NCBI GenBank assembly: GCA_964630205.1
Contig: CAZVTM010000002.1
Coordinates: 31,235 to 95,234, forward strand
Length of the DNA stretch: 64,000 bases
Direction: 5' to 3'
Origin: an uncultured Helicobacter sp.
Lineage (GTDB): Bacteria; Campylobacterota; Campylobacteria; Campylobacterales; UBA6016
Shown here: in pieces, positions 1 through 64,000 of the stretch
How positions within the stretch are numbered: position 1 is the stretch's first letter
Layout of the letters: the number at the start of each line of letters is the position of its first letter
The notes under the pieces: model-generated
Databases searched by the model: none
Told to the model about the DNA's origin: nothing
What the model saw: only the letters and a program-made list of their open reading frames with translations
Translations under genes and position numbers: made by a program

Positions 1-50
1 CAGATATGCTCAAGGATACCAAAGTAGCGGCATATGCTGCCGCCAATATT

Positions 51-347
51 TTATTTTTGTGCACGAGCCATCTTTTTTAAGGCATAAAAAATAGATATTA
101 CAATGATAGAGCCGAGCGTGGCGCTAAATATATATCCACCGATATCTCCAAGAGGGGCAAAAGCATAATCCCCGAAAGGCGCCTCAAACCAAGAGCCATT
201 CTTAATCCCCTGCGGCATAAAACCGAGCATAGCCGTCATTTCCTCTTCGCTCCATTCACCCCATGCCGGATTTTCAGTGATAAGACCGAGAGGGGTCAAC
301 ACTATCAATATCCCAAGTCCAATGATAAGCTTTTTATAACTACTCAT
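51..347 (-). CDS. Small membrane component of a Ni/Co ECF-type uptake system (PDGLE-domain, NikN/CbiN-like)
   Basis: 98-aa ORF with hydrophobic N- and C-terminal segments. ATGA start/stop overlap with the upstream CbiM/NikM gene. Nickel is suggested by the adjacent [NiFe]-hydrogenase and hypF genes. Confidence 0.6.
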   Translation of the reverse strand: MSSYKKLIIGLGILIVLTPLGLITENPAWGEWSEEEMTAMLGFMPQGIKNGSWFEAPFGDYAFAPLGDIGGYIFSATLGSIIVISIFYALKKMARAQK

Positions 348-1009
348 CTTTGCACCTCCGGCAAAGCTATATTTACTCTTTTAAGCAAAGCCAATGCACC
401 TACCGTCACGGCACCTTCCAAAATCCCAAAAAATAAAGCGTGAGAGCCGACCAGCGCGGGAATCGTCACTTCAAGACCCAAAGGAAAAAACATAGCTTTG
501 CCTGCCTCATCCATAAAAAATAAAGGTTCAATTCCGAGCAGCAAAGCGATAACCGCCGATGAAACGACCGCCGAAGCATATCCGGAGGCAAAATGCGCCA
601 CCTTGTCACTTGCAAACTTAGAGACAAATTTCATGGCAAAATGCGCCGAAAATGCGCCGACAAAACCCATCGAAAGAGCATTTGCCCCAAAAGCCAATAT
701 ACCCCCGTCGCCGAACAATACAGCCTGCAATAAAAGCACCACACTGAGCGAAAACATAGCCACCCAAGGGCCAAACAGTATAGTTAAAATAGCAACTCCA
801 GTAGCGTGGCCGCTTGTGCCGCCCGGAATTGGAATATTAAACATCATAATTACAAAGCTAAAAGCAGAAATAGAAGCCAAAAAAGGCATTACGCTATCGT
901 CACTTACAAGATTAACTGTTTTTTTGAAAGCATAATAAAGTAGTCCGACTTCGGCAACAAAGAGCGGAGCATAAACGGCCGGAGCTAAAAAACCGTCAGG
1001 AATGTGCAT
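344..1009 (-). CDS. CbiM/NikM substrate-capture subunit of Ni/Co ECF transporter
   Basis: 221-aa polytopic membrane ORF starting MHIPDGFL, the signature N-terminus of the CbiM/NikM family. Translationally coupled to the next gene. Confidence 0.85.
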   Translation of the reverse strand: MHIPDGFLAPAVYAPLFVAEVGLLYYAFKKTVNLVSDDSVMPFLASISAFSFVIMMFNIPIPGGTSGHATGVAILTILFGPWVAMFSLSVVLLLQAVLFGDGGILAFGANALSMGFVGAFSAHFAMKFVSKFASDKVAHFASGYASAVVSSAVIALLLGIEPLFFMDEAGKAMFFPLGLEVTIPALVGSHALFFGILEGAVTVGALALLKRVNIALPEVQR

Positions 1010-1057
1010 ACTTTTTTCCTTTTAGTAATATTAGGTCAAGATTTTATTTACTTTAAC

Positions 1058-3301
1058 CTAAAGTTCTTCTTTGGTTATATGACCGCTCAAATACAAAGAC
1101 GCAAAAGCGGCCTGACCAACGCAAATAGATGAGTCGTTCGGACTTAGCTTATCGTGGAAAAATACTCTATTTTTGGATGCTTCGCGCTTTATTTTCGAAA
1201 CCAACGATGAGTTTTGGAATACTCCTCCTGAGCAAAAAATCGGCATATCGTATTTTCCGGATATATCCTTTACATACTTCCCTAGCGTGTTTATGAATTT
1301 TGTAGCGGACAAGGCCGCGTCACGCTCTATCAAAATATCTCGCAACATACCGGCAACATTGGATAAATCCTCAAAATGATTGTCACACGAAGCGTCATAT
1401 AGACTTTCAATCATGAGACCGCTTTCTCCTTCATAGCACGTATCTCCAACGATTCCAATAAGTGCGGCAACACCGTCAAATAGCCTTCCCATCGACGTAC
1501 TTTTAACACAGTTTATTTTTTTAAAAAATGCTTCAAACAATATTTTAATCTCGGCATCCGCAAAGCCAAGTCTCCTGGCTATAGCATACGACTCCTCTTC
1601 GCTTAAAAACGATAAAGCAATCGACAAAGCCGTTTTGCGGGGCTGTTTTGCCGCATTCTCTCCGCCGAGTAACCAAAATTGCGGTATATGCAAAACCCTA
1701 TTTATTTCATACCCATTTTTTACAAATACCTCTCCGCCCCACACAGTATCATCATCGCCGACCCCCGTGCCGTCCCAGACTATACCTACCGCATCCAAAT
1801 GCAACTTGTCTTGCTCAAACAGGGATGCCAAAAAATGAGCTTTATGATGTTGTATTTTTAAGCTCTTAACGCCCAAAGACATAGCGTAAACGGAAGAAGC
1901 ATAGCGGATATTTTTATCACACACGGCAAGAGAAAACGAGAGATTCCACAAAGAGCGCATATGCTCCACGCTCCGCTCGTAATATTCGACGGCATCCAAT
2001 GAAGCTAAATCCCCTATATGAGAGGAGACTGCTATGTTATCCTCAAAACAAACCGAAAAACAATTCTTTTGATGCGCCCCGGCACAAAAAACAGCGTCAG
2101 AAAAATAAGGAGTCTTAAAAAAAGATGGCGCATAACCGCGTGAATTTCTGAGTTTTATTGTTGTCTCATCAGCAGCCCTTACGACAGAATCATCACAACC
2201 CTGGATAATCATCCTATCGTAGTAAAAGGCATAGTCAAAAGTGCCGCCTACCCTCATAAAAAGCTCTTTTTCATCAGTTATTATAGGCTCATCCGATATA
2301 TTTGCGCTAGTAGCTACAAGCGGAAAATCTATTAGACTAAATAAAATGGCATATACTCCGCTATATGGCAAAAAAGTACCTACAAAAGCGCTATCGTGCG
2401 ATATATGATAGCTTAGCGAATAAGTCGACGACTTTTTTAGTACAGTTATCGGCCTCTCTTTTGAAGCTACAAGCCGCTCTTCAAAATCAGATAATTCACA
2501 CTCTTTTTTAAGGGTCTGGATGGAGCCAAACATTACGGCAAGCGGTTTTTTGGCTCTTCTTTTTTTCTCTCTTAGGCGCATTACCGCATTATCGTTATCG
2601 GCTCGGCAAAGTAGGTGAAATCCTCCCACCCCCTTCATGGCTACGATTTTACCTTCATTTAAAGCTACGGCTACGGCCTCAAGTGTTTTGCCTGTTTTTG
2701 AAACGTCCAAAACACAGCCTTGTTCGTCGGTAAAGTAAAATGAAGGTCCGCAAGAGGGGCAGGATATCGGTTCTGCATGGAAACGTCTATTTAGAATATT
2801 TTTATATTCGCTTTTGCATTCGTTGCACATCTCAAAAAGTCGCATTGTGGTGCGATCTCTATCATACGGCAAAGACTCAATAACCGTGAATCTTGGACCA
2901 CAGTTTTGACAGTTTATAAGCGGATATAAAAATCTTCTGTTGCCTGGCTCAAAAAGTTCTTTTTCACACTCTTCGCAAATAGTAAGATCCGGCGGGAAAA
3001 GTGCATTCTTTGAACCGTTTTCATTGCTCTCGATAACACAAAAATCTTCAAAATTTTTATATTCAATCTCTTTAATCTCGATTTTGTCTATTTTTGCAAG
3101 TATAGGGGGGTTGGTTTTAAGCTCATTTAAGAAATTGCCAATCGATAAATCACATCCGCAAATAATAATGGATGCGCCTAGCGGCGAATTTTTTACGTTA
3201 CCTTTGAGGTTATATTTTGAAGCTATGCGAGCGACAAAGGGGCGGAATCCAACCCCTTGTACGACACCGCTGATATCAATTTCGACGCACTTATCTTGCA
3301 C
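1058..3301 (-). CDS. hypF: [NiFe]-hydrogenase maturation carbamoyltransferase HypF
   Basis: 747 aa, GTG start. Contains an N-terminal acylphosphatase-like motif (GVVQGVGFRPFV), two CxxC-x18-CxxC zinc-finger pairs, and YrdC-like and Kae1-like C-terminal regions. Overlaps the upstream gene by 11 nt. Confidence 0.95.
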   Translation of the reverse strand: MQDKCVEIDISGVVQGVGFRPFVARIASKYNLKGNVKNSPLGASIIICGCDLSIGNFLNELKTNPPILAKIDKIEIKEIEYKNFEDFCVIESNENGSKNALFPPDLTICEECEKELFEPGNRRFLYPLINCQNCGPRFTVIESLPYDRDRTTMRLFEMCNECKSEYKNILNRRFHAEPISCPSCGPSFYFTDEQGCVLDVSKTGKTLEAVAVALNEGKIVAMKGVGGFHLLCRADNDNAVMRLREKKRRAKKPLAVMFGSIQTLKKECELSDFEERLVASKERPITVLKKSSTYSLSYHISHDSAFVGTFLPYSGVYAILFSLIDFPLVATSANISDEPIITDEKELFMRVGGTFDYAFYYDRMIIQGCDDSVVRAADETTIKLRNSRGYAPSFFKTPYFSDAVFCAGAHQKNCFSVCFEDNIAVSSHIGDLASLDAVEYYERSVEHMRSLWNLSFSLAVCDKNIRYASSVYAMSLGVKSLKIQHHKAHFLASLFEQDKLHLDAVGIVWDGTGVGDDDTVWGGEVFVKNGYEINRVLHIPQFWLLGGENAAKQPRKTALSIALSFLSEEESYAIARRLGFADAEIKILFEAFFKKINCVKSTSMGRLFDGVAALIGIVGDTCYEGESGLMIESLYDASCDNHFEDLSNVAGMLRDILIERDAALSATKFINTLGKYVKDISGKYDMPIFCSGGVFQNSSLVSKIKREASKNRVFFHDKLSPNDSSICVGQAAFASLYLSGHITKEEL

Positions 3302-4793
3302 TCTCGTAAAAGCCTTTCACGTTGAAAGAGAGTGTGTTGAGAGCCATATCGATATCTATGTTTTTAATTTTCGATTTTAGTTTTGATACAAATACTTTCG
3401 ATAGCAAAAATTCTCCGCCAACGTGGAGCTTTTTGATTTCAAAACTTTTTTTGACTTCGTCTTGGGAAATTATCAAGAAATCAACGGCCGATTCAAAAAA
3501 TGAATACGCCAAAATCTCATCTTCAACTCCGGCTATTTTATAACTAAGCATAGACATAAAACATTTTTTCAAATTTAAAGATACTGCGCCGTTTTCATTT
3601 TTAGAAAGAGTAAAATCCAACTTGACACCACCGGCTATATCGGCTTTATTTGCCATCAACGCTACGCTTTCAAAACCGCCGTCAATACCCAAAACGGCTG
3701 CCGTTGCAGCGAAAAAACTTTGAATAGTCGACATCTTGCCAGAATCCAAAGAGCTAACAGCTTCAAATCTATCTGAAAAACTTGATTTAAAATTAGCGGC
3801 TAGCTTTTCTCCAAACTCAAACCCTGTTTTAACATCATCCCAAATATTGCCGCAAAAAAAATCGGTAGATAAGATTTTTTTTGAACCGACACCTTCTTTG
3901 ATAGCGTATACGCCGAAATCATCAGATATATTTAGGTCAAAAAATAGCGAACCTATGCTATTTTCTATCTTTTGGGCAATAAAATCCTCATTCACAAAAA
4001 ATCTATCACTACCGTTAAAATAAACTACCTTTCTATATGGCGCATCACCCAATGCCCCGCGATACTCCAGAGATACATCCGCTTTATCGGCTTGATGTAT
4101 GTAAAGAGCATCTATTCCGGCATCTGTAGCCGCCTTGGACAAAAGCAGCATAACCGCATCATTCGCGAAACAAATTATTTTGGAGCCTTGTTCCGTAAGC
4201 TTCAATATAAAAGGGCGCTCCATCGCACTAAGGCTTAGAGCCTCATCCATGGATATATCAAAACCTCTAAGATTTCTTTCTGTTAGATTTGTAATCAAAA
4301 AAGCAGAGCTCTCGGCGGTTGACAACAAATAGCTATTTCTTTCATTTTTTATGCCTACCGTTAGTCCGTTTTTCAGCTGCTTAACGACAAAGTCCATGCT
4401 GTCTTTAACTGCGCTTTGCCCCAAAATATCTTTGCCGTTTATATTCAGCGCGACACTACCTATATCAAAATACTTTTCGCTTCTGTCATCTATAAGATCT
4501 CGAGCCGCATAAGGATGCATAGCCAAATACGAAGCCTCTTTTAGCGGTTGCCTATTTGGGGGCATCATGGCCGCCTCTTCTACACTTTGAGCAGACAAGT
4601 ATAACGACAAAGGCAGTTCTTCACCAAGAAGTAAAAATGCAGACTTTATATCCTCTTCGTTGCCGTCTATGTATATTATTATCTCGTCATCTGTTTTGAT
4701 AACATTCGCGTTTCTATTTTTTAATATTTGGCTTGCTAGATATGCATAATCATCGCTAGCATCGTTAAATCCAAGTCTATATTTGATTACCAA
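3291..4793 (-). CDS. HydE-like hydrogenase-operon protein of unknown function
   Basis: 500-aa ORF with a TTG start preceded by AAGGA. It occupies the position right after hydD, like hydE in the Wolinella/Helicobacter hydABCDE operons. I recognise no catalytic motif. Confidence 0.55.
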   Translation of the reverse strand: MVIKYRLGFNDASDDYAYLASQILKNRNANVIKTDDEIIIYIDGNEEDIKSAFLLLGEELPLSLYLSAQSVEEAAMMPPNRQPLKEASYLAMHPYAARDLIDDRSEKYFDIGSVALNINGKDILGQSAVKDSMDFVVKQLKNGLTVGIKNERNSYLLSTAESSAFLITNLTERNLRGFDISMDEALSLSAMERPFILKLTEQGSKIICFANDAVMLLLSKAATDAGIDALYIHQADKADVSLEYRGALGDAPYRKVVYFNGSDRFFVNEDFIAQKIENSIGSLFFDLNISDDFGVYAIKEGVGSKKILSTDFFCGNIWDDVKTGFEFGEKLAANFKSSFSDRFEAVSSLDSGKMSTIQSFFAATAAVLGIDGGFESVALMANKADIAGGVKLDFTLSKNENGAVSLNLKKCFMSMLSYKIAGVEDEILAYSFFESAVDFLIISQDEVKKSFEIKKLHVGGEFLLSKVFVSKLKSKIKNIDIDMALNTLSFNVKGFYESAR

Positions 4794-5325
4794 ATGAGTT
4801 TTCCTTGAAAAAATTATCTATTATTGATTCTAGTTTTATATCGTCTTTCTTTTCAAACTTAACGCCAAGAGAGTTAACTTCGTCGAGAACTGTTTTTAGA
4901 TAATGCTCCATTGCAGACATTATATCGTCAGTCATCGCATTCTCTACGCTCTCTATGTCTTTTGGAACAATGCCGATAATAACAACATTTGCCATCTTGT
5001 CAAGCATTGAGCAAATTTCTAGCATTTCTACTATTTCGACTTCGTGCGCAGTCTTTCGATAGCTGCCAAGCCCCAAAAGCTCTTCTGCCGGAAGCCTATA
5101 TACGCTACCAGGAGAATCCTCTATGGAAACCGTATCTAAAATAATCACATTATCGTATTCTTGAAAAAGAGCCATAAGTTTAAAGCCGAGGGTTCCGCCG
5201 TCTATTATTTCGAGGGAGTTATCGAAAGCGTAGTTGGTATCGAGGTATTTTGCGGCATAGACGCCGACCCCTTCATCTTTGAAGAGGACGTTGCCTACAC
5301 CGATTAGAAGATTTTTAGCACTCAA
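4777..5325 (-). CDS. hydD: Hydrogenase maturation endopeptidase (HydD/HyaD/HybD family)
   Basis: 182 aa with N-terminal LLIGVGNVLFKDEGVGV, typical of the family. TTGA overlap with the hydC stop. Confidence 0.9.
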   Translation of the reverse strand: MSAKNLLIGVGNVLFKDEGVGVYAAKYLDTNYAFDNSLEIIDGGTLGFKLMALFQEYDNVIILDTVSIEDSPGSVYRLPAEELLGLGSYRKTAHEVEIVEMLEICSMLDKMANVVIIGIVPKDIESVENAMTDDIMSAMEHYLKTVLDEVNSLGVKFEKKDDIKLESIIDNFFKENSFGNQI

Positions 5326-6026
5326 GCCTTATCGGCTTTTACGAATTTCTCACCGCCAAAGACGATGGCTATATCTCCCTCTTTCCAGAATATAGTTCTC
5401 CATATCTGGTAGTAAATGTGGAAAATAGTCCACGCTATAATCCACCACATCATAGTGTGATGCGCTATTCTAACACCCATATTGCCGCCAAAAACCCACA
5501 GTGTCCAATCTGTTGAAAGATGAAGAACCAATGGCCACCAGGCCCCAACAGAGCTAAGACCGCTAGCAAGCCCTTGAACATAAAGCTGAAGACCCGTTAG
5601 AAGCATCAAAATCAGCAAAATATGGAATACCGTAAAGTAGACGGTATTAAAACTATCTGCATGCGCAGAGTTAAAATTTTTACGTTTGTTAAACGTCATT
5701 AAATTAACAAAGACTTCCCAAAACTCAGTCAGGTTTTCTTTATTAGGGATAATCTTTAAATAGGCTTTCTCAAATCTACTATAGAAATATAGATACGCAA
5801 TCACGATGGACGTAACATCCAAAATAATCGCACCTATAAAGTGAATCAGCCTGTTATATGCCATAACATACTTGTCTACCGCCGGATCCGCTATAAAGCT
5901 TTGGTAGTAAGGGTGCCCTATATAAAGACCCGTTATTACGCAAGCTAGTATAGATATAGCGTTTGCCCAGTGTATAACACGGCCGGCGACGGTCATTCTT
6001 TTGACCGGCACTGCCATCTTAGACAT
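5322..6026 (-). CDS. hydC: Ni/Fe-hydrogenase b-type cytochrome membrane subunit
   Basis: Polytopic membrane protein with conserved His residues, directly after the large subunit. Start moved to the ATG at 6026 (GGGGG RBS, overlaps the hydB stop) instead of the track start at 6065. Confidence 0.85.
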   Translation of the reverse strand: MSKMAVPVKRMTVAGRVIHWANAISILACVITGLYIGHPYYQSFIADPAVDKYVMAYNRLIHFIGAIILDVTSIVIAYLYFYSRFEKAYLKIIPNKENLTEFWEVFVNLMTFNKRKNFNSAHADSFNTVYFTVFHILLILMLLTGLQLYVQGLASGLSSVGAWWPLVLHLSTDWTLWVFGGNMGVRIAHHTMMWWIIAWTIFHIYYQIWRTIFWKEGDIAIVFGGEKFVKADKA

Positions 6027-7764
6027 TGCACACCCCCGCGCTTGGAGAGATTTTGAACACGCCAAGCTCTTTTCCTTTTGTATCCACTATATGAACCGCA
6101 CAAGCGATGCACGGGTCAAAGCTATGGATAGTTCGTAGTATTTCAAGCGGTTGATCCGGATTTGCTACTTTGGTACCCACAAGAGAAGCCTCATATGCAC
6201 CCATTCTGCCTTTTGCGTCTCTAGGGCCGGCATTCCAAGTTGACGGAACTATGCACTGATAGTTCTCGATTTTGCCGTCTTTTATTTTTACCCAGTGACC
6301 AAGAGCACCTCTCGGAGCCTCTGCCATACCGTAGCCTTCTGCATCTTTTGCTACCTTGTCAAAGTCAAACTCAGTCCAAGTATCAAGCTGTCCGCTTGTC
6401 GTGTTTTTGAGAAGCTCGTCTGTCCACTCCATCATAGCATCACACATAAGCTCTGTTTCAACAGCTCTTGCGGCTGTTCTACCTACTGTAGAGAATAGAG
6501 CCGTTAACGGAACTTGAGCCCCAACATGAGCATTAAGTCTTCCAAAGAAACCGTCAACATATGATTTAATTCTCTTATCACCTTTAGCGTATCCGATTAC
6601 CATTCTGGCTAGCGGCCCGACCTCTACTCTATTGTCGTTGTAAATCGGAGCTTTAATCCATGAATATTTATTTTTTGTATCAAGATAAGCTATACCGTTC
6701 TCTTTTTTACCAAAGCCTGTATACTCCGGAATTGTCTCGCCCTTGAAAGGATGGAGAGGAGCTGTTCCTTTGTACCATGCATGAGTTACGTCTTCTGTTA
6801 TTTTTGCTTGGTCTAACTCAAGAACCTTGCTTAAATCTTTGTTTAGCACTACACCGCTTGGGAATAGAAGGGAGGCTTTGTAAAAATCGTTGTCGTCAAG
6901 TCTGAAGTCGCCGTAGCTTAGGAAACTTCCAAGACCACCGCCGACTCCGGCAAGAGCTTCATCTGCATAAGCTTTACCCGCAAGAACTACGTCAGGTATG
7001 TATGCGTTTTTAGTAAAGTCTTGGCCTTTTTTTAGCCATTGTTTGAACTGTGCTATACGAGCAGGATTTTGGATATCTTGAACGCAAGTTACGCCGCCGA
7101 CGACGAAGCTTTGCGGATGTGGCATTTTACCGCCGAATATTGCCATCATTTTTGCAAGTTCTTTTTGCAAATCAAGCGCATCAAGATAATGCGATAGGAT
7201 AATTAGATTCTCTTCCGGACTTAGTTTGTATGCTTTGCTACCCCAATATCCGTTACCGAAAATTCCGAGTCTACCTTGTTTTACGAACTTAGTAACTCTC
7301 TCTTGAACAGCCTTATATGTAGCTTCGCTTACATTCCAAGGTTTTGCGGATACTTTGCTGGCTATTTCTACCGCTTTTTTAGGGTCAGCTTTTAGCGCAG
7401 ATACTACGTCCACCCAGTCAAGACCGTGAAGATGGTAGAAGTGAACTATATGGTCGTGGACATAAAGGGCACCTTGAACAAGATTTCTTACAAGTCTTGC
7501 ATTTTTAGGAATCTTTACTTTAAACGCATGCTCGACACTCTCGATACTTCTTTGGTAGTGTGTACCGGTACAAACTCCGCAAATTCTCATCGCAAGGAGA
7601 CCTGCGTCTCTAGGGTCTCTCCCTTTTAGTATCGTCTCAATGCCTCTAAACATTGTAGACGAGCTATATGCGTCAACTATTTTATTGCTGTCATCGATTA
7701 CCACTTCAACCCTTAGGTGTCCTTCAATCCTGGTAATCGGATCTATTACTACGTGTTTGCTCAT
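6019..7764 (-). CDS. hydB: [NiFe] uptake hydrogenase large subunit
   Basis: 581 aa with N-terminal RIEGH and RICGVCTGTH motifs. C-terminal DPCIACAVH Ni-binding motif is followed by a cleavable tail. Confidence 0.97.
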   Translation of the reverse strand: MSKHVVIDPITRIEGHLRVEVVIDDSNKIVDAYSSSTMFRGIETILKGRDPRDAGLLAMRICGVCTGTHYQRSIESVEHAFKVKIPKNARLVRNLVQGALYVHDHIVHFYHLHGLDWVDVVSALKADPKKAVEIASKVSAKPWNVSEATYKAVQERVTKFVKQGRLGIFGNGYWGSKAYKLSPEENLIILSHYLDALDLQKELAKMMAIFGGKMPHPQSFVVGGVTCVQDIQNPARIAQFKQWLKKGQDFTKNAYIPDVVLAGKAYADEALAGVGGGLGSFLSYGDFRLDDNDFYKASLLFPSGVVLNKDLSKVLELDQAKITEDVTHAWYKGTAPLHPFKGETIPEYTGFGKKENGIAYLDTKNKYSWIKAPIYNDNRVEVGPLARMVIGYAKGDKRIKSYVDGFFGRLNAHVGAQVPLTALFSTVGRTAARAVETELMCDAMMEWTDELLKNTTSGQLDTWTEFDFDKVAKDAEGYGMAEAPRGALGHWVKIKDGKIENYQCIVPSTWNAGPRDAKGRMGAYEASLVGTKVANPDQPLEILRTIHSFDPCIACAVHIVDTKGKELGVFKISPSAGVCNV

Positions 7765-9002
7765 TAGTTATCTCCCTCTCCGCTTTTTTTACCCGCAAAT
7801 GCACTGATAGCCGCATGAATACCTACACCGACAACCGCAGCCGTTACAAGACCCATACCAAATTCATCGATAGATTTTTCTACGCCGCCGCCAGGAGCTT
7901 TGATTCCTGCGTTCGCCATTGGTCTTTCATATGCATATTTATCCCAAAAATCAGGCTCAGAACATCCGATGCACCCTCTACCGACGCCGATAGGCCAGTT
8001 GGTACCGTCGTTATATCTGATGATTGAGCAGTTATTGAACGTCATAGGTCCTTTGCAACCCATTTTGTATAGACAGAAGTTATTTTTTGCGCCGTGATCG
8101 CCCCATTTTTCTACAAATTCACCGGCATCAAAGTGTGCTCTTCTCTCGCAATTATCATGAATTCTATAGCCAAATGCAAATTTAGGTCTAAGAAGATGGT
8201 CAAGTTCAGGTATTGTTCCCGTCATAAGATAGTGTAGTACCACACCCACCATATTCGCAGGGTTTGCAGGACATGCAGGTATATTGATTACAGGCTTGCC
8301 TTTTACTATATCCATAACACCTACCGCACCCGTCGGATTCGGTGCCGCAGCCGGTACACCGCCAAATGTTGCGCACGAACCGACAGCTACAACAGCGGCT
8401 GCATCGGCAGATAGTCTTTTTAGATGCTCTTCAAAAGTTTCGCCGCTTGCGCCTATAGTTCCGTAAATACCTTTATCCTTAACAGGAATTGCACCCTCTA
8501 CGAAAAGTATATACTTACCTTTGAAAGTGTGCATACCGTCTTCAAGCTGCTTATCCGCTTGATGACCTGCTGCCGCCATCAAAGTCTCATGGTACTCAAG
8601 GCTGATGATGTCAAACAATAAATCATCTACCGTAGGAGCAGAACTTCTAAGAAGCGCCTCGGAGTTTCCGGCACAGTCTTGGAGTTCTATCCAAATTACA
8701 GGCGCTCTATTCATAAGCTCTGCCGCCTGGGCAACTAGAGGCTCAAAGAAAGAAGGGAGCATCAACGTAGCCGTCGTGGCCGATACCCATTTAAGAAAAT
8801 CTCTTCTGTTTATATCATGCGCTTCAAGTGTCTCGTAAATGTCAAACTCTGATTTTGAAGTCTCTTCTTTTTTAAGAGTTTCAAGTCTTGTTTTACATTT
8901 TTCATATAATGCTTTGTAATAACTATCGCCCTTGTTTGTATCTATGTACGAAGGCGTAGCTGTAAATGCCGTTAGTACCGGCTCGTGGCAACTGCTTTGC
9001 AT
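7764..9002 (-). CDS. hydA: [NiFe] uptake hydrogenase small subunit (Tat-exported)
   Basis: Twin-arginine motif NRRDFLKW, Fe-S cysteine clusters and a C-terminal TM anchor. Start set at the ATG at 9002, preceded by AAGGGGGAGAAAT. The track's longer 9071 start lacks an RBS. Confidence 0.93.
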   Translation of the reverse strand: MQSSCHEPVLTAFTATPSYIDTNKGDSYYKALYEKCKTRLETLKKEETSKSEFDIYETLEAHDINRRDFLKWVSATTATLMLPSFFEPLVAQAAELMNRAPVIWIELQDCAGNSEALLRSSAPTVDDLLFDIISLEYHETLMAAAGHQADKQLEDGMHTFKGKYILFVEGAIPVKDKGIYGTIGASGETFEEHLKRLSADAAAVVAVGSCATFGGVPAAAPNPTGAVGVMDIVKGKPVINIPACPANPANMVGVVLHYLMTGTIPELDHLLRPKFAFGYRIHDNCERRAHFDAGEFVEKWGDHGAKNNFCLYKMGCKGPMTFNNCSIIRYNDGTNWPIGVGRGCIGCSEPDFWDKYAYERPMANAGIKAPGGGVEKSIDEFGMGLVTAAVVGVGIHAAISAFAGKKSGEGDN

Positions 9003-9196
9003 ATTTCTCCCCCTTGTTTTATAGGCTTTGTAGGCTATGTTGTAAATTCTAGTTAAACATTTCTTAACCATTTATTAATTTTTAACTTTTTGTTAAGTAT
9101 TATTTATCTATAAAAAAATAATGCTTTATCGATTTTTATTTGGGAACGATTTTTGCTAAAACGCTAACAAACCATCATAATTAAAGGCGGCACACA

Positions 9197-9802
9197 ATGA
9201 ATGTCGATTTTTTAATCAAAACAAACCCCTTCAATGTTCCAGGTATTCAAATACCAAAAGCCGAAGAGAGCGAAATAAAAAAAAATGAGGGGGCTGCACA
9301 GGCAGCGCCTGCCAAAACAAAAGCTCCATCCGGTACGAATTTTGTTCAAAAAATTAAAGATACAAACGACGCCATCGGCTTCATACAAACCGGACAAGCC
9401 TTTTTGAATAAACTCGACAAAGAGGGTATAACAAATTTTGAAGATGCCGCAAAACTAGCCATGACAATATCTTTTGCAGGTAAGAACGTGGCCTCAAAAC
9501 AAAGCTTTGATACGACCGCCGGAGTGCTTCATATCGATATAGCTTCTGAAGAGATTGGCTTTGGAGCTGATTTTGAAAGCTGGAAAGCAAATGTATCCGA
9601 GATGTTAAAAGCCAAAAAAGAGCAGATATCGAATCCACTTGCGGCATTCGGCGCTGCGAAAAAAGAGCAAATGGGCAATGCAGCCCAAAGGCTAAACGCA
9701 CAAAACCAAAATCCAAAACTAGGCTCGTTATTTGATGAAATCAACAAAAGCCTAAATAAGTTTGAACAAAAAGCTAACGAAATAGGCAACGCTATCTTCT
9801 GA
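9197..9802 (+). CDS. Hypothetical protein (no signal peptide; weak flagellin-like NDAIGxxQT motif)
   Basis: 201-aa ORF with an AAAGG RBS and a TGATG junction with mobA. The only recognisable element is DTNDAIGFIQTGQAFLNKL, which resembles the conserved N-terminal flagellin helix. Confidence 0.5.
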   Translation: MNVDFLIKTNPFNVPGIQIPKAEESEIKKNEGAAQAAPAKTKAPSGTNFVQKIKDTNDAIGFIQTGQAFLNKLDKEGITNFEDAAKLAMTISFAGKNVASKQSFDTTAGVLHIDIASEEIGFGADFESWKANVSEMLKAKKEQISNPLAAFGAAKKEQMGNAAQRLNAQNQNPKLGSLFDEINKSLNKFEQKANEIGNAIF

Positions 9803-10413
9803 TGCTTGATGGCATATGCATCATACTCAGTGGGGGCAAAAGCTCTAGAATGAAAGAGGACGCCGGAATAGACAAGGCGTTCCTCGATTTTTACGGTAAA
9901 CCTCTTTACGCAAGACAATTCGAGAAGCTCTCTCGCATATTCACAAAGGTCTACTTGTCGGCAAAAAAACCAACCGATTACCTAGAAATACCTTCCGAAA
10001 ATATCATAGAAGATTTAACAAAAGTAGCGGGTATCGATACAAGCGCACTTTTCGCCCCTACTCTTGGGATGTTGAGTTCATTTGAAAGTACAAAAGCCAA
10101 AAAGCTATTTTTTATCGGGGTGGACACCCCTTTTATTTCGGAGAATTCAATTGGCAAAATAATATCGCACCCGGCAACACACAAAGCTGCAATGCATAAC
10201 GGAAAAATTCATCCGACCGTTGGAATGTACGACAAAAGTATTTGTAGCGAACTAACCGAGATGATAAAAAACGACAAGCACAAATTAACCCTGCTTTTAG
10301 AGAAAATCGGTACAATTTTCGTAGATTTAGATGACGGGGGCGAACTCGCCAACCTCAACAGATACGAAGATTATGAGAGGGCGATAAAAGATGGAGTTAA
10401 CCCATTTAGATGA
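9802..10413 (+). CDS. mobA: Molybdenum cofactor guanylyltransferase MobA
   Basis: N-terminal [10 protein letters not shown] nucleotide-binding motif, about 200 aa, adjacent to moaC. Confidence 0.85.
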
Positions 10414-10864
10414 AAACAATCTGCCAAAAATGGTAGATGTCTCGGACAAAAACGAAACAGTTAGGGTCGCCGTAGCCAGCGGTACGATAAAAATGAGCCC
10501 TGAGGCGTATAAAGCGGTCAAAGAAGGGACCGCAAAAAAAGGACCTGTGCTTCAAACGGCAGTCATAGCTGCCGTAATGGGAGCTAAAAAAACAAGCGAA
10601 CTAATCCCCATGTGTCACCCACTGGCTCTATCCTCGGTCAAATGCGACATAGAAGAGATAGACGCTCTACCGGGATTTAAAATGTCTGTTACCGTCAAAA
10701 TGGAGGGGAAAACAGGGGTTGAGATGGAAGCTTTAACCTCAGTATCAACCGGACTGCTCACGATATACGACATGGTAAAAGCGATAGATAAAGGCATGGA
10801 AATCTCAGACATAAGACTGGAAAGCAAAGTCGGAGGCAAAAGTGGCGAATATATTAGAGGGTAA
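10391..10864 (+). CDS. moaC: Cyclic pyranopterin monophosphate synthase MoaC
   Basis: 157 aa with LTHLD...MVDVS..K..T.R.A.A, IPMCHPL and EMEALT motifs characteristic of MoaC. Confidence 0.93.
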
Positions 10865-11108
10865 AAAGCTAGAGCTTGAATATCCGGTATCGTGGCAGTA
10901 TAAGCTAATAGGCATGGATGAGGCTCAGATGCACGCAAAAACAGTCCATATACTAAAAGAAAAACCGTTTTCACTTACACCGTCCAACAAATCTTCATCC
11001 GGAAAGTTTGTCAGTCTCACATTGGATGTGCTAGTGTATAGCGACGATGAAAGACTTTATATTTATGAAGAACTACGAAAAGCAGAATGCATAAAGTACG
11101 TTCTGTAA
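10842..11108 (+). CDS. DUF493 (YbeD/HP0495-like) small protein
   Basis: 88 aa with a [11 protein letters not shown]-type N-terminus, as in the DUF493 family. Confidence 0.6.
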
Positions 11109-11153
11109 TCACTCCGGTGATATAATAAAAACAAGCTGAACATAAGGTATATA

Positions 11154-11861
11154 ATGAAAAAGTTAATATTGGCGTTTTTGGCATTAGCTTCATTTGCATT
11201 TGCCAAGGAGAGAGCCGAACTGACAATAACAAGTATAGATTCTGACGGCATGGGTGCTACGGCAAAAGGCGCAGATGTACAAAAAGGGGCAACCGGAATA
11301 GTTGTTACTACTATAGTCGGCAGTAAAGATGCCATAGTAGCGTCTGCAAAAGCGCTCAGCAGCGGCTCGGAAATAAAAATCAGATTTCAAACACTGACGG
11401 ACTTATCGCAGGATGCACTACCGAGAGCGCTTATTCTGCCGAAAGTGGGCGATAAAGTAATATTCTATCTTAACGATGAAAGAGCCGTAGTAATCGCTAA
11501 AAACCAAGCAGACTACCAAAAAGTAACGGCATCTGAGAATAAAATATGGATACACCCCGATCTTCTATCTGCACTACTCACAAAAGAGAGGGTCGGTGAG
11601 CCTGAAGCAAAACATTTTGCCTCTTTTTGCAAAATCTACTCTATTGGAACAATCTATTTTCCAATAAAAAACAAACTATACGTTACGGATTGTCAAAGTC
11701 TCGAGGTGCTTGAAGAGAGAGCTTTCGCATCTGAAAATTCAAAAGATTTCGAATCTCCTTTTTTCAAAAGAACCGGAGAAATTGAAACCGGATATATGGG
11801 GATGATGAAGGAAAAAGTTGAAGACTTCGACTCTTACTATTTAGCTCTAATCGGTAGATAA
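11154..11861 (+). CDS. Secreted hypothetical protein
   Basis: 235 aa with an N-terminal signal peptide (MKKLILAFLALASFAFA). It possibly resembles the N-terminal domain of the Helicobacter plasminogen-binding PgbA family, but that is not verifiable here. Confidence 0.6.
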   Translation: MKKLILAFLALASFAFAKERAELTITSIDSDGMGATAKGADVQKGATGIVVTTIVGSKDAIVASAKALSSGSEIKIRFQTLTDLSQDALPRALILPKVGDKVIFYLNDERAVVIAKNQADYQKVTASENKIWIHPDLLSALLTKERVGEPEAKHFASFCKIYSIGTIYFPIKNKLYVTDCQSLEVLEERAFASENSKDFESPFFKRTGEIETGYMGMMKEKVEDFDSYYLALIGR

Positions 11862-11863
11862 AA

Positions 11864-13246
11864 ATGCTGGATAAAAAACACATATCAACACTAAGGTCGA
11901 TAGTCGGCGAGGATAATTGCTTCGACGACAAAGCGCACCTAATAGCCTACTGCTACGATGCCACAAAAAACAGATACGAGCCTTCGGCTGTTGTATTCCC
12001 TAGATGCGAAGAAGATGTAAGCAAAGTCCTCAAATACTGCAACGATAACAAAATAGCCATCGTGCCAAGGGGTGCGGGTAGCGGATTTACCGGCGGTGCT
12101 CTGCCTGTAACCGGCGGTATCGTGCTTGCCTTTGAAAAGCATATGAATAAAATTCTAGAGATAGACACCAAAAACCTTGTAGCCGTAGTTCAGCCGGGGG
12201 TTGTCAACAAAGAGCTTCAAGAGGCGGTAGAAAAAGTAGGGCTGTTTTATCCACCTGATCCGGCAAGCCAGGAGTATAGCACGATAGGCGGCAACGTAGC
12301 GGAAAACGCTGGCGGTATGAGAGCGGCGAAATACGGCATTACAAAAGACTATGTAATGGCAATGAGGGCGGTCATACCAAACGGGGATATTATCAAAGCT
12401 GGTAAACGAACTATTAAGGATGTGGCTGGCTACAATCTATGCGGAATACTCGTAGGGAGCGAGGGGACGCTTGCGGTAACGACCGAAATAACGCTACGAC
12501 TCATCGCAAAACCAAAGATGACAAAAACGGCAATGGGCGTTTTCCCTACCGTTGAATCGGCGATGGAAGCGGTGTACAAGAGCTTTGCGGAGGGCATCAC
12601 CCCTGTCGCTATGGAGTTTTTGGACAACCTCACTATCAGAGCCGTCGAAGAGGTGCACAAAAAAGGGCTACCCGTAGATGCGGGTGCTATACTTATCACT
12701 GATGTGGACGGCAATCTTGAAGAAGACCTTGAGCTTCAAATGGGTGCCCTTGAGAGGGTATTTAAAGCAAACGGATGTAGCGATTTCGTACGTGCAAAGG
12801 ATGCAACGGAAGCTTCAAATCTATGGTTTGCAAGACGAAACGCATCTCAAAGCCTCAAAGTATACGGAAGCAAAAAGCTAAACGAAGACATCACCGTACC
12901 AAGAGCGGTACTGCCGGAGCTACTGGCCCAGTACAAAAAAGTAAGCGAAAAATACGGCTTTAATATCCCGTGCTTCGGTCACACCGGAGACGGCAACGTC
13001 CACACGAACGTCATGACCGACAAAAACGACCCGCACAAAGTAGAAATGGCGGAAAAAGCTATAGAAGAGATATTCCAAATAGCGATAGACCTAGGCGGCA
13101 CACTAAGCGGCGAACACGGTATAGGCGTATCCAAAGCCCCTTTTATGAAGATGGCGTTTACCGATGCCGAACTTGAGCTATTCCGCTCAATCAAAAGAGC
13201 GTTTGACCCAAATAATATACTAAATCCCGGGAAGATGGGGCTGTAG
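11864..13246 (+). CDS. glcD: FAD-linked oxidase (glycolate oxidase subunit GlcD / D-lactate dehydrogenase family)
   Basis: 460 aa. FAD-binding PCMH motifs (PRGAGSGFTGG, GGNVAENAGG) and C-terminal GTLSGEHGIG. Confidence 0.88.
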   Translation: MLDKKHISTLRSIVGEDNCFDDKAHLIAYCYDATKNRYEPSAVVFPRCEEDVSKVLKYCNDNKIAIVPRGAGSGFTGGALPVTGGIVLAFEKHMNKILEIDTKNLVAVVQPGVVNKELQEAVEKVGLFYPPDPASQEYSTIGGNVAENAGGMRAAKYGITKDYVMAMRAVIPNGDIIKAGKRTIKDVAGYNLCGILVGSEGTLAVTTEITLRLIAKPKMTKTAMGVFPTVESAMEAVYKSFAEGITPVAMEFLDNLTIRAVEEVHKKGLPVDAGAILITDVDGNLEEDLELQMGALERVFKANGCSDFVRAKDATEASNLWFARRNASQSLKVYGSKKLNEDITVPRAVLPELLAQYKKVSEKYGFNIPCFGHTGDGNVHTNVMTDKNDPHKVEMAEKAIEEIFQIAIDLGGTLSGEHGIGVSKAPFMKMAFTDAELELFRSIKRAFDPNNILNPGKMGL

Positions 13247-13249
13247 GCC

Positions 13250-14533
13250 TCAGATTCCAATAGATTTATAAAATCTCAAAGCCTCTCTATTCGCCTTGAT
13301 ATCCCGCTCATTTAGATTGCGAGCAAGTCTCAACCCCTCTACTCTGCGGCAACGGGACAAAGCAACATATGTTTGTCCGTCCGAAAATGCGCCGCTTCCC
13401 AAGTCCACGACCGCCGATTCTAGCGTCATACCTTGCGACTTATGTATCGTTACTGCCCAACCAAGTCCTAGCGGAAACTGCGAGAAAGTCCCTATTTCCT
13501 CTTTGTCGATTTTTTGATTTTTCTCATCATATGTGTAAGCGTATCTCTCCCAGCTCATCCGCCCCACCTCAAGCGCATCACCGCTTATATCGCTCCGTAC
13601 TAGCACGGTATCCGAACCCATCGAGATTATAGTCCCCGTGTCGCCGTTTATCCACCCTTTTTGCTTATTGTTTCGCAGGAATACTACTTTTGCGCCGACT
13701 TTTAGCTCCAGCCTCTCAGGCACGGTAAGCCGCCACCTATCGGCAGGCGTATCGCCGGTCACCTCCGCTTTGTATCCTCTGCTCTCCCCTGCGAGTTGTG
13801 CTAGTTTTCTCGTATTTATCGCATGTGCAGCGGCATTGGTAGCCACAAGCCACATTGGATTATTTAAATCGGTATGGGATTTGAGGCAGTTGCCGTTAAA
13901 ATAAGATAGCGCCTTTTGAGCATTCACTCCTTCGCGCACCCAGCCAAGAGCCTCGATAAACCCCACATCTTCTTGACGGCGCACCCTTGTCAGATGTACG
14001 GGCAGAATATCTATCTCATCAAATACGTCCGCAGAATAAAAAAACTGCGTCTCATACCGCTCGCTAAAATATATTCGCTCTTCATGCGTCGAAATTACAG
14101 GAGGCAACTGCAACAAATCACCGACAAATACGACAGATACACCTCCGAACGGCTCATCTTTTTTGCGGGTACGGCGAAGCATCACATCCATGGCATCCAC
14201 GATATTTGGGGTCACCATCGACGCTTCATCTATAATTAGAGTGTGCATCCTCTCGGCCACGGCTTTTGATTTTGGATTCAGTCTTAGTTTTTCACTCGGA
14301 TCTATATGGCGCGCCGGAAGGGCAAAAAACGAGTGTATCGTATCACCTCCGGCATTGATGGCAGCAGCCGCGGTCGGCGCCAATATAACACACTCTCTTA
14401 TGGATGAAGCAAGATAGCGTATCATAGTGGATTTACCGGTGCCGGCCTTGCCTGTCACAAAAATAGCATTTCCACCTATAACCGCAAGCTCTAATGCCTT
14501 TTTGTATTCGGGAATTATCTCTATTTCGTCCAA
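13250..14533 (-). CDS. PIF1/RecD-like SF1B DNA helicase
   Basis: Walker A GKAGTGKST, Walker B LIIDEASMV, GDLLQLPPV, TIHKSQGMTL and YVALSRC motifs. Convergent with glcD with only 3 nt between stops. Confidence 0.85.
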   Translation of the reverse strand: MDEIEIIPEYKKALELAVIGGNAIFVTGKAGTGKSTMIRYLASSIRECVILAPTAAAAINAGGDTIHSFFALPARHIDPSEKLRLNPKSKAVAERMHTLIIDEASMVTPNIVDAMDVMLRRTRKKDEPFGGVSVVFVGDLLQLPPVISTHEERIYFSERYETQFFYSADVFDEIDILPVHLTRVRRQEDVGFIEALGWVREGVNAQKALSYFNGNCLKSHTDLNNPMWLVATNAAAHAINTRKLAQLAGESRGYKAEVTGDTPADRWRLTVPERLELKVGAKVVFLRNNKQKGWINGDTGTIISMGSDTVLVRSDISGDALEVGRMSWERYAYTYDEKNQKIDKEEIGTFSQFPLGLGWAVTIHKSQGMTLESAVVDLGSGAFSDGQTYVALSRCRRVEGLRLARNLNERDIKANREALRFYKSIGI

Positions 14534-14537
14534 GCCG

Positions 14538-15821
14538 TCATTCCCAAGTAACCCTATTTCTTCCGTTTAATTTTGATTCGTACAATTTTTTATCGGCAAT
14601 AGCTACGTATATCTCTACTTTCGCCTCTTTTATATCCACTTCTGCAGCAGGGGATATCTCTATCGCCCCCATACTAACAGTTGTTTTTATCTCTTTTCCC
14701 TCAAACATACATACGGTATTTTGAAATGCCAGCCTTATCTCTTCTAGTTTGTTTTTGGCGTTTACTATATTTGTATTTGGAAGCAATATCGCAAACTCTT
14801 CGCCGCCGTAACGTATAATGACGTCAGAATCTCTAATCTTTGATTTTGCCGTTTTGACAAACTCTTTTAACATCATGTCTCCGGCAACATGGCCGTATGT
14901 ATCATTAAGATTTTTGAAATAATCCAAATCACACATAGCCAAAACAAAAGAAGTTGCCGTAGCCAAAGAGAGCTCATATTGATTTGCGAAAATATAAGAA
15001 AGGGAGTTACGATTCAGCGCTCCCGTCATCTCGTCTTTAGCTGCTTTTTTGATGATAAGAGTGTTGTCGATAAGTGCTAGTTCTGCGCCGATAGAAAGCG
15101 ATATCATTTCGCATTTTTCCAAATAACTCATAATAACGTTAAAATCTTTCGCCCTTTTGTCAAGCTGCTTGTTTATTACATTACCCAAATCATGAAGCGT
15201 TTTATGGATTCTCACTATTTCATTATATTTTGAATTATTCTTTATGACGGATTTTGCCTTGCCGCATAGCCATTTACCAAATTCACATAATCTTGGATTT
15301 AGCTCCGGTATTCTCGAGTTATCTAGTTTTTGAATGGCAATCGCCAAACTGCTTAGCCACGCCAAATGATCCTCGTAAAACCTTACAACGTTCTTTTCCA
15401 ACATATCTTTTAGGCTATTAGTCCTATATGTGTTGGCCTCTAAAAGTTTTTTGAGATAATCGTCTAAATATTGATAGGCGACTATATTTTCAATATCCAC
15501 ATAAAGCGAGTAAAGATCATATATCTCTGTTTTTGCCCAGCTTTTCAGCAAAATATCGGCTAACGTATTTTTCAAATAGGCTATTTCGTTTACAAGTACT
15601 ATATATGGGGTTTGCATGGCAATATTTAGCCTTGCCAGCTTCTCGTATTCAGTCACAAGCTTATGCCTGCTCCCCTCGACCGTAAACAACAATAAATTTC
15701 TAAAACTATGTTTTAGCAACTCCAGTCTTTTGGTGTCCATTTCGTACATATTTATGATGTACTTCTCCAAGAAATCTTCCATAATTTGGTCGATTTTTGG
15801 CTCTATATAGTTCCCTATCAT
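14538..15821 (-). CDS. Diguanylate cyclase with chemoreceptor zinc-binding (CZB) domain and I-site
   Basis: C-terminal GGDEF domain (RYGGEEF) has an RxxD I-site (RDSD) 5 residues upstream. The central segment HLAW...CEFGKWL...HKTLH matches the CZB 3His/1Cys motif. Confidence 0.85.
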   Translation of the reverse strand: MIGNYIEPKIDQIMEDFLEKYIINMYEMDTKRLELLKHSFRNLLLFTVEGSRHKLVTEYEKLARLNIAMQTPYIVLVNEIAYLKNTLADILLKSWAKTEIYDLYSLYVDIENIVAYQYLDDYLKKLLEANTYRTNSLKDMLEKNVVRFYEDHLAWLSSLAIAIQKLDNSRIPELNPRLCEFGKWLCGKAKSVIKNNSKYNEIVRIHKTLHDLGNVINKQLDKRAKDFNVIMSYLEKCEMISLSIGAELALIDNTLIIKKAAKDEMTGALNRNSLSYIFANQYELSLATATSFVLAMCDLDYFKNLNDTYGHVAGDMMLKEFVKTAKSKIRDSDVIIRYGGEEFAILLPNTNIVNAKNKLEEIRLAFQNTVCMFEGKEIKTTVSMGAIEISPAAEVDIKEAKVEIYVAIADKKLYESKLNGRNRVTWE

Positions 15822-15908
15822 CTTTTTTTCCTAGCAGAAAAGCAACTTAATTTTAAACCGATTATACGCAATATTTGCTACAATCAAAAAGATATAAAAG
15901 GCGTATTT

Positions 15909-17318
15909 ATGAACATACTACTTACAGGTGCAACGGGCTATATCGGCAGACGCCTAAAACATAGGCTTCTAAAAGAAAGCGACGTAAAATTGAGACTTTT
16001 TGTCAAAAAAGGGCAAAGCGTAAAAACCTCCGATACGGTAGAAATAGCTGAAGGTAGCACATTTGACCAAGAAAGCCTAGATAGCGCCCTAAAAAATATC
16101 GATACGGCATACTATCTCATCCACTCGATGGAGTCCAAAAACTACCGGGAACTAGACAAAAAAAGCGCGCAAAACTTCCTTGACTCCTGCATAAAAAACG
16201 GGGTAAAACGGATAATTTATTTGGGTGGACTCGGCGAAAAAGAGAGCGCAAGCGAACATTTACTTAGCAGGATAGAAACGGGAGAGATACTAAGTTCTCG
16301 TCCGGATGCCGTCCAGACGCTATGGTTTCGCGCGGGGGTCATCATAGGCTCAGGCTCCGCAAGTTTTGAGATAGTCCGCAACCTCGTTGAAAAGCTCCCT
16401 TTTATGATAACGCCGAAATGGGTAAATACCCTCTGTCAGCCGAGCGCAGAAGCAGACGTAATAGAGTATTTGGCAAATGCGTCAATACTGCAAAATAAAG
16501 AGAGTGCCATAATAGATATAGGCGGTGAGGCGATGAGTTACCGCGAGCTTTTGCTTGGATACGCTAGAGCCGTAGGGCTAAAAAGAGTCTTGATTCCCGT
16601 TCCTTTTTTCTCGCCGAAGCTCTCCTCGTATTGGCTTACCCTCATGACTCCCGTACCCTACTCCGTCGCATCGGCGCTTATCGAGGGGCTAAAAAGCGAA
16701 GCGGTAGTCAAAAACGATAACGCAAAAAAATATTTCCCCCACATCGTCCCGCTAGACTACGAAACCGCCGTCAAAAAAGCACTCGAAGACATCCAAAACT
16801 CTCAGATAATCAGCAGATGGTCGGATGCCTCAAAAGACGCATGGGAAAACGACCACTCCAAAATAGCGGAGGCGGTCTTTGTCGATAGGCAGAGTATCGA
16901 ACTGGGCGGCACCCCTCCGCAAAAAGTTTTTGAGACGATATCCGCCGTCGGGGGCGATAACGGGTGGTTCGGGTATGAAACCCTATGGCAAATCAGAGGG
17001 TTTATAGACAAGATAATCGGCGGATACGGCCTCTCCAGAGGGAGACGAGACCCGAAACATCTGAGGGTCGGGGATAGCGTAGACTTTTGGAAAGTGGTAG
17101 ATGTCAGGGAAAACGAGAGACTTTTGTTGTTTGCTCAGATGAAACTCCCCGGCAAAGCTTGGCTAGAGTGGACGATAAAAGACGGCAAACTCCACCAAAG
17201 CGCATATTTTTATCCGCACGGCCTCATGGGACGGCTATACTGGTACGCCATGGCACCGTTTCACCTGTTTATATTCGGCGGAATGGCAAAAAATATCATA
17301 AAAAAGGGTAAAAATTGA
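15909..17318 (+). CDS. NAD(P)-binding SDR-family protein with C-terminal DUF2867-like domain
   Basis: Start set at MNILLTGATGYIGRRL (Rossmann GxxGxxG). The track's longer start overlaps the divergent promoter region. TTGA overlap with pglA. Confidence 0.75.
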   Translation: MNILLTGATGYIGRRLKHRLLKESDVKLRLFVKKGQSVKTSDTVEIAEGSTFDQESLDSALKNIDTAYYLIHSMESKNYRELDKKSAQNFLDSCIKNGVKRIIYLGGLGEKESASEHLLSRIETGEILSSRPDAVQTLWFRAGVIIGSGSASFEIVRNLVEKLPFMITPKWVNTLCQPSAEADVIEYLANASILQNKESAIIDIGGEAMSYRELLLGYARAVGLKRVLIPVPFFSPKLSSYWLTLMTPVPYSVASALIEGLKSEAVVKNDNAKKYFPHIVPLDYETAVKKALEDIQNSQIISRWSDASKDAWENDHSKIAEAVFVDRQSIELGGTPPQKVFETISAVGGDNGWFGYETLWQIRGFIDKIIGGYGLSRGRRDPKHLRVGDSVDFWKVVDVRENERLLLFAQMKLPGKAWLEWTIKDGKLHQSAYFYPHGLMGRLYWYAMAPFHLFIFGGMAKNIIKKGKN

Positions 17319-18412
17319 AAATCGGCTTTCTCTCTCATCTGGATCTCAACCTGTATGCTTTTAGGCTCCCCGTCATATTGGAGTTAAAACGGCTAGGACA
17401 TACGCCGATAGCGATAGCGCCGGAGGGGGCTTATCTGCAAAAAATCAGAGAGACCGGAATAGAGTGCGTAACCTACGGTATAGAACGCAAAAGTCTAAAT
17501 CCCCTAAAAGAGATAAAAGCGATACAAAATATATATGAAGCGATAAAACCGCTAAATCTCGACATCCTTCACACGTTTACGGCAAAACCGAATATCTACG
17601 GAACGATAGCCGGACGGTTAGCCAAAGTGCCTCGTATCATAAATCTAGTAGAGGGGCTTGGGAGTTTTTATCTCGAAAACGACCTAAAAAGCAGAGTTGT
17701 CCGCACCCTCATAGAGCGGCTATACAAACAGATTTTCAGACTTTCAAACGCCGTAATGTTCGTAAACTCCGACGATCCGGAGTATATGAGCCGCAAAAAC
17801 ATTATAGACCCGAAAAAAATAGTCAAAATAAACGGTGTCGGGATAGACACAAAAGAGTGGAGCCGCAAAAAAGCCGCAAAGGAGCCGCTAACCGTCGTGA
17901 TGGTTGCCAGACTCATCAGGCACAAAGGGGTAATCGAATATTTACAGGCATCTCAAAATCTAAAAGAGAGATACGGGGATGTACGCTTTGTATATGTCGG
18001 CGGCGAGGATTTCGGCAACCATAGCGGACTGGGAAAAGAGATATTTGAAAACTACAAAGGGGTGGAGTATCTAGGCGAGAGGAGCGACATCAAAGAGCTG
18101 CTTGAAGATTCGCATATATTTGTACTCCCAAGCTACAGAGAGGGGCTGCCTAGAACCGCTTTGGAGGCTATGAGTATGGAGGTGGCGGTGGTCGGAGCCG
18201 ATGCGTGCGGGACTAGAGATGTCGTCCGAGACGGCAAAACAGGGCTTTTGGTTCCGGTAAAAGAGAGTCAGGCGCTTGAGGCGGCAATCGAAAAGCTGAT
18301 AACCGATGAAAAACTACGCAACAAACTGACAAAAACAGCCAGAGAGGTATGCGTAAAAGAGTACGACATAAAACCCATAGTAAAAGCACATTTGAGGGTT
18401 TACGGGATATAG
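17315..18412 (+). CDS. pglA: GT4 glycosyltransferase, PglA-like (first GalNAc transferase of N-glycan pathway)
   Basis: 365 aa, TTG start. It appears collinear with my recollection of C. jejuni PglA: MxIGFLSH..Y.FR.P, LVEGLGSFY, YLG.RSD..ELL....IFVLPSY.EG.P. Confidence 0.75.
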   Translation: MKIGFLSHLDLNLYAFRLPVILELKRLGHTPIAIAPEGAYLQKIRETGIECVTYGIERKSLNPLKEIKAIQNIYEAIKPLNLDILHTFTAKPNIYGTIAGRLAKVPRIINLVEGLGSFYLENDLKSRVVRTLIERLYKQIFRLSNAVMFVNSDDPEYMSRKNIIDPKKIVKINGVGIDTKEWSRKKAAKEPLTVVMVARLIRHKGVIEYLQASQNLKERYGDVRFVYVGGEDFGNHSGLGKEIFENYKGVEYLGERSDIKELLEDSHIFVLPSYREGLPRTALEAMSMEVAVVGADACGTRDVVRDGKTGLLVPVKESQALEAAIEKLITDEKLRNKLTKTAREVCVKEYDIKPIVKAHLRVYGI

Positions 18413-18688
18413 CAGCTTTTGAAAGCACGATATAACGCATCCCAAAAAGCGCATGATGCCTCTTTATCTCTTGCAAATCTGAGTTTTACCCATGCCTGCG
18501 ACAGCGCCGCATTTAAAAACAAAAATATTAAAAAGCTTATAATAAGATTATAATTATGCAAAAAAAGAATCACTTATTTTTTACACAATTTTATGCAATT
18601 GTAAGTGTGCGCCATATATAATGGTCGATCTCTGGTTATAGATAAAATAACTTGAGATATATTTATAAAGAACAAAAGGAGTCAGTGA

Positions 18689-19360
18689 ATGCTAAAGAAA
18701 GTTATTTTGGCCGGATTACTTGTAGTAAGCGGTGCCAATGCCGGAATGTTTGATTCTGTTGTCTCTGCTGTGGGGGGGGGTTCGACAGCAAAAGCTGTTG
18801 ACGGCAACGCCCTAGACTCTGTTATACAAAACTACTTTACGGCAAAAGCCCTATTACAAAAATCTTCAGAAGCCCTAAGCAAAGCTATACTTTCAAAAGA
18901 AGAATCCGGAAAATTCGAATCGGCACTCAAAGCGGCTGAATCCATCTCAGATCCAAAAGAAAAAGATGCAGCCATCAGCAAAGCCGTAAGCGATGTTCAA
19001 ACAGCCCTAAAAGCTGCTATAGAGTCCAAGCAAATTATAGAGCAAGTTAAAAAAGCCGATAAAAAAACAAGAGAACAGCTCGTCGTCGGCGGATTCAATT
19101 TTATACTGTCTGGACTCAAGTATAAAGATACTCTAACTAGTGCAAAAGATATGGTGTCTTCATTGTCGTCAAACCCTACCGCCGCAATGCAGTATACATC
19201 ACAACTCGGACAACTAAAAGATATGGTCGCAACACTTCCGGAAAACATAACATTGATAGCCACAATCGGAAGTAAATTGGTAGATTTGTACAAAGCCGGA
19301 AAAGTAAACTTTACAGCCCCTACAAGCAGCTCGCAAGCCCCAAAAGAAAGCAGTAAATAA
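18689..19360 (+). CDS. Secreted helical protein, putatively phase-variable (G9 tract)
   Basis: AAGGAG RBS and signal peptide MLKKVILAGLLVVSGANA. A G9 run at codons 28-31 is in frame as sequenced. No family recognised. Confidence 0.75.
   Translation: MLKKVILAGLLVVSGANAGMFDSVVSAVGGGSTAKAVDGNALDSVIQNYFTAKALLQKSSEALSKAILSKEESGKFESALKAAESISDPKEKDAAISKAVSDVQTALKAAIESKQIIEQVKKADKKTREQLVVGGFNFILSGLKYKDTLTSAKDMVSSLSSNPTAAMQYTSQLGQLKDMVATLPENITLIATIGSKLVDLYKAGKVNFTAPTSSSQAPKESSK
18772..18780 (+). repeat. Poly-G (G9) homopolymeric tract inside a CDS
   Basis: Direct read: tg-ggggggggg-ttc. G8 or G10 gives stop codons within about 15 codons. Confidence 0.9.
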
Positions 19361-19381
19361 CAAACTATAGATTTCCCTTTT

Positions 19382-19405
19382 CTGCCTTTTTGTGAAAAAA
19401 GGCAG
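19382..19405 (+). terminator. Hairpin after the first cassette gene (possible attenuating terminator)
   Basis: CTGCCTTTTT-gtga-AAAAAGGCAG forms a 10-bp perfect stem 20 nt after the stop. No clean 3' U-run, so strength is uncertain. Confidence 0.35.
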
Positions 19406-19438
19406 GAGAGCACACATCAAACAAATCAAGAGGTAAAG

Positions 19439-20867
19439 ATGAACTTTAAAAGCGTTGTAGCCGCTACGACTCTACTAGCCTCCATAGCCATTCCCCCAAC
19501 AACTACTTGCATTAAAAGCCACAGGTGAGGGTTCCGTAGCCATAGCTTCAAGCGACCCGCAAACAGTAAAAAGCACAGCCGAACGAAAGGCAATGGCCGA
19601 TGCAGTAATATCGGCAATCAAAAAGCTCCAAGGCTCAATAAACGTACCGCCGGAAGATCCCAGAATACTTCAGTTAATTAAGCAAAGAGATTCATTTTTA
19701 AAAAGCGAACCTAAGATTGAGAGAGATAAATCCGATTCCGCCCTTTATGCGGTAAAAATAACGCTTGATATTGACGATACGGCTTTTGTTGAAGAACTCG
19801 GAAATGTTCGGCTCGGAGCTTTAAACAATAAAACGGAAAATCTTGGGAGTATAGTTGTTTTTATAGACGAAGCGGTAAAAAGAGATATGCTAAATGCAAG
19901 CGAAGTTCCGCTTGAAGAGAGGATAGACTACAAAAGAGACAATAGCAAAAGCTACAAAGAGAACACATCAAAAAGTTCGGCTTCATATAGTGCATCAAGT
20001 ATGAGCATAAAAGATAAAAGTTCGGCTTCATATAGCGATAAAAGCTCAGCTTCAGGAAGGGCAAGCTCGGAGGCATCATACGACGATAAATATGCCGCCA
20101 GAGCCTCATCGCAAGCCGCAGTATCCGGAAACGGCGTAGGCGCATACGGCAGAGACGATGCCGCAGTTGCCGCAAGCTCAAAAGGCTCCGCAAAACAATC
20201 GGCTAGTTATGCCGCTAGTAGCGAATCGAAAGGGGCATATAGCAAGGATTTTCAAGCATCGGCGTCGAGTGCGTCTAGCAAAAGCTCAGCTTCTTCAAGA
20301 AACGTAAATAGCCAAGTTAACGATAAAGAGGAGTACCACTACTCAAAAACCATCAATACCGAAGTTTTAAAACCGCAAAGTTCACTAAACGACGCTATGA
20401 AAAATGAACTTGAATCGGCACTCGGAAAATTCGGCGTAACTTTTGAAGATGGAAGCGGAATGTTGGCCGACTTCAATAAAGTATCAAAGAAAAAATATGC
20501 TTCATACAATGAAGCCATGAGAAATGATGGCGATAATTTTAAAAATTTTATCCGCAAAAAAAGACCTAGTGCAAGCTATATAGGTATTGGAACTCTTGAG
20601 ATAGGCTACAATCCATCCAAGGACTCTACCGGTGATTTTAGATGCGGATTGAATGCGGGAACGATTAGTATCATCCCGCTAAAAACAAATGCGAAACTTC
20701 CTGGCGGCTCACTCAAAACCATCAAGAAAAGCGACTCCACATCTGAAGGTTGTATGAATAATATCAGGATTGATTCGGCTACGGAACTGGGAGCAAAAAT
20801 AGGTTCTTTGATTCAAAAAAATGCCAAGGACAAAGATTTGAAGGCAAAACAGGAGATGTTTGATTGA
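19439..20867 (+). pseudogene. Secreted LPP20/FlgP-like protein with Ser/Ala-rich linker; signal-peptide exon out of frame
   Basis: AGAGG RBS plus the ATG at 19439 encodes MNFKSVVAATTLLASIA..., then hits TGA at 19526. The 424-aa body (track ORF from 19593) is open from 19488 in the +1 frame. Loss of one base, for example in the C5 run 19493-19497, joins them. The mature N-terminus ATGEGS...AERKAMADAV..LQG resembles the LPP20/FlgP family (weak). Confidence 0.6.
19971..20035 (+). repeat. Exact 20-nt direct repeat 45 nt apart within the Ser-rich coding region
   Basis: AAAAGTTCGGCTTCATATAG occurs at 19971-19990 and 20016-20035, encoding KSSASYS twice. Further degenerate SSAS units follow. Confidence 0.8.
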
Positions 20868-22897
20868 CGACAATAAGTCTACACAAAAAAATAAGCTCCG
20901 TATTGGCGACACTACTTGCGTCTGCCGTATCCGCCGTTGCCGGAGATTCTTTTGCTATCTGAGCACCGAAAATGGTAATAACCGAGGATAGTATCGAAAA
21001 AAACCAAGCATTTCACTACTCCAAAGGGGCAAATAGCCAGAATATCCTAGAGGCTTTTAATACGGCAATAAGGAAATATTATCCGGATATAAAAACAGAG
21101 CTTGATAAAAAAAATGTAAAAAATAGTTTTGCCGTTTATCTGAAAGTCTCAAGAGCCTCAATATACGAAGAGCAGTTGCCTAACTCATCGGTAAAAAGCT
21201 ACACTCTACCTGTAACTGCCAGTATAAACTTTATCAATATGGCAAACGGCGATATTATCTACTCCCACTCATACACAAATATTGTTCAGGGAAATTTGGC
21301 CGCATCCGGAGACGAAAAAATAAAAAAACTAGCCGAATGGTATACAACTGGATATTCATCGCTATTTGAACACCTAGCAAAAGAAGCTAGTCAAAAATTT
21401 AAGCCACATAAACTATCTACAAAAGTCATTGGAAAATACGACGGCCTATTGATACTTGATAAAGGGCTAGACGGTGGCATAGCCAAAGGTGATACGCTAG
21501 ACAGGGAAAACGGAAGCGTAGAAGTCTTATATTCCGCAAACGGATACTCCATAGGTCAGGATGAATTCCCAAAGTATCCAAGTCAAGATGGTGATATTCT
21601 CGTAAAAACATACAACGGCTCTTTGGACGGTGTAAAAAAACCAAGAGTTACGCTGCTGGATATATCAACCGATAAGCAAATCGGGGATTTGCCGCCGGAA
21701 CAAATGCTTTACGATGTTTTTTCGGACAAAATAGCACAACAAAGCAGTTTTACCGTCACTTCGATCGGCAAAGATTTTTATGCTGCCAAACGAGACATTA
21801 TTTCAAAGTCAGGTGTAAGAGTACTGGAGGGCAAAAGATCAGTACCAGATTATTATATCAGACTCTCGTATGACGGCCCATTTTACTACTCAGCTCCGAC
21901 GAATCTCGACTATGCAGAACAAAGGCATTATTATGCCGGAGCATGCGGCGAACTTGTGGACATAAGCGGCAGAGTATTTCACAGCGACTGTGCATTTGAC
22001 AATATCTCCGATGAGATTGTCCACGGCAAGGGACTCTCCAAAAGCTCAAGATATGAGACGGTAATGAAAAATGCGACGTTATCATTGGCGGAGTCTTTCT
22101 CAAAAGGAGTTTCGTTTGATAAAGTCTCATACAAAATCACAAATCTAAAAGCCTCAAAAATAGAGTTTGAAGATGAAAAAAACCTATTGGCCCCCGGCGC
22201 ATCTATCACAATATATAAAAATATCGGTTCGGTGGGCGACAAAAAAGACGTTTTAATCCCCATTCAGGAAGCAACCATAGATGAGAAAAAAGAAGGTACT
22301 GCGATTGCAACCTTGGATTCCATCAAAATAACTCCGAAGCTAAACGTAGAGAAAGGTGATTTTATAGTCGAAGATATAGTGTCCGCAAACACTCCGTCAG
22401 ACGCAAAGCTATTTAGTTTTTGCGCAAAATCAGGGAAAATGGATATCGGCACTATTGACGGGTATGACTCTGTGACTAGATATTTAGTAAAAAAAACTTT
22501 TAAACAATTACTATATGACGGGCAAGGGCTAACGGAGGCTATACGAAAAAATATAGATGAAGCGAAATTTGAGCACACGCCGAAAGTTACGACCCCCTCC
22601 ACAAAATACTGCGTTCAGCCCCTATACTGGCTTGAGCCTAAAGGCAAAAAACAGTCTGAACATATCGGCTTTGAAACCGCATTATTTGACATAACATCTG
22701 GCTTCAGGATTTATGAAACAAATGAAATCAAAAACAAAACACCGAAAGATGCCGCCTTTGTATCCAAAAAATCATTCGAAACAAATCTTGCACTCGAAAT
22801 CCCAATAAAAAGTTCGAAAGAGTACCTCAGGATAGAGCTTTTGAAAAATTCATTGCCTAGCTTTAGCTCGTCAGTATCATCCATTCAAACACCGTAA
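20864..22897 (+). pseudogene. Large secreted protein gene interrupted by an in-frame TGA directly after its signal peptide (downstream ORF 20972..22897 intact)
   Basis: AGGAG is 8 nt upstream of the TTG at 20864 (TTGA overlap with the previous stop). It encodes MTTISLHKKISSVLATLLASAVSAVAGDSFAI, then TGA at 20960-20962, then APK-MVITEDS... in the same frame. The ATG at 20972 has only a weak RBS. Confidence 0.6.
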
Positions 22898-22909
22898 GGA
22901 TTAGAGTAA

Positions 22910-23329
22910 ATGAAAAAAGTCGCAATGCTACTTTGTATTACCGGATTGCTTTTCGGAGAGTCGTCAAGCCATGCAGAATCTAGTTCTTCCTCTTTTAGCT
23001 CCTCCTCTTCGCAAAGTTTCTCTAAAACTATCACCGACGACAAGGTAAGCTCAAATACAAAAAAATATGTTGAATCTTCAAACGGCAACGAAGTGTTATT
23101 TTCACTTGGAAAAAACACACAAACACTATCCGGCTCCCTATTTGTCAAACAAGGCAATATAAGTTGCGAATTTACCGATAAAGAATTGACAAAAAACGGA
23201 AGCACATATGTGTTTAAAGACCGTGACAGCGGATGTATTTTTACGATAAAAAATAACTCTAAATCAATTTCCGTAGACTACACAAAAACCAAGTGTATTA
23301 ACGCCGGATACTGTAAAATAAGGCAATAA
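22910..23329 (+). CDS. Secreted Ser-rich small protein
   Basis: 139 aa with signal peptide MKKVAMLLCITGLLFG, followed by SSSHAESSSSSFSSSSSQS. Confidence 0.7.
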   Translation: MKKVAMLLCITGLLFGESSSHAESSSSSFSSSSSQSFSKTITDDKVSSNTKKYVESSNGNEVLFSLGKNTQTLSGSLFVKQGNISCEFTDKELTKNGSTYVFKDRDSGCIFTIKNNSKSISVDYTKTKCINAGYCKIRQ

Positions 23330-23331
23330 CG

Positions 23332-23559
23332 ATGAATAATAATCAGCAATCAACACTGTTAGGCATTATCGCATTTTTGTGTTTTGTCAATTTATTAATA
23401 GGAGCCTATCTCCTAAAAAATACATTTGACAAGAACGAGCAAGACGTAACTCCAAACGTAAGCACCGAAAAAAACTACGATGAACTAAATGAAAAGCTTG
23501 ATAAGTTTTTTGAAAAACAAAATCAAGATATGCAAAAACTTTTTGAAGGAAATAAATGA
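23332..23559 (+). CDS. Small single-pass membrane protein
   Basis: 75 aa with one TM (LLGIIAFLCFVNLLIGAYLL). Tightly packed between its neighbours, with a 4-nt overlap downstream. Confidence 0.55.
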   Translation: MNNNQQSTLLGIIAFLCFVNLLIGAYLLKNTFDKNEQDVTPNVSTEKNYDELNEKLDKFFEKQNQDMQKLFEGNK

Positions 23560-23939
23560 AAATTGGATTATCTCTGGCGACACTTGTTTTGTCGATATTA
23601 TTTGCAGGGTGTGCCTCTTATCAAACGCATACACACGTTGGTGGACAAACCGAAAAACCAAGTATATCCGGAATAGAAAACAAAAACGGTTCTCTGACGC
23701 TTACTCTAAAAGGAAGTTCATATTATGGAAATCTTGTATTTGATGCAAAAAAGAGATTTGAATTACACCCTATGATTGCAAATATCACAGGTAATGCAAA
23801 AGGGCATTTGGTGTCAAAAACAGGCAAAACAATCACCTGCGTGATGGAACTAATGGAAGAGACAAAAAGCGGCACAGGATATTGCTTAGAAGAGGACAAT
23901 CCTCAAATTTTAAAATTTAGTGTAATTAATATGGACTAA
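23556..23939 (+). CDS. Lipoprotein
   Basis: 127 aa with a lipobox (LSILFAGC) after a hydrophobic leader. Confidence 0.7.
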   Translation: MKIGLSLATLVLSILFAGCASYQTHTHVGGQTEKPSISGIENKNGSLTLTLKGSSYYGNLVFDAKKRFELHPMIANITGNAKGHLVSKTGKTITCVMELMEETKSGTGYCLEEDNPQILKFSVINMD

Positions 23940-24016
23940 GCGGAATCGCCTAATAACTGGCGCAATACACAAAAACCAAAAACCGCTATAATTGCCAAAA
24001 AAATTTTGGGATACCG

Positions 24017-26116
24017 ATGCGAAAAATAGTGCAATACGATAAAAAAACGGCCATATTATTTGCCATAGCTTTTTTGATCAGTTTTTTTGCCCGTATGTAT
24101 TGGGTGGATTACGCTTCAAACGTCGAAGAGTACAAATTTAACAATCAGGTTATGATCAATACGAACGACGGCTACTTCTATGCCGAAGGGGCAAGAGATC
24201 TTATCAAAGGCTCTCACGAGGCAGGAGATAGAAGCGCCGTCACAGAACCGGTGGCTATAGCTACCGCCGCTCTATACAAAATCCTCCCTTTTTCAATAGA
24301 AACGCTAATGCTATATATGCCGGCTGTACTGGGCTCACTAGTCGTAATCCCCGTTATTTTGATAGGTAGATTTTTTGGCCAGCCTATGATGGGCTTTTTT
24401 GCGGCGATGTTTGGCGCAATTACCCACAGCTACTACAACCGCACAATGGCGGGATACTATGATAGCGATATGTTCGCCCTTGTCGTGCCCCCTTTTGCCG
24501 CTGCATTTCTCATCGGCTACTTCAAAGAAAAAAGAATTTTGTGGCAAGCGCTGTTTTTGGCCTCTCTCGCCCTCTCAAAAATACTTTACCCGCAGTCTTT
24601 TGCGTGGATGGCGGCGACGGTCGGTTTTGCGTTTTTGTATACGCTAGTTTTTGATAGAAAAAACAAAGAGATATACCTAACTCTCATACTTGCGCTTATT
24701 GCTGTTTGCGACTTGCCTACGGCGGCAAAAGCAGTCATTATAACGGCTAGTTTGTACTTTCAGCCAAGATTGACGCTTGACTACAAATCGTTAATTGCTT
24801 TTGCAATAGCGGCACTGGCCGTATTTGCATATTTTGGGGGTCTGACTCCGGTAATCGGGTCGTTAAACGCATACCTTTTCAAAGACAGCCTAACGGTAAC
24901 AAGTACGCTCAAATACTATGACGTAGTGCAGACGGTACAGGAAGCAGGCAAGATGGACCCAAACCTGTTTGCCTCCCGAATATCAGGCTCAATGCCTATC
25001 TTTATCGCCGCAATTATCGGTTATGGACTTTTTATCAAAAAAGAGAAGCTTTTTGCCCTGACCCTTCCTATTTTCGGGCTTGGGCTTTTTGCTTATTTTA
25101 GCGGCCTTAGATTTACTGTTTATGCTGTTCCATTCGCCGCTCTCGGGCTTTTTTATCTGATTTTTTGGGGACTCAAAAATCTTGACGAACGGGCAAAAAT
25201 AGCGGTTGCCTCACTCTCATTTCTCATAGCCTCTATACCAAACTTCTACCATATCTACGACTACAAAGTCGACACGGTATTTCCAAGCGGGATAGTCAAG
25301 CAGATTTCAGAGCTTGGCAAAAAAGCGTCAAGAGAGGATTATGTTTTTACATGGTGGGATTACGGCTATCCGGTTAGATATTACGCCGATGTCAAAAACC
25401 ACTCCGACGGCGGCAAACACGACGGAGCAACTAACTTTATAGAGTCTTTTATTATCTGCTCGACTAGTCAAAATGCGGCGGCAAACATGATGAGAGAGTC
25501 CGTAGAGGCTTACGAGGAGCTAATAAAGCAAGGTAAAGAGCAAAAAACGGCAACACTAGAGTATATGCTCGCCAAAAACGGCTTCAAAAACGAAGATTAT
25601 CAGCAATATCTATCGGCGCTAGCCTCAAATACTCATAAAAAAAGTGTAAAAACGAGAGATGTCTATCTATTTTTGCCATACGAAATGTTTGGAATACTCC
25701 CAACCATAAAGCTATTTTCAAATGTTGATTTGAATACCGGAGCTGAAGTCTCAAGTCCGTCTTTTTTGATGTTCAACCACTATAACGAAACTGAAGATAG
25801 CATAGATTTCGGCGGTGCAGTTTTTGACAAAAAAACAAAAACCATAAAATTCGGCGAAAAAACAATACACCTCAAAAGCGTAAGCATCTCCTATTACGAC
25901 AAAAACGGCACACTCGCAACCAAAACCGACAGCGGCTCCAGCACCGGAGAGCTACACCTCATATCGCTTCCGACATACGGCGCATACATACTAGCGGATG
26001 ATGAGATGTTTAACTCGCTATTCATACAAATGTTTGTCTTTGAAAATTACGACAGGAATCTATTTGAAAAAGTCTCAAGCACATATGAGGCAAAAATCTT
26101 TAGGCTCAAAATCTGA
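24017..26116 (+). CDS. pglB: Oligosaccharyltransferase PglB (STT3 family)
   Basis: 699 aa with a polytopic N-terminal half and the catalytic WWDYGY motif ([13 protein letters not shown]). Followed by pglC and pglD. Confidence 0.95.
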
Positions 26117-26118
26117 CG

Positions 26119-26727
26119 ATGTACAAAGCGGTATTCAAAAGGGTGTTTGATTTTTTGCTAGCGCTTTTTTTGTGCACGATTTTTCTGCCGATTTTTGCGG
26201 TCACTTTTTTTGTTGTTAGAGCCAAGCTAGGCTCTCCCGTCTTTTTCACCCAAGAACGCCCGGGGATAGGCGGTAAGATATTTAAAATTTATAAATTCCG
26301 TACAATGACAAACGAGCGAGACGAAAGCGGCGAGCTACTTCCAGACGAAGCAAGGCTAAAAGGGGTCGGCAAGACGATAAGACGGCTAAGCCTAGACGAG
26401 CTACCGCAACTACTCAATGTCCTAAAAGGGGAGATGAGCTTCGTAGGGCCCCGCCCGCTTCTGCCCGAGTACCTCCCGCTATACAACGCTAGACAAGCCA
26501 CGAGGCACACCGTACTCCCAGGTATCACGGGTCTAGCGCAGGTGATGGGGCGAAATGCGATAAGCTGGGGCGAAAAACTGGAGTGGGATGCAAAATACGT
26601 CGAAAACATATCATTCAAACTAGACCTCCAAATCATCCTCTGGACGGTAAAAAAAGTCCTAAAAAGCGAGGGGGTCAGCAAAGATGGGATGGCGACGACC
26701 GATAAGTTTACTGGAAATAACGGTTGA
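26119..26727 (+). CDS. pglC: Undecaprenyl-phosphate diNAcBac-1-phosphate transferase PglC
   Basis: 202 aa, near-collinear with C. jejuni PglC (KRxFDFxLAL, KIYKFRTM, [22 protein letters not shown]). Confidence 0.93.
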
Positions 26728-27329
26728 AAAAGATATACATCTACGGAGCAAGCGGTCACGGCAAAGTGATAGCCGACATAGCGAGAGCTTGCGGTTATGA
26801 GATAGAGGGTTTCGTAGACGATGACCCCCTCAAAACCGAATTTTGCGGCTACCCCTGCATCAGAGGGGGGCAGATGGAGCAAACTATCGCCGTAGCTGTC
26901 GCCATAGGTGGAAACAAGGCCAGAAAAGCGGTATTTGAGAGGTTAAAATCAAACGGCTATAGCCTCCCCGCCCTCACCCATCCAACCGCCGTAGTATCTC
27001 CGTCCGCCTCGGTGGGTGAAGGCTCGGTCGTTATGCCCCTTTGCGTCATAAACGCCTACGCATCTATCGGGGTCGGCTGTATCATCAATAGCGGGGGCAT
27101 AGTTGAGCATGACTGCACAATCGGTGATTTTGTCCACATCTCCCCAAACGCCGCCCTTGCGGGGGGTGTCCATGTCGGCAATATGAGCCACATCGGCATC
27201 GGCGCAACCGTCATCCAACTCATAAAAATCGGCAAGGACTGCACTATCGGAGCCGGAGCCGCTGTAGTCTCCGACATTTCAGACGGTGCAACGGCTGTGG
27301 GCGTACCGGCTAAAGTCATCATCAAATAG
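26724..27329 (+). CDS. pglD: UDP-4-amino-sugar N-acetyltransferase PglD (NeuD/hexapeptide family)
   Basis: [12 protein letters not shown]-terminus, hexapeptide repeats, GVPAK C-terminus. 4-nt overlap with pglC. Confidence 0.9.
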
Positions 27330-27338
27330 AGGCCTGAT

Positions 27339-28344
27339 ATGAATAACTTGACGCAAAACGACAATCTATACCAAAGCGTCAAAAACATCCTCCAAACCGC
27401 AAGAGACAACGCCTACAGACAAGTCAACTTCATCATGGTTGAGGCGTATTGGAATAATCGTAGAGGAAGAACAAAACGGCAAAGACAGGGCGGAGTACGG
27501 CTCATATCTCATCAAAGAGCTTTCATCGAGGCTAACGAGCGAGTTTGGCAAGGGGTTTACGGCTAGCAACTTGAAAATGATGAGGCAGTTTTATCTTGCT
27601 TTTCCAATTGGACACACACTGTGTGACCAATTGAGCTGGAGCCATTATCGCCTTATTATGAGGCTAGACAATCCACAAGCCAGACTTTGGTATATGGAAG
27701 AATCCGCCAAAGCAAACTGGAGCGTACGGGCGCTAGAGCGGCAAATCGGAACATTTTATTACGAGCGGATAATATCGAGCAAAGATAAACAACCCGTAAT
27801 AGCGGAAGCGACAAGCAATACCAAAGACCTACAACTCACCCCAAAAGACATCATCAAAGACCCTTATGTGTTGGAGTTTTTGGATCTCAAGCAAAACAAT
27901 GCTTTTTATGAAAGCGACTTAGAATCCGCCCTTATCGAAAAAATACAGGAATTTTTGCTGGAACTTGGGCGTGGGTTTGCTTTTGTAGCGAGGCAAAAGA
28001 GGGTCAAGACCGAGGCGAGCGATTTTTATATTGACCTAGTTTTTTACAACTACATCCTCAAATGCTTCGTCCTCATAGACCTCAAAAGCGGCAAACTAAC
28101 CCATCAAGATGTCGGTCAGATGGATATGTATGTGCGGATGTACAACGATATGGAAAAAGCCGAAAACGACAATCCGACGATAGGTATCATACTCTGCACC
28201 GACAAAGACAACACCGTCGTCAAATACTCTGTTTTGAATGAAAACGAAAATTTGTTTGTCTCGAAGTATCAGCTGTATTTGCCGACGGAAGAGGAACTAA
28301 AAAGAGAGATTGAGAGGGATGTTTTGGAGCTTGGGCGGCGGTAG
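27339..28344 (+). pseudogene. DUF1016/YhcG-type PD-(D/E)xK nuclease gene, frameshifted
   Basis: The N-terminal 35 aa (..ARDNAYRQVNFIMVEAYW) and the body (IGIIVEEEQNGKDRAEYGSYLIKELSSRL..GKGF..NL..MRQFY) are in different frames. The break is at about 27447-27460, where TATTGG and ATTGGA share nucleotides. The C-terminus has the D..ExK-like core (IDLVFYN..VLIDLK). Confidence 0.7.
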
Positions 28345-28489
28345 TTTTGTGTGGAAAAAAGTAGTCTGCCCTCGTCTTTTGTATAAGATCGAAATTGCCA
28401 CCGCTCGGTGCCGGAATAAAAAGTATCAAAGACGCTTTAAAAAGTGATTTATCGACTATAGACTTCGATAAACAGACAAAGGACTAATT

Positions 28490-28762
28490 ATGCTAAGAGA
28501 TAAAAATGGACAATACCTAAAGGAAGGGGATTATATTTGTATATGCGATAAGTATTTGGTGCAAATTCATGAATTTCCAAGCGTAGGCATGGGATTTAAT
28601 GTAAAAGATATTTGTGGAGGCTGCCCTACTATCGACCCCGGTTGCCTCAAGGCAAACCATAGAAATATTGGTAATACTCAAGGACAAATACCATTAAGCT
28701 TTTTAGATTTGACAAAGATTGAAAAATGCACAAAAGAAGAAAGGCTAGAACTTTGTATTTGA
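28490..28762 (+). CDS. Hypothetical Cys-rich small protein
   Basis: 90-aa ORF inside the low-GC insert. No recognisable motif, and coding status is unverified. Confidence 0.35.
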   Translation: MLRDKNGQYLKEGDYICICDKYLVQIHEFPSVGMGFNVKDICGGCPTIDPGCLKANHRNIGNTQGQIPLSFLDLTKIEKCTKEERLELCI

Positions 28763-28770
28763 CGGAAAAT

Positions 28771-28778
28771 GGGGGGGG
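28771..28778 (+). repeat. Intergenic poly-G (G8) tract
   Basis: Direct read: aaaat-gggggggg-ttagg, 9 nt after the stop of the 28490 ORF and 120 nt upstream of the 28898 ORF. Confidence 0.9.
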
Positions 28779-28897
28779 TTAGGTATATTCAATCTTCACT
28801 TTTCCCTCACTTTCGCCCTCTCGAACGGGAGCGCATATAGCACACGGTCTATGCAAAATAACACCGGCTTTATCTGAACATCTGTTATAATCACAAA

Positions 28898-29131
28898 ATG
28901 AACGAAAAAGACCAAATCGATAAGCTTTCAAAAATCGCCGATATTGTCAACAAAAAGCTTATAGCTCTTTTGGCGATAGATGGCGGGGTTGGGGCATATG
29001 CCGTGAAATTTATAGAGCAAAACAATGTTTTTGGTTATGCTCTCGGCATGATATTTATCGTAGTATCTATCGGCGTGGCTTATAACTACAATGAGTTAAA
29101 CAGACTCAAACAAGCGGTGGAGGAATTATAA
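28898..29131 (+). CDS. Small two-TM membrane protein
   Basis: 77 aa with two hydrophobic helices. Confidence 0.45.
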   Translation: MNEKDQIDKLSKIADIVNKKLIALLAIDGGVGAYAVKFIEQNNVFGYALGMIFIVVSIGVAYNYNELNRLKQAVEEL

Positions 29132-29132
29132 A

Positions 29133-29237
29133 ATGGAAGATATAGGACTTTTGGGCTTAGCTGTAGGTTTTGTGTTTGCTTGGATAGTAGGGTATATTGC
29201 CCACAAAAAACACTGGAAAATTGGAAATATTTTTTAA
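29133..29237 (+). CDS. 34-aa single-TM peptide (not in ORF track)
   Basis: GGAGG is 9 nt upstream of the ATG at 29133. Product: MEDIGLLGLAVGFVFAWIVGYIAHKKHWKIGNIF. Starts 1 nt after the previous stop. Confidence 0.35.
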   Translation: MEDIGLLGLAVGFVFAWIVGYIAHKKHWKIGNIF

Positions 29238-29326
29238 ACTCATACAGATGACATCCAATGGCACCGTAAGCCAATCCAAGCTAATTATCGAAAAAGGTGT
29301 GGGCTATTTTTTAAAGAAGCTTCAAA

Positions 29327-29638
29327 TCAATACCCCTGAATAATCAAATCCATAGCTTCAAAAATTTCAGCCCTATAGTCGCCAATATTTTGAATAGGCT
29401 TTGTCAACTCTTCAGCAGGATATGAAGCTAGTTCATCAAATAGTGCGATATATTTTTTGCCCTTTATTGTTATACCAAGATGTAGCGTTTTTACGGGGAA
29501 TTTTATCATTGAAGACGGTGTTAACGGAACTACGATTCTTGTGGCTAGTTTTTTAAGCGTATCAGACTGAATGTCTAGCAGATAAGGAAACTCTTTGTTT
29601 GTGGCTCTGTTTTTGTTGGCATAGACATCAAATTGCAT
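29327..29638 (-). CDS. ccdB: CcdB-family gyrase-poisoning toxin
   Basis: 103 aa with MQFDVY....... and LLDIQSD....L.TR.V.PL, collinear with F-plasmid CcdB (MQFKVY..LFVDVQSD..RRMVIPL). Confidence 0.85.
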   Translation of the reverse strand: MQFDVYANKNRATNKEFPYLLDIQSDTLKKLATRIVVPLTPSSMIKFPVKTLHLGITIKGKKYIALFDELASYPAEELTKPIQNIGDYRAEIFEAMDLIIQGY

Positions 29639-29639
29639 A

Positions 29640-29924
29640 CTAAAATCTTCTCACGCTATCACCAAAAACCCCTCTTTTTGCGACCCTCTCATTTTGTTCA
29701 TTTATCGCCTCGGCGTTTTCCTTTTCCCAAAGAGCCGCCTTTTGTTTTGCCAAAATCTCTTTTTCGATATTTTCAAGCTCTATTACTCTGTTTCTATGGA
29801 TTATAGTCAGCTCAAGCATCTCTTGTTCTTTTGGTTTTATATTGAGGTCTATCTTACCGTCTCTTTGAAGCATTTGCGCAATCGCATCGGACTTTAGATG
29901 CGTAAAAGTACTAAAAGACATCAT
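29640..29924 (-). CDS. ccdA: CcdA-family antitoxin
   Basis: Start set at the ATG at 29924 (GGAGATATAAA RBS). The C-terminal W.KEN.EAI...N..V...G.F.D..R.F matches CcdA. 1-nt gap to ccdB. Confidence 0.8.
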   Translation of the reverse strand: MMSFSTFTHLKSDAIAQMLQRDGKIDLNIKPKEQEMLELTIIHRNRVIELENIEKEILAKQKAALWEKENAEAINEQNERVAKRGVFGDSVRRF

Positions 29925-29938
29925 TTTATATCTCCAAC

Positions 29939-29968
29939 TATCGATACATTTATCGATGATATTATCGA
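29939..29968. promoter_or_regulatory. Three TATCGA(T) repeats at 12-bp spacing upstream of ccdA (putative CcdAB operator)
   Basis: TATCGATA at 29939, TATCGAT at 29951 and TATCGAC at 29963, immediately 5' of the ccdA start on the minus strand. Confidence 0.5.
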
Positions 29969-30048
29969 CAAAAAACTTAAAACACGCCACGCCGCCGCAT
30001 AACCCTAAAATCGCTATAATCACGCAAAAATTACGGCTAGGAAAACAG

Positions 30049-31176
30049 GTGAGCGAACGCATTTTCTTATCAGCCCCGCACATGGGCGGCAATGAACTTA
30101 AATACATACAAGAAGCTTTTGATGCAAACTATATAGCTCCGATAGGTGAGCAGATAACGAAATTTGAAGAGGCGATAAAGACTTATACGGGAGCGAAACA
30201 TGCCGTAGCTCTCTCTAGCGGTACGGCGGCGATACATCTAGCCCTTCGTACGCTTGGTATCAAAGACGGCGATGAGGTGCTGGCTTCATCATTTACCTTT
30301 ATAGGCGGTATCGCTCCTATCATGTATGAGAGATGTACGCCTTTTTTTATTGATTCGGATGAAGATAGTTGGAATATTGACCCATTACTACTCCTTGAGG
30401 CGTTAGAATCACGCAAAAAAAGCGGCAAAATGCCAAAAGCTCTCATCGTAGCCCACCTCTACGGTCAAGCGGCAAAGATGGATGAAATAACGGCGATATG
30501 CGACAAATACGGTGTCGCTATCATAGAAGACGCCGCAGAGTCGCTGGGTGCGACAATAAATGGAAAACACACGGGAACTATCGGCAAGGCAGGGATTTAT
30601 TCGTTTAACGGTAACAAAATCATCACCTCAAGCGGCGGCGGTATGCTTGTAACTGACGATGAGCAAATTGCCAAAGAGGCTAGATTTCTCTCCACGCAGG
30701 CGAAAGAGCCGTACTTGCACTACGAGCACGAGACATTCGGCTACAACTATCGCATGAGCAATATAGTGGCGGCGATAGGCAGAGGGCAGATGGAAGTATT
30801 GCCGCAGAGAGTCGAGAGACGCAGAGAGATTTTTGCCCTTTACCGTGAACTGCTCAAGGATATCCCTGAACTAAAATTTATGCCGGAAATCGCAGGAAGC
30901 CGTGGCAATAGATGGCTTACGACTTTTTATATGGACGCAAAGCTAAAAGCAACTCCAAACGACATCATAAAGGCGCTTGAAGAGCAAAATATCGAGTCAA
31001 GGCCGCTATGGAAACCGATGCATACACAGCCTGTGTTCAAAGATGCGCCGCATATCACAAACGGCTTTTCAGAGATGTTATTTGAAAGAGGTATATGCCT
31101 ACCGTCGGGCTCGTCGATGGATGATGAGGCGGTAATGCTGGTCGCCAAAATAGTGAAGGATGTAGTCCAAAAATGA
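30049..31176 (+). CDS. pglE: UDP-4-keto-6-deoxy-GlcNAc aminotransferase PglE (DegT family)
   Basis: Collinear with C. jejuni PglE from (V)SERIFLSAPHMGGNELKYI. GTG start at 30049 with AGGA upstream. The track's 5' extension overlaps the ccdA promoter. Confidence 0.9.
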   Translation: MSERIFLSAPHMGGNELKYIQEAFDANYIAPIGEQITKFEEAIKTYTGAKHAVALSSGTAAIHLALRTLGIKDGDEVLASSFTFIGGIAPIMYERCTPFFIDSDEDSWNIDPLLLLEALESRKKSGKMPKALIVAHLYGQAAKMDEITAICDKYGVAIIEDAAESLGATINGKHTGTIGKAGIYSFNGNKIITSSGGGMLVTDDEQIAKEARFLSTQAKEPYLHYEHETFGYNYRMSNIVAAIGRGQMEVLPQRVERRREIFALYRELLKDIPELKFMPEIAGSRGNRWLTTFYMDAKLKATPNDIIKALEEQNIESRPLWKPMHTQPVFKDAPHITNGFSEMLFERGICLPSGSSMDDEAVMLVAKIVKDVVQK

Positions 31177-32957
31177 ACCTTTTTACACCTACGCAGACGA
31201 AGCGGGCGCTGTTTTTTATAGTTGCCGATTTTGCATTGTCGCTTGCTAGCTTTTATGCGTCATATCTGCTCCGTTTTAACTTTGAGATACCGCCTCTGTT
31301 TATGGAGAATTTCTGCACGCTCTTTGCCCTGCTCGTCGCTCTCAAGATAGGCTCATTCGTGTTATTTCACGGTTACAAGACGCCGTGGAGATTTTTTGGT
31401 ATCCAAAACCTGCTAAATCTGGTCCGTGCCCATCTGCTAGCATACGCCGCTTTTGCGCTCATTTTTATCGTTTTTTCGGATACGCTAAACCCGTTTCCTC
31501 GCTCGGTGATATTTATAGATTTTGTCTTTTCGGTGTTTTTGCTAGGAGCGCTACGAATCTCAAAAAGGGTTTATATAGAGGCAAAAGCAGAGCGCAAAAA
31601 TCTATGCGTCATCATCGGGGCAACAAATGAAGGAAGCCTCATAGCCTCTCATCTCAAAAGCGGAAGCGGTGAATACTATCCTGTCGCATTCCTCGAAGAT
31701 GACAAACAAAAAATAGGCGGGATGATACACGGCTTTGCGGTACTCGGGCTAAAAGAGCTACAAAACTTTGCCGGCAAAAAAGAGATAAGCACGGCGCTCA
31801 TAGCAAAGCATTTTCACCCAAAAGAGCTTGAACGGCTGATGGATGAGCTAAAAAGCGTCGGAATCGAAAATGTCAAAAAAATATCTCTTTTTGAAAACCA
31901 CACCGACATCAAAGACATCTCAATCGAAGAGCTGCTGGCTCGTGAACCAAAAGACCTAGATACCGAGGCGGTTGCTAGATTTATCGCGGGCAAAAGCGTG
32001 CTCATCACGGGAGCCGGTGGCAGTATCGGTAGCGAAATCACGAGACAATGCGCAAAATTTGGCGCAAAAAAACTGATTTTGGTCGAAAACGGCGAATACA
32101 ACCTCTATAAAATCAGCGATGAGCTTTTCGCATACAACACGGTAAACAAACTCGTAAGCGTGGTGGACAAAGAGACGCTAAAAGGGGTTTTTGAAGAGCA
32201 TCGACCGCAGATAGTCATCCATGCCGCCGCCTACAAGCATGTGCCACTCGCTGAGGAAAACATCGAAGAGACGATAAAGAACAATATATTCGGCACCAAA
32301 AATACGGTGGAGCTCTCAGTTGAATACGGGGTAGAAAAATTTGTCCTCATCTCCACAGACAAGGCGGTGCGCCCTACAAATGTGATGGGGACAACAAAAA
32401 GAGTGTGCGAGCTAATCACCCAAAACATCAAACAAAAATACCCTAACGCAAAGACCGAGATAGCGGCGGTGAGGTTTGGCAATGTGATAGGCAGCTCCGG
32501 TTCTGTAATCCCGAAATTCAAAGAGCAGATAGCAAAAGGGGGGCCTATCACGGTCACACATCCTGACATCGAGAGATACTTTATGCTAATAGACGAGGCG
32601 TGCGCCCTCGTCCTTCAAGCGGCGGCGATAGCGAGGGGTAGCGAGATATTTATCCTTGACATGGGTGAGAGGGTCAGGATAGTCGATGTCGCCAAAAAGA
32701 TGATAGAACTAAGTGGCAAAGGGGATATAGAGATAGTCTTTACCGGACTCCGCCCCGGCGAGAAGCTAATAGAGGAACTTCTAACGGATGAGAGTGCCGC
32801 AAGCACGGAGTATCCCTCCATCACGGTGGCAAAAGAGAGCATATGCGACTACGCAAAACTAGAAAGCACATTAACAAAGCTATTAAACACAGACGATAAG
32901 CTCTCCATACTAAAAGAGCTTGTACCTGAATTTGACCATAAGCTAAACGGAAATTGA
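31173..32957 (+). CDS. pglF: UDP-GlcNAc C6 dehydratase PglF (CapD-like, membrane-anchored)
   Basis: 594 aa with N-terminal TMs, the Rossmann motif VLITGAGGSIGSE, the YKHVP active-site region and GNVIGSSGSVIP. Confidence 0.9.
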   Translation: MNLFTPTQTKRALFFIVADFALSLASFYASYLLRFNFEIPPLFMENFCTLFALLVALKIGSFVLFHGYKTPWRFFGIQNLLNLVRAHLLAYAAFALIFIVFSDTLNPFPRSVIFIDFVFSVFLLGALRISKRVYIEAKAERKNLCVIIGATNEGSLIASHLKSGSGEYYPVAFLEDDKQKIGGMIHGFAVLGLKELQNFAGKKEISTALIAKHFHPKELERLMDELKSVGIENVKKISLFENHTDIKDISIEELLAREPKDLDTEAVARFIAGKSVLITGAGGSIGSEITRQCAKFGAKKLILVENGEYNLYKISDELFAYNTVNKLVSVVDKETLKGVFEEHRPQIVIHAAAYKHVPLAEENIEETIKNNIFGTKNTVELSVEYGVEKFVLISTDKAVRPTNVMGTTKRVCELITQNIKQKYPNAKTEIAAVRFGNVIGSSGSVIPKFKEQIAKGGPITVTHPDIERYFMLIDEACALVLQAAAIARGSEIFILDMGERVRIVDVAKKMIELSGKGDIEIVFTGLRPGEKLIEELLTDESAASTEYPSITVAKESICDYAKLESTLTKLLNTDDKLSILKELVPEFDHKLNGN

Positions 32958-35900
32958 TGAAAGATATTAAAAAACTATTAGACGAGCGCATCGTAGTTAT
33001 CGACGGTGCAATGGGTACGGAGCTTCAAAAGCTCAAAATATCCCCCGAGGTGTGGGATAAATACGAAGGCTGCAATGAATATTTGAACATCTCCGCAAAA
33101 GACGAGATAAGAGGTGTGCACAGAGCGTATTATAGAGCGGGGGCCGACATCTCAAAGTCAAATACATTCGGTTGTCTGCCGTGGGTACTTGATGAATACG
33201 GCCTTAGCCATATGTGCTACGAGCTGACCGTCGAGGGGATCAAAAGGGTCAAAGAGGCGGCGGCGGAACTAGGGCTAGAGGATAGCACATTTGTCGCCTG
33301 CTCTCTTGGACCTGGGACGAAGCTGCCGAGCCTTGGGCATATAGAGTTTGACGAGATGAAAGCCGGATATGAGCTTGCGATAAATGCGGCGATAGACGCT
33401 AAAGCCGACATAATACTGCTAGAGACCTGCCAAGACCCACTCCAGATAAAAGCTGCCCTCATCGGCGCCGAAGATGCCTTTGCGGCAAAAGGGGTGCGAC
33501 TACCCGTCATGGTATCGGCGACTATCGAGATGAACGGTACGATGCTCATAGGTACAGACGCAAAAACTCTTGCTACGATATTAGCCCCTTTTGATATTTT
33601 ATCTCTCGGATTCAACTGCGGCACTGGCCCCGAAGAGGTCGCAAAACATGTCAGGGCGTTAAGCGAAGTATGGAGTGGGCGAATTAGCGTACACGCAAAT
33701 GCCGGTCTACCTCAAAATAGAGGCGGTTTCACTTTTTATCCGATGGGGCCTAGCGAGTTTGCCGCTTTGCAAAAAGCGTTTTGCGATGTGAACGGTATAT
33801 CTATTCTAGGCGGGTGTTGCGGGACAACGCCACAGCATATCCTAGAACTTGCAAAGGAAGTCAAAGACTTCAAGCCAAAGGCGGCAACGGGCAGCCATCC
33901 AAACTCTCTAGCGTCACTATTTGAGAGTTTCACCCTTGTCCAAGAGCCCGCACCTCTGTATATCGGAGAGAGAAGCAACGCCACAGGCTCAAAAGCGTTT
34001 CGTGAGCTTCTCCTTGCAGAAGATTTTGACGGAGTGATGAACATCGCATACGAGCAGGTACGAAGCGGGGCGCATGTGATAGATGTGAGCGTCGCTTTTG
34101 CAGGCAGGGATGAGCGAAAAGATATGAAAGAGGTAGTATCTCGCTATGCCTCGAAGCTAACCTTGCCGCTAATGCCGGACTCCACACAAATAGGCGCTCT
34201 TGAAGTAGCTCTAAAGCTAATAGGGGGTCGCCCTATCGTAAACTCCGTCAATCTTGAAGACGGAATAGAGAAGTTTGACGCCGTGTGCACCCTTGCCAAA
34301 CGCTTTGGGGCGGCACTAGTGTGCTTAACTATCGACGAGCAAGGGATGGCAAAGACCAAGGAGCGAAAGCTAGAAATCGCAGAGAGAATATATGAGCGAG
34401 CGGTAAATCACTTTGGCTTCAAACCCTCCGATCTTGTGTTTGATATGCTCACATTTACAGTGGGGAGCGGCGATAGCGAGTACTTCACGGCAGCTATCGA
34501 GACGATAGAGGCGATACGGGAGTTTCATGCATCGCACCCCGAAGCCGGATTTACGCTAGGGGTCTCCAATATATCATTTGGACTCTCCAAACACTCTAGA
34601 GAGGTATTAAACTCAGTATTTTTGCACCATGCGGTAAAGGCTGGACTCAGCACGGCGATAGTCAATGTCAAAAACACGATTGCCTATCACGCCATATCGG
34701 ACGAAGAGATAAAGCTATGTGAAGACCTACTATTTAATAAAAGAGAAAACGGCGCAGACCCGCTGGGAGCATTTATTGATTATTTTGCAACACAGAGCGG
34801 CGAAGGGGCAAAGACAAAAGATGATTTGGAGGGGCTGGACACACCTACAAAAATCAAAAAGCTCCTAATAGCAGGCGACAAAGAGAGGCTTCTCGCCTTG
34901 CTGCCAACCGCAAAAGACGAAATAGCCGCAGAAAAAATAGTAAACGAACTACTAATCGGCGCAATGAAAGAGGTCGGAGAGCTGTTTGGCGACGGGCGAA
35001 TGCAACTGCCTTTCGTACTCCAATCAGCGGAGACGATGAAAGCGGCGGTCGACTGGCTGGCGCCGTATCTACCAAAGACCGAAAAGACAAGCCAAACTAC
35101 TTTGATACTAGGCACGGTAAAAGGCGATGTGCATGATGTCGGCAAAAATCTAGTGGACATCATCCTTACAAACAACGGCTTTAAAGTCGTAAATATCGGC
35201 ATCAAAGCCGATATTGAGTTATTTATTGAAAAACTTGAAGAGTACTATGCAAGCATTGCGCCGGAGGGTTCGGGAGTGGATAACTCCCGAGATTGCCCTT
35301 CCGAACGCTATGCGCAAGGAAAAGTGGCAATTGGTATGAGCGGGCTACTCGTCAAGTCCACGCAAGTAATGAAAGAAAACCTAGAAGAGCTAAAACGCAA
35401 AGGATATAGCGTACCTGTAATTCTAGGTGGTGCGGCTCTAAATCTTGAGTTTGTGCATGAGTATTGCCGTCCTGTCTATGACGGCGCCGTCATCTACTCT
35501 CGTGATGCTTTTGATGCGATAAAGACGCTTGGCGAGATAGAAAGAGGCGAAGCTATCACGCTAGAAGAGCCATCCCAGACAAGAGCAGAGGCAAAGGTAG
35601 CGGCAAAAGAGGCACAAATCGGCGAAATCATAAAGCCCCAAGTAGAAGCGGTGCCGACACCGCCATTTTGGGGCAGACATGTATGGGAATTTACGGATGC
35701 CGACAAGCTTCTCGCCTTTGAGTGGATAAACCACCGTATGCTTTTCAAAGAGAGATGGGGGTACAAATCCAAAGGGATAGAAAAATCAGAATATGAAATG
35801 CAACTAAAAGAGGTTGTCGAGCCTGCGTATGAGAGACTAAAAAAAGAGTTTTTGGGCGGACTTTTTGCACCTGTGGCTATATACGGCTATTATCCTGCTA

Positions 35901-36487
35901 GGGGAGAGGGTGAAGAGCTGCTCATTTTTGGCGAAAATGAAGGGTGGAGCAAGGACGAAGACGCAAACCGTGAAGATATCCGTGCGATCAGATGTAGGGC
36001 AAACAAAGTCCTCTCTTTCCCAAGGGCGCACAAAACGCCGCGCCGCTCTATCCCTGATTATTTCAGAGCCGATAGACACGACACTATCGCGATGAGTGTC
36101 GTAAGTGTCGGAGATAAGCTCGCAAAATACGAAAAAGAGCTGTTTGACGCCGGCAAATACCACGAATACTACCTTGTCCACGGTCTAGCCGTAGAGCTTG
36201 CGGAGGCGATGGCAGAGATGGTACACAAAAAAGTCAGAGTGGAACTTGGAATACTAAAAAACGAGAGCGCAGATATAAATGAGGTCAAAATGACGGGCTA
36301 TCACGGATGCAGATACTCGTTTGGCTACCCGTCATGCCCTGACCTTGAGATGAACCGCACACTTTTTGAGCTACTTCGCCCAGAAGAGTACGGTGTGACG
36401 CTCTCAGAGACTTGTCAGATAGTCCCCGAGGCGTCCACATCGGCAATCATCGTTCACCACAGCGATGCGCAATACTTCACAATATAA
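32954..36487 (+). CDS. metH: Cobalamin-dependent methionine synthase MetH
   Basis: 1177 aa. Hcy-binding domain, pterin-binding domain, B12 domain (GDVHDVGKN) and AdoMet-activation domain (RYSFGYPSCPDL). Confidence 0.95.
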   Translation: MMKDIKKLLDERIVVIDGAMGTELQKLKISPEVWDKYEGCNEYLNISAKDEIRGVHRAYYRAGADISKSNTFGCLPWVLDEYGLSHMCYELTVEGIKRVKEAAAELGLEDSTFVACSLGPGTKLPSLGHIEFDEMKAGYELAINAAIDAKADIILLETCQDPLQIKAALIGAEDAFAAKGVRLPVMVSATIEMNGTMLIGTDAKTLATILAPFDILSLGFNCGTGPEEVAKHVRALSEVWSGRISVHANAGLPQNRGGFTFYPMGPSEFAALQKAFCDVNGISILGGCCGTTPQHILELAKEVKDFKPKAATGSHPNSLASLFESFTLVQEPAPLYIGERSNATGSKAFRELLLAEDFDGVMNIAYEQVRSGAHVIDVSVAFAGRDERKDMKEVVSRYASKLTLPLMPDSTQIGALEVALKLIGGRPIVNSVNLEDGIEKFDAVCTLAKRFGAALVCLTIDEQGMAKTKERKLEIAERIYERAVNHFGFKPSDLVFDMLTFTVGSGDSEYFTAAIETIEAIREFHASHPEAGFTLGVSNISFGLSKHSREVLNSVFLHHAVKAGLSTAIVNVKNTIAYHAISDEEIKLCEDLLFNKRENGADPLGAFIDYFATQSGEGAKTKDDLEGLDTPTKIKKLLIAGDKERLLALLPTAKDEIAAEKIVNELLIGAMKEVGELFGDGRMQLPFVLQSAETMKAAVDWLAPYLPKTEKTSQTTLILGTVKGDVHDVGKNLVDIILTNNGFKVVNIGIKADIELFIEKLEEYYASIAPEGSGVDNSRDCPSERYAQGKVAIGMSGLLVKSTQVMKENLEELKRKGYSVPVILGGAALNLEFVHEYCRPVYDGAVIYSRDAFDAIKTLGEIERGEAITLEEPSQTRAEAKVAAKEAQIGEIIKPQVEAVPTPPFWGRHVWEFTDADKLLAFEWINHRMLFKERWGYKSKGIEKSEYEMQLKEVVEPAYERLKKEFLGGLFAPVAIYGYYPARGEGEELLIFGENEGWSKDEDANREDIRAIRCRANKVLSFPRAHKTPRRSIPDYFRADRHDTIAMSVVSVGDKLAKYEKELFDAGKYHEYYLVHGLAVELAEAMAEMVHKKVRVELGILKNESADINEVKMTGYHGCRYSFGYPSCPDLEMNRTLFELLRPEEYGVTLSETCQIVPEASTSAIIVHHSDAQYFTI

Positions 36488-36497
36488 AGAGGGATAA

Positions 36498-36932
36498 ATG
36501 GAATACTATCTATGGATAAAAGCTTTTCATGTAATGTCGGTGCTATCGTGGATGGCAATGCTCTTTTACCTACCAAGGCTATTTGTCTACCATGCCGAAA
36601 ACAAAGAAAATGAAGGATTCGTGCGTGTCGTAAAAATCCAAGAGCACAAGCTGTATTACTACATTGGGCACCCTGCGATGATAGCAACGGCGGCGTCTGG
36701 TCTAGCAATGCTATATATCAATCCCGCGATGTTTCACAGCGGCGGCTGGCTACACGCCAAACTGACTTTAGCGGTGCTGATGATAGCCTACCACTACGAC
36801 TGCCGAAGACACCTCAGACTTCTAGCCGAAGACAAGAGCGAAAAAAGCGGTAAATTTTTCCGTGCCTACAACGAAATCCCGACCCTATTAATGATAGGTA
36901 TCGTGATTTTCGTCATAGTCAAGCCGTTTTAG
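36498..36932 (+). CDS. hemJ: Protoporphyrinogen IX oxidase HemJ (UPF0093)
   Basis: 144 aa, 4 TM, with YLWIKAFHV......W....FYLPRLFVYH. Confidence 0.8.
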   Translation: MEYYLWIKAFHVMSVLSWMAMLFYLPRLFVYHAENKENEGFVRVVKIQEHKLYYYIGHPAMIATAASGLAMLYINPAMFHSGGWLHAKLTLAVLMIAYHYDCRRHLRLLAEDKSEKSGKFFRAYNEIPTLLMIGIVIFVIVKPF

Positions 36933-37572
36933 TCTCTACCCTTACCGTTCCCTTTTCCGGGGCGGTCATCATCATCTTTATCTTTGCCTTTATGTTTCTC
37001 TTTTTTGTGTTTTTTGCCCCTAAAGTCGTTGTCCATATCGGCATAGCTTCTGCCACTCCTACGATACTCGATAGCCTCATCCTCACCGACACCGTATCTT
37101 GAGGCAAAAAATTTCGCGTTTACCACCTCTACGACTTCAACATCTTTTAGCTTTCGACCTTTTTATGATAGCCGTAAGCCTTGCCGTGAGGAGGTCCTTT
37201 GTGCTTATTTGTTTCTATGACATATATTTTTTCAGGCTGAAGCCCAAGTGCCAATGTCACATCCCACCAATTTTTCCCGTCATTTTTTAATCTGGCTATA
37301 TAATCAGCATTTTTTCCTGACTTTCTAGCCAAAAAATAAACAACCGATAGCTCATCCTCAGACAAAGAGCGCTTAATTATCTTCACCTCTTCTGCAGGGG
37401 CTTTGTAGTATTCGCCGACAGATAGAGAAAATCCGCTTATCCCCTTATCCGAACCAGACAAACTCAAATCGAAATTAGCGGCCGACAATGAACACGCCAG
37501 TGCGGAAGCCAAAACTATAGAACAAGTTATTTTTTCATTGATACCCCTCCAACTAAGGCAAAATAGTGGCAA
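36929..37572 (-). pseudogene. Periplasmic Lys/Gly-rich repeat protein, apparently frameshifted twice at A-tracts
   Basis: GGAGGGG RBS plus an ATG at about 37544 is out of frame. A6 (37530-37535) as A7 would give MKKITCSIVLASALACSLSA. An A5 run (37160-37164) as A6 would fuse the 141-aa ORF to the 65-aa downstream ORF, which repeats the same module. Confidence 0.5.
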
Positions 37573-37599
37573 TCCATGCCCAGAAATTATTATATGTTT

Positions 37600-38626
37600 T
37601 TAGGCTTTATCTATCGTTTTCGCATACTCTTTGGGACTCATACCGTACCATTTTTTGAAAGCCCGCAGGAATGCGCTAAGCTCAGAATATCCGAGACATA
37701 CTGCAATGGTAGTGGCATCTGCGCCTTTTGATAGATAATGAAGCGCCAATTTTTGTCTCACCTCCGACAGTACCGCCGCAAAACTCGTATCGTCTTCTTG
37801 CAGCTTTTTTTGGAGGCTTCTTGGATGAAGCCCCATTTTTGCCGCAACATCTTGCAAAGAAAACTCAAAACCGTCCATCGATGCCAAGATAATGCCGGCA
37901 ACTTCATCTTTGATGCTACCGTGAAAATAGAGCCCAAGAGATTTTTGGGCCTCTGCCTCAAATATTTTCAAAAGCGACGGATTTTGATGTATCGTCTCCA
38001 CCTCAAGAGCCTCTTTTGAGAATATAACCGCATTTTTATCCTCGTCAAAATACAGTTTTTCGCCAAATATCCGTTTGTATTCGCTCATATCCGCAGGCCG
38101 AGAATGTCTAAATGTTGCGTATTTTGGGGTTATTTTTGCCGATGCGACCTTGTTGAGAAGACTTAATGCAGATGAGAGATGAATCTCGGATTGGTATCTA
38201 CCTAGATGAAGCCACTCCGAACCGTCTTTGATATAGAAACTTAGTTTGTATCTGTTTTTTGTCTCAGCCAATACCGGCTTTAGCGTAGCGCCTATTAGCG
38301 GATAGTATTTGCAAAGTTTTTGGAGCGTTTCGCCTATATTTTTTGAATGAAGCAGCAGGTAGCCCAGAATACCGAGCGAATGAGGGTTTGCCCGCTCCAC
38401 CTAACTTGAAAGATAGATTGGTGTCATCCGTGAAAATAGTGATGGCTTCAAAGAGTTCGCCCAAAAACGACACCTTTACCCTTGCATTGGGAGCCTGTAA
38501 CTCAGGTATCGAAGTCCCTCTATCCGCTAGAAATTTTTCCGCATCAAAACCGTAGCTTCTTTGTAAAAACATCAATATATGCCATAAAGCTTCGGCAGCA
38601 ACCGTTCTATCTTTTTTTGTTCGCAA
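37600..38626 (-). pseudogene. AraC-family transcriptional regulator, frameshifted between sensor and rest
   Basis: The C-terminal HTH_AraC (..LGYSELSAFLRAFKKWYGMSP) lies in the 266-aa ORF. The N-terminal 80 aa lie in the overlapping 120-aa ORF. The frames meet at about 38395-38403 (..SFKLGG | ERANPHSLGILGY), and removing one G restores a single ORF. Confidence 0.65.
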
Positions 38627-38710
38627 AATGTCAACCTTTATTCACAAAAAGTCATTACGTTTTTGTTTTGCCTATTATACAATCACATAAAGTTGACAAA
38701 AGGCGAAAAA

Positions 38711-39091
38711 ATGGGCAAACATGATACACAAGTTGAAGATAGATATGTCAGTTTTATGAACATAGACTGCTACAAGCATGCTTCAGAAGTTATAGACTGC
38801 ATAATAGAGGTTACCAAAGACCCAAAATATAATAATCTGTTTTGGGATGCATTCAAAGCCAAAATACCAGAGGCTTACTACAACAAAGCACCCGACGAAA
38901 AAGTCCTTTATCTAGTTTGTGCCTCGGTGTTTTATATCGAAGAACTATTTGAAGATAGCGAGTACAATATGACTGCTGCTAATCCCTGTGCCCTGACTAT
39001 AAAAACTCACCGCTATGATATAGCCATCTGCCGTTTTCTCTTACAAAACGGCTCTTCTCATGTAGTATCCCATCCGATAGCTTCGCCTTGA
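38711..39091 (+). CDS. Hypothetical protein
   Basis: ATG at 38711 (MGKHDTQ...). The last 31 codons run antisense through the 3' end of the convergent SEC-C gene, so the true C-terminus is doubtful. Confidence 0.4.
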   Translation: MGKHDTQVEDRYVSFMNIDCYKHASEVIDCIIEVTKDPKYNNLFWDAFKAKIPEAYYNKAPDEKVLYLVCASVFYIEELFEDSEYNMTAANPCALTIKTHRYDIAICRFLLQNGSSHVVSHPIASP

Positions 39092-39413
39092 ACTCCACAA
39101 AAGCCTCATCTTCACCCTCGATAAAGTCCAATACTTCAAGGCCCAAAAACTCCGTAGAGTCGCAAAAACGCTCTATCTCTTTCGCCCATGCGGCTCTATC
39201 CTCTTTGAAGTCCTGATTTTGCGGATGGGTCGTTCGTATGATGTAGCTAGAATCCCCCGCCGCATAGGCGGAGTATCTAGTCACCATGAGTTTGAGCGCA
39301 TCCGCCGCCTCTACGCGGTCGTGGTACACCTCGCAACATTTTTTATACTTTAGCCTACTGCCACACGGGCATTTTGAGTTTGGGGTTATTTTCATTTTGT
39401 ATCCTTGTCCCAA
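38997..39413 (-). CDS. SEC-C motif / YchJ (UPF0225) family protein
   Basis: 138 aa with an N-terminal CPCGS..KYKKCC SEC-C zinc motif followed by an NTF2-like body. Confidence 0.75.
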   Translation of the reverse strand: MGQGYKMKITPNSKCPCGSRLKYKKCCEVYHDRVEAADALKLMVTRYSAYAAGDSSYIIRTTHPQNQDFKEDRAAWAKEIERFCDSTEFLGLEVLDFIEGEDEAFVEFKAKLSDGILHEKSRFVRENGRWLYHSGEFL

Positions 39414-39811
39414 TTTTCTAATTTCAAGTCACCCACCCTCTCAAACTCTTTTGTGTTGTTCGTCACAAGCGTAGCACCCATAGATATGGCGTGAGCGGCA
39501 ATTAGTAGGTCATTTGCGCCGATAACGCTTCCGGATTTTTCAAGTGTTGCCCTTATGCTTCCGTACTCTATAGCGGCTTTGTCGTCGAACGGTATTATTT
39601 CTAATGGTGAGAGGAATTTTATGAGAGCAAGTTTGTTTTGCTCTTTTTTGGGCGATGAGCTTTTTGCCAACCCGTAAAACAGCTCCGCCACACTGATAGC
39701 CGATATATAGACTCTCTCACTCTCGCCCAACGCCAAGAATCTATCTAGCACCGCCTTTGGCTTGTTATTGATGATATAGATGCAGATATTGGTATCTAGC
39801 ATATAGCTCAC
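39392..39811 (-). CDS. vapC: PIN-domain toxin VapC
   Basis: MLDTNICIY N-terminus (first PIN acidic residue) and a C-terminal LVTNN.KEF motif. GTGA overlap with the vapB stop. Confidence 0.88.
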   Translation of the reverse strand: MSYMLDTNICIYIINNKPKAVLDRFLALGESERVYISAISVAELFYGLAKSSSPKKEQNKLALIKFLSPLEIIPFDDKAAIEYGSIRATLEKSGSVIGANDLLIAAHAISMGATLVTNNTKEFERVGDLKLENWDKDTK

Positions 39812-40050
39812 GAGAACAGCTCCGCTCTATGTTGCGACGGTAAATCATCTCTTGAGAGCGCAAAATCATCGCTAAACTCACCCACCGCCTCGACTAGTGC
39901 CTGCCATCTGTTGCTCTTGTGAGGGCTAAGGATAACAAAATCACCTAGCCTACTTATATACACCTCGCTCTCCCCATTAAACCGAAACTCTTTGGGGAGC
40001 CTCACCGCTTGACTTTGACCGTTTTGAAAGAGTTTTGCCGTTGCAGTCAT
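39808..40050 (-). CDS. vapB: AbrB/SpoVT-type antitoxin VapB
   Basis: 80 aa with AKLFQNGQSQAVRLPKEFRF, typical of VagC/VapB antitoxins. AAGGAG RBS. Confidence 0.85.
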   Translation of the reverse strand: MTATAKLFQNGQSQAVRLPKEFRFNGESEVYISRLGDFVILSPHKSNRWQALVEAVGEFSDDFALSRDDLPSQHRAELFS

Positions 40051-40160
40051 AACAAACTCCTTTTTTGATATATATTTTAGAGTATATACCTAAAAAGGAG
40101 TTTTGCCGTTGCTGTCATAATAAACTCCTTTTTTGATATATATTTTAGAGTATATACCTA
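40030..40160. repeat. 68-bp-period tandem duplication of the vapB promoter, RBS and first 7 codons
   Basis: The 63-nt units at 40030-40092 and 40098-40160 differ at 2 positions. The second copy keeps ATG-ACA-GCA-ACG-GCA-AAA-CTC and then diverges. Confidence 0.9.
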
Positions 40161-40287
40161 TTGAAGCTAAATGTCAATATGCATAGCATCAGCCGCTCAA
40201 ATGTCGCTCTTTGCAACGACAACGAAGCGGTAGAGGGGATAAGGATATTGATTATGTGATTGAGAGGTATCCGATACCTGTGAAGTA

Positions 40288-40314
40288 ATCTTGCAGGGCT
40301 AAGCCCTGCAAGAT
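40288..40314. terminator. 13-bp perfect hairpin downstream of the T5orf172 gene
   Basis: ATCTTGCAGGGCT-a-AGCCCTGCAAGAT lies 19 nt past the stop at 40333, with AT-rich flanks and no strong U-run on the minus strand. Confidence 0.45.
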
Positions 40315-40332
40315 ATTAATATTATTTATAGA

Positions 40333-40965
40333 TTATTCATCGTTAGAGCCATGGTAAGTATCGTAAATTTCCAAAATAGTCTTTCCCTTAAATGACCAAT
40401 ATGGAGCAGGTCCTATTGGATAGTCATCAGAAAGACCAAGGACTTTTCTCGTAGCCATCGTCAGAGAGCAAACTTCCCCGCCAAACTCAACTTTTTTAGA
40501 GTCTACAACTCTTGCTGTTTGCTCTGAATCTTTATTGAAAATAAGTATTGAGTCACTTGGTATTCCTAACTCCAGAAAATCCAGTCGCGGTCGTCTACTT
40601 TTCTTAAGAGCGGTTGCAGACTGTTTATCAATAGCGTCAGAATCCGACTCAACTTGCAGTTCAATTTCAACGGTAATATCTTTAATCTCTAAAAGCTTTA
40701 AAATGGCGACAACTCTTTCAGGTTCAATTTTAAAAAATTCTCGATTTGGATTTATCCTTTTGTCGCCAAAGGCAAAATGTAGAGCTTTTTCCACTTTAAT
40801 AGCGTCTGCCACTTGGCATGCAAAAACACAATCAAATGGAACTGGAACCCCAGTTGTAAAAAGTTCCTTCATTCTTTTTTCAACTTCTGCTTTATTCGTC
40901 ATACCAATTTTGGTTAATCCAGGCATAGCTGGATTAGTAAGAACATAAACAATATTGTTTTCCAT
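40333..40965 (-). CDS. T5orf172/MUG113 (GIY-YIG superfamily) domain protein with extra C-terminal domain
   Basis: Start at the ATG at 40965. The sequence IVYVLTNPAMPGLTKIGMT......R..EL.TTGVP.PF fits the T5orf172 pattern. It begins 1 nt after the ilvD stop. Lower GC by eye. Confidence 0.7.
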   Translation of the reverse strand: MENNIVYVLTNPAMPGLTKIGMTNKAEVEKRMKELFTTGVPVPFDCVFACQVADAIKVEKALHFAFGDKRINPNREFFKIEPERVVAILKLLEIKDITVEIELQVESDSDAIDKQSATALKKSRRPRLDFLELGIPSDSILIFNKDSEQTARVVDSKKVEFGGEVCSLTMATRKVLGLSDDYPIGPAPYWSFKGKTILEIYDTYHGSNDE

Positions 40966-40966
40966 T

Positions 40967-42646
40967 TTACAGCTCAGTCTTAAGCACCGCTCCACTACTT
41001 GCATTCGTTACAAGTAGTCCATATCTTTTGAGCCATTTTGAGTTGATATGTTTTTTGTGCTCTTTGAAGCTCTTTCGTCTCGCCTCTATAACCTCTTCAG
41101 ATAGATTGGCGTGAAGCATGTGGCTATCCACATCTAGGCTAATTTCATCGCCATCTTCAAGTAGTCCTATGAGCCCACCCTCTGCCGCTTCTGGGCTGAT
41201 GTGTCCTATGCATGCGCCACGAGTCGCTCCAGAGAATCTGCCGTCCGTGATGAGCGCTACCGACTCGCCTAGTCCCATGCCTGCGATGAGGCTCGTAGGG
41301 GTGAGCATCTCTTGCATACCTGGGCCTCCCCTAGGCCCTTCGTATCTGATGACCACGACATGTCCGGCTACGACTTTGCCACCCATGATGCCCGCTATCG
41401 CTTCATCTTGAGAGTTGAAGCATATCGCTTTGCCTGTAAACTTCCTCATACTCGGCTGTATGCCCGCAGTTTTGACGACGCACCCTTGCTCCGCCAGATT
41501 GCCAAATAGTATCGCTAGACCGCCAACGGCTGAGTATGCATTTTCGTTCGTGTGGATAATACTTGTGTCTTTGATCTCTGCACCCGCTATTCTCTCACCG
41601 ATAGTCTCACCCGTGATTGTCAGAGCATCAGTTCGCAATATGTCGCCTCGCTTGCTTACCTCTTTCATGACCGCGTTTACGCCGCCCGCACGGCCTATGT
41701 CTTCCATGTGTACCGTACTTAGAGAGGGGCTGATTTTGGCTATATGAGCCACTTTGCCCGCTATATCATTGATGTGTGCTATCGGGAAGTCCACGCCCGC
41801 CTCTTTGGCTATTGCTAGCATATGAAGGACGGTGTTCGAGCTTCCACCCATCGCCATATCTACGACAAAGGCGTTGTGTACAGCCTTGTCATTTAGGATA
41901 TTTCTGATTTTGTATCTCTCGTCAAGCGCTATTTCGACGATTCTTTTTGCCGCCGTTTTTATCATCTCTATTCTCTCAGGAGTCATCGCAAGTACGGTTC
42001 CGTTGCCAGGCAGTGCGATACCCATAGCCTCACAAAGAGTATTCATGGAGTTTGCCGTGAACATCCCGCTACATGAGCCGCCGCTTGGGCATGCTTGGCA
42101 CTCTATCTCATATAGCTCTTCATCGGTTATTGTGCCGTTATTTTTTTTGCCCACAGCCTCAAACGCCGTCGCAAGGTCGATAGGCGTACCGTCCTTTAGG
42201 TGTCCCGCTTTCATAGGACCGCCGGATACAAACACAGTCGGTACATTCACCCTAAGTGCGCCCATTATCATCCCAGGAACTATCTTGTCGCAATTTGGGA
42301 TACAGATTAGCGCATCTAGCTTGTGTGCGTTCATAACCGTCTCGATACTATCGGCTATCAGCTCACGGCTAGGCAAACTATAAAGCATCCCGTCATGCCC
42401 CATCGCTATACCGTCGTCCACGCCGATGGTGTTAAACTCAAAAGGTACGCCGCCGGCTTCCCTTATCGCCTCTTTGACTATCCTACCGTACTCTTGGAGG
42501 AAAAAATGCCCCGGAATGATGTCTATATGGCTGTTTGCTACGCCGATAAAGGGCTTATCAAAATCCTCGTCTTTTAGTCCCGTTGCCCTTAGCAAACTTC
42601 TATGCGGGGTCTTCTCCCACCCTTTTTTGATTGTATCGCTTCTCAT
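40967..42646 (-). CDS. ilvD: Dihydroxy-acid dehydratase
   Basis: 559 aa with [27 protein letters not shown] and [11 protein letters not shown] motifs. Confidence 0.96.
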
Positions 42647-42767
42647 CTATCGTCCTAACGAAAAAATTTTGACAAATTATACAAAAGGGCGATATAATTT
42701 CGCCACTAAAGCTAAAAAGGGGCTGAATTAAATACGAAAGAGATAACCGAGATTTTTAGGCGTGAAT

Positions 42768-43325
42768 TTAATTCTCGCTAATTTTCTCGGCTTTATAAAT
42801 ATAAACTTCTAGCTTTCCGCTTTTGTAAAAGTCTGATTCAAGTCCGGCTTTTTGGCAAAGGCGGGAAATAAACTCTTCTTTGCCAGAAATCTCTTCCCAT
42901 ACGGACGGTAGAAAGGTTGCTTGATAATCTTCGTATTTTATGATTATTCCGTCTTCAAACGGCGTGATTTTGGATAGAAGCTCATCCGCAGTAGCATATG
43001 ACAACTCTACAGGCTCATGTAATAATGATAGTTCTATTTTGATAAACGGAAGTTCAGTGATATTCATAGGCGGGAATCTAGGATCGTGAAATGCGCTTGA
43101 CAGGGCATTTTCAACGATATCTTCTTGCAGGCTCCTATGTGCTATAAGCGAGCCGATACAACCTCTTAATGCACCCTCTTTTGTCTTGAGTGTTACAAAT
43201 ACGGCACCTTTTTGTCCGAATACCTCAGGAAGCTGATCGGCTCTTACGGCCGGCGTCCTAAGCAGTTCGCTCTCTATCGCATTTCTGGCAAGCCTCAAAG
43301 CCGTTAGCTTTTCGCTCTCTGTCAT
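42768..43325 (-). CDS. AMMECR1-domain protein (AmmeMemoRadiSam system protein A-like)
   Basis: 185 aa with GAVFVTL...G.LRGCIGS and DPRFPP motifs. Confidence 0.8.
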   Translation of the reverse strand: MTESEKLTALRLARNAIESELLRTPAVRADQLPEVFGQKGAVFVTLKTKEGALRGCIGSLIAHRSLQEDIVENALSSAFHDPRFPPMNITELPFIKIELSLLHEPVELSYATADELLSKITPFEDGIIIKYEDYQATFLPSVWEEISGKEEFISRLCQKAGLESDFYKSGKLEVYIYKAEKISEN

Positions 43326-43402
43326 TGCCCTTCCTTATAAAACATAAAACTTCCGTACCCTACCACACTATCCTTATCACCAGTGGTATCGCCGCTTGTT
43401 TT

Positions 43403-44128
43403 TTAGTCTAGCGTTTTTGATTTTAAGTTATGTTTAAGAGCATATTGAACCGATGCTATTATCGCAGGTTTCCCGCAAGCTTGACAGCCGGCAAACATCG
43501 GCAAATCAAGTTCTTCTATGCCTTTAATACAATACGAGTCGATAGCCATCGCCTCTTTTTGGGAATAATAATGGCTAAGATCGCTACTGATAATCGCAAT
43601 TCTACTATCATCTAGCAAAAACTCTTCCAAAATTAAAAATAACTCGTCATGGCTTATATCTCCATACACCAATGGAACTATACTAAAGTCTTTGAGTGCG
43701 ATTTTTAAAAAAGGAAGCTGAACTTCCAAAGAGTGTTCAAGCTTATGAGGAATAGCGCTTGATATCAGACTCGGGAATTTACTTATAAGCCTTTGAGACT
43801 CCGCCATATCTACCTGTATGTCACCCATAGGCATCTCAAATATTTTATCTGGACTGAGGGCGGCATTTTCCAGATAAACTCTATGGGAAGGCCCCATGAT
43901 TAAAATTTTGTATGGGATATTTTGATCTAGATTTTGTAGCTGACGATAGGCGTACCCTGCCGTATAACCGCTATAAACAAAGCCGGCATGCGGAGAAATA
44001 ATAATACGAGGCTTATAGCCAAAATCGGGTGAACTCTCTATCGCATACCGAGCAAACTCCGTGAGCTTGTCTTCCTCTTTTGGATAAAAGATACCGGCGA
44101 CCGCAGGCTGCCTAACACCCATTGTCAA
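43403..44128 (-). CDS. MEMO1-family protein (AmmeMemoRadiSam system protein B-like)
   Basis: 241 aa with P.VAG.FYP N-terminus, SPHAG..YSG, GPSH and DLSHY motifs. Confidence 0.8.
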   Translation of the reverse strand: MTMGVRQPAVAGIFYPKEEDKLTEFARYAIESSPDFGYKPRIIISPHAGFVYSGYTAGYAYRQLQNLDQNIPYKILIMGPSHRVYLENAALSPDKIFEMPMGDIQVDMAESQRLISKFPSLISSAIPHKLEHSLEVQLPFLKIALKDFSIVPLVYGDISHDELFLILEEFLLDDSRIAIISSDLSHYYSQKEAMAIDSYCIKGIEELDLPMFAGCQACGKPAIIASVQYALKHNLKSKTLD

Positions 44129-44316
44129 AACTCCGAATTAATATATGGTTTTATTTTTATATCAGAAATTAAATAAAATAAATATAAATGAAATAAAACA
44201 ACAACATTTTCTTAACAAATTTCCGTTAGAATCACTCAAACTCTGTATATTGCAGGGCAAAACAAGCGAAGCATTTTATGTTTCCTTGTAAATCTAAATC
44301 AAAAAGGGAGTCTTGA

Positions 44317-45051
44317 ATGGGACTTTACGATAGAGACTACGCTAGAAGCTCTCAAACGGATAACGGTCTTGAGAGAATCGATTATCAAACAAGAGAGGAA
44401 GAACAACCGCACGTCATAACGGACATCAATGCGTTTGTAAAGACTACCTACTCTTATTTTGCCGCATCGTTAATGGCCGGAACTGCCGGAGCATATGCGG
44501 GTATGCAAGCTGCGGCGACGATAAAAAGTTTTTATTGGCCTCTAGTAATTTTGGAAATTGCTCTTATTTTCGGTCTTCATTTTGTTAGAAATAAGCCGGG
44601 TATCAATACTGTTGTGCTTTTTGCATTTACGTTTATCAGCGGCCTTACGCTTACACCTCTTCTTAGCAATATTATGAATATGCCTGGCGGTGCAGGCATC
44701 ATAACAAATGCATTTTTGATGACATCTGTTGCGTTTGGCGCACTTACAATGTTTGCGATGAACACAAAAAAAGACTTTACGATGATGGGCAAAATGCTAT
44801 TTATAGGGCTAATCGTAATGATAGTGGGCGGTATAGTTAACATATTTCTAGGAAGCCCTATACTCCAGTTGCTTCTTGCTGGTGCAGGCGCTATGCTGTT
44901 TAGCTTTTTTATACTATACGATACGCAAAATATCATCCAAGGCGCTTATGATTCGCCTGTTAGCGCAGCGGCAAGCCTATATCTTGATTTTCTAAATCTT
45001 TTCGTATCTCTTCTACAAATACTAGGTATCTTTGGCGGCAAAGAAGAGTAA
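44317..45051 (+). CDS. Bax inhibitor-1/YccA family membrane protein
   Basis: 244 aa, 7 TM, with a C-terminal LYLDF.N.F...L motif. Confidence 0.8.
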   Translation: MGLYDRDYARSSQTDNGLERIDYQTREEEQPHVITDINAFVKTTYSYFAASLMAGTAGAYAGMQAAATIKSFYWPLVILEIALIFGLHFVRNKPGINTVVLFAFTFISGLTLTPLLSNIMNMPGGAGIITNAFLMTSVAFGALTMFAMNTKKDFTMMGKMLFIGLIVMIVGGIVNIFLGSPILQLLLAGAGAMLFSFFILYDTQNIIQGAYDSPVSAAASLYLDFLNLFVSLLQILGIFGGKEE

Positions 45052-45457
45052 CGGCGATTTGGCAAGCCTCTTACGGCTTGTCGACGCCAATTTAAATCGC
45101 CTAAAAGAAGGGGTGAGGGTCGTTGAGGACGTATGCAGATTTGTATATGAATTCAAAGATGAAGCCTCAAAACTTAAATCCATCAGACACTCAGCCAAAA
45201 CAACATATCTATTGGAAGCCCTATCGCATCGCGATATTATAGGCGATATCCTCAAAAAATCCACGGCAAGCGAAAAATCGAGAGAAGATATAAACTCATT
45301 GTTGATAGCCAACTTTAAACGAGCGGAAGAATCGGCTAGAGTGCTTGAAGAAACGCTGAAGCTTTTTAGCGAAGATGAAGCGGAAAAAAAAAAAAAAATT
45401 AGATATGAGCTTTACGACGTAGAAAAATCGCTCTTTACGAAGCTGCCGACCGCATAA
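45032..45457 (+). CDS. Small protein resembling the N-terminal extension domain of long ThiE proteins
   Basis: TTG start. The LVDANLNRLKEGVRVVEDVCRF pattern is recalled from ThiE N-terminal domains (unverified). Carries an A15 run near the 3' end. Confidence 0.45.
   Translation: MAAKKSNGDLASLLRLVDANLNRLKEGVRVVEDVCRFVYEFKDEASKLKSIRHSAKTTYLLEALSHRDIIGDILKKSTASEKSREDINSLLIANFKRAEESARVLEETLKLFSEDEAEKKKKIRYELYDVEKSLFTKLPTA
45384..45398 (+). repeat. Poly-A (A15) homopolymer inside a CDS
   Basis: Direct read: cgg-a15-tta, encoding EKKKKI. It lies 14 nt from the stop of the convergent methyltransferase gene. Confidence 0.9.
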
Positions 45458-46128
45458 GCCACCTCAAACTCTAATGTCTTTGGACCGCTCTCATATAGTC
45501 TTTTTGCCTCTTGATAGCTTATCTTATTCCCACCCCCGGATACTCCGGTATATTTGATATATCTTACGGCTTCTTTTGGACTCTCAAACTCTTTTTTAAA
45601 GCTCTCTACCCAAAAATCATCAACCGTAAAATCGGCGATAGCACGCTCAAACTCAGACGATGTAGGCAAAAAACTATCAACCCCTAAAAACTTACGGACA
45701 GACGAGAATGTCCCTCTCGTAAATACGCTAATGGCAAACTTGTCAGAGAGACCGGATAGGCTACTTATAGAGCTACCGATATCTTTTGACCACTGCAATG
45801 CGGAGGACGACAAAAGAAGATCAAATCTCCCAAAACAATCCAACACCTTATCCGTCAAGGCAGAATCGTCAAAATCACCTTGCATAACAACACAGCCGCC
45901 ACGCTTTTCATGCAAATCGCACATCTTACGGCTTGCGTCAACTCCCAAAAAAATCTCTTGCCCTCCACCGCATAATTCAAACAGAGCCCCGTCGCCACAC
46001 CCTATATCTATTATTTTTCGATAATCTCTTATTTGCAGTCTTGCTAGTAGTTTTTTTGCTATTTCGTCTTGAACGTCTCTGTTTTTTGAATAACTCAGGG
46101 CATACCTGTCAAACTGGTTTTTTGGCAT
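45412..46128 (-). CDS. Class I SAM-dependent methyltransferase (BioC-like)
   Basis: 238 aa with the SAM motif I IIDIGCGDG. The N-terminal FDRYA..Y......Q resembles BioC-type enzymes. Confidence 0.65.
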   Translation of the reverse strand: MPKNQFDRYALSYSKNRDVQDEIAKKLLARLQIRDYRKIIDIGCGDGALFELCGGGQEIFLGVDASRKMCDLHEKRGGCVVMQGDFDDSALTDKVLDCFGRFDLLLSSSALQWSKDIGSSISSLSGLSDKFAISVFTRGTFSSVRKFLGVDSFLPTSSEFERAIADFTVDDFWVESFKKEFESPKEAVRYIKYTGVSGGGNKISYQEAKRLYESGPKTLEFEVAYAVGSFVKSDFSTS

Positions 46129-46204
46129 TACTTTTTTTCAAACTTTTTTGGCTAGAATTTCAGGCTTTATTATACCCACAAAGAAGCGTCAAGGAAATAA
46201 AATT

Positions 46205-46495
46205 ATGATAAGTTTCGCAGTAGCAATACAATTTATTTTGGCAATTATTCTTACGATAGCCGTAATGCTTCAAAAAAGCTCCTCAATAGGTCTTGGAGCA
46301 TATAGCGGAAGCAATGAATCCGTATTTGGAGCCAAAGGTCCGGCAGGTTTTCTATCTAAAGCCACGTTTATTATAGGTCTTTTATTTATCGTAAATACAG
46401 TATTTTTAACATACTCTTTCAATAAAGAAAAAAATAAATCCGTAATCGATACGGTAAAAGTGCTTACCCCTACTCAAAACATGCCGGTAAAATGA
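46205..46495 (+). CDS. secG: Preprotein translocase subunit SecG
   Basis: Start at MISFAVAI. Two TMs flank the LQKSSS.GLG...G motif. Confidence 0.8.
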   Translation: MISFAVAIQFILAIILTIAVMLQKSSSIGLGAYSGSNESVFGAKGPAGFLSKATFIIGLLFIVNTVFLTYSFNKEKNKSVIDTVKVLTPTQNMPVK

Positions 46496-47433
46496 AACCT
46501 TTTCTACTCCTTTTCATATTTTGCGCATCGCTTTTTGCCGATGCGCATATATTGTGCTACCACAGATTTGACGACCCGAAACCAAAATACAAACATACAA
46601 ATATCTCATCAAAAAAGTTTTCACAGCAGATTGAAAGTCTAAAAAGCGAAGGGTACAAATTTGCCTCTCTATCATCCGTCGTAACATCACTAAAAAACAA
46701 AAAGCCGATTGGCGATAAAGTAATCGTAATCACGATTGATGATGCCTATAAAAGCTTTTATGACTATGCATTCCCCATACTAAAGGCTCAAAAAATACCT
46801 TTTACCCTTTTTGCATATACGGACGCTATAAATAATAAATACAAAGATTACATGAACTGGGAACAAATAAAAGAGGCTTCAAAATACGGGGATATACAAC
46901 TGCACTCCCATGCACATAAAGATTTGACCAAACTAACAGCAGACGAACTCAAAAAAGATACCGCAGAGGGGATAGCCAGTTTTGAAAAAAACATGGGATA
47001 TAAGCCAAAGCTTTATGCAATACCTTTCGGAATCTATAATCTAGCCGTTAAAAACTCACTAAAAGCGAGCGGCTTTGAGGCGATAATGACTGTTGATGCA
47101 GGGGCAGTAAATGGAGCTAGCGACATTTATCAGCTAGAGAGAATAGCAATAGATGAAGGGACAGACTTTAAGCTCGCCTTAGGTGTAAAACCTCTGGATA
47201 TCACATTGCAAAAACCTGTAGGCGATTTGGAAAAAATAATCAAAGGAACCGTGCAAAACTACAGCGGCAAAACAATCAAAATGTACGTAGCAAAAGGCGA
47301 TGTCAGAACGCTTGAGCTTAAAAACGGTACTTTTGAGGCAAAAATAGATATGTCAAAAGTAAATAGCAAGCAAAAGCTTATTTTTTATAACGAAGGACAC
47401 AGATACCGCGCTAAACTTATAGAAAAGGACTAG
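46492..47433 (+). CDS. Secreted polysaccharide deacetylase (NodB/CE4 family)
   Basis: Signal peptide, ITIDDAY (the TFDD-type metal motif region) and HSHAH. Confidence 0.7.
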   Translation: MKPFLLLFIFCASLFADAHILCYHRFDDPKPKYKHTNISSKKFSQQIESLKSEGYKFASLSSVVTSLKNKKPIGDKVIVITIDDAYKSFYDYAFPILKAQKIPFTLFAYTDAINNKYKDYMNWEQIKEASKYGDIQLHSHAHKDLTKLTADELKKDTAEGIASFEKNMGYKPKLYAIPFGIYNLAVKNSLKASGFEAIMTVDAGAVNGASDIYQLERIAIDEGTDFKLALGVKPLDITLQKPVGDLEKIIKGTVQNYSGKTIKMYVAKGDVRTLELKNGTFEAKIDMSKVNSKQKLIFYNEGHRYRAKLIEKD

Positions 47434-47439
47434 ATAGAT

Positions 47440-47997
47440 ATGATTGAAGAAATTTACTCTTTTGCAAATGACGGAATGAATAAGGCGCTTGATTCCCTAA
47501 AAAGGGATTTTGGAACTATTAGAAGCGGCAAAGTAAGCCTCTCTATACTTGATAGCATCAAGGTTGACTACTACGGTACGCCTACAGCCCTTAACGGCGT
47601 GGCAAACCTAGGTACGCCGGATGCGACAACTATCACGATAACACCTTGGGAAAAATCCATGCTAAAAGAGATAGAAAAAGCTATCCAAATAGCTAACATA
47701 GGCGTAAATCCCGGCAATAACGGCGAATGCGTAATACTCTCTTTCCCTCCGATGACAATGGAACAAAGAAAAGAGAACGCCAAAAAAGCAAAAGCATTTG
47801 GCGAAAACGCAAAAGTAGCAATAAGAAACGTAAGACGTGACGCAAACGACAAAGTAAAAAAACTCGAAAAAGACAAAGCGATAAGCGAAGACGACTCAAA
47901 AAGAGCACAAGACAAAATCCAAAAAATTACGGATGAGTTTGTGGCAAAAGTAGATTCGCTATGTGAGCAAAAAGAAGCCGAACTTCTAAAGGTATAA
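47440..47997 (+). CDS. frr: Ribosome recycling factor
   Basis: 185 aa with R.GK....LD.I.V.YYG..T.L, PPMT.E.R and IR..RRDAND. Confidence 0.95.
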
Positions 47998-47999
47998 CG

Positions 48000-48608
48000 A
48001 TGGACGTAGCACAAATATACAAAGACGCAAATGCTTTGCTTGAGGGGCACTTTCTACTCTCAAGCGGCAATCACTCGCAGTTTTACCTCCAATCGGCAAA
48101 GGTGCTTGAAGACCCAAAAGTTGCGGGTGTATTGGCGGATGAACTAGCAAAACAAATAAAAGCCGCCGGAATAGATATAGACACCGTGTGCTCACCTGCC
48201 CTTGGGGGAATATTGGCTGGGTATGAGCTTGCAAGAGCGCTTGGCGTAAGATTTATATTTACCGAGAGGGTAAATGGAGAGATGACGCTAAGACGAGGCT
48301 TTGAAGTCAAAAAAGGCGAAAAGCTACTCATTTGCGAAGACATCATCACAACAGGCGGAAGCGCCGTTGAGGCTATGAAAGCAGTAGAGGCGCTAGGCGG
48401 AGAGGTAGTCGCTTTTGGAGCGCTGGCAAACAGAGGATTTTGCGAGAGAGTAGGCGGTGCGGCAAAAAGAAAACCTGAAGCCAAATTACCGGCAGATAAG
48501 CCTTTCTTTGCCTTAGCTGACTTTGATTTTGAGATGTACTCACCTGACAACTGTCCACTGTGCAAAAACGGTAGCGTAGCCGTCAAACCGGGCAGTAGAG
48601 GCAACTAG
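48000..48608 (+). CDS. pyrE: Orotate phosphoribosyltransferase
   Basis: 202 aa with GHF.LSSG.HS and the PRPP motif [13 protein letters not shown]. Confidence 0.9.
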
Positions 48609-49061
48609 GTGTACCTAGATAAAAACAGGAGATTTGTCTATCCAAATCCACTGCTCCGCCTTAGCGCATTCTTGCTCGATTCTTTTATTATCGTCACACC
48701 TATTGCAATGTTGTGGGGCGTGATATTCGGCTACCACGAGATGAAGACAGACAACCCCAAACCGTACCTTCTGGCGATAGAAATAGTAGCAGTATGGCTC
48801 ATAACATCCTACCTCATATCCACAAGGGCGCAGACCCCCGGTAAAAAAGCGTTTGGGATGTATGTAGTCTCTGTCGGAAATTTTGAGAAAATCAGCTTCG
48901 CAAGAGCGTCTTTTAGATTTTTGTTATGGCTTTTATGCTGGGTTAGCCTCGGTATCGGCTTTTTTATAGCTTTTTTTTCACAGCAAAAACAAACCCTTGC
49001 AGATAAGTTTTCAGGCACCGTAGTAGTGCGCGATATCGGTGAAAAAAACAAGGATGCCTAG
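48609..49061 (+). CDS. RDD-family membrane protein
   Basis: 150 aa, GTG start, 3 TM, with R..A...D and GKK.FG and a ..LADK.SGT.VV C-terminus. Confidence 0.7.
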   Translation: MYLDKNRRFVYPNPLLRLSAFLLDSFIIVTPIAMLWGVIFGYHEMKTDNPKPYLLAIEIVAVWLITSYLISTRAQTPGKKAFGMYVVSVGNFEKISFARASFRFLLWLLCWVSLGIGFFIAFFSQQKQTLADKFSGTVVVRDIGEKNKDA

Positions 49062-50166
49062 CCGTTTCGCCACATTTACATCTCTTTTTTATTTCTTCTA
49101 CTTTTGGGCGACTGCCGTATTTGTTATCTTTGTTCCAAAGACACTCCTTGATCTTGGCTATACCACCGCCCAGATAGGAATACTCCTTTCTGTTATGCCG
49201 CTTATTAGATTTATTACCCCTTTTTTGTTTAGCTCAAAGCTTAAGCTCACAAAACAGACATTCCACCTTTCGCTCATATTTTCAACGCTGCTTTTTGCGG
49301 GAATTATTTTTACATATCACAGTTTTTGGCTTTTGTTTTTAAACACTCTGCTTTACGGACTTTTTATCACAGTCACTCTCCCTTACGTTGATTCCGTCGC
49401 GCTAAAAGAGGTACAAAAAGAAAAATATGGGCTCATTAGACTTTTCGGCTCGATAGGCTTTATGGGGGCGGCCATAGCCATCGGAAAAATGGATTTGGAC
49501 AAAGAGACCGTATTTTTGCACTATCTCGTATCGGTGGCATTAATGTCGGTTTTTGGGGTATTGCTTGCCTCAAAAGAAAAGACGGAAAACGAAGACAGTA
49601 AGACGACCAAAGAAAACGAAGGAGATCTAAAGAAATATATAGCCGATGCCCCTTTTTGGCTTGCAATGATACTAGTTCAGCTTAGTTTCGGGGCTTTTTA
49701 CGGGTTTTTTACCGTTTTTGAGCACGAATACGGTATTAGCCTTGAGAATATCACATACCTCTGGAGCATAGGAGTGCTCGCTGAGATATTTATGTTTGCA
49801 CTACAAGGCAAACTCCTCAAAAATATCAGGCCTCTTTTTATTATCAAGCTAACGATAGTCTCTCTTGTCGCAAGATGGCTGCTTTTACACTTTTTTGAGG
49901 GCAATTTTTTTGCCGTCGCACTAGCGCAAGTCACCCATGCGCTAAACTTTGCACTATTTACTACCGCCGCATTTTTGTTTGTTTACAATAGGTACGAAGA
50001 CAAAAAGAGAGCTCAAATGCACTTTTACGGCTTCTCGTACGGCCTTGGCGGATTCTTTGGCTCGCTCATCTCAGGGGCACTGTACGGACAAAATATATTT
50101 TTGTATTCGGCTATTTTTGCCGCTGCCGCCCTTTTGTTTATGATTTTTTACCGCTCTAACGAGTAA
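49039..50166 (+). CDS. MFS transporter
   Basis: 375 aa, about 12 TM. Confidence 0.7.
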
Positions 50167-52972
50167 ACCCTATATCAACTCTTGAATTTAGCGCTTTTTC
50201 TTTTGTTTCAGGAGCCGATAGCGGCTTTGATGATATAGCTATCCTATCATCAGCTACCCCGTATGATACAAGCGCTTTTTTGACTGCAACCATTCTAGCT
50301 TTTGCTAAAGTCTGCATCTCATTCTCTCCGGCAGCGATATGGGAGATAATCAATGTTTTCATATCTCTTGCGGACAACGATTTTTCCAATCCCAAAAGAT
50401 TTTTTGGCTTCGGAAATTTCTCATCTTTATAGGCAAGTTTTAGATACTTCTCATATTCCGTATCGCTTATAGGCTGAGGATTTTGCGTTTTTAGCTCTTT
50501 TGCCTTTGCGGCTAACAAACGTCTTGTAAACTCTTTTTCTTTATATCCGTTGATATCGGTCGATGCATCCACAAATCCCGTAAGTTCTGCCTTTAAAGAC
50601 GGTTTTTTATTGATTATCTCAGCCGTTTTTTTGAGTTTTGCACTTTCGCTTTCGCTAAGTACGGCACTCCCCGGCTCAAACACTGCGTAGCTGAGCTCGT
50701 CGCCACCGCCAAACATCGAAGCCAAAGCACTAAACGGCGATTTTATTATTTTTACTATCAGTTGGCGTATCAATTTCCAAACTACTGCGCCGCTCTTTAT
50801 CTCAGGGTCGTCCAGACTCCCCTCTACAGGAAGCTCTATATCTATATTCCCCTTGTCGTCTTTTAGTATTGCAAGGGCTAGATTGTACGGGAGTCTAACG
50901 GCACCCTCGGAGGCCACCTCTTCGCCTAGATTGAATCCAAAAAGCGAAATTTTATTTTCTGCCGATAGTTTGCGCCCAAAAACCGTATAGCTAAGCTCTA
51001 GTCCTAGGTTGCCGCTGTCTATCTTTTGCCCGATAAACTTCTCGGTGTAAGGGGTAAACTGCGTCATTGCAATATCAACAGTCTTTGCCTTTAGTAAAAG
51101 GGAGAAATTGGCCTTGTCCGGCACAATGCTGCCGTCTATAGCTATGCGCCCATATCCTCCGCTGTTTGCCTTTAGCTCGATGCGGGCGGAGCGGTTTTTG
51201 TCAAGCGAGAGAGCTCCTATGCTTCCGGTTATCCCCGTAAGAGAGGTCTTAAATCTGTTTTTTAAAGACCTATCCTCAAAATCAACCATACCCCCTTGCA
51301 GGGTAAATTTATCCAGCGAGAGGGATATGTTTTTTGACGGCTCGGCGGTTTTTGTGACGTTTGCCTCTTTTGCCTCTTTTGCCTCTTTGGATTTGAAGTG
51401 TTTTGCGATATTTAGAGTTTTGTTCTCATCTATTTTTAGGTTTGCGTAAAAACCGCTGAGCGCAGCGCCGCCGATTTTTGTATCAAGGCTCGGGTATGAA
51501 GTGTTGATATTTTTGACGCTTAGGGTCTCAAATGAGACGAGCCTTGCGTTACATTTGTCGGTATAAAGACCAAACTTTCGTACGTCTATAAAACCGTCTT
51601 GTATATTAGCAACAGGGTTTGCAGCCCCCAAAGAGGCCTCAAACTTACACCCCGTGTCGACCTCGCCGCTATACATACGCAGCGTCGGCGGCAAAAATCC
51701 TAGTTTATCCAGTGTAGTCAGAGGAAGCTTAGTAAGTCTTAGCTCGCCTTTTGCTTTTTTGCTGATAGGCAACGCTTCACAGCTGATATCAACGGCACCC
51801 TCACTAGTTGAAGCTTTAACGTCCGCTTTTATCGGCTCGTCTTTTGTATTTTGGATATTTGCGAGATAGGCGGAGAACGAATCGACATCAATCTTGTATG
51901 GCTTTTTGCCGATAAACAGCTCGTCCTCATAATGGGCCTTACCGTCAATACTCAGCTTGGCTACCGATATACTCCACGGCTTAGCCTCTTTTTCCCCATC
52001 TTTTTTATGTTTTGGTTTGGCTATGTTTTTTGACTTTTTATAAACTGCGTCCACCCCTTTTGCGCTTATGGACTCTACTTTTATCTCCTGCCTAGGGAGT
52101 GCAACGCTTGCCCTCCTAATATCAAGATCCGAACACGCTATTTTTGCCCCGTCGGCAGACAAAAAAAGATTTTTTAACTTTACGTTTGCCTCAAGGGAGA
52201 GTTTGTTTGTCGCACCCTTCTCAAAATCGGCTTTAACGTCAAAGGATAGCTTGCCGCCGATATTCGACAAAGCGGAGTCTTCGGGCAAAAAAGCATTGGC
52301 TATGGAGGTGTCAAAATCGCTGATTGATAGTTGAATTGAACTTTTAAGATCTTTTGCCAGCGGGCGACTCTTGGCGGCAAACGCAAACGGCGAGCCGTTA
52401 AATACCCCCTTGATGCTAGGCTCGGTAAAAATCTCGGTATCGTAAGGGACAGTCGAGATAAACGGCACCGAAACATCTGTCTTGGTCAGCCTAAATTCAC
52501 GCCCCAGCACGTCGTCCTTATACGCTATGTCCGTATTTTTGAATTTGATATTGTTGAGCGAAAAATAAAACGGGTCTGAGTTTTTTGACCCATCTTTTTT
52601 TGGCGGAAAGATTTTTTGGAAATTAAAAGTCTTGTTGGCATCCCTGTGAACGGAGAGTTTCAGTGAATCCACCGTTAGCTCGTCGACTATAAATGCCCTA
52701 TTTGCGACGCTGTAGTAGCTAAAATCAAAATCCAGCGACTCAAAAGAGGCAAGCGGCTTTCCTTTGTGCAAGAGGGAGAAACCTTCTACGTGAGCTCTTG
52801 CAGTCATCGGCTCAAAACTTATTTTTTGCACATCAAGCGTCATGCCGTATTCGGCAAGTTTTTTTTGAGCTACATATTTGACGATTGAAGGAACGGCAAA
52901 AAACAACAGCGCATAGAGACCAATCAAGATAAATGAAAGTTTTGCAAAAAAGTTGGATTTGTTTTTTAGCAT
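50156..52972 (-). CDS. DUF748/AsmA-like large envelope protein
   Basis: 938 aa with an N-terminal TM anchor, a long beta-rich body and an OmpA-like C-terminal tail. The family call is from memory. Confidence 0.6.
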
Positions 52973-53047
52973 GGTCGCCTCCGGCTCGTTACTAGCCTTA
53001 GGTTATCTCTTTTTGCCTAAAAAAAGAGCAGTTTATTTTTGACTTAC

Positions 53048-53070
53048 CGTTATATTTTTATGTATACTTC
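53048..53070. promoter_or_regulatory. Candidate ModE operator
   Basis: cgtTATAT-ttttatg-TATACttcg resembles the E. coli ModE consensus TATAT-N7-TAYAT. It lies 30-50 nt upstream of the modE GTG. Confidence 0.35.
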
Positions 53071-53099
53071 GCATAGTATGCAAAAAGTGGAGGCAGAGC

Positions 53100-53879
53100 G
53101 TGGAGCTAGAGGGTAGAATTTGGCTTAAAACAAGCGGCAAAAGTTTTCTCGGAAGCGGCAGAATACATCTTCTGGAGCTGATAGGCAAAAGCGGTTCGAT
53201 ATCCAAAGCCGCAAAAGAGATGGGGATGAGCTACAAAGCCGCCTGGGATGCGGTAGACGCTATGAATAACCTCTCGGATGAGCCACTCGTTGCCAGAAAC
53301 ACGGGGGGCAAAGGCGGTGGCGGCACTACGATAACGCCTAAAGGTGAAGAGATTATTAGGGTATTTAAGGCGTTAGAGGAGAAATACGAGCTATTTTTGT
53401 CCTCTATTTCCGAAAATTCGGATAATTTCGACATTTTATACAAAAACCTACGAAGGATCAACATGAAAACATCGGCAAGAAATCAGCTATTTGGCAAAAT
53501 AGACAAAATAGTAAAAGGTGCAGTAAACAGTGAGGTGGAGCTAGATATAGGTGACGGCAACAAAATAGCGGCGGTTATCACAAACGACTCGGTAGAGTCG
53601 CTAGGATTTGAGGTAGGCGAAGAGGCATACGCCATCATCAAAGCAAGTTGGATAATCATATCAAAAGAAAAACCGAAAAAAATAAGCGCAAGAAACGTGC
53701 TAGAGACCAAAGTAACAGCCGTGATTCCAGGGGCGGTAAACTCGGAGGTGAAGATGTCGATAGCCGACAAGACGCTGGCGGCGGTCATAACCAACGAGGC
53801 AATGGGGGAGTTAAAAATCAAAGAGGGCGACAAGGTATACGCAATCTTCAAAGCCTCAAATGTAATTTTAGGAGCATAA
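53100..53879 (+). CDS. modE: Molybdate-responsive regulator ModE (HTH plus two Mop/TOBE domains)
   Basis: GSISKAAKEMGMSYKAAW HTH, and two SARN...G.V tandem Mop repeats. Confidence 0.88.
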   Translation: MELEGRIWLKTSGKSFLGSGRIHLLELIGKSGSISKAAKEMGMSYKAAWDAVDAMNNLSDEPLVARNTGGKGGGGTTITPKGEEIIRVFKALEEKYELFLSSISENSDNFDILYKNLRRINMKTSARNQLFGKIDKIVKGAVNSEVELDIGDGNKIAAVITNDSVESLGFEVGEEAYAIIKASWIIISKEKPKKISARNVLETKVTAVIPGAVNSEVKMSIADKTLAAVITNEAMGELKIKEGDKVYAIFKASNVILGA

Positions 53880-53880
53880 A

Positions 53881-54636
53881 ATGATAAAAAAAATACTAAT
53901 TTCACTGGCAATAGCAAAAGCAATCTTGTTCGCCGGCGAGGCGAAAATAACGGCGGCGGCGGACTTGGTGTATGCCTTTAAGGAGATGGAGGCAGCTTTT
54001 GAAAAACAAAATCCGGGCGAGAAGCTATCCATTGCGTTCGGTTCTAGCGGCAAGGCTTTTACCCAGATAAAAAACGGTGCGCCATACGATATGTTCTTCT
54101 CGGCAGATATGGGATATGTGCAAAAACTAAAAGACGCAGGGCTTGCCGTGGGCGAGCCAAAACCTTACGCATACGGTCGTATCGGACTTTGGGCTCCAAA
54201 AGGAAAAGGGGTAGATGTCTCAAAAGGCATTAGCGTCCTAGCAGACCCGAAGGTCAAAAAAATAGCTATAGCAGATCCAGCTCATGCGCCATACGGCGTG
54301 GCGGCGGTCAATACGCTTAAAAGCCAAAATCTATATGACAAACTAAAAGACAAATTCGTACTCGGCGAAAATGCATCGCAAGCGGCTCAATTTACGCAAA
54401 GCGGAGCGGCGGAAGTGGGGATGCTTCCTATATCACTGGCATACTCCGAAACGCTCAAAAAAACGGGAGATTTCTATCTTTTGCCTGCCGCTTGGCATAA
54501 CGACATAGTGCAAGGATACGGAGTGCTAAAAGCGGGCGACAAAAATCCAACTGCAAGAAAATTTGAGAGCTTTGTAGCTTCCAAAGAGGCTAGAGAGATA
54601 TTCAAAAAATACGGATTTGTTCTGCCAAATGAATAG
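53881..54636 (+). CDS. modA: Molybdate ABC transporter periplasmic binding protein
   Basis: Signal peptide, FGSSG, PYG.AA motifs. Confidence 0.88.
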   Translation: MIKKILISLAIAKAILFAGEAKITAAADLVYAFKEMEAAFEKQNPGEKLSIAFGSSGKAFTQIKNGAPYDMFFSADMGYVQKLKDAGLAVGEPKPYAYGRIGLWAPKGKGVDVSKGISVLADPKVKKIAIADPAHAPYGVAAVNTLKSQNLYDKLKDKFVLGENASQAAQFTQSGAAEVGMLPISLAYSETLKKTGDFYLLPAAWHNDIVQGYGVLKAGDKNPTARKFESFVASKEAREIFKKYGFVLPNE

Positions 54637-55024
54637 ACTAAAAGTGATAGTTAAAAAAATAGAGACGCTAGAGGGTATCGCCAAGATTGTCGCAGTGTGC
54701 GGCGATATACCTTTGACCGCAATAACTTTGGAGCTTCCAAAAAATATTGAAGCAGGGCATGAGGCTTTTTTTATTTTTAAAGAAACAGAGGTGGGAATAG
54801 CCAAAAATCTAAGCGGCGAAATCAGCTTTTCAAATCTTTTTAACGGCAAACTCATCGGTCTAACAAAAGGCAAAATTCTCACAAAAGCCATAATTGACAT
54901 GAAGGGCGAGAGAATAGCCTCCATTATCACAAACGATGCCGCCACGAGACTTTGCCTTGAAGTAGGCGACACCGTAACGGCTTTTGTGAAAGCTACAGAG
55001 GTTAGAGCGGAGGTTTTACATTGA
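54629..55024 (+). CDS. Stand-alone TOBE/Mop domain protein
   Basis: 131 aa from the ATG at 54629, between modA and modB. It has two TOBE-like halves (..IASIITNDAA..L.L..GD.V.A.VKA..V). Confidence 0.65.
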   Translation: MNRLKVIVKKIETLEGIAKIVAVCGDIPLTAITLELPKNIEAGHEAFFIFKETEVGIAKNLSGEISFSNLFNGKLIGLTKGKILTKAIIDMKGERIASIITNDAATRLCLEVGDTVTAFVKATEVRAEVLH

Positions 55025-55707
55025 GCGAACTCTTCAACCCCGCTTTTTGGGAGCCGTTTTGGCTGACTATAAAACTAGCGGTCATTACGACTATTTTTTT
55101 GTACATTATCGGTATTCCAATCGCCTATTATCTGGCGTACTCAAAAGTGCGCTTCAAGTCAGTTCTTGAAGCCGTCATCGCTATGCCACTCGTGCTTCCA
55201 CCCTCCGTGCTCGGCTTTTATTTTCTGCTGGCGTTTAGCCGTGACGGGTTTTTGGGCGCATTTTGGAATGATATTTTTGGGCATCAACTAGCGTTTCACT
55301 TCGACGGACTCGTTATCGGCTCTATTATTTTCTCTCTACCGTTTATGGTACATCCGCTTCTAAGCGGTTTTAAGGCGGTCGAAAAAAGCCAAGTAGAAGC
55401 GGCTTATACGATGGGTAAGGGCAAATTTCAAACACTACTGAAAGTCATTTTACCCTCGATGAAGCCCTCCGTCATAACAGGTGGCGTTATCGCTTTTGCT
55501 CACACCGTAGGCGAGTTTGGCGTGGTGCTAATGATAGGCGGCAATATCGACAACGAAACAAAAGTCGCTTCAATAGCCATTTACAACGAAGTGGAAGCCC
55601 TCAACTACACCACGGCGCACATCTATTCGCTTATTCTTTTTGCCTTTTCGTTTGTGATACTTTGGCTTGTATATATGAGGCTGGGACGAGAGGTTAAGGG
55701 GGTTTAG
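55021..55707 (+). CDS. modB: Molybdate ABC transporter permease
   Basis: TTG start with TTGA overlap. The EAA loop is EAAYTMGKGKFQTLLKVILP. Confidence 0.88.
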   Translation: MSELFNPAFWEPFWLTIKLAVITTIFLYIIGIPIAYYLAYSKVRFKSVLEAVIAMPLVLPPSVLGFYFLLAFSRDGFLGAFWNDIFGHQLAFHFDGLVIGSIIFSLPFMVHPLLSGFKAVEKSQVEAAYTMGKGKFQTLLKVILPSMKPSVITGGVIAFAHTVGEFGVVLMIGGNIDNETKVASIAIYNEVEALNYTTAHIYSLILFAFSFVILWLVYMRLGREVKGV

Positions 55708-56577
55708 ATGATAAAAATAGATATTGCAAAAAAACTTCACGGAAGCCGTGGCGAGATAGATTTTAGGGTCGCTCATGAGTTTGAAAGCGGCGAGTTTTGG
55801 ACAATTTTTGGGGAGTCGGGCATAGGCAAGACAACACTTATGCGAATGATAGCAGGGCTTGAAACACCAGATAGTGGAACTATCGAGGTGGGCGGCGAAA
55901 TTTGGTTTGACGGAGCAAAAAAAATCAACCTTGCTCCTCAAAAAAGAAAAGTAGGTTTTGTTTTTCAAAATTACGCTCTGTTTGAAAATATGAGCGTACT
56001 GGAAAATCTGACATTTGCGCAAACCAAAAAAGATACGCCAAAAGCTATGCAAATTTTAGAAAAAATGGGGATAGCAGAGCTAAAAAACAGGCTTCCATCT
56101 ACTCTATCAGGCGGTCAAAGGCAGAGGATAGCGCTAGCCAGAGCAATAGCTCAAGAGCCAAAAGTACTCTTGTTAGACGAGCCGCTATCTGCCCTTGACG
56201 CTATCATGCGCTCAAAGCTTCAAGATGAACTCAAAAAAACGCATGAAGATTTTGCGCTAACGACGCTGATGGTCTCTCACGATAGAAGCGAGGTGTTTAA
56301 GCTAAGCGACTACGCCATGTGGCTAAAAGACGGGCAACTATACAGAGCGGGCAAGCCAAAAGAGATATTTTTGCCAAAAGAGAGTTCTAGCAAATTTAGC
56401 TTCACAGGAGAGATTTTGGCTCTCGAAAAAAGAGATATTATCGTAGTTGCCACTATCGGCATAGGACAAAATATCGTAGAAGTCGTACTCGATGAGACAG
56501 AGGCAAAAGAGTTTGCCGTAGGATGCGAGGTAAGCGTAGCCGCAAAAGCGTTTAATCCGATTTTGAGAAAAATCTAA
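55708..56577 (+). CDS. modC: Molybdate ABC transporter ATPase with C-terminal TOBE
   Basis: Walker [18 protein letters not shown] and Walker B LLLDEP. Confidence 0.88.
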
Positions 56578-56578
56578 A

Positions 56579-56989
56579 TTTATAGCGGGCAAACGACTAG
56601 ATTCAAGAGGCAACCCGATGGTAGAGGTGGATATATGTCTTGAAGACGGCACATTTGCTAGAACCGCTGTTCCGTCAGGAGCTTCAACTGGTGTAAATGA
56701 GGCTTGTGAGCTTAGAGATGAAGACGCAAAAGGTACGGGGGCAAAAGGTGTTCAGAAAGCCGTAAAAATGGCGCACAACGCAGACTGGGGCGCAATGGTA
56801 TCGCATAGACGCGGCGAGAGTATAGATAGTTTTATAGCAGACCTAACAGTCGGACTTGATACTGGACACTTAAAAACCGGCGCACCTTGTAGGGGTGAGA
56901 GAGTTGAAAAGTATAATCGGTTAATGAGAATAGAAGAAGAACTTGGAAGCTCTGCGATATATGCTGGACAAAAAGTGTTTGTGAGATAA
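56579..56989 (+). pseudogene. eno: Enolase remnant with about 300-codon internal in-frame deletion and lost start
   Basis: The reading frame gives ..[17 protein letters not shown]...[17 protein letters not shown]...GKGV.KAV (enolase residues about 10-65). This joins directly to KMA...G...[17 protein letters not shown]...G..KTG...R.ER..KYN.L.RIEEELG (residues about 360-425). The catalytic SHRSGETED motif has degenerated. Confidence 0.8.
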
Positions 56990-58162
56990 ATGAATAAAAA
57001 CATTATAGCTCTTGGCGTAAATAGCTTTTTTACAGACTTTGCGACAGAGATGATTTTACCGTTGCTTCCGATGTTTCTTGAGCGGTTTTTGCACGCCACA
57101 AAAGGCGAGATTGGTATTATTGAGGGGACGGCGGAGTTTGGCGTAGCTTTGCTTATTGCGCTTTCCGGTTTTTTATCGGATAGACTTGGCAAACGCAAAA
57201 TACTAACGGTTATCGGTTACGGTTTTTCAAACCTTATCAAGCCTTTTGCATTTTTTGCCTCAAGCCCCCTGATGGTCGCCACAATAAGGGTTGGCGACAG
57301 GCTCGGCAAGGGCATAAGAACAGCCCCAAGAGACGCTCTTATTTCGGCATATACCCAAAAAGAAAAAAGCGGTTTTACATTCAGCTTTCATAAAATGATG
57401 GACAGCGCAGGCGCAGTTGTAGGCTCGCTAAGCGCTTTTTTGCTTTTGTGGTGGCTCGGAGAGAGCGAAGCGTCGTTTCGCACCATCTTTGCTCTTAGCC
57501 TTATTCCTGGCGTTTTGGCTATGCTCGTATTGCTCTTTTTTGTCAGCGACGCACCGTTTGAGCCGACACCTATAAAACGGTTTCGCCCAAGCGCACTATC
57601 AAAACAATTTTATGCGCTTGTAATCTTCCAAACACTTTTTAGCTTTGTGGCGATGAACTATTCGTTTGTGATATTAAAAGCTAGTGAGAGCGGTATGGCT
57701 TTGCTTATGATTCCTCTTGCCTACATGCTTTATAATCTATCTATTTCCATTTTTGCCATACCGATAGGAAAGTCTGCCGACAAAATCGGCAAAGCGACAC
57801 TGCTGGCTATTGTCTATATAGCTTTTGGGCTAACATCTGCACTACTTACGATAAATTCCCAAATCGGGGTATGGATTGCGTTTGGTGTATACGGCTTTTT
57901 TGCCGGTGGGTTTAACTCTTTGGCAAAAGCCATTATATCCGACACAGTGCCGCAAGAACTCAAAGCAACAGCTTATGGCGTATACTATACGAGTGTTGGT
58001 TTTGCTACGCTTTTATCGCTTATTTTGGGTGGATATATATGGGATAGCTTTGGAAGCGATTGGCTCTTTTTTATCGTCTCATTTGGAGCTATTGTTTTGG
58101 CGATTACTCTTTTTTATAGTCGTCATTTGTTTGAAAATATGGGCTTACGAAGCGGTCTATAA
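56990..58162 (+). CDS. MFS transporter
   Basis: 390 aa, 12 TM, with a D-R-x-G-K-R loop motif (DRLGKRK). Confidence 0.75.
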   Translation: MNKNIIALGVNSFFTDFATEMILPLLPMFLERFLHATKGEIGIIEGTAEFGVALLIALSGFLSDRLGKRKILTVIGYGFSNLIKPFAFFASSPLMVATIRVGDRLGKGIRTAPRDALISAYTQKEKSGFTFSFHKMMDSAGAVVGSLSAFLLLWWLGESEASFRTIFALSLIPGVLAMLVLLFFVSDAPFEPTPIKRFRPSALSKQFYALVIFQTLFSFVAMNYSFVILKASESGMALLMIPLAYMLYNLSISIFAIPIGKSADKIGKATLLAIVYIAFGLTSALLTINSQIGVWIAFGVYGFFAGGFNSLAKAIISDTVPQELKATAYGVYYTSVGFATLLSLILGGYIWDSFGSDWLFFIVSFGAIVLAITLFYSRHLFENMGLRSGL

Positions 58163-58954
58163 ATGAAAAATAAAAATCTCTACTCATTTTTTAGCGGCGG
58201 CGTAGTCGGAAGCCTAGGCGGCCTAGTCGGTCTCGGCGGGGCGGAGTTTAGACTGCCCATCCTTGTCGGCTACTTCGGCTTTGCCACAATCACGGCAGTT
58301 ATTATCAACAAGTTAGTCTCCCTATCCGTCGTCGTTTTTTCTATAGTTTTTAGAAGCTCCGTTATCTATTTTGATGAGATTTTGCCCCATGCATGGACAA
58401 TCATAAATATTTTGACGGGCTCTCTTGTCGGCGCATATTTTGCGGCGGATTATGCGTGCAAAATAAGCCAAAAAAGCCTCAATAAAATCATTTTGCTAAT
58501 ACTCGTAATCCTTGCACTCTCAATGCTTCTCGGGCACGAATATATCAAAGCGGGAGAGCCGCTATTTGAAAACCAAGCCTTGCTTTTTGCCTCCGGCATA
58601 GTCGCCGGAGTACTCATAGGCGTTGTAGCCGCCGTGCTTGGCGTGGCGGGTGGGGAGTTTATCATACCGACGCTCATACTACTATACGGGTGTGATCCGA
58701 AGCTCGCCGGAAGCTTATCTCTTTGTATCAGCCTACCTACAATGCTAGCGGCGTTTTTTAGATACTCGCAGGGTGAGCAGTTTAGAGAGGCGATGAGACA
58801 CAAAACTTTTATTATTTTTATGATTATTGGCTCTTTTGTCGGTAGCGCTATCGGGGCGGCGCTACTTGGCTTTGTGAACTCCGAGATGATAACGATAATT
58901 TTGGGTTTTATACTGTTAATTTCAGCCGTTAAAGTATTTAAAAATAGCAAGTGA
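58163..58954 (+). CDS. TauE/SafE (TSUP) family anion exporter
   Basis: 263 aa, 8 TM, with two GxGGGxxxxP-type repeats (GLGGAEFRLP, GVAGGEFIIP). Confidence 0.75.
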   Translation: MKNKNLYSFFSGGVVGSLGGLVGLGGAEFRLPILVGYFGFATITAVIINKLVSLSVVVFSIVFRSSVIYFDEILPHAWTIINILTGSLVGAYFAADYACKISQKSLNKIILLILVILALSMLLGHEYIKAGEPLFENQALLFASGIVAGVLIGVVAAVLGVAGGEFIIPTLILLYGCDPKLAGSLSLCISLPTMLAAFFRYSQGEQFREAMRHKTFIIFMIIGSFVGSAIGAALLGFVNSEMITIILGFILLISAVKVFKNSK

Positions 58955-59025
58955 CTCTTTTTTATACAACAAAATTGTCACTAAAACTTTTATAATATTG
59001 GCAACATACAAAAAAAGAGGTACTA

Positions 59026-60228
59026 ATGGCGATTGATATCGAATATATTTTGAAAAATGAACGCCTTGTCGTCCACCTCCAGCCGATCGTATCGCCAAAC
59101 GGCAGAGGGTTTTTCGGGATGGAGTCCTTGATAAGGGGCATATCGGACGATGGGGGCGTAATACCTCCTTATATACTATTTGAAGAAGCCGCGAAACACG
59201 GGCTCAGTCTTGAACTTGATAAGATATCTAGAACCTTGGCTATTAGGGCATTTGAACCGTTATACAAACAAAATAACAAGCTAATTTTATTTGTCAATTT
59301 TGAGCCTAGCCTCATAGACAATTTTGAACCTGGTAAATATCTCTTTTACGGCGAACTCAAAAAACTAGGAATACCATACGAAAACGTAGTGCTAGAGGTC
59401 AAAGAAGATGAAATATCGGACACCGCTAAGCTAAAACTATTTTGTGATCACTACAGGGCGCTCGGTTTTAATATCGCTCTTGACGATTTTGGGGTCGGGC
59501 AATCGAGCTTTGACCGCATAGCAGTAGTCCGCCCGGATATCATCAAAATCGATAGAAGCCTCATAAGCAATATTTCACACAACCAAATACATCGCGAAAT
59601 AGTCAGTGCAATATGCAAAATGTGCCACAACATCGGCGCAATGCCTCTTGCCGAGGGCGTAGAGAGTATCGAAGAGACGGTGTGCTGTATGCGGCTTGGA
59701 GCTACTTTGATACAGGGTTTTTATATCGCGAGACCTTGTGAAAAAGTAGCCGAAAAAGACCTAAGGCAAAAAGTCTGGGACGTAAACGAAACATACTCGA
59801 AAATACTCAAAAACATGCAGCTTGAAGAGAAGAGATTTCACGAAATGGGCGAAGAGGTGAAAAACTTGTTTTGTTCGTTTGTGTCCAATGCCCAAAATAT
59901 AAAAAACTGGACAGAATCCGGAACCGGACTTTTAGAGGAACACCCTAGCGTAGAGGCTCTATATCTGATAGATAACGAAAATAGACAAGTGGGGCACACC
60001 CTAATCAAAAGCCAGACAAGATCTTTTTATGAGCCTACGAAAGACGGCTACGACTATTCGTTAAAAGAGTATCACATAAGGGCGAAAAACGCTATAGACG
60101 GCAAACACCTAACGGAGCCTTATCTCTCGCTTGCCTCAGGTAGTCTATGCCGCACATACGCATCCAGAATCTCTATATCGCAAACGCCGTATGTGCTATG
60201 TATAGACTTCTGTGTAGGGGCTAATTAA
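59026..60228 (+). CDS. EAL-domain c-di-GMP phosphodiesterase with C-terminal Cache/PDC-like sensor domain
   Basis: ESLIR (EAL variant), N..., ALDDFG, IKIDRS, AEGVE and QGF motifs in the first 240 aa. The C-terminal 150 aa (LYLID..G...G......YD.S.KEY........TEPY.S..SG) look Cache-like. No TM. Confidence 0.75.
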   Translation: MAIDIEYILKNERLVVHLQPIVSPNGRGFFGMESLIRGISDDGGVIPPYILFEEAAKHGLSLELDKISRTLAIRAFEPLYKQNNKLILFVNFEPSLIDNFEPGKYLFYGELKKLGIPYENVVLEVKEDEISDTAKLKLFCDHYRALGFNIALDDFGVGQSSFDRIAVVRPDIIKIDRSLISNISHNQIHREIVSAICKMCHNIGAMPLAEGVESIEETVCCMRLGATLIQGFYIARPCEKVAEKDLRQKVWDVNETYSKILKNMQLEEKRFHEMGEEVKNLFCSFVSNAQNIKNWTESGTGLLEEHPSVEALYLIDNENRQVGHTLIKSQTRSFYEPTKDGYDYSLKEYHIRAKNAIDGKHLTEPYLSLASGSLCRTYASRISISQTPYVLCIDFCVGAN

Positions 60229-61201
60229 AGACTATAACTACCGAGAGTCCGTCTTTTTTGTTTGCCAGCGTTAGCTCGCCGTTCATGTTTGTAACTACCG
60301 TACGCGCCATGAAAAGCCCGAGTCCGACCCCCTTGCCCTGCTCTTTTGTGGTAAAGTATGGTTCAAAAGCGCGGGATAATACCTCTTCGCTCATCCCACC
60401 GCCGTTGTCGACACACTCGAACCTCTTATTTTGAGGGTCTAGTTTTATCGTAATATCGCCCTTAAAGTTAGGATTTTCCACGAGCCTTTCGCTTATTGCC
60501 TCTTTTGCGTTTAGAATAAGGCTACTTATCACATCCCTAAGAAGCTCTTTTTGACCTATCACGACAAAACCGTCACCGTCAATTCGAATACGGATATTAA
60601 GGGATGATAGCTGCTCTTCAAAAGCGTTTGCCGCCTCTTTGGCTATCTCGCCTATATCTATACTCTCCTCCCTCTCGTTTGAGACAAAGAAAAGCCTGAA
60701 GTCGTCGATAGTTTTTGACATTTTATTGATAAGCTCCATACTTTTTGAAACATTTTTTTTGATATATCCTTCATCAAGCTCTCCGTATTGATGGGCAAAC
60801 TCAAAATCCTGCAACATCACCCCGATAGCATTTATAGGTTGTCTCCAGTTATGCGCTACGGCATTTATCATATCCATGAGGGCTTTCATTTTTGACTGAC
60901 GCATTAGTTCGCTATCTTTTTTTCTGATCTCACCCAAAAAGTTGTCTATATTTTTTTGCATCGCCTCAAAAGAGGAGATGATGGAGCCTATCTCGTCATC
61001 GCTATCTTTTCTATCGAAGACTATCTGCTTGCCCGGCGTATACTCTCTCATTCTCTCCGCAATATCGGAAAGCGGTGACAATAGCCGTCTGATAAAAAAC
61101 AGCGTAAGCGCAAAAATAACCGTCGCAACCCCAAAAAATTGCACCAACATCTGCTCAAAGTTATTGATAAGAAAGCCTCTTCGCCTATATTTAAAGCCCA
61201 A
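60221..61201 (-). CDS. Sensor histidine kinase lacking a periplasmic sensor (probably 5'-truncated)
   Basis: One TM, a HAMP-like linker (DEIGSIISSFEAM), the H-box VAHNWRQPINAI and an HATPase (DNGGGM, GKGVGLGL). The in-frame TAA just upstream leaves only a TTG at 61201 or a later ATG as starts. Confidence 0.7.
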   Translation of the reverse strand: MGFKYRRRGFLINNFEQMLVQFFGVATVIFALTLFFIRRLLSPLSDIAERMREYTPGKQIVFDRKDSDDEIGSIISSFEAMQKNIDNFLGEIRKKDSELMRQSKMKALMDMINAVAHNWRQPINAIGVMLQDFEFAHQYGELDEGYIKKNVSKSMELINKMSKTIDDFRLFFVSNEREESIDIGEIAKEAANAFEEQLSSLNIRIRIDGDGFVVIGQKELLRDVISSLILNAKEAISERLVENPNFKGDITIKLDPQNKRFECVDNGGGMSEEVLSRAFEPYFTTKEQGKGVGLGLFMARTVVTNMNGELTLANKKDGLSVVIVFN

Positions 61202-61203
61202 GA

Positions 61204-62771
61204 TATTTGGTTTTTATTTTCCAAATAGAAAATATTAGCGCCGATTGAATCTTCTTGCCTAAGCTTTTTTATATACTGCGCCTCATACGCCCTTACCCGC
61301 TCAGGCTTTAGATTTCTATTTCCTACCCTTGCAGGATTGTTCATTCCGTATAGCTCCTGCCATGCCGGAGCGCGATAAGCGGTACTAGTCATCAGCTTTA
61401 CGATATCCTCGTCGCTTACTTGCCAGACAAACGCCAACCTATAGTCGTTTTGTCTGTCAAAATCACTTCCTTTGTCACTGTTGATCTCTGCGGATAGCGC
61501 TATATCATCCGAAGCGTCCCATGTGTCGCTCATATAAAGCTTCGTTGTTTTTCTTTTTGCCGAAGGCCCGTCAAAAAATGGGGCGCTTGAGGAATAATCA
61601 ACCCACCCTGTGCCGGTAGTCCTATTTGTCGTAATAGAGCGGACTTCTATATTTTCTCGTCGCTTTGATATATCCCTATTTTTGGGCTGTGCTTTCCAAA
61701 TCCGTCGTATTTAAGCGAAAGTCCACCGTATGTAATACTATTTTTAAGAGCCAAATCCGCCCAGTAGCCATCCGGATACAGCACACCGCCGATAGTTACA
61801 CCGGCAGGATATGACTGCGCATAGCTTTGCCAGCCGTCCTCCATATATCCCGCCTTGGCTTCCGCATAGACATAATCCAAAATCTCTTTTTTATACTTGG
61901 CCTCAACATACCACGAAGGCATTTCTTGTCTTCCCTCGTCATTTGGAAGGGCGTTTAGATTGCCGAACGCGCTACCCATTTTATATGACGTAATACGTCC
62001 GGTTACACTAAATTCTCCGTTTGATAAAGCTAATGAAATCGCCTCGGTGTCCTGCCATACCTGTGCATCCCCGGAGCGAGAAAGGGCTACGTTTGCCGGC
62101 AGGGGGCTATAGCTTAGACCGTCTTTGCCGTTTGTCGCTATCTTTGCATCATCTTTGTAGTAGTAGGCGTCTATGTGAAATCGCCAATTTGCAAATTTTG
62201 CGCTATAAACAGCTCCGGCAAAACTCCCGTTTTCGGAACCGATACCCATATATGCTTTTGCTTCACTTTTTGAACCGTCTTCCGCATACGTAACGACATT
62301 GATAGTCCCAGCGTAACCGCTAGCCCCCTCGACAAAACTGCCGGGACCACGTACGACCTCTATTCTTTTGATGAGCTCGATCGGGATAGAAAGATAGGCG
62401 CTGTATCCGTCCATTGTTCTATCGTTTACGACCACGCCGTCTATAAGCAACCTACTTTGCCCATAGGCAAAAGGGTTGGAGCCTCTAAAAATAAGCGAGC
62501 TGCTCCTTATGTTGTCGGAAGATATATCAACACCGGCAAATAGCATCAAAGCGTCTTTAAGGGTCAAAGCGCCTAGCTTCTCTAGTTTTTCGCCCTCCCA
62601 AACGGACATGATATATGGCATATAGTCTATGTTTTGCTTGGTTCTTGTAGCTTTCTCGGTAATAATCGAAATGTCGTTCGCAAGCTCATTAACGGCTCGA
62701 TCCTCGCCTGCGTTTAGCGATATACAGGCGCACGACAAAAGCGTCATACAGACGCGTATTTTTTTTGGCAT
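61204..62771 (-). pseudogene. TonB-dependent receptor: frameshifted and 3'-truncated
   Basis: The 374-aa ORF has a signal peptide, a plug (TonB-box region, FRGSNP..., IE.I.VVRGP.S) and the first barrel strands. The frame changes at about 61650 (A4 run) and continues through ..YRAPAWQELYG..NLKPERV.AYE.. to about 61204, where it abuts the kinase gene. The C-terminal half of the barrel is missing. Confidence 0.75.
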
Positions 62772-62861
62772 CTAATTCCTCGTAACTTATGGCTATACAT
62801 ATATCGATATATTACAAAAATATATATTTAATGCTTTTTTGGGGCGTTTTATAATTTTTTA

Positions 62862-62888
62862 TTAGCACTCTTGACAAACAAGTGCTAA
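62862..62888. promoter_or_regulatory. CIRCE element 1 (HrcA operator)
   Basis: TTAGCACTC-ttgacaaac-AAGTGCTAA against the consensus TTAGCACTC-N9-GAGTGCTAA (1 mismatch). Confidence 0.85.
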
Positions 62889-62899
62889 TATTGTATTAT
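62871..62899 (+). promoter_or_regulatory. Sigma70-type promoter of hsp20
   Basis: TTGACA (62871-62876), 17-nt spacer, TATTAT (62894-62899). The -35 box sits in the CIRCE-1 spacer. Confidence 0.6.
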
Positions 62900-62903
62900 T
62901 TTT

Positions 62904-62930
62904 TTAGCACTTTATACATAGGAGTGCTAA
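62904..62930. promoter_or_regulatory. CIRCE element 2 (HrcA operator)
   Basis: TTAGCACTT-tatacatag-GAGTGCTAA (1 mismatch), just downstream of the -10 box and 21 nt before the start codon. Confidence 0.85.
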
Positions 62931-62951
62931 AAATATTAAAAGGAGTCTAAA

Positions 62952-63368
62952 ATGCTTCTAACTAGATTTGACCCGTTTAGAGAATTTGAGAGAAGATTTG
63001 CAGGTTATATACCTACGGATGCGAAAGAAGCAGCCAACGTATCAAGTTTTAGCCCTGCCGTAAACACAAGAGAAGACGATAAAGCATATTACATCCACGC
63101 CGACCTCCCAGGGGTTGCAAAAGAGGATATAAACATAGATTTAAAAGACAACGTAATCATGATTTCAGGCGAGAGAAAGCATAAAGAAGAGATAAAAGAA
63201 AAAGATTATTACAAGCTAGAAAGCTTCTACGGTAAATTCCAAAGAAGTTTTACTCTCCCGGAAGATGCCGACAGCAACGCCATAGACGCAAGTAGCGAAA
63301 ACGGTGTTTTAAACATCGTTATTCCAAAGGCCGCCCCAAAAGAGTCTAAAAAAATAGAAATCAAATAA
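62952..63368 (+). CDS. Small heat-shock protein (Hsp20/alpha-crystallin family)
   Basis: 138 aa with the alpha-crystallin core (P.V......D.Y....DLPGV.KEDI.I......I.ISGER, F.R.F.LPE..D...I.A...NGVL.I..PK). AAGGAG RBS. Confidence 0.92.
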   Translation: MLLTRFDPFREFERRFAGYIPTDAKEAANVSSFSPAVNTREDDKAYYIHADLPGVAKEDINIDLKDNVIMISGERKHKEEIKEKDYYKLESFYGKFQRSFTLPEDADSNAIDASSENGVLNIVIPKAAPKESKKIEIK

Positions 63369-63390
63369 CAAATATCTGCTTACCAAAAAT

Positions 63391-63421
63391 GCGGCGGAAG
63401 CTATTTTTTGATAGCCGCCGC
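63391..63421. terminator. Bidirectional hairpin between convergent hsp20 and SCO1 genes
   Basis: GCGGCGG..ctat-tttttg-atag-CCGCCGC overlaps the last codons of the SCO1 gene and lies 23 nt after the hsp20 stop. Confidence 0.45.
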
Positions 63422-63985
63422 TATTTCATCTCCGCTAATCCCAAAAGGCAAAACGGCTTCAAGTCTTCCGTTTTTATCTATCACGTACACGTCTGCACTG
63501 TGAGCCACGGAATATCCTATAACTGAATTTGGTTGCTGAACTTTCTTGTAGTTTGCACCGTAATTTTTGACCAATGCGGCTATATATGTCTCGTCTGCGG
63601 TTGCCCCTATGATATTTTGGTGAAAATATCTCGCAAATACTCCAAGTTGTTGCGGCTTATCCCTCTCTGGATCCACGCTAATAAATACGACACGCACCGA
63701 GTCAAGCTCCATGGGCGTAAGCTTGTTTAGCCCCTCGGCTATTGCATAAAGGGTAGTCGGACAGATATCGGGACAAAGTCCGTATCCGAAATACACGAGA
63801 GTCTTTTTGCCTCTAAAATCCGCTAGCTTTACGTCTCCTTTGTCGCTTTGGACGGTAAAATCATATTTTGCGACTTCCGCTGAATGCTTAAAATATAAAA
63901 ACAGCCCAAAAAATATAGCTGCCGCAATCGGCAAAACCGATAATATGATTTTATGTGTTTTTGTCATAGCTGATTTTTGCTCCAA
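63401..63985 (-). CDS. SCO1/SenC copper chaperone (thioredoxin fold)
   Basis: N-terminal TM, the CPDICPTT copper-binding motif and a conserved distal His (VAHS). Confidence 0.88.
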   Translation of the reverse strand: MEQKSAMTKTHKIILSVLPIAAAIFFGLFLYFKHSAEVAKYDFTVQSDKGDVKLADFRGKKTLVYFGYGLCPDICPTTLYAIAEGLNKLTPMELDSVRVVFISVDPERDKPQQLGVFARYFHQNIIGATADETYIAALVKNYGANYKKVQQPNSVIGYSVAHSADVYVIDKNGRLEAVLPFGISGDEIAAAIKK

Positions 63986-64000
63986 GTTATAAATCCGCCG

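Follow-up and report, generated by a model that had tools for sequence, protein, structure and literature searches.

The 5.6-kb gap between a PglA-like GT4 glycosyltransferase gene and the oligosaccharyltransferase gene pglB of an uncultured Helicobacter sp. is filled by a single operon rather than by inserted glycosylation genes, and its conserved core, g1-g2-g3, is an unannotated module present in several bacterial phyla. The joint reading towards which we lean, in part inferential, is that the core forms a periplasmic scaffold tethered to the outer membrane, that it is dispensable and that it came close to pgl by rearrangement. In the whole stretch of DNA analysed (64,000 nt, GC 35–52%, hereafter the window), six co-directional, tightly packed ORFs (g1–g6, plus strand) occupy the gap at the coordinates given in the original prediction. 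The reference frame of that prediction, C. jejuni, was found inappropriate: the organism is no Campylobacter, and among public sequences it is MAGs of Campylobacterales or 'Helicobacteraceae' that come closest. The upstream flank is the GT4 gene (17315–18412, plus strand; Pfam Glycos_transf_1 at 2.6e-36), whose cluster members are named diNAcBac-PP-undecaprenol GalNAc transferase by JGI and which is 79% identical to the GT4 gene directly 5′ of pglB in locus L008. The downstream flank is pglB (24017–26116, plus strand), which carries Pfam STT3 and STT3-PglB_core domains and scores 533 bits (1.3e-159) against NCBIfam ProtGlycPglB, below the 1300-bit curated cut-off of that model. The cassette starts with an AT-rich intergenic leader (18413–18688, plus strand) in which an AAGGAG ribosome-binding site precedes g1; no promoter was assigned because a promoter scan was not enriched over shuffles. 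The stop of g2 and the start of g3 overlap as TTGA, those of g5 and g6 as ATGA. Marks of a mobile island were sought: flanking direct or inverted repeats did not exceed chance 14-mers, and no integrase, transposase or other recombinase was present among the cassette neighbours.

N-terminal hydrophobic leaders of the cassette proteins were read by eye. Pfam and NCBIfam searches gave no match for any of g1–g6, nor did a PDB sequence search, profiles included. This agrees with the earlier description of an operon of exported, lipoprotein and membrane proteins without a named family. The core proteins g1, g2 and g3 are predicted to be Sec-exported and non-lipidated; a lipobox-like motif occurred in 0/10 g2-family sequences (first 40 residues) and in 8/119 g3-family sequences. 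The g1-g2-g3 trio is kept at the distant loci L009, L011, L012 and L013, whose contexts are unrelated, and g1 homologues are found in every related module on either side of g3 (5′ or 3′). The g3 family comprises 212 clusters at 50% identity, with members from Campylobacterales, Agitococcus and Smithellaceae MAGs, and none of these clusters is matched in Pfam, NCBIfam or PDB sequences. When the window is compared with L008, g1–g3 are 33–38% identical and the flanking genes 63–90%; the fast divergence of g1–g3 could reflect relaxed constraint, not exposure, and the module would be non-essential and fast-evolving.

The first gene of the core, g1 (18689–19360, plus strand), encodes a 223-aa exported protein that, from its sequence, looks mostly helical. 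A GGGS motif just past the leader, at the mature N-terminus, is common to g1 homologues. In the window, the conserved Gly-Gly-Gly is encoded by a G9 homopolymer (18772–18780, plus strand; in frame, codons 28–31), a candidate slipped-strand switch. The 64 kb contain just one further G/C run of at least 7 nt. Since the tract encodes this motif, it is partly explained by codon choice. Seven of the eight assemblies of the species (the window and six others) carry the in-frame G9. The remaining one, L014 (94.6% nucleotide identity), has G8, as has L005, another species; in both, the resulting frameshift truncates g1 past the leader. In L003, L006 and L008, GGG is encoded by interrupted codons. Homopolymeric contingency genes of Campylobacter and Helicobacter share with g1 a poly-G run (8–9 in g1) in the 5′ coding region, whose length shifts the frame between assemblies; unlike them, g1 uses its tract to encode a conserved GGG, and the length differences observed are those between assemblies. 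In the favoured reading, slippage of the tract would turn g1 on and off.

Between g1 and g2, a 15-bp stem-loop (19377–19410, plus strand) was predicted at −21 kcal/mol (z-score −3.2, 0/200 shuffles as good). Hairpins of unrelated sequence lie 3′ of g1 in 4/6 lineages (window, L006, L003 and L008), of which only those of the window and L006 (z −3.7) beat shuffles (L003 and L008, z −1.2 and −1.4); none was found at the g1-g2 position in L005 or L009. Because a stem-loop follows g1, it is proposed that g1 may be produced at a higher level than g2 and g3.

The gene g2 (19439–20867, plus strand) encodes an exported protein of about 475 aa and is disrupted here. Its reading starts MNFKSVVAATTLLASIAIPP... 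and meets a premature stop at 19526–19528, the remainder being in another frame, owing to a C5 run (19493–19497, plus strand) that is C4 in all relatives and causes a +1 frameshift; the intact 475-aa form (P0010) is 99% identical. Likewise disrupted is g3 (20864–22897, plus strand), which encodes a 677-aa exported five-domain protein from a TTG start overlapping the g2 stop. It contains an in-frame TGA (20960–20962, plus strand) at a position that is Trp in 9/9 first-found homologues and TGG in relatives; g2 itself terminates in TGA, so that this codon is taken as a normal stop. The same six-gene arrangement, with g2 C4 and g3 TGG intact, recurs in seven further assemblies of the species, so the C5 and the TGA, private to this assembly, reflect either pseudogenisation or assembly error, and the module has either lost its activity in this strain or been wrongly assembled. 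The original prediction of on/off-type lesions in the first three genes was correct as to their positions and as to the G9, whose length does vary; it did not hold for C5 and TGA. Only the G tract, a candidate at the level of sequence, behaves like a switch.

It is a real possibility, if not the expected outcome, that the lesions, perhaps with the G8/G9 difference, are errors of MAG assembly or sequencing and that the cassette is an intact operon of hypothetical proteins. The window is a MAG contig, C5 and TGA occur in no other assembly, at least one gene elsewhere in the window, AraC-like (37600–38626, minus strand), is also frameshifted, and the G8 of L014, on a contig with only 6.5× coverage, could be an assembly error. 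Against this, TGG to TGA is a substitution and not a homopolymer indel, the out-of-frame G8 of L005 stands at 1116× coverage (where it could be a fixed pseudogene instead of a phase variant), and the presence of two lesions no more than 1.5 kb apart in the same operon fits the decay of a dispensable module.

Structure models were compared by Foldseek. The AF2 model of g2, confident only in its two folded domains, consists of two alpha/beta domains and a Ser/Ala-rich disordered linker of ~130 aa (about residues 168–295), with a hairpin-bearing insertion that comes after the first helix and before the later strands. Its matches were weak (CsgG, DUF330, PelC, TolB-N, Tip-alpha, 9hmf_A and Lpp20; probability 0.9–1.0, E only 1e-3 to 7e-2). 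Among them, Lpp20 (5ok8) was matched at probability 0.94–0.97 and a weak E of 0.04–0.075, and the C. jejuni motor-scaffold chain 9hmf_A at probability 0.98 and a similarly weak E of 0.025; CsgG, DUF330, PelC and TolB-N scored at least as well as these two. With E allowed up to 1, Pfam LPP20 (PF02169) matched neither g2 nor any of 10 members of its family. The AF2 model of g3 was of usable quality (pLDDT 78.7, pTM 0.73), with the domain order alpha/beta, beta-barrel, alpha/beta, beta-barrel, alpha/beta. Its best match was Vibrio FlgT (8z5n_0, E 1.5e-10; 3w1e, E 1.7e-10; probability 1.00) over ~395 alignment columns covering targets of 352–356 residues, so that the model appears to contain the three-domain FlgT fold; TM-scores were low because domain orientations differ. 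Single domains matched HpaA, CsgG, LptE and GNA1162 after FlgT. [quoted passage not shown] Profile and structure searches, as had been suggested, returned fold matches for g2 and g3 and, by sequence, no well-characterised family. The LPP20/FlgP resemblance noticed earlier for g2 survives at the level of fold, through weak Foldseek matches, and is not borne out by PF02169 or by a lipobox; the modelled FlgT-like fold of g3, which had not been anticipated, reinforces it.

The Vibrio H-ring consists of FlgT, FlgP and FlgO, of which FlgP, lipidated at Cys18, and FlgO are lipoproteins (bioRxiv 10.64898/2025.12.02.691832). FlgP, Lpp20 and FlgT share an SHS2-like fold, a subset of this family forms outer-membrane-associated rings, and Campylobacter FlgP is a basal-disk protein (PMC12222027). 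As modelled, g3 repeats the order alpha/beta, beta-rich, alpha/beta of Vibrio FlgT (3W1E, 8Z5N) and g2 would belong to the same small alpha/beta fold class as Vibrio FlgP; like FlgT, FlgP and FlgO, g1–g3 are predicted to be Sec-exported periplasmic proteins encoded side by side. FlgT, however, has 377 aa in three domains and g3 has 677 aa in five, with no sequence relation, and g2, with 475 aa and a 130-aa disordered linker, lacks the lipid anchor of FlgP and FlgO. Campylobacter FlgP is of the same phylum as g2 and probably of the same fold class, but g2 has no LPP20 Pfam match and no lipobox. H. pylori Lpp20 (HP1456), Tip-alpha and HpaA match g2/g3 at fold level (with weak E for g2) and, like the cassette, belong to small envelope-protein operons in Campylobacterota, yet they show no sequence similarity to g2/g3 and differ in size and architecture, and g2/g3 are not predicted to be lipoproteins. 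CsgG (curli) and PelC (Pel polysaccharide) are periplasm-facing oligomers whose alpha/beta domain fold matches g2/g3; in the cassette, by contrast, no lipid anchor, transmembrane hairpins or curli or Pel partner genes were identified.

From these likenesses, g1–g3 would oligomerise in the periplasm and form a scaffold attached to the outer membrane, as in FlgT, FlgP, CsgG and PelC assemblies. A more specific form of this proposal, put forward tentatively and judged rather unlikely, is that the trio is the signature of an undescribed periplasmic ring or disk of FlgT-like and FlgP-like subunits under the outer membrane. If so, its carriers would be diverse environmental Gram-negatives (Campylobacterota, Gammaproteobacteria, Desulfobacterota), the ring could either encircle a trans-envelope machine (a pilus or the flagellar motor, for example) or exist by itself, and the ring-building fold of FlgT and FlgP would have been reused repeatedly outside the known Vibrio and Campylobacter motors.

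It is considered improbable that the module serves the polar flagellar motor of these Campylobacterota as an accessory, with FlgT-like g3 and FlgP-like g2 forming an embellishment of the H-ring or basal-disk type. Structurally, g3 is closest to FlgT, the FlgT of the Vibrio LPHT ring included, g2 weakly matches the C. jejuni motor scaffold and Lpp20, the Vibrio H-ring is built from FlgT, FlgP and FlgO, and the FlgP of the C. jejuni basal disk has its fold in common with FlgT and Lpp20. On the other hand, flagellar genes were present in the flanks of the module in none of the ten contexts examined, distant loci included, and the module family is patchy and occurs in Agitococcus and Smithellaceae. 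Agitococcus is a twitching genus that is not known to be flagellated. Moreover, the module is not linked by sequence to the FlgT or LPP20 families, FlgP and FlgO are lipoproteins whereas g2 and g3 are not predicted to be, g1 looks helical, unlike the alpha/beta FlgO, and the operon is disrupted in this MAG, with a tract of variable length and a first gene that is a candidate for phase variation, unlike the Vibrio H-ring.

Major subunits of surface structures are often encoded first in their operon, followed by a hairpin and with a phase-variable tract. The position of g1 at the head of the operon, the hairpin behind it and the G tract with its length differences, together with the fold matches of g2 and g3 to CsgG and PelC, would suit a platform that secretes or assembles a surface fibre or polymer (cf. 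CsgG/E/F, PelC) with g1 as its abundant secreted subunit. This is held to be quite unlikely, since neither an outer-membrane beta-barrel nor a lipidated channel-former is predicted in the cassette, g2 and g3 are without lipoboxes, no CsgG Pfam match was found, and g1 has no amyloid-type repeats and matches a CS1-fimbrial family in Pfam only at chance level (E 0.14).

The proposed significance of the cassette's place within the pgl locus was not upheld. The cassette lies 5′ of the GT4 gene in L008 and L006, is not part of a pgl operon in L003 and L005, and has no pgl neighbours at L009, L011, L012 and L013. GT4 and pglB adjoin in L008 because the cassette sits upstream of GT4 there. The pgl-adjacent contexts (window type, L006 and L008) are one genus-level Pif1-to-pgl neighbourhood of variable gene order, which indicates common ancestry and not independent association; in the scaffold reading, adjacency to pgl would be a local rearrangement in one genus without functional meaning. 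That the cassette supplies PglB substrates or glycan-handling factors is very improbable: pgl genes do adjoin it in these three arrangements and the 77-bp gap between g6 and pglB holds no terminator-like site, but g1–g6 contain no D/E-X-N-X-S/T sequon and no sugar-handling domain (Pfam, NCBIfam), its place relative to GT4 varies, L003, L005 and the distant members lack a pgl operon, and the three pgl-adjacent contexts share one neighbourhood. As far as sequence can tell, there is no detectable tie of the cassette to N-glycosylation.

In this Campylobacterales lineage, the small anchoring proteins g4, g5 and g6 are encoded 3′ of the core. The lineage-specific accessory gene g4 (22910–23329, plus strand) encodes a 139-aa exported, Ser-rich, Cys-containing protein with homologues only in L003 and L006 (38–41% identity), which have a lipobox Cys that is absent in the window; the two long Ser-rich tracts described earlier were found again, in g2 (disordered in the model) and in g4. 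The next accessory gene, g5 (23332–23559, plus strand), encodes a 75-aa single-pass membrane protein (transmembrane segment read by eye) with a charged C-terminal tail that, on the same reading, is probably helical. The most conserved accessory gene is g6 (23556–23939, plus strand), which encodes a 127-aa lipoprotein with an LFAGC lipobox and is 67–70% identical in L005, L006 and L008, whereas g1–g3 drop to 33–38% in L008.

The gap between the PglA-like gene, a GT4 glycosyltransferase gene by Pfam (17315-18412), and pglB (24017-26116; Pfam and NCBIfam) spans 18413-24016 and holds six co-directional ORFs: g1 (18689-19360), g2 (19439-20867), g3 (20864-22897), g4 (22910-23329), g5 (23332-23559) and g6 (23556-23939), all of these genes being on the plus strand. 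The TGA stop of g2 overlaps the TTG start of g3 and the TGA of g5 overlaps the ATG of g6; such tight packing points to g1-g6 being an operon, and ORF coordinates and overlaps agree with the six packed genes of the original prediction. The NCBIfam model ProtGlycPglB matched pglB with E 1.3e-159 and 533 bits, short of its curated cut-off of 1300 bits, and pglB is followed 3' by pglC, pglD, a 2.6-kb insert, pglE, pglF and metH. The cassette proteins are predicted to carry export leaders, g6 as a lipoprotein and g5 as a single-pass membrane protein. Scans of g1-g6 and 20 relatives against Pfam and NCBIfam gave no match above noise, which upholds the earlier statement that none of the six has a nameable family, and exact look-up of the window's disrupted g3 returned no record. 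Promoter and terminator counts equalled those of shuffled sequences, so no such signal was assigned. Neither repeats nor mobile-element or recombinase genes were found in the flanks, so no such feature marks the cassette as a mobile island. A strong 15-bp stem-loop lies 3' of g1 (-21 kcal/mol, z -3.2); non-homologous hairpins occupy the same place in three nearer relatives (L006, L003 and L008), and only that of L006 beats shuffles.

Three on/off lesions had been proposed, and all three were located: an in-frame G9 run in g1 (18772-18780), a C5 run in g2 (19493-19497) that shifts the frame so that the leader ORF ends at 19526-19528, and a TGA in the g3 reading frame (20960-20962), each on the plus strand. 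The region was compared with seven other, independent conspecific assemblies (ERZ650260, ERZ650257, ERZ650312, ERZ17987011, ERZ22310471, ERZ17988686 and ERZ17987884) and with a Logan contig that does not contain g1. The order GT4, g1-g6, pglB was identical in 7/7, and g1-g6 measured 223, 475, 677, 139, 75 and 127 aa in the six assemblies with listed gene calls. C4 and TGG were present in every compared conspecific assembly and C5 and TGA in the window alone, so the g2 and g3 lesions are private to this MAG; Trp was found at the TGA codon in 9/9 first-found homologues. Recoding of the TGA as Trp or Sec was rejected, because g2 itself ends in TGA, an ordinary stop here, and relatives carry TGG at the disrupted site. 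The C5 and the TGA reflect either an operon that is dispensable and decaying or an error of assembly, and the module is probably inactive in the window MAG, judging from its reading frames.

Only the poly-G tract varied. It was G9 and in frame in 7/8 assemblies containing it and G8 in ERZ650312 (94.6% nucleotide identity; 6.5x coverage), where g1 is truncated just past the leader; G8, out of frame, was also found in a second species (L005; 1116x coverage). More distant relatives keep Gly-Gly-Gly via interrupted codons. This length polymorphism fits a slipped-strand switch in g1, and the cassette is not a triple on/off system. Short members of the g1 cluster (85-209 aa) were rejected as phase-OFF products, being contig-edge fragments or chimeras and not tract variants. 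That the lesions (not the operon) are assembly artefacts is a serious possibility, somewhat short of even: a second gene in the contig is frameshifted, an AraC-family regulator (QhpR/GliR-like; 37600-38626, minus strand) split into 120-aa N-terminal and 266-aa C-terminal ORFs in different frames, which bears on trust in the g2 and g3 lesions, whereas the TGA is a substitution and the G8 of L005 was read at 1116x. Lesions seen in a single MAG need checking against sister assemblies before they are named switches. The window's second long homopolymer is an intergenic G8 (28771-28778), 9 bp past the stop of a 90-aa ORF (28490-28762).

A word-indexed search recovered no more than 9 g3 and 10 g2 relatives; an exhaustive profile search gave 212 g3 clusters at 50% identity (117 with E < 1e-30; most 650-750 aa). 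Named members, from Campylobacterales, Agitococcus (Gammaproteobacteria) and Smithellaceae (Desulfobacterota) MAGs, are all labelled 'hypothetical'. A g2-like gene (508-579 aa) lies directly 5' of g3 in four distant loci (L009, L011, L012 and L013) and in one contig for which only a gene list was available. In the distant loci with DNA sequence a g1-like gene (221-242 aa) stands up- or downstream of g3, and the gene-list contig has a 221-aa gene at the downstream position. The gammaproteobacterial type adds a small upstream lipoprotein, with TPR repeats detected in L012 and not in L013. A GGGS motif right after the leader, encoded by the G9 tract, is common to g1 homologues. As the trio is kept in distant loci, g1-g2-g3 is the core, and gene content indicates that g4-g6 are lineage-specific additions. 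Between the window and L008, g1-g3 are 33-38% identical and flanking genes 63-90%. The family of the cassette is uncharacterised, moderately widespread and worth some attention: an envelope trio of about 200 clusters in at least three phyla has no family annotation whatever.

The AlphaFold2 model of g3 (pLDDT 78.7, pTM 0.73) comprises alpha/beta domains at residues 46-178, 275-415 and 530-677 and beta-barrels at 180-270 and 416-510. In Foldseek its top-scoring PDB entries were two structures of FlgT, 8z5n (Vibrio LPHT ring; E 1.5e-10) and the crystal structure 3w1e (E 1.7e-10), and each alignment covered the whole FlgT target; single-domain matches to HpaA, CsgG, LptE and GNA1162 came next. 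The g2 model has two confident alpha/beta domains either side of a disordered Ser/Ala-rich stretch (168-295) and matched weakly to CsgG, DUF330, PelC, TolB-N, Tip-alpha, Lpp20 and 9hmf_A, a C. jejuni motor-scaffold chain of 106 residues (probability 0.9-1.0, E 1e-3 to 7e-2). PDB sequence searches with g1, g2 and g3 profiles (119 sequences for g3) gave no match, no PDB relative of g1 was detectable, and deep profiles of g2 and g3 gave no sequence-level link to the FlgT, FlgP or Lpp20 families. The proposed LPP20/FlgP likeness of g2 thus survives as a weak match of folds and fails in sequence, just as structure searches yielded a FlgT-like g3 where sequence profiles matched no family. Profile-profile comparison of g2 with g3 gave a probability of 0.1%, so shared ancestry is not detectable. 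Literature searches on FlgT-like or FlgP-like proteins found nothing related. The Ser-rich linker of g2 (19959-20300) includes two exact copies of a 20-nt direct repeat, AAAAGTTCGGCTTCATATAG, spaced 45 nt apart, and two degenerate copies; they encode KSSASYS-type repeats that could allow variation in linker length.

FlgP, Lpp20 and FlgT have an SHS2-like fold in common, and a subset of this broad family forms outer-membrane-associated rings (PMC12222027). The Vibrio H-ring contains 26 FlgT, 58 FlgP and 58 FlgO subunits, and its FlgP and FlgO are lipoproteins, whereas by lipobox check g2 and g3 appear not to be. On the models, g3, and less securely g2, has the fold of flagellar H-ring, basal-disk, curli and Pel ring proteins; the characterised proteins of this class reside in the periplasm, often as rings. 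The two are described as non-lipidated proteins of several domains with FlgT/FlgP-like folds, encoded in a non-flagellar three-gene module. We propose that the cassette proteins would form a periplasmic oligomeric scaffold, tied to the outer membrane by g6 (in relatives also by g4), with g5 as a possible link to the inner membrane; g1 would be its most abundant and phase-variable component, and the module would be dispensable. If the trio assembles, it would be a new example of fold re-use in periplasmic architecture and a candidate for unexplained cryo-ET densities in environmental bacteria. A flagellar accessory disk of the same fold is unlikely, since flagellar gene context is absent and the taxonomy patchy. 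A platform that secretes or assembles a surface polymer, as the curli and Pel likenesses might suggest, is improbable too, as no channel-former is predicted in the cassette.

The embedding in the pgl locus had been read against C. jejuni gene order. Window GC content ranges over 35-52%, the closest GTDB matches are 'uncultured Helicobacteraceae' MAGs and cluster mates of several window proteins are labelled Campylobacterales bacterium MAGs; a NiFe-hydrogenase operon is also present. By these sequence criteria the host is not Campylobacter, so that order is the wrong reference, and it should not be used to interpret a gene cluster that splits the pgl locus of a non-model Campylobacterota MAG. 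In L008 (g3 about 36% identical) the order is Pif1, g1, g2, g3, g5, g6, GT4, pglB, C, D and E; the cassette lies upstream of GT4, which consequently adjoins pglB. L006 has SDR, rsuA-like, a 113-bp 5' GT4 fragment, g1-g6 and the complete GT4. In L005 the cassette stands between a cmoB-like methyltransferase gene and an MCP gene, with a pglE-like gene 2.5 kb off on the other strand, and in L003 it follows two-component and TonB-receptor genes, and no pgl gene is close by. One Pif1-to-pgl neighbourhood is common to the three arrangements that adjoin pgl genes; on gene order, rearrangement within one genus explains them best, and the cassette is not a pgl-specific insertion. No D/E-X-N-X-S/T sequons were found in g1-g6, so the cassette proteins were rejected as PglB substrates. 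With order relative to GT4 varying and pgl linkage not conserved, the embedding loses its supposed meaning, no evidence of a functional link to N-glycosylation was seen, and membership of that system is very unlikely. A literature search on pglB with Sulfuricurvum found nothing. The partial GT4 copy of L006 lies at 2851-2963, and the complete gene extends from 8409 as far as the contig end; the partial copy may be left over from an arrangement in which GT4 flanked the cassette on either side. This contig has masked N runs.

Several neighbouring features were recorded. Over 24017-26727, pglB is 65% and pglC 86% identical to conspecific sister assemblies (L007, 10294-13068), flanking genes being 98-100% identical, and in L014 (ERZ650312) divergence was too high for megablast to align window 24675-26226, which covers pglB's 3' two-thirds and the pglC start; the oligosaccharyltransferase gene seems to have undergone allelic replacement. 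The pglD-pglE gap of about 2.6 kb (27330-29955; pglD adjoins pglE in L008) holds a DUF1016/YhcG-type nuclease gene (27439-28344), a CcdB-like toxin gene judged by eye (29327-29638, minus strand) and small ORFs, with an ORF at 29640-30107 after the CcdB-like gene. A 427-aa GGEEF-motif (diguanylate cyclase-like) gene of low GC (about 36%), at 14538-15821 on the minus strand, separates the Pif1-like helicase gene from the SDR/DUF2867 gene and is absent from sisters L001, L007 and L015-L020. Translations of 39392-40050 (minus strand) showed, by eye, a toxin-antitoxin pair resembling VapC (PIN domain) and VapB. Relatives have a HEPN/nucleotidyltransferase pair close to their Pif1-like gene, so small accessory modules abound in this neighbourhood.

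Follow-up and report, generated by a model that had tools for sequence, protein, structure and literature searches.

A candidate poly-G phase-variation tract in the gene for a secreted protein of an uncultured Campylobacterales bacterium

Homopolymeric-tract phase variation is a textbook feature of Campylobacter and Helicobacter, and the usual explanation given for it there is adaptation to hosts and their immunity. The stretch of DNA analysed here (64 kb, hereafter the window) carries a run of nine G inside the reading frame of a 223-aa protein, p223, and raises the question of whether this run is a genuine on/off switch or an incidental homopolymer within a glycine-rich linker. The reading favoured here, with a probability of about 0.6, is that the G9 run is a slipped-strand homopolymeric-tract translational on/off switch of p223, of the Campylobacter/Helicobacter type, that is mostly held ON.

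The G9 tract, its gene, and its host

The window has a GC content of 43%, and its genes include those for a [NiFe] hydrogenase, for HypF and MetH, and for N-glycosylation (a pgl cluster). The closest named relatives of its IlvD belong to Sulfuricurvum, Sulfurimonas, and Thiomicrolovo (83–84% identity), and related sequences were sourced from wastewater and from a sulfidic cave biofilm (Frasassi). Judged by these sequence affinities, the host is an uncultured Campylobacterales MAG that is Sulfurimonadaceae-like and not Campylobacter. The first-pass annotation had started from a Campylobacter premise, which fails in view of the IlvD affinities, the GC content, and the presence of the [NiFe] hydrogenase with HypF. 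Its appeal to an established Campylobacter mechanism stands insofar as the class of mechanism is known there, but the argument is not directly transferable because the host is Sulfurimonadaceae-like. Hypervariable G:C tracts were reported in every characterised Campylobacter and Helicobacter genome, while Arcobacter butzleri, S. denitrificans, and W. succinogenes were reported to be without them (Miller et al., 2007; PMC2147049). The same source describes MutL and MutH as missing from the Epsilonproteobacteria as a class (PMC2147049), and a switch in the present organism would presume a lack of mismatch repair. For Sulfurimonas, Sulfuricurvum, and Sulfurovum, the literature searches turned up no description of such phase-variable tracts.

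The G9 observation itself is confirmed: the tract lies near the 5' end of the coding sequence for a protein with a putative signal peptide (Table 1). Codons 27–32 (GCT GTG GGG GGG GGT TCG) encode A-V-G-G-G-S, and the tract consists of the last base of GTG, both GGG codons, and the first two bases of GGT. It starts nine residues past the inferred signal-peptide cleavage site, which bears out the placement of the Gly-Gly-Gly shortly after the signal peptide, and at nine bases it keeps the 223-aa frame, so the window represents the ON state as had been claimed. In silico, a G8 rewrite leads to a stop at codon 42 and a G10 rewrite to a stop at codon 38, in agreement with the expected termination within about 15 codons. 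G7 and G11 rewrites also truncate p223, and G6, G9, and G12 yield the full-length protein. The frame is restorable in that a −1 or +1 change truncates p223 and a further ±1 change recovers it. The tract exceeds the working cut-off for homopolymeric G/C tracts of at least seven, which is the cut-off of PhasomeIt for G (PMC6321876), and it lies inside a reading frame. The ribosome-binding site of p223 is unchanged across three aligned relatives (L001, L011, and L024).

Table 1. Positions of the features discussed, numbered from the first base of the window.
Feature	Position	Strand	Remarks
GT4 glycosyltransferase gene	17315..18412		upstream flank of the cassette
A7/A6 indel	18560 region		intergenic, 5' of p223; A6 in one contig (L044)
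Ribosome-binding site AAGGAG	18676..18681	+	7 nt 5' of ATG
p223 ORF, 223 aa	18689..19360	+	ORF call
Inferred Sec signal peptide, residues 1–18, MLKKVILAGLLVVSGANA	18689..18742	+	read from sequence; cleavage after A-N-A
G9 homopolymeric tract, proposed slipped-strand switch	18772..18780	+	GGGGGGGGG; codons 28–31
G9/G8 indel	18772		p223 coding
p475, Ser/Ala-rich, with signal peptide	19439..20867	+	second cassette gene; orthologues 475 aa
C5/C4 indel	19493		window odd one out
p677	20864..22897	+	third cassette gene; orthologues 677 aa
pglB/pglC/pglD	24017..27329		downstream flank of the cassette
Poly-G tract G8, intergenic	28771..28778	+	between TTGACG and TATATT; 120 nt 5' of a 77-aa ORF (28898..29131)
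CcdB	29327..29638	-	island in the pgl cluster

By composition alone the run is only marginally unusual. Both strands of the window hold three overlapping G8-mer matches (the G9 tract counted twice, and the G8 tract at 28771), compared with a mean of 0.59 in dinucleotide shuffles, of which 6 in 100 reached at least three. No C runs of six or more and no G7 runs occur in the 64 kb. Only two G/C tracts of at least eight are present, and both are length-polymorphic among contigs. The codon choice within the p223 tract is unusual: GGG accounts for 19% of Gly codons and GTG for 18% of Val codons in the window, and the other nine Gly-Gly-Gly tripeptides of its long ORFs all lack consecutive GGG codons. 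Elsewhere in the window, an A15 run at 45384–45398 encodes a Lys run near the C-terminus of a ThiD2-family gene product (45032..45457, +) and far exceeds the poly-A cut-off of 10 for phase-variable tracts.

The N-terminus of p223, MLKKVILAGLLVVSGANA followed by GMFDS, resembles a Sec/SPase I signal peptide in its n/h/c layout and its A-x-A motif, and it is conserved among orthologues. The AlphaFold2 model (pLDDT 84, pTM 0.80) is a helical bundle spanning residues 39–203, and the tract falls within residues 22–33, a linker modelled at a pLDDT below 50. In this predicted disordered segment, the number of Gly residues is unlikely to matter much for folding; the Gly-Gly-Gly itself is kept across p223 homologues. 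The close family comprises 11 matches and the wider family 231 representatives at E ≤ 1e-3. No credible match to p223 was obtained in Pfam, NCBIfam, PHROGs, or PADLOC, and a Foldseek search of the PDB with the model found no fold neighbour and returned only designed helical bundles at E ≥ 0.1. Leptin matches in a PDB sequence profile search (E about 1e-3) were dismissed as spurious. The sequence contains no canonical D/E-x-N-x-S/T sequon for N-glycosylation. Promoter and terminator scans around p223 gave nothing beyond shuffle expectation, and an Rfam scan of the window detected no RNA elements. A perfect 10-bp inverted repeat (CTGCCTTTTT ... AAAAAGGCAG) with no T-run after it lies at 19383–19406 between p223 and p475, and may form an attenuator or mRNA-stability hairpin.

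The gene p223 is the first of a cassette ordered p223-p475-p677-p139-p127 (region 18689–23939), which is flanked by the GT4 glycosyltransferase gene on one side and pglB/pglC/pglD on the other. In the window, p475 and p677 are knocked out while p223 is ON, and in relatives they are intact. The gene p475 is frameshifted by a C5 run at 19493–19497, after the signal peptide, where C4 is read in all of the 30 further contigs that span the site, and p677 has a nonsense change (TGG to TGA at 20960–20962) just past its signal peptide, where L001, L011, and L024 have TGG. These lesions reflect either a strain that is losing the cassette or consensus errors in the MAG. Searches of Pfam, NCBIfam, PHROGs, and PADLOC gave no convincing match for the cassette proteins. 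In Foldseek, domains of the AlphaFold2 model of p677 (pLDDT 78) resemble FlgT (3w1e, E = 1e-10), HpaA, CsgG, LptE, and the Vibrio LPHT ring. Such folds are those of scaffold proteins and lipoproteins in the periplasm or outer membrane, and these model-based resemblances suggest, with low confidence, that the cassette may be an envelope-associated complex. The cassette is conserved in lineages with 62–67% identity, and in a more distant locus (L004) it adjoins the same pgl genes. Homologues of p223 and p641/677 are also neighbours in Burkholderiales, Gammaproteobacteria, and Myxococcota (loci L005, L006, L009, and L013–L018), which argues for a conserved two-gene module.

The pgl N-linked glycosylation cluster extends over 17315–18412 and 24017–32957 and encodes GT4, PglB/STT3, PglC, PglD, a PglE-like aminotransferase, and a PglF-like dehydratase. 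It is split by two insertions, namely the p223 cassette and an island that encodes a YhcG-like nuclease together with the toxin-antitoxin pair CcdA/CcdB.

Length variation at the p223 tract and at a second G tract

Because look-ups by protein identity favour ON alleles, the species was sampled again by way of the glycosyltransferase gene upstream of p223, a choice that introduces no bias towards either state of the tract. This neighbour-ascertained set comprises 34 contigs that reach the tract, from 34 different samples and all of the window's species, with tract lengths taken from assembly consensuses, one per sample. G9 (ON) was found in 33 of the 34 and G8 (OFF) in one (L055, the same contig as L011), and no assembly in the set had G10. 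Among relatives, the lengths recorded were G9 in 40 cases, G8 in L011/L055, and GTA followed by G8 in L025. The OFF contig L011 (ERZ650312 NODE_72, coverage 6.5) reads ...GGVRQQKLLTATP and then stops; it is otherwise near-identical to the G9 contig L001, which is ON like the window, and it has intact neighbour genes and no other lesion. In L025, also of the window's species, a synonymous G>A change (GTA GGG GGG GGT) shortens the tract and leaves it in frame.

Some protein records had to be set aside. The truncated records P0162 and P0172 (85 aa) were considered as OFF-state gene calls and rejected as contig-edge artefacts that do not extend to the tract. P0006, P0007, and P0009 come from contigs that are chimeric or diverge on the 3' side, and in these the tract is a normal G9.

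Three orthologue lineages are roughly equidistant, at 61–67% protein identity. In the lineage at 62%, known from the Frasassi PC08-66 biofilm, a MAG contig with coverage 1117 (L003) has G8 and is OFF, whereas a JGI assembly from the same sample (L023) has G9 and is ON. In the lineage at 67% (L002 and L012), the tract is interrupted by synonymous A's (GGA GGG GGA; GGAGGGGGA), and a homologue at 38% identity (L004) has GGA GGA GGA (GGAGGAGGA) and no tract. The G9 linker is thus found in two lineages that are about 38% diverged in protein sequence, with GTG as the preceding codon in one and ACG in the other, and residues have been gained or lost in the linker around the tract between lineages. 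Since synonymous sites are expected to be saturated at 61–67% identity, an all-G encoding that was kept or re-created argues for a molecular or selective driver. On the other hand, the interruption or absence of the tract in other lineages, together with the GTA plus G8 allele of L025, implies that the tract is dispensable. Synonymous interruption in orthologues, which the first-pass annotation would have counted against a switch, therefore does occur, in one of the three lineages and in one member of the species. The variation in length among strains that it anticipated is seen as G8/G9 differences in two lineages, but the overwhelming prevalence of G9 and the lack of G10 alleles in the sampled set speak for a tract that rarely departs from its modal length.

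In a multi-strain alignment of 35 sequences over about 4 kb, only three short indels occur between 16000 and 19900, and all are homopolymeric (Table 1). Among the 34 non-window contigs, the G tract is the sole coding indel of this region.

The second G tract, at 28771–28778, is intergenic and lies 5' of a 77-aa ORF that is conserved. Eight contigs gave lengths of G7 (L072), G8 (the window and L073, L076, and L078–L080), and G9 (L077), and the spacer between TTGACG and TATATT accordingly measures 18 nt in L072, 19 nt in the window, and 20 nt in L077. The tract may be a switch of the promoter-spacer type, with these hexamers as the putative promoter. A promoter consensus scan made no call here because of the 19-nt spacer; in Campylobacterota promoters the −35 element is often missing. 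Non-modal lengths were found in 2 of 8 contigs at this tract, which is free of any reading-frame constraint, versus 1 of 34 at the coding p223 tract, as would be predicted for an organism whose G tracts are unstable in general and in which selection keeps the coding tract ON. Both tracts together indicate, at the level of consensus sequences, that the length of poly-G tracts is unstable in this lineage and that p223 is OFF in some natural populations.

Alternative explanations and the proposed switch

The run could instead be an incidental homopolymer in a flexible Gly-Gly-Gly linker, with rare −1 slips as ordinary null alleles that are removed or that mark decaying genes. The near-uniform G9 consensus of the neighbour-ascertained set fits this explanation, as does the retention of Gly-Gly-Gly in lineages that interrupt or drop the tract. 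The tract's synonymous sites also appear unprotected within the species, where one of its three four-fold sites is polymorphic versus 22 of 100 elsewhere, a comparison without power that gives no signal of within-species selection for the tract. By a base-frequency estimate, a genome of about 2 Mb at 43% GC is expected to hold a few G9 runs, and the non-switch-like lesions of the window cassette (C4 to C5 and TGG to TGA) would fit sporadic gene loss. However, the recurrence of G9 at 62% protein identity, with different flanking codons and with synonymous sites expected to be saturated, is hard to reconcile with an incidental run. OFF alleles are present in both tract-bearing lineages, L011 has intact neighbours and no further lesion, and the window's other G tract likewise varies in length. 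On balance, an incidental run is considered rather unlikely.

The length differences could also be sequencing or assembly artefacts, with a true tract of G9 everywhere. The OFF contig L011 has a coverage of just 6.5×, and noise at low coverage could explain some of the differences; L003 and L023 disagree though they were assembled from one sample, and the window's unique C5 in place of C4 could itself be an error. The PC08-66 data, however, are Illumina HiSeq reads (PMC4288042) with Q30 trimming, and at 1117× a wrong G8 consensus is unlikely unless both alleles are abundant. Moreover, 33 independent assemblies made with several assemblers gave exactly G9, and thus the tract is not generally mis-assembled. 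Campylobacter poly-G tracts of such length are likewise reported to be accurate on Illumina (PMC6321876). Artefact as the general cause is therefore quite improbable. Programmed ribosomal frameshifting or transcriptional slippage was rejected as the primary reading because neither shifted frame codes beyond 7–12 codons and because G8 alleles exist at the DNA level.

The preferred reading remains a slipped-strand switch of p223. During replication, the G run would gain or lose one G through slipped-strand mispairing. G9, and also G6 or G12, would keep the frame; G8 or G10 would shift it 9–12 residues past the cleavage site and lead to termination within 7–12 codons, so that no mature p223 would be made. 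A later ±1 slip would bring the frame back. ON would be favoured in the sampled habitats, and G9 would consequently be the population consensus almost everywhere, with OFF variants arising continually and at times becoming the majority. A high switching rate and reversibility at the tract are presumed in this scheme, as are an adaptive benefit of switching and the envelope location and function of the cassette. The description of the locus as a classic phase-variation switch can accordingly be retained in part: truncation by ±1 G, natural OFF alleles, and a second variable tract agree with it, whereas the dominance of the ON state and the interrupted tract of one lineage do not.

Implications and comparison with known phase-variable systems

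If the p223 switch is real, natural OFF alleles in environmental relatives would suggest a greater age and a wider spread of the strategy within Campylobacterota. Evasion of phages or predators may be a driver in biofilms, and the repeated inactivation of the cassette is a hint that it forms a surface structure which is costly or a target. The finding also flags a conserved cassette (p223 with p677) that extends from Campylobacterota to Burkholderiales and Myxococcota. A wider proposal, possible but doubtful, is that free-living sulfur-/hydrogen-oxidising Campylobacterota carry a genuine phasome. Poly-G contingency tracts, usually regarded as a hallmark of host-associated Campylobacter and Helicobacter, would then be at work in environmental biofilm and wastewater populations too and would switch an envelope cassette next to the N-glycosylation genes, with phages or grazers as a plausible selective force, and contingency loci would predate host association in the phylum.

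Among known systems, the closest parallel is found in Campylobacter, in which 77% of poly-G/C tracts are intragenic and the modal length is G9 (PMC6321876). The p223 tract shares with the contingency genes of C. jejuni (cj1139c/wlaN with G8, cj0031 with G9, and capA with G11) a G tract that lies within the gene, on its coding strand and towards its 5' end, a modal length of G9, and truncation on ±1. It further shares an exported or envelope-related product (for p223, by its predicted signal peptide), length differences among natural relatives, and adjoining glycosylation genes. Unlike host-associated Campylobacter, the p223 host is free-living, hydrogenase-bearing, and Sulfuricurvum/Sulfurimonas-like, and comes from wastewater and sulfidic habitats. 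In addition, the known phase-variable genes include no homologue of p223, which belongs to no annotated family, and its tract is ON in 33 of 34 assemblies, whereas the classic C. jejuni loci are far more length-diverse between strains. The measured rates belong to C. jejuni, with 1e-4 to 4e-3 switches per division for G8–G11 tracts (PMC3401435), and the p223 tract is known from assembly consensuses.

In Helicobacter (H. pylori and H. canadensis), phase-variable genes with homopolymeric tracts act by translational frameshifting and are outer-membrane or surface-related (PMC2823697). These genes share with p223 the phylum and the mechanism of homopolymer frameshifting, but they belong to host-adapted pathogens, and each of those genomes has dozens of tracts, compared with the two tracts known here in 64 kb. 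The tract at 28771–28778 recalls the promoter-spacer homopolymer switches of Neisseria porA/opc in that its length sets the spacer, but here the promoter is putative, with hexamers read from the sequence and no call from the consensus scan. The class of mechanism is thus already well known, and what is new is the free-living host lineage and the target, a secreted protein that lacks annotation and is encoded in a conserved cassette.

Follow-up and report, generated by a model that had tools for sequence, protein, structure and literature searches.

Gene content of the pglD-pglE junction

The window, that is, the whole 64-kb stretch of DNA analyzed in this study, contains an accessory segment of approximately 2.7 kb (27330–30048) between pglD and pglE. 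pglD (26724–27329, + strand), whose stop codon forms the left edge of this islet, encodes a product with the Pfam domains PglD_N (3.7e-19) and Hexapep and a match to the NCBIfam NeuD/PglB/VioB acetyltransferase family (6e-70). pglE (30049–31176, + strand) encodes a DegT_DnrJ_EryC1 protein (8.9e-99). As in a Campylobacter-type pgl N-glycosylation locus, pglB, pglC, pglD, pglE, and pglF were found in one cluster: a 699-aa ORF aligned with the STT3/PglB (oligosaccharyltransferase) genes of relatives, and the PglD, PglE, and PglF domains were detected. The glycosyltransferase genes lie apart from the cluster, with one GT4 gene at 17315–18412. An exact-sequence look-up with PglD of the window gave no match, and no paper on the pgl locus of this lineage was found in the open-access literature. 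A first-pass annotation had named a split yhcG, orf90, a G8 tract, membrane-protein ORFs, and ccdAB in the islet, and all of these were found. Its suggestion of a lower GC content in 28345–29640 agreed with the computed values, 37.3% versus 43.1% for the whole window (bottom 3.6% of the windows of the same size); the GC content of the flanking pgl genes is 46–54%.

The first module is a pseudogene for a yhcG/DUF1016 PD-(D/E)xK nuclease (27339–28344, + strand), which begins 9 nucleotides past the pglD stop codon. Both domains of this nuclease family, DUF1016_N (1.3e-36) and YhcG_C (1.2e-60), are present, and the intact reading frame is absent: positions 2 to 27 of DUF1016_N lie in one frame, and positions 28 to 137 lie in the other together with YhcG_C. 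Alignment with intact 338-aa copies (97–99% identical) showed that the frameshift is caused by an 11-bp deletion (ATCGGCAAGCA) at 27455/27456, and the frameshifted version was seen in the window only. The intact gene occupies the same position after pglD in contigs L099–L107 of relatives, and the homology of the window to these contigs ends at 28352–28380, 8 to 36 nucleotides beyond the yhcG stop codon. The intact orthologue matched the PADLOC model PDC-S02 (3.6e-151). Judged by these matches, yhcG of the islet is a candidate single-gene defence nuclease inactivated by the 11-bp deletion.

The second module, orf90 (28490–28762, + strand), encodes a soluble 90-aa orphan protein with no match in Pfam, PHROG, NCBIfam, or PADLOC. 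Five close homologues and eight further small stand-alone homologues (52–124 aa) were found, and homologues located elsewhere adjoin proteins matching PHROG families. A variant with an in-frame deletion of 18 codons occurs in L093–L098, L104, and L105. The AlphaFold2 model showed a small beta-rich fold (pLDDT 93.6), for which fold searches returned weak YopX-like matches only, none at E ≤ 0.001. orf90 holds seven cysteines; its assignment as a Cys-rich zinc protein was rejected because these residues are not kept in the remote homologues. Matches in giant T9SS surface proteins fell in Ig-like repeat regions and were judged uninformative. The G8 tract (28771–28778, + strand) lies in the intergenic region between the orf90 stop codon and the orf77 promoter, approximately 107 nucleotides upstream of the orf77 −10 box, and no credible ORF covers it. 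Among G/C runs of at least 7 nucleotides, the 64 kb has one other, a G9 at 18772–18780. The tract has eight Gs in the window and in five contigs and nine in L096, a contig of low coverage. In a phase-variable poly-G contingency locus, a tract of at least 8 would lie within a coding sequence or a promoter spacer and vary in length.

The third module (28898–29237, + strand) consists of two small membrane-protein genes. orf77 (28898–29131, + strand) encodes a 77-aa protein with a KD-17 hydropathy peak of 2.36 at residues 44–60 and was modeled by AlphaFold2 as a two-helix hairpin (pLDDT 86), and orf34 (29133–29237, + strand) encodes a 34-aa protein with one hydrophobic helix at residues 4–22. An extended −10 box, TGtTATAAT (28883–28891, + strand), is located 6 nucleotides upstream of the orf77 start codon, and the arrangement TG-n-TAyAAT-N6-ATG was invariant in an alignment of the homologous cassettes of Sulfurimonas-like contigs. 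By these motifs, the box is a probable leaderless promoter. Homologues of orf77 formed 35 clusters in Sulfurimonas and other Campylobacterota (70–98% identity, most at 75–88%), almost always directly followed by a gene of approximately 34 aa. The pN values were 0.10–0.18 for orf77 and orf34 and 0.09–0.20 for orf90, versus pS values of 0.5–0.9 and 0.40–0.80, respectively. With pN far below pS, the substitution patterns mark orf90, orf77, and orf34 as real genes under purifying selection. None of the three, for which the first-pass annotation had raised abortive infection or a membrane toxin as a possible function, matched a defence or toxin family.

The fourth module is a toxin-antitoxin pair that is convergent with the other modules, as previously annotated, and both of its frames are intact. 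The ccdB product (29327–29638, − strand) matched Pfam CcdB (PF01845, 2.7e-28) over residues 2–102 of 103, and its best solved relative is CcdB of Vibrio fischeri (2kmt, E 3.9e-17, approximately 40% identity). Since its score against the NCBIfam equivalog was 38.7 bits, below the cut-off of 147, it is a divergent member of the family. ccdA (29640–29924, − strand) is located 1 nucleotide upstream of ccdB, has a GGAG 8 nucleotides before its ATG, and encodes a 94-aa protein. Its match to Pfam PF07362 (2.2e-8, 34.8 bits, cut-off 22.4) covered only the 39 residues of the C-terminal toxin-binding region. The N-terminal region of approximately 55 aa had no match in the searches, and DNA binding and autoregulation by CcdA are therefore assumed. 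With a full-length CcdB and an adjacent upstream gene for a CcdA-domain protein, the pair has the domain composition of a type II CcdAB system and putatively encodes a gyrase-poison toxin and its antitoxin. The putative ccdAB promoter/operator region (29925–29997, − strand) contains three TATCGA(T/C) motifs (29939–29946, 29951–29958, and 29962–29969), which are conserved in L003 and, by analogy with CcdA-regulated promoters, may serve as the operator. The ccdB genes of L003 and L116 are 97% identical to that of the window, L115 has an identical copy, and an exact look-up of CcdB of the window returned one short contig.

Upstream region of pglE

A conserved segment, CATAACCCTAAAAyCGCTATAATyACsCAAAAATTACGGCTAGGAAAACAG, lies at 29998–30048 (+ strand) and carries TATAAT at 30015–30020 and AGGA at 30039–30042, followed by the pglE start codon, a GTG at 30049. 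This 52-bp segment is 94–98% identical among the window, L003, and L057, which hold differing cargo, and is absent from the empty sites of L001 and L002. A metagenome scan with the segment gave a single contig, which is L003-like, and added no haplotype. pglE had been thought to have acquired its own start context in the islet. This holds for the TATAAT alone, in the segment confined to occupied sites; the GTG and AGGA are ancestral. The empty-site relatives keep both the GTG start codon and, at the N terminus, the motif (I/V)FLSxPHMGGNE, and in them an AGGA-like Shine-Dalgarno sequence occurs at the same place, within the 3′ end of pglD. Its consensus motifs and conservation make the TATAAT-bearing segment a probable pglE promoter. 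Neither this TATAAT box nor that of orf77 was called in a σ70 consensus scan because a −35 sequence is missing. Promoters without a −35 sequence are usual for Campylobacterota. Terminator prediction gave no candidate site on the + strand within the islet.

Occupancy of the junction in related genomes

The distance from the pglD stop codon to the pglE start codon is 3 to 17 nucleotides, or the two genes overlap, in L001, L002, L044, L053, and clusters outside Campylobacterota. Two close relatives, Campylobacter outgroups, and clusters from Firmicutes/Bacteroidota all show this tight adjacency. From this spacing in close relatives and outgroups, it is apparent that the islet is a derived insertion, which bears out the earlier description of an insert splitting pglD and pglE. 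The accompanying premise that these genes are adjacent in the reference locus did not hold. In C. jejuni NCTC 11168, where PglD is Cj1123c and PglE is Cj1121c (PMC3184161), the order of locus tags places wlaJ (Cj1122c) between them, a variably present accessory gene for a membrane protein (PMC12102941).

The cargo at the junction differed among the relatives, which are mostly represented by short metagenome contigs; full pglD-to-pglE haplotypes are few (the window, L001, L002, and L057). L003 and L116 carry genes for BrnT (3.7e-22) and a CopG antitoxin (1.8e-32) in addition to ccdAB. L057 carries Unstab_antitox (9.8e-11) and ParE together with 30 bp of the 3′ end of yhcG as a footprint. In L099, L100, and L102, yhcG occurs with a ParE module (2.1e-14), behind which L099 has a GT4 fragment, and L105 carries yhcG, orf90 with the internal deletion, orf77, orf34, and a PIN pair. 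Other sequence is present at the site in L101 and L106, and C. ureolyticus-like genomes have a PhnA/YjdM-like gene there. Across Campylobacterota, genes have landed repeatedly at the pglD/pglE junction, namely wlaJ, the PhnA/YjdM-like gene, and toxin-antitoxin modules.

If the occupied arrangement were ancestral for the lineage, the empty sites would be secondary deletions. yhcG directly follows pglD in at least nine independent contigs, the footprint in L057 implies that yhcG is old at the site, and L003, which has the most distant PglE (83%), is occupied as well. However, the tight adjacency extends from close relatives to the outgroups, the GC content of 28345–29640 is below that of both flanks, and near-identical modules adjoin DNA that is 7–14% divergent. 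In addition, the synteny comparison revealed differing cargo or empty sites rather than one gene set common to all close relatives. An ancestral arrangement is thus improbable.

Mosaic structure of the islet

On the pglD side, homology with relatives stops at 27313–27319. The window is 99.6–100% identical to the metagenome contig L093 from 28078 to approximately 29400, with 100% nucleotide identity in the orf77-orf34 cassette, beyond which the identity drops to 93% for ccdAB and 86.5% for pglE. L003 and the right part of L093 are 98.5% identical, and one breakpoint between the window and L093 lies inside ccdB. Judging from these shifts and the end of homology to L099–L107, the islet is not the single 2.7-kb insert of the first-pass annotation but a mosaic in which at least four modules have had histories of their own. 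The mosaic of L093 and the window could reflect inter-species transfer or a within-species mosaic.

The source contig of the window (approximately 103 kb) is probably a draft or metagenome-assembled sequence, and the frameshift in yhcG is seen in the window only, as would be expected of an assembly chimera or a sequencing error. However, independent assemblies contain each of the junctions pglD-yhcG, yhcG-orf90-orf77-orf34, orf34-ccdB, and ccdA-pglE, and an 11-bp deletion is atypical of homopolymer errors. We consider an artifact of this kind extremely improbable.

Search for mobility functions

Only short direct and inverted repeats at the level of chance flank the islet, and no tRNA gene was found in the 64 kb. 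Rfam gave no match for the islet (E ≤ 1) or the whole window, and no recombinase, integrase, or Y1 transposase domain was detected in the ORFs of the islet or the large neighboring ORFs scanned. When the whole islet was searched by BLAST for a counterpart on plasmids and phages, distant yhcG matches (60–80% identical) were the sole result, and IMG/VR scans with orf77 and orf90 found no relative.

The islet might be what is left of a prophage, plasmid, or integrative element after decay: ccdAB is classically found on plasmids, yhcG-like genes occur on many plasmids, the fold searches with orf90 gave weak matches to YopX-like phage proteins, and orf90 homologues neighbor PHROG-matching proteins elsewhere. 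Nevertheless, the plasmid and phage records match the yhcG part alone, at just 64–70% identity, no relative of orf77 or orf90 was detected in IMG/VR, and structural, replication, and integration genes and att-like repeats were not found. Of the features of an integrative island or prophage, none was seen, whether integrase, tRNA, att repeats, or phage or conjugation genes. Such an origin is very improbable.

In Sulfurimonas-like contigs, the orf77-orf34 pair occurs in tandem arrays of three to five diverged copies, which stand among DUF4160/DUF2442, DUF2283, and PIN genes and adjoin toxin-antitoxin genes. A hairpin repeat, AAAAAGGGTGTCAGGCAC (z = −3.6), follows most of the cassettes, and the arrays contain a gene for a 246–251-aa Y1 transposase that scored 64–73 bits against the REP-associated tyrosine transposase (RAYT) model, whose curated cut-off is 80. 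These loci have the composition of REP/RAYT cassettes, which was not found within the window. They raise the question of whether the modules are cassettes moved by a trans-acting site-specific system, integron-like or RAYT-associated, with pglD/pglE as a dedicated acceptor site. Apart from the arrays themselves, the alignment of the cassette promoter with that of the window, a weak positional resemblance of 29288–29312 and the G8 tract to the repeat, and the location of the module boundaries of the window in intergenic DNA speak for such a system. Against it, the repeat was undetected in the window and close relatives (pattern search with up to 3 mismatches and nhmmer profile), the putative remnants do not fold, the window ORFs scanned encode no Y1 transposase or integrase domain, the breakpoint inside ccdB is away from a module edge, and the transposase match is under the curated 80-bit cut-off. 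The features of an integron cassette array were likewise not found: the scanned ORFs lack an integrase domain, and a general repeat search, as distinct from an attC model, revealed no imperfect-palindrome repeat shared between modules. We therefore regard a trans-acting system as quite unlikely. MAFFT places the G8 tract and 29288–29312 as degenerate copies of the Sulfurimonas repeat, and this assignment is unproven because the pattern search, nhmmer, and folding did not support it.

From the tandem arrays near toxin-antitoxin genes, the RAYT-like transposase, and the 100% nucleotide identity of the cassette across lineages whose pglE is 13.5% divergent, one may entertain, as a tentative and rather unlikely idea, that orf77-orf34 represents a family of membrane modules not yet described, each self-contained and made up of two genes. 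Such a module might combine a small membrane toxin with a partner embedded in the membrane, or the two proteins might act in exclusion or defence. The family would have leaderless extended −10 expression and would have spread across Campylobacterota as a cassette, with the pglD/pglE junction as its preferred acceptor site.

Discussion

The segment is likely a non-autonomous accessory islet at a recombination hot spot, the pglD/pglE junction of a Wolinella-like Campylobacterota lineage, whose modules are exchanged by homologous recombination. The searches revealed neither an integrase or transposase nor a tRNA gene, repeats at the flanks, or a close counterpart on plasmids or phages, and homologous recombination therefore best explains the mosaic. 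In the ancestor, pglD and pglE would have been translationally coupled, the pglD stop codon being 3 to 8 nucleotides away from the GTG start or overlapping it, and the junction would then have been opened in this lineage to hold a shifting set of small self-contained modules, namely yhcG, orf90, orf77-orf34, and ccdAB. These may have been gained, lost, and swapped by homologous recombination anchored in the conserved flanking pgl genes and in shared modules. The DNA would most likely have been taken up by natural transformation, and no element-encoded recombinase would be needed. Loss of the segment would be penalized by ccdAB and, in relatives, by their other toxin-antitoxin pairs. As for expression, the TATAAT of the 52-bp segment probably serves pglE-pglF, and read-through from pglBCD may or may not contribute. 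orf77-orf34 would have its own extended −10 promoter and a probably leaderless mRNA, and ccdAB would be transcribed from its own promoter towards the other modules.

Genomic islets of this kind are ordinary, and this one overturns nothing in current understanding. It illustrates that selfish cargo can separate pglD from pglE, a step in the bacillosamine branch of N-glycosylation that is normally compact and translationally coupled, while the pathway genes are kept. In pgl biology, the practical consequence is that transcription of pglEF may be controlled separately in these strains. For research on mobile elements, the site offers a small natural series of haplotypes for toxin-antitoxin turnover by recombination, and it flags two conserved orphan families, orf90 and orf77-orf34, as of interest for toxicity or defence.

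The islet and wlaJ of C. jejuni both place accessory membrane-protein genes at the identical pglD/pglE junction, whereas wlaJ is a single gene without toxin-antitoxin modules. The intact yhcG orthologues resemble PDC-S02 in matching its model and in having the DUF1016_N and YhcG_C domains; however, the copy in the window is a pseudogene, and PDC-S02 is itself a candidate phage-defence system. ccdAB of the islet shares with the pairs of the F plasmid and the Vibrio fischeri chromosome a full-length CcdB, the C-terminal toxin-binding region of CcdA, an antitoxin gene in the first position, a 1-nucleotide spacer, and palindromic promoter motifs. It differs from them in its 94-aa CcdA with an unmatched N-terminal region of approximately 55 aa and in its location within a glycosylation operon. 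The pairing of a hairpin repeat with a RAYT-resembling Y1 transposase recalls REP elements (REPIN), but this likeness is confined to the Sulfurimonas-like loci, with a match below the cut-off, and both the repeat and the transposase are absent from the window. In contrast to the superintegron arrays of Vibrio, the islet has no integrase in the scanned ORFs and no conserved repeat between modules, and its exchange tracts end inside genes. What it has in common with those arrays, and with defence and toxin-antitoxin islands, is a set of small promoter-bearing modules, many of them toxin-antitoxin modules, that varies between close relatives at one locus.

Organization and origin of the pglD–pglE islet

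Downstream of pglB (24017-26116), pglC (26119-26727) and pglD (26724-27329), 2.7 kb of unrelated genes (27330-30048) precede pglE (from a GTG at 30049 to 31176), which is followed by pglF (31173-32957) and metH. All the elements that the first-pass annotation had listed in this islet were found. The first, yhcG, starts 9 nt past the pglD stop codon, lies in two frames, and belongs to the DUF1016/YhcG nuclease family (defence candidate PDC-S02 in PADLOC); the window copy has no intact ORF. A search with the repaired window sequence recovered many intact copies (338 aa, 97-99% identical), and alignment with one of them showed that 11 bp (ATCGGCAAGCA) are missing from the window at 27455/27456. 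Because intact copies align with these 11 bp absent from the window, the frameshift is a genuine small deletion, which only the window has shown so far. A G8 tract (28771-28778) is intergenic. The minus-strand genes ccdB (29327-29638) and ccdA (29640-29924) are intact. At the sequence level the pair is a divergent member of the ccdAB family, and Vibrio fischeri CcdB comes closest to it. The low GC content noticed by eye at 28345-29640 was confirmed by measurement: it is 37.3%, compared with 43.1% over the whole window and 46-54% in the pgl genes on either side, and falls in the lowest 3.6% among windows of the same size.

The sole other G/C run of at least 7 in the 64 kb is a G9 tract (18772-18780) inside a 223-aa ORF (18689-19360). 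This ORF, which matched nothing in Pfam and is closely preceded by a GT4 glycosyltransferase gene (17315-18412), could be a phase-variable gene.

Relatives were collected by a PglE scan with one genome per species; the nearest are uncultured Helicobacteraceae/Campylobacteraceae metagenome-assembled genomes (PglE identity, 83-91%). At two of their loci, L001 and L002, the pglE GTG overlaps the pglD stop codon or starts within 3-5 nt. A pglD–pglE spacing of 3-17 nt was also observed in the Campylobacterota loci L044 and L053 and likewise in homologous clusters of Firmicutes and Bacteroidota. Because this tight spacing is shared by all of these, adjacency with translational coupling is the ancestral state and the window arrangement a derived one. 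The comparison of synteny thus yielded empty sites in L001 and L002, which bear out the earlier interpretation of an accessory insert, and other cargo elsewhere. An assembly artefact was ruled out as the source of the junctions, since independent metagenome assemblies repeat each of them (pglD–yhcG, yhcG–orf90–orf77–orf34, orf34–ccdB and ccdA–pglE).

Variable cargo at the junction

Across the relatives, the pglD–pglE junction appears to be a recombination hot spot and not the site of one single insert. L003 and L116 carry a BrnT toxin and a CopG-type antitoxin followed by a ccdAB 97% identical to that of the window, and L057 carries an Unstab_antitox/ParE pair together with a 30-bp footprint of the yhcG 3′ end. 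In every contig whose upstream flank matches the window at 97-100% identity, pglD is followed by an intact yhcG. The genes that follow are a ParE-type module in L099, L100 and L102 (then a GT4 glycosyltransferase fragment in L099), orf90–orf77–orf34 and a PIN-type pair in L105, and unrelated sequence in L101 and L106. Homology between the window and the yhcG-bearing contigs (L099-L107) is lost 8-36 nt past the yhcG stop codon. The cargo is not limited to toxin-antitoxin genes, because L099 has the GT4 gene there (L099:7736-8569, apparently in two pieces of 195 aa and 59 aa).

The footprint (L057:2415-2442 versus window 28333-28362; 90% identical) comprises the last part of yhcG and the nucleotides immediately beyond it. 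It survives in L057 despite the absence of yhcG, and its position coincides with the end of the homology between the window and L099-L107.

The most telling evidence comes from contig L093. It matches the window at 99.6-100% identity from yhcG to orf34 and on into the ccdB 3′ end (about 29400), with a 54-bp in-frame deletion in orf90 as the exception. Beyond this stretch, identity is 93% in ccdAB and 86.5% in pglE, and the right-hand part of L093 is 98.5% identical to L003. Because L093 is nearly identical to the window on the left and divergent in ccdAB and pglE, the modules (yhcG, orf90, orf77–orf34 and ccdAB) have separate histories, with at least one exchange tract that ends within a gene.

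The PglE of L003 (L003:1347-2636) has an insertion of ~23 residues (DISPSAKQAASQSRELPTPEPSAG) that is found neither in the window nor in other relatives. In C. ureolyticus-like genomes, a 69-aa gene (L050:9696-9905 and L052:9719-9928), PhnA/YjdM-like by eye, lies between pglD and pglE as another small insert at this junction in a different genus. The pglD ORF of L052 is 317 aa, lengthened by an extra C-terminal domain.

Mode of exchange

Neither the ORFs of the islet nor the neighbouring ORFs that were scanned showed a recombinase or transposase domain, and no meaningful direct or inverted repeats were found around the islet. The 64-kb window contains no tRNA gene and matched no RNA family. 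The search for the insert elsewhere that the first-pass annotation had called for returned only distant yhcG matches among plasmids, phages and viral contigs. The islet was also tested for membership of integrons, prophages or islands, and REP/RAYT elements, and could be assigned to none of them. Exchange by homologous recombination is the best explanation: the conserved pgl genes and the shared modules would act as anchors for allelic exchange, which is plausible in Campylobacterota, where natural competence occurs. ccdAB, like the other toxin-antitoxin pairs, would disfavour loss of the segment.

Next to the islet, contigs L099-L106 are 97-100% identical to the window in nucleotide sequence at 21150-24000 and 26500-28350. 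At 24050-26400 (pglB and the 5′ half of pglC) identity is 56-72%, with sharp breakpoints, and the proteins share 59-65% (PglB) and 86% (PglC) of their residues; L103 switches allele after pglB codon 46. Because the divergent segment is flanked by nearly identical DNA, one species seems to harbour two segregating oligosaccharyltransferase alleles that have diverged deeply. The allele of the window was seen in the window only, and the alternative in at least 8 contigs.

Expression of pglE and ccdAB

The earlier proposal that pglE gained a start context of its own, consisting of a GTG, an AGGA and a TATAAT, holds only in part. The GTG proved to be ancestral, being found at empty sites too, and these sites have an AGGA-like Shine-Dalgarno sequence at the same position, within the pglD 3′ end. 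On the other hand, the TATAAT (30015-30020) lies in a 52-bp segment (29998-30048) confined to occupied sites, which is 94-98% conserved across the window, L003 and L057 despite their different cargo and is lacking at empty sites. As a promoter of pglEF, this segment is a plausible candidate. A consensus scan predicted no plus-strand terminator within the islet; read-through from pglBCD across the islet, antisense through ccdAB, is therefore possible. On the minus strand, GGAG is located 8 nt ahead of the ccdA ATG. Three TATCGA(T/C) motifs upstream of ccdA (29939-29969; spacing, 11-12 nt), kept in L003, may have an operator role.

Small orphan genes

Compared with homologues at saturated synonymous divergence, orf90, orf77 and orf34 showed pN values of 0.09-0.20 against pS values of 0.40-0.92, and on these grounds the three ORFs are real genes. 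orf90 (28490-28762) matched no family in Pfam, PHROGs, NCBIfam or PADLOC. It has five close homologues and another eight that are small and stand-alone, and its cysteines are not conserved in remote homologues. The AlphaFold2 model is a small beta-rich fold of high confidence (pLDDT 93.6); fold searches with it returned only weak matches, all with E above 0.001, among them several YopX-type phage proteins.

Homologues of orf90 in L081-L084 and L085-L092 (69-82% aa identity) lie in quite different gene strings. In one, orf90 stands between the genes of a 162-aa protein and a 285-aa LRR protein, with small ORFs and a HipA_C kinase gene beyond them; in the other, it stands between the genes of a 156-aa and a 416-aa protein. 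The neighbour of 156-162 aa has a weak match to phrog_30240. The 54-bp deletion (window 28630-28683) is present in L093-L098, L104 and L105, that is, in most other copies of the lineage, and leaves a 72-aa product without one conserved Cys and its surrounding region. The window copy is full-length.

orf77 (28898-29131) is predicted to form a hairpin of two helices, one of them strongly hydrophobic, and orf34 (29133-29237) a single hydrophobic helix. Homologues of orf77 form 35 clusters (70-98% identity, most 75-88%), mostly from Sulfurimonas and other Campylobacterota, and nearly always precede a gene of ~34 aa ending in K(K/N)HWKI(A/G)x(Y/I)F. An invariant TG-n-TAyAAT box is found 6 nt ahead of the orf77 ATG, which suggests that the transcript is leaderless. 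In Sulfurimonas-like contigs (L108-L114), the pair of ~80-aa and ~34-aa genes occurs in 3-5 diverged tandem copies (for example, L108:1000-3400, L110:4400-7700 and L113:600-6200), intermixed with DUF4160/DUF2442, DUF2283 and PIN genes; tRNA genes adjoin two of the arrays. A hairpin repeat (AAAAAGGGTGTCAGGCAC) comes after most cassettes of these arrays. The arrays also contain a Y1 transposase gene similar to REP-associated tyrosine transposases (RAYT), although its match stays below the curated cut-off. Because the repeat was not detectable in the window, we do not claim that a RAYT-like system built the window islet. Databases gave no support for a toxin or defence assignment of the small ORFs. 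That orf77–orf34 is a selfish or protective membrane module is a rather improbable reading, although it fits the pair's toxin-antitoxin company, multi-copy arrays and recent horizontal spread.

Comparison with known pgl loci

The islet is of an ordinary type, being a variable islet that bears toxin-antitoxin genes and occupies a recombination hot spot; the family of orf77–orf34 cassettes and the deeply diverged alleles of pglB/pglC beside the islet are the more interesting by-products. The premise that pglD and pglE are adjacent in the reference locus needs correcting, because wlaJ (Cj1122c), a variably present membrane-protein gene in C. jejuni NCTC 11168 (PMC12102941), sits there. By locus-tag order, wlaJ lies between pglE (Cj1121c) and pglD (Cj1123c), and it is the nearest biological parallel at the exact junction.
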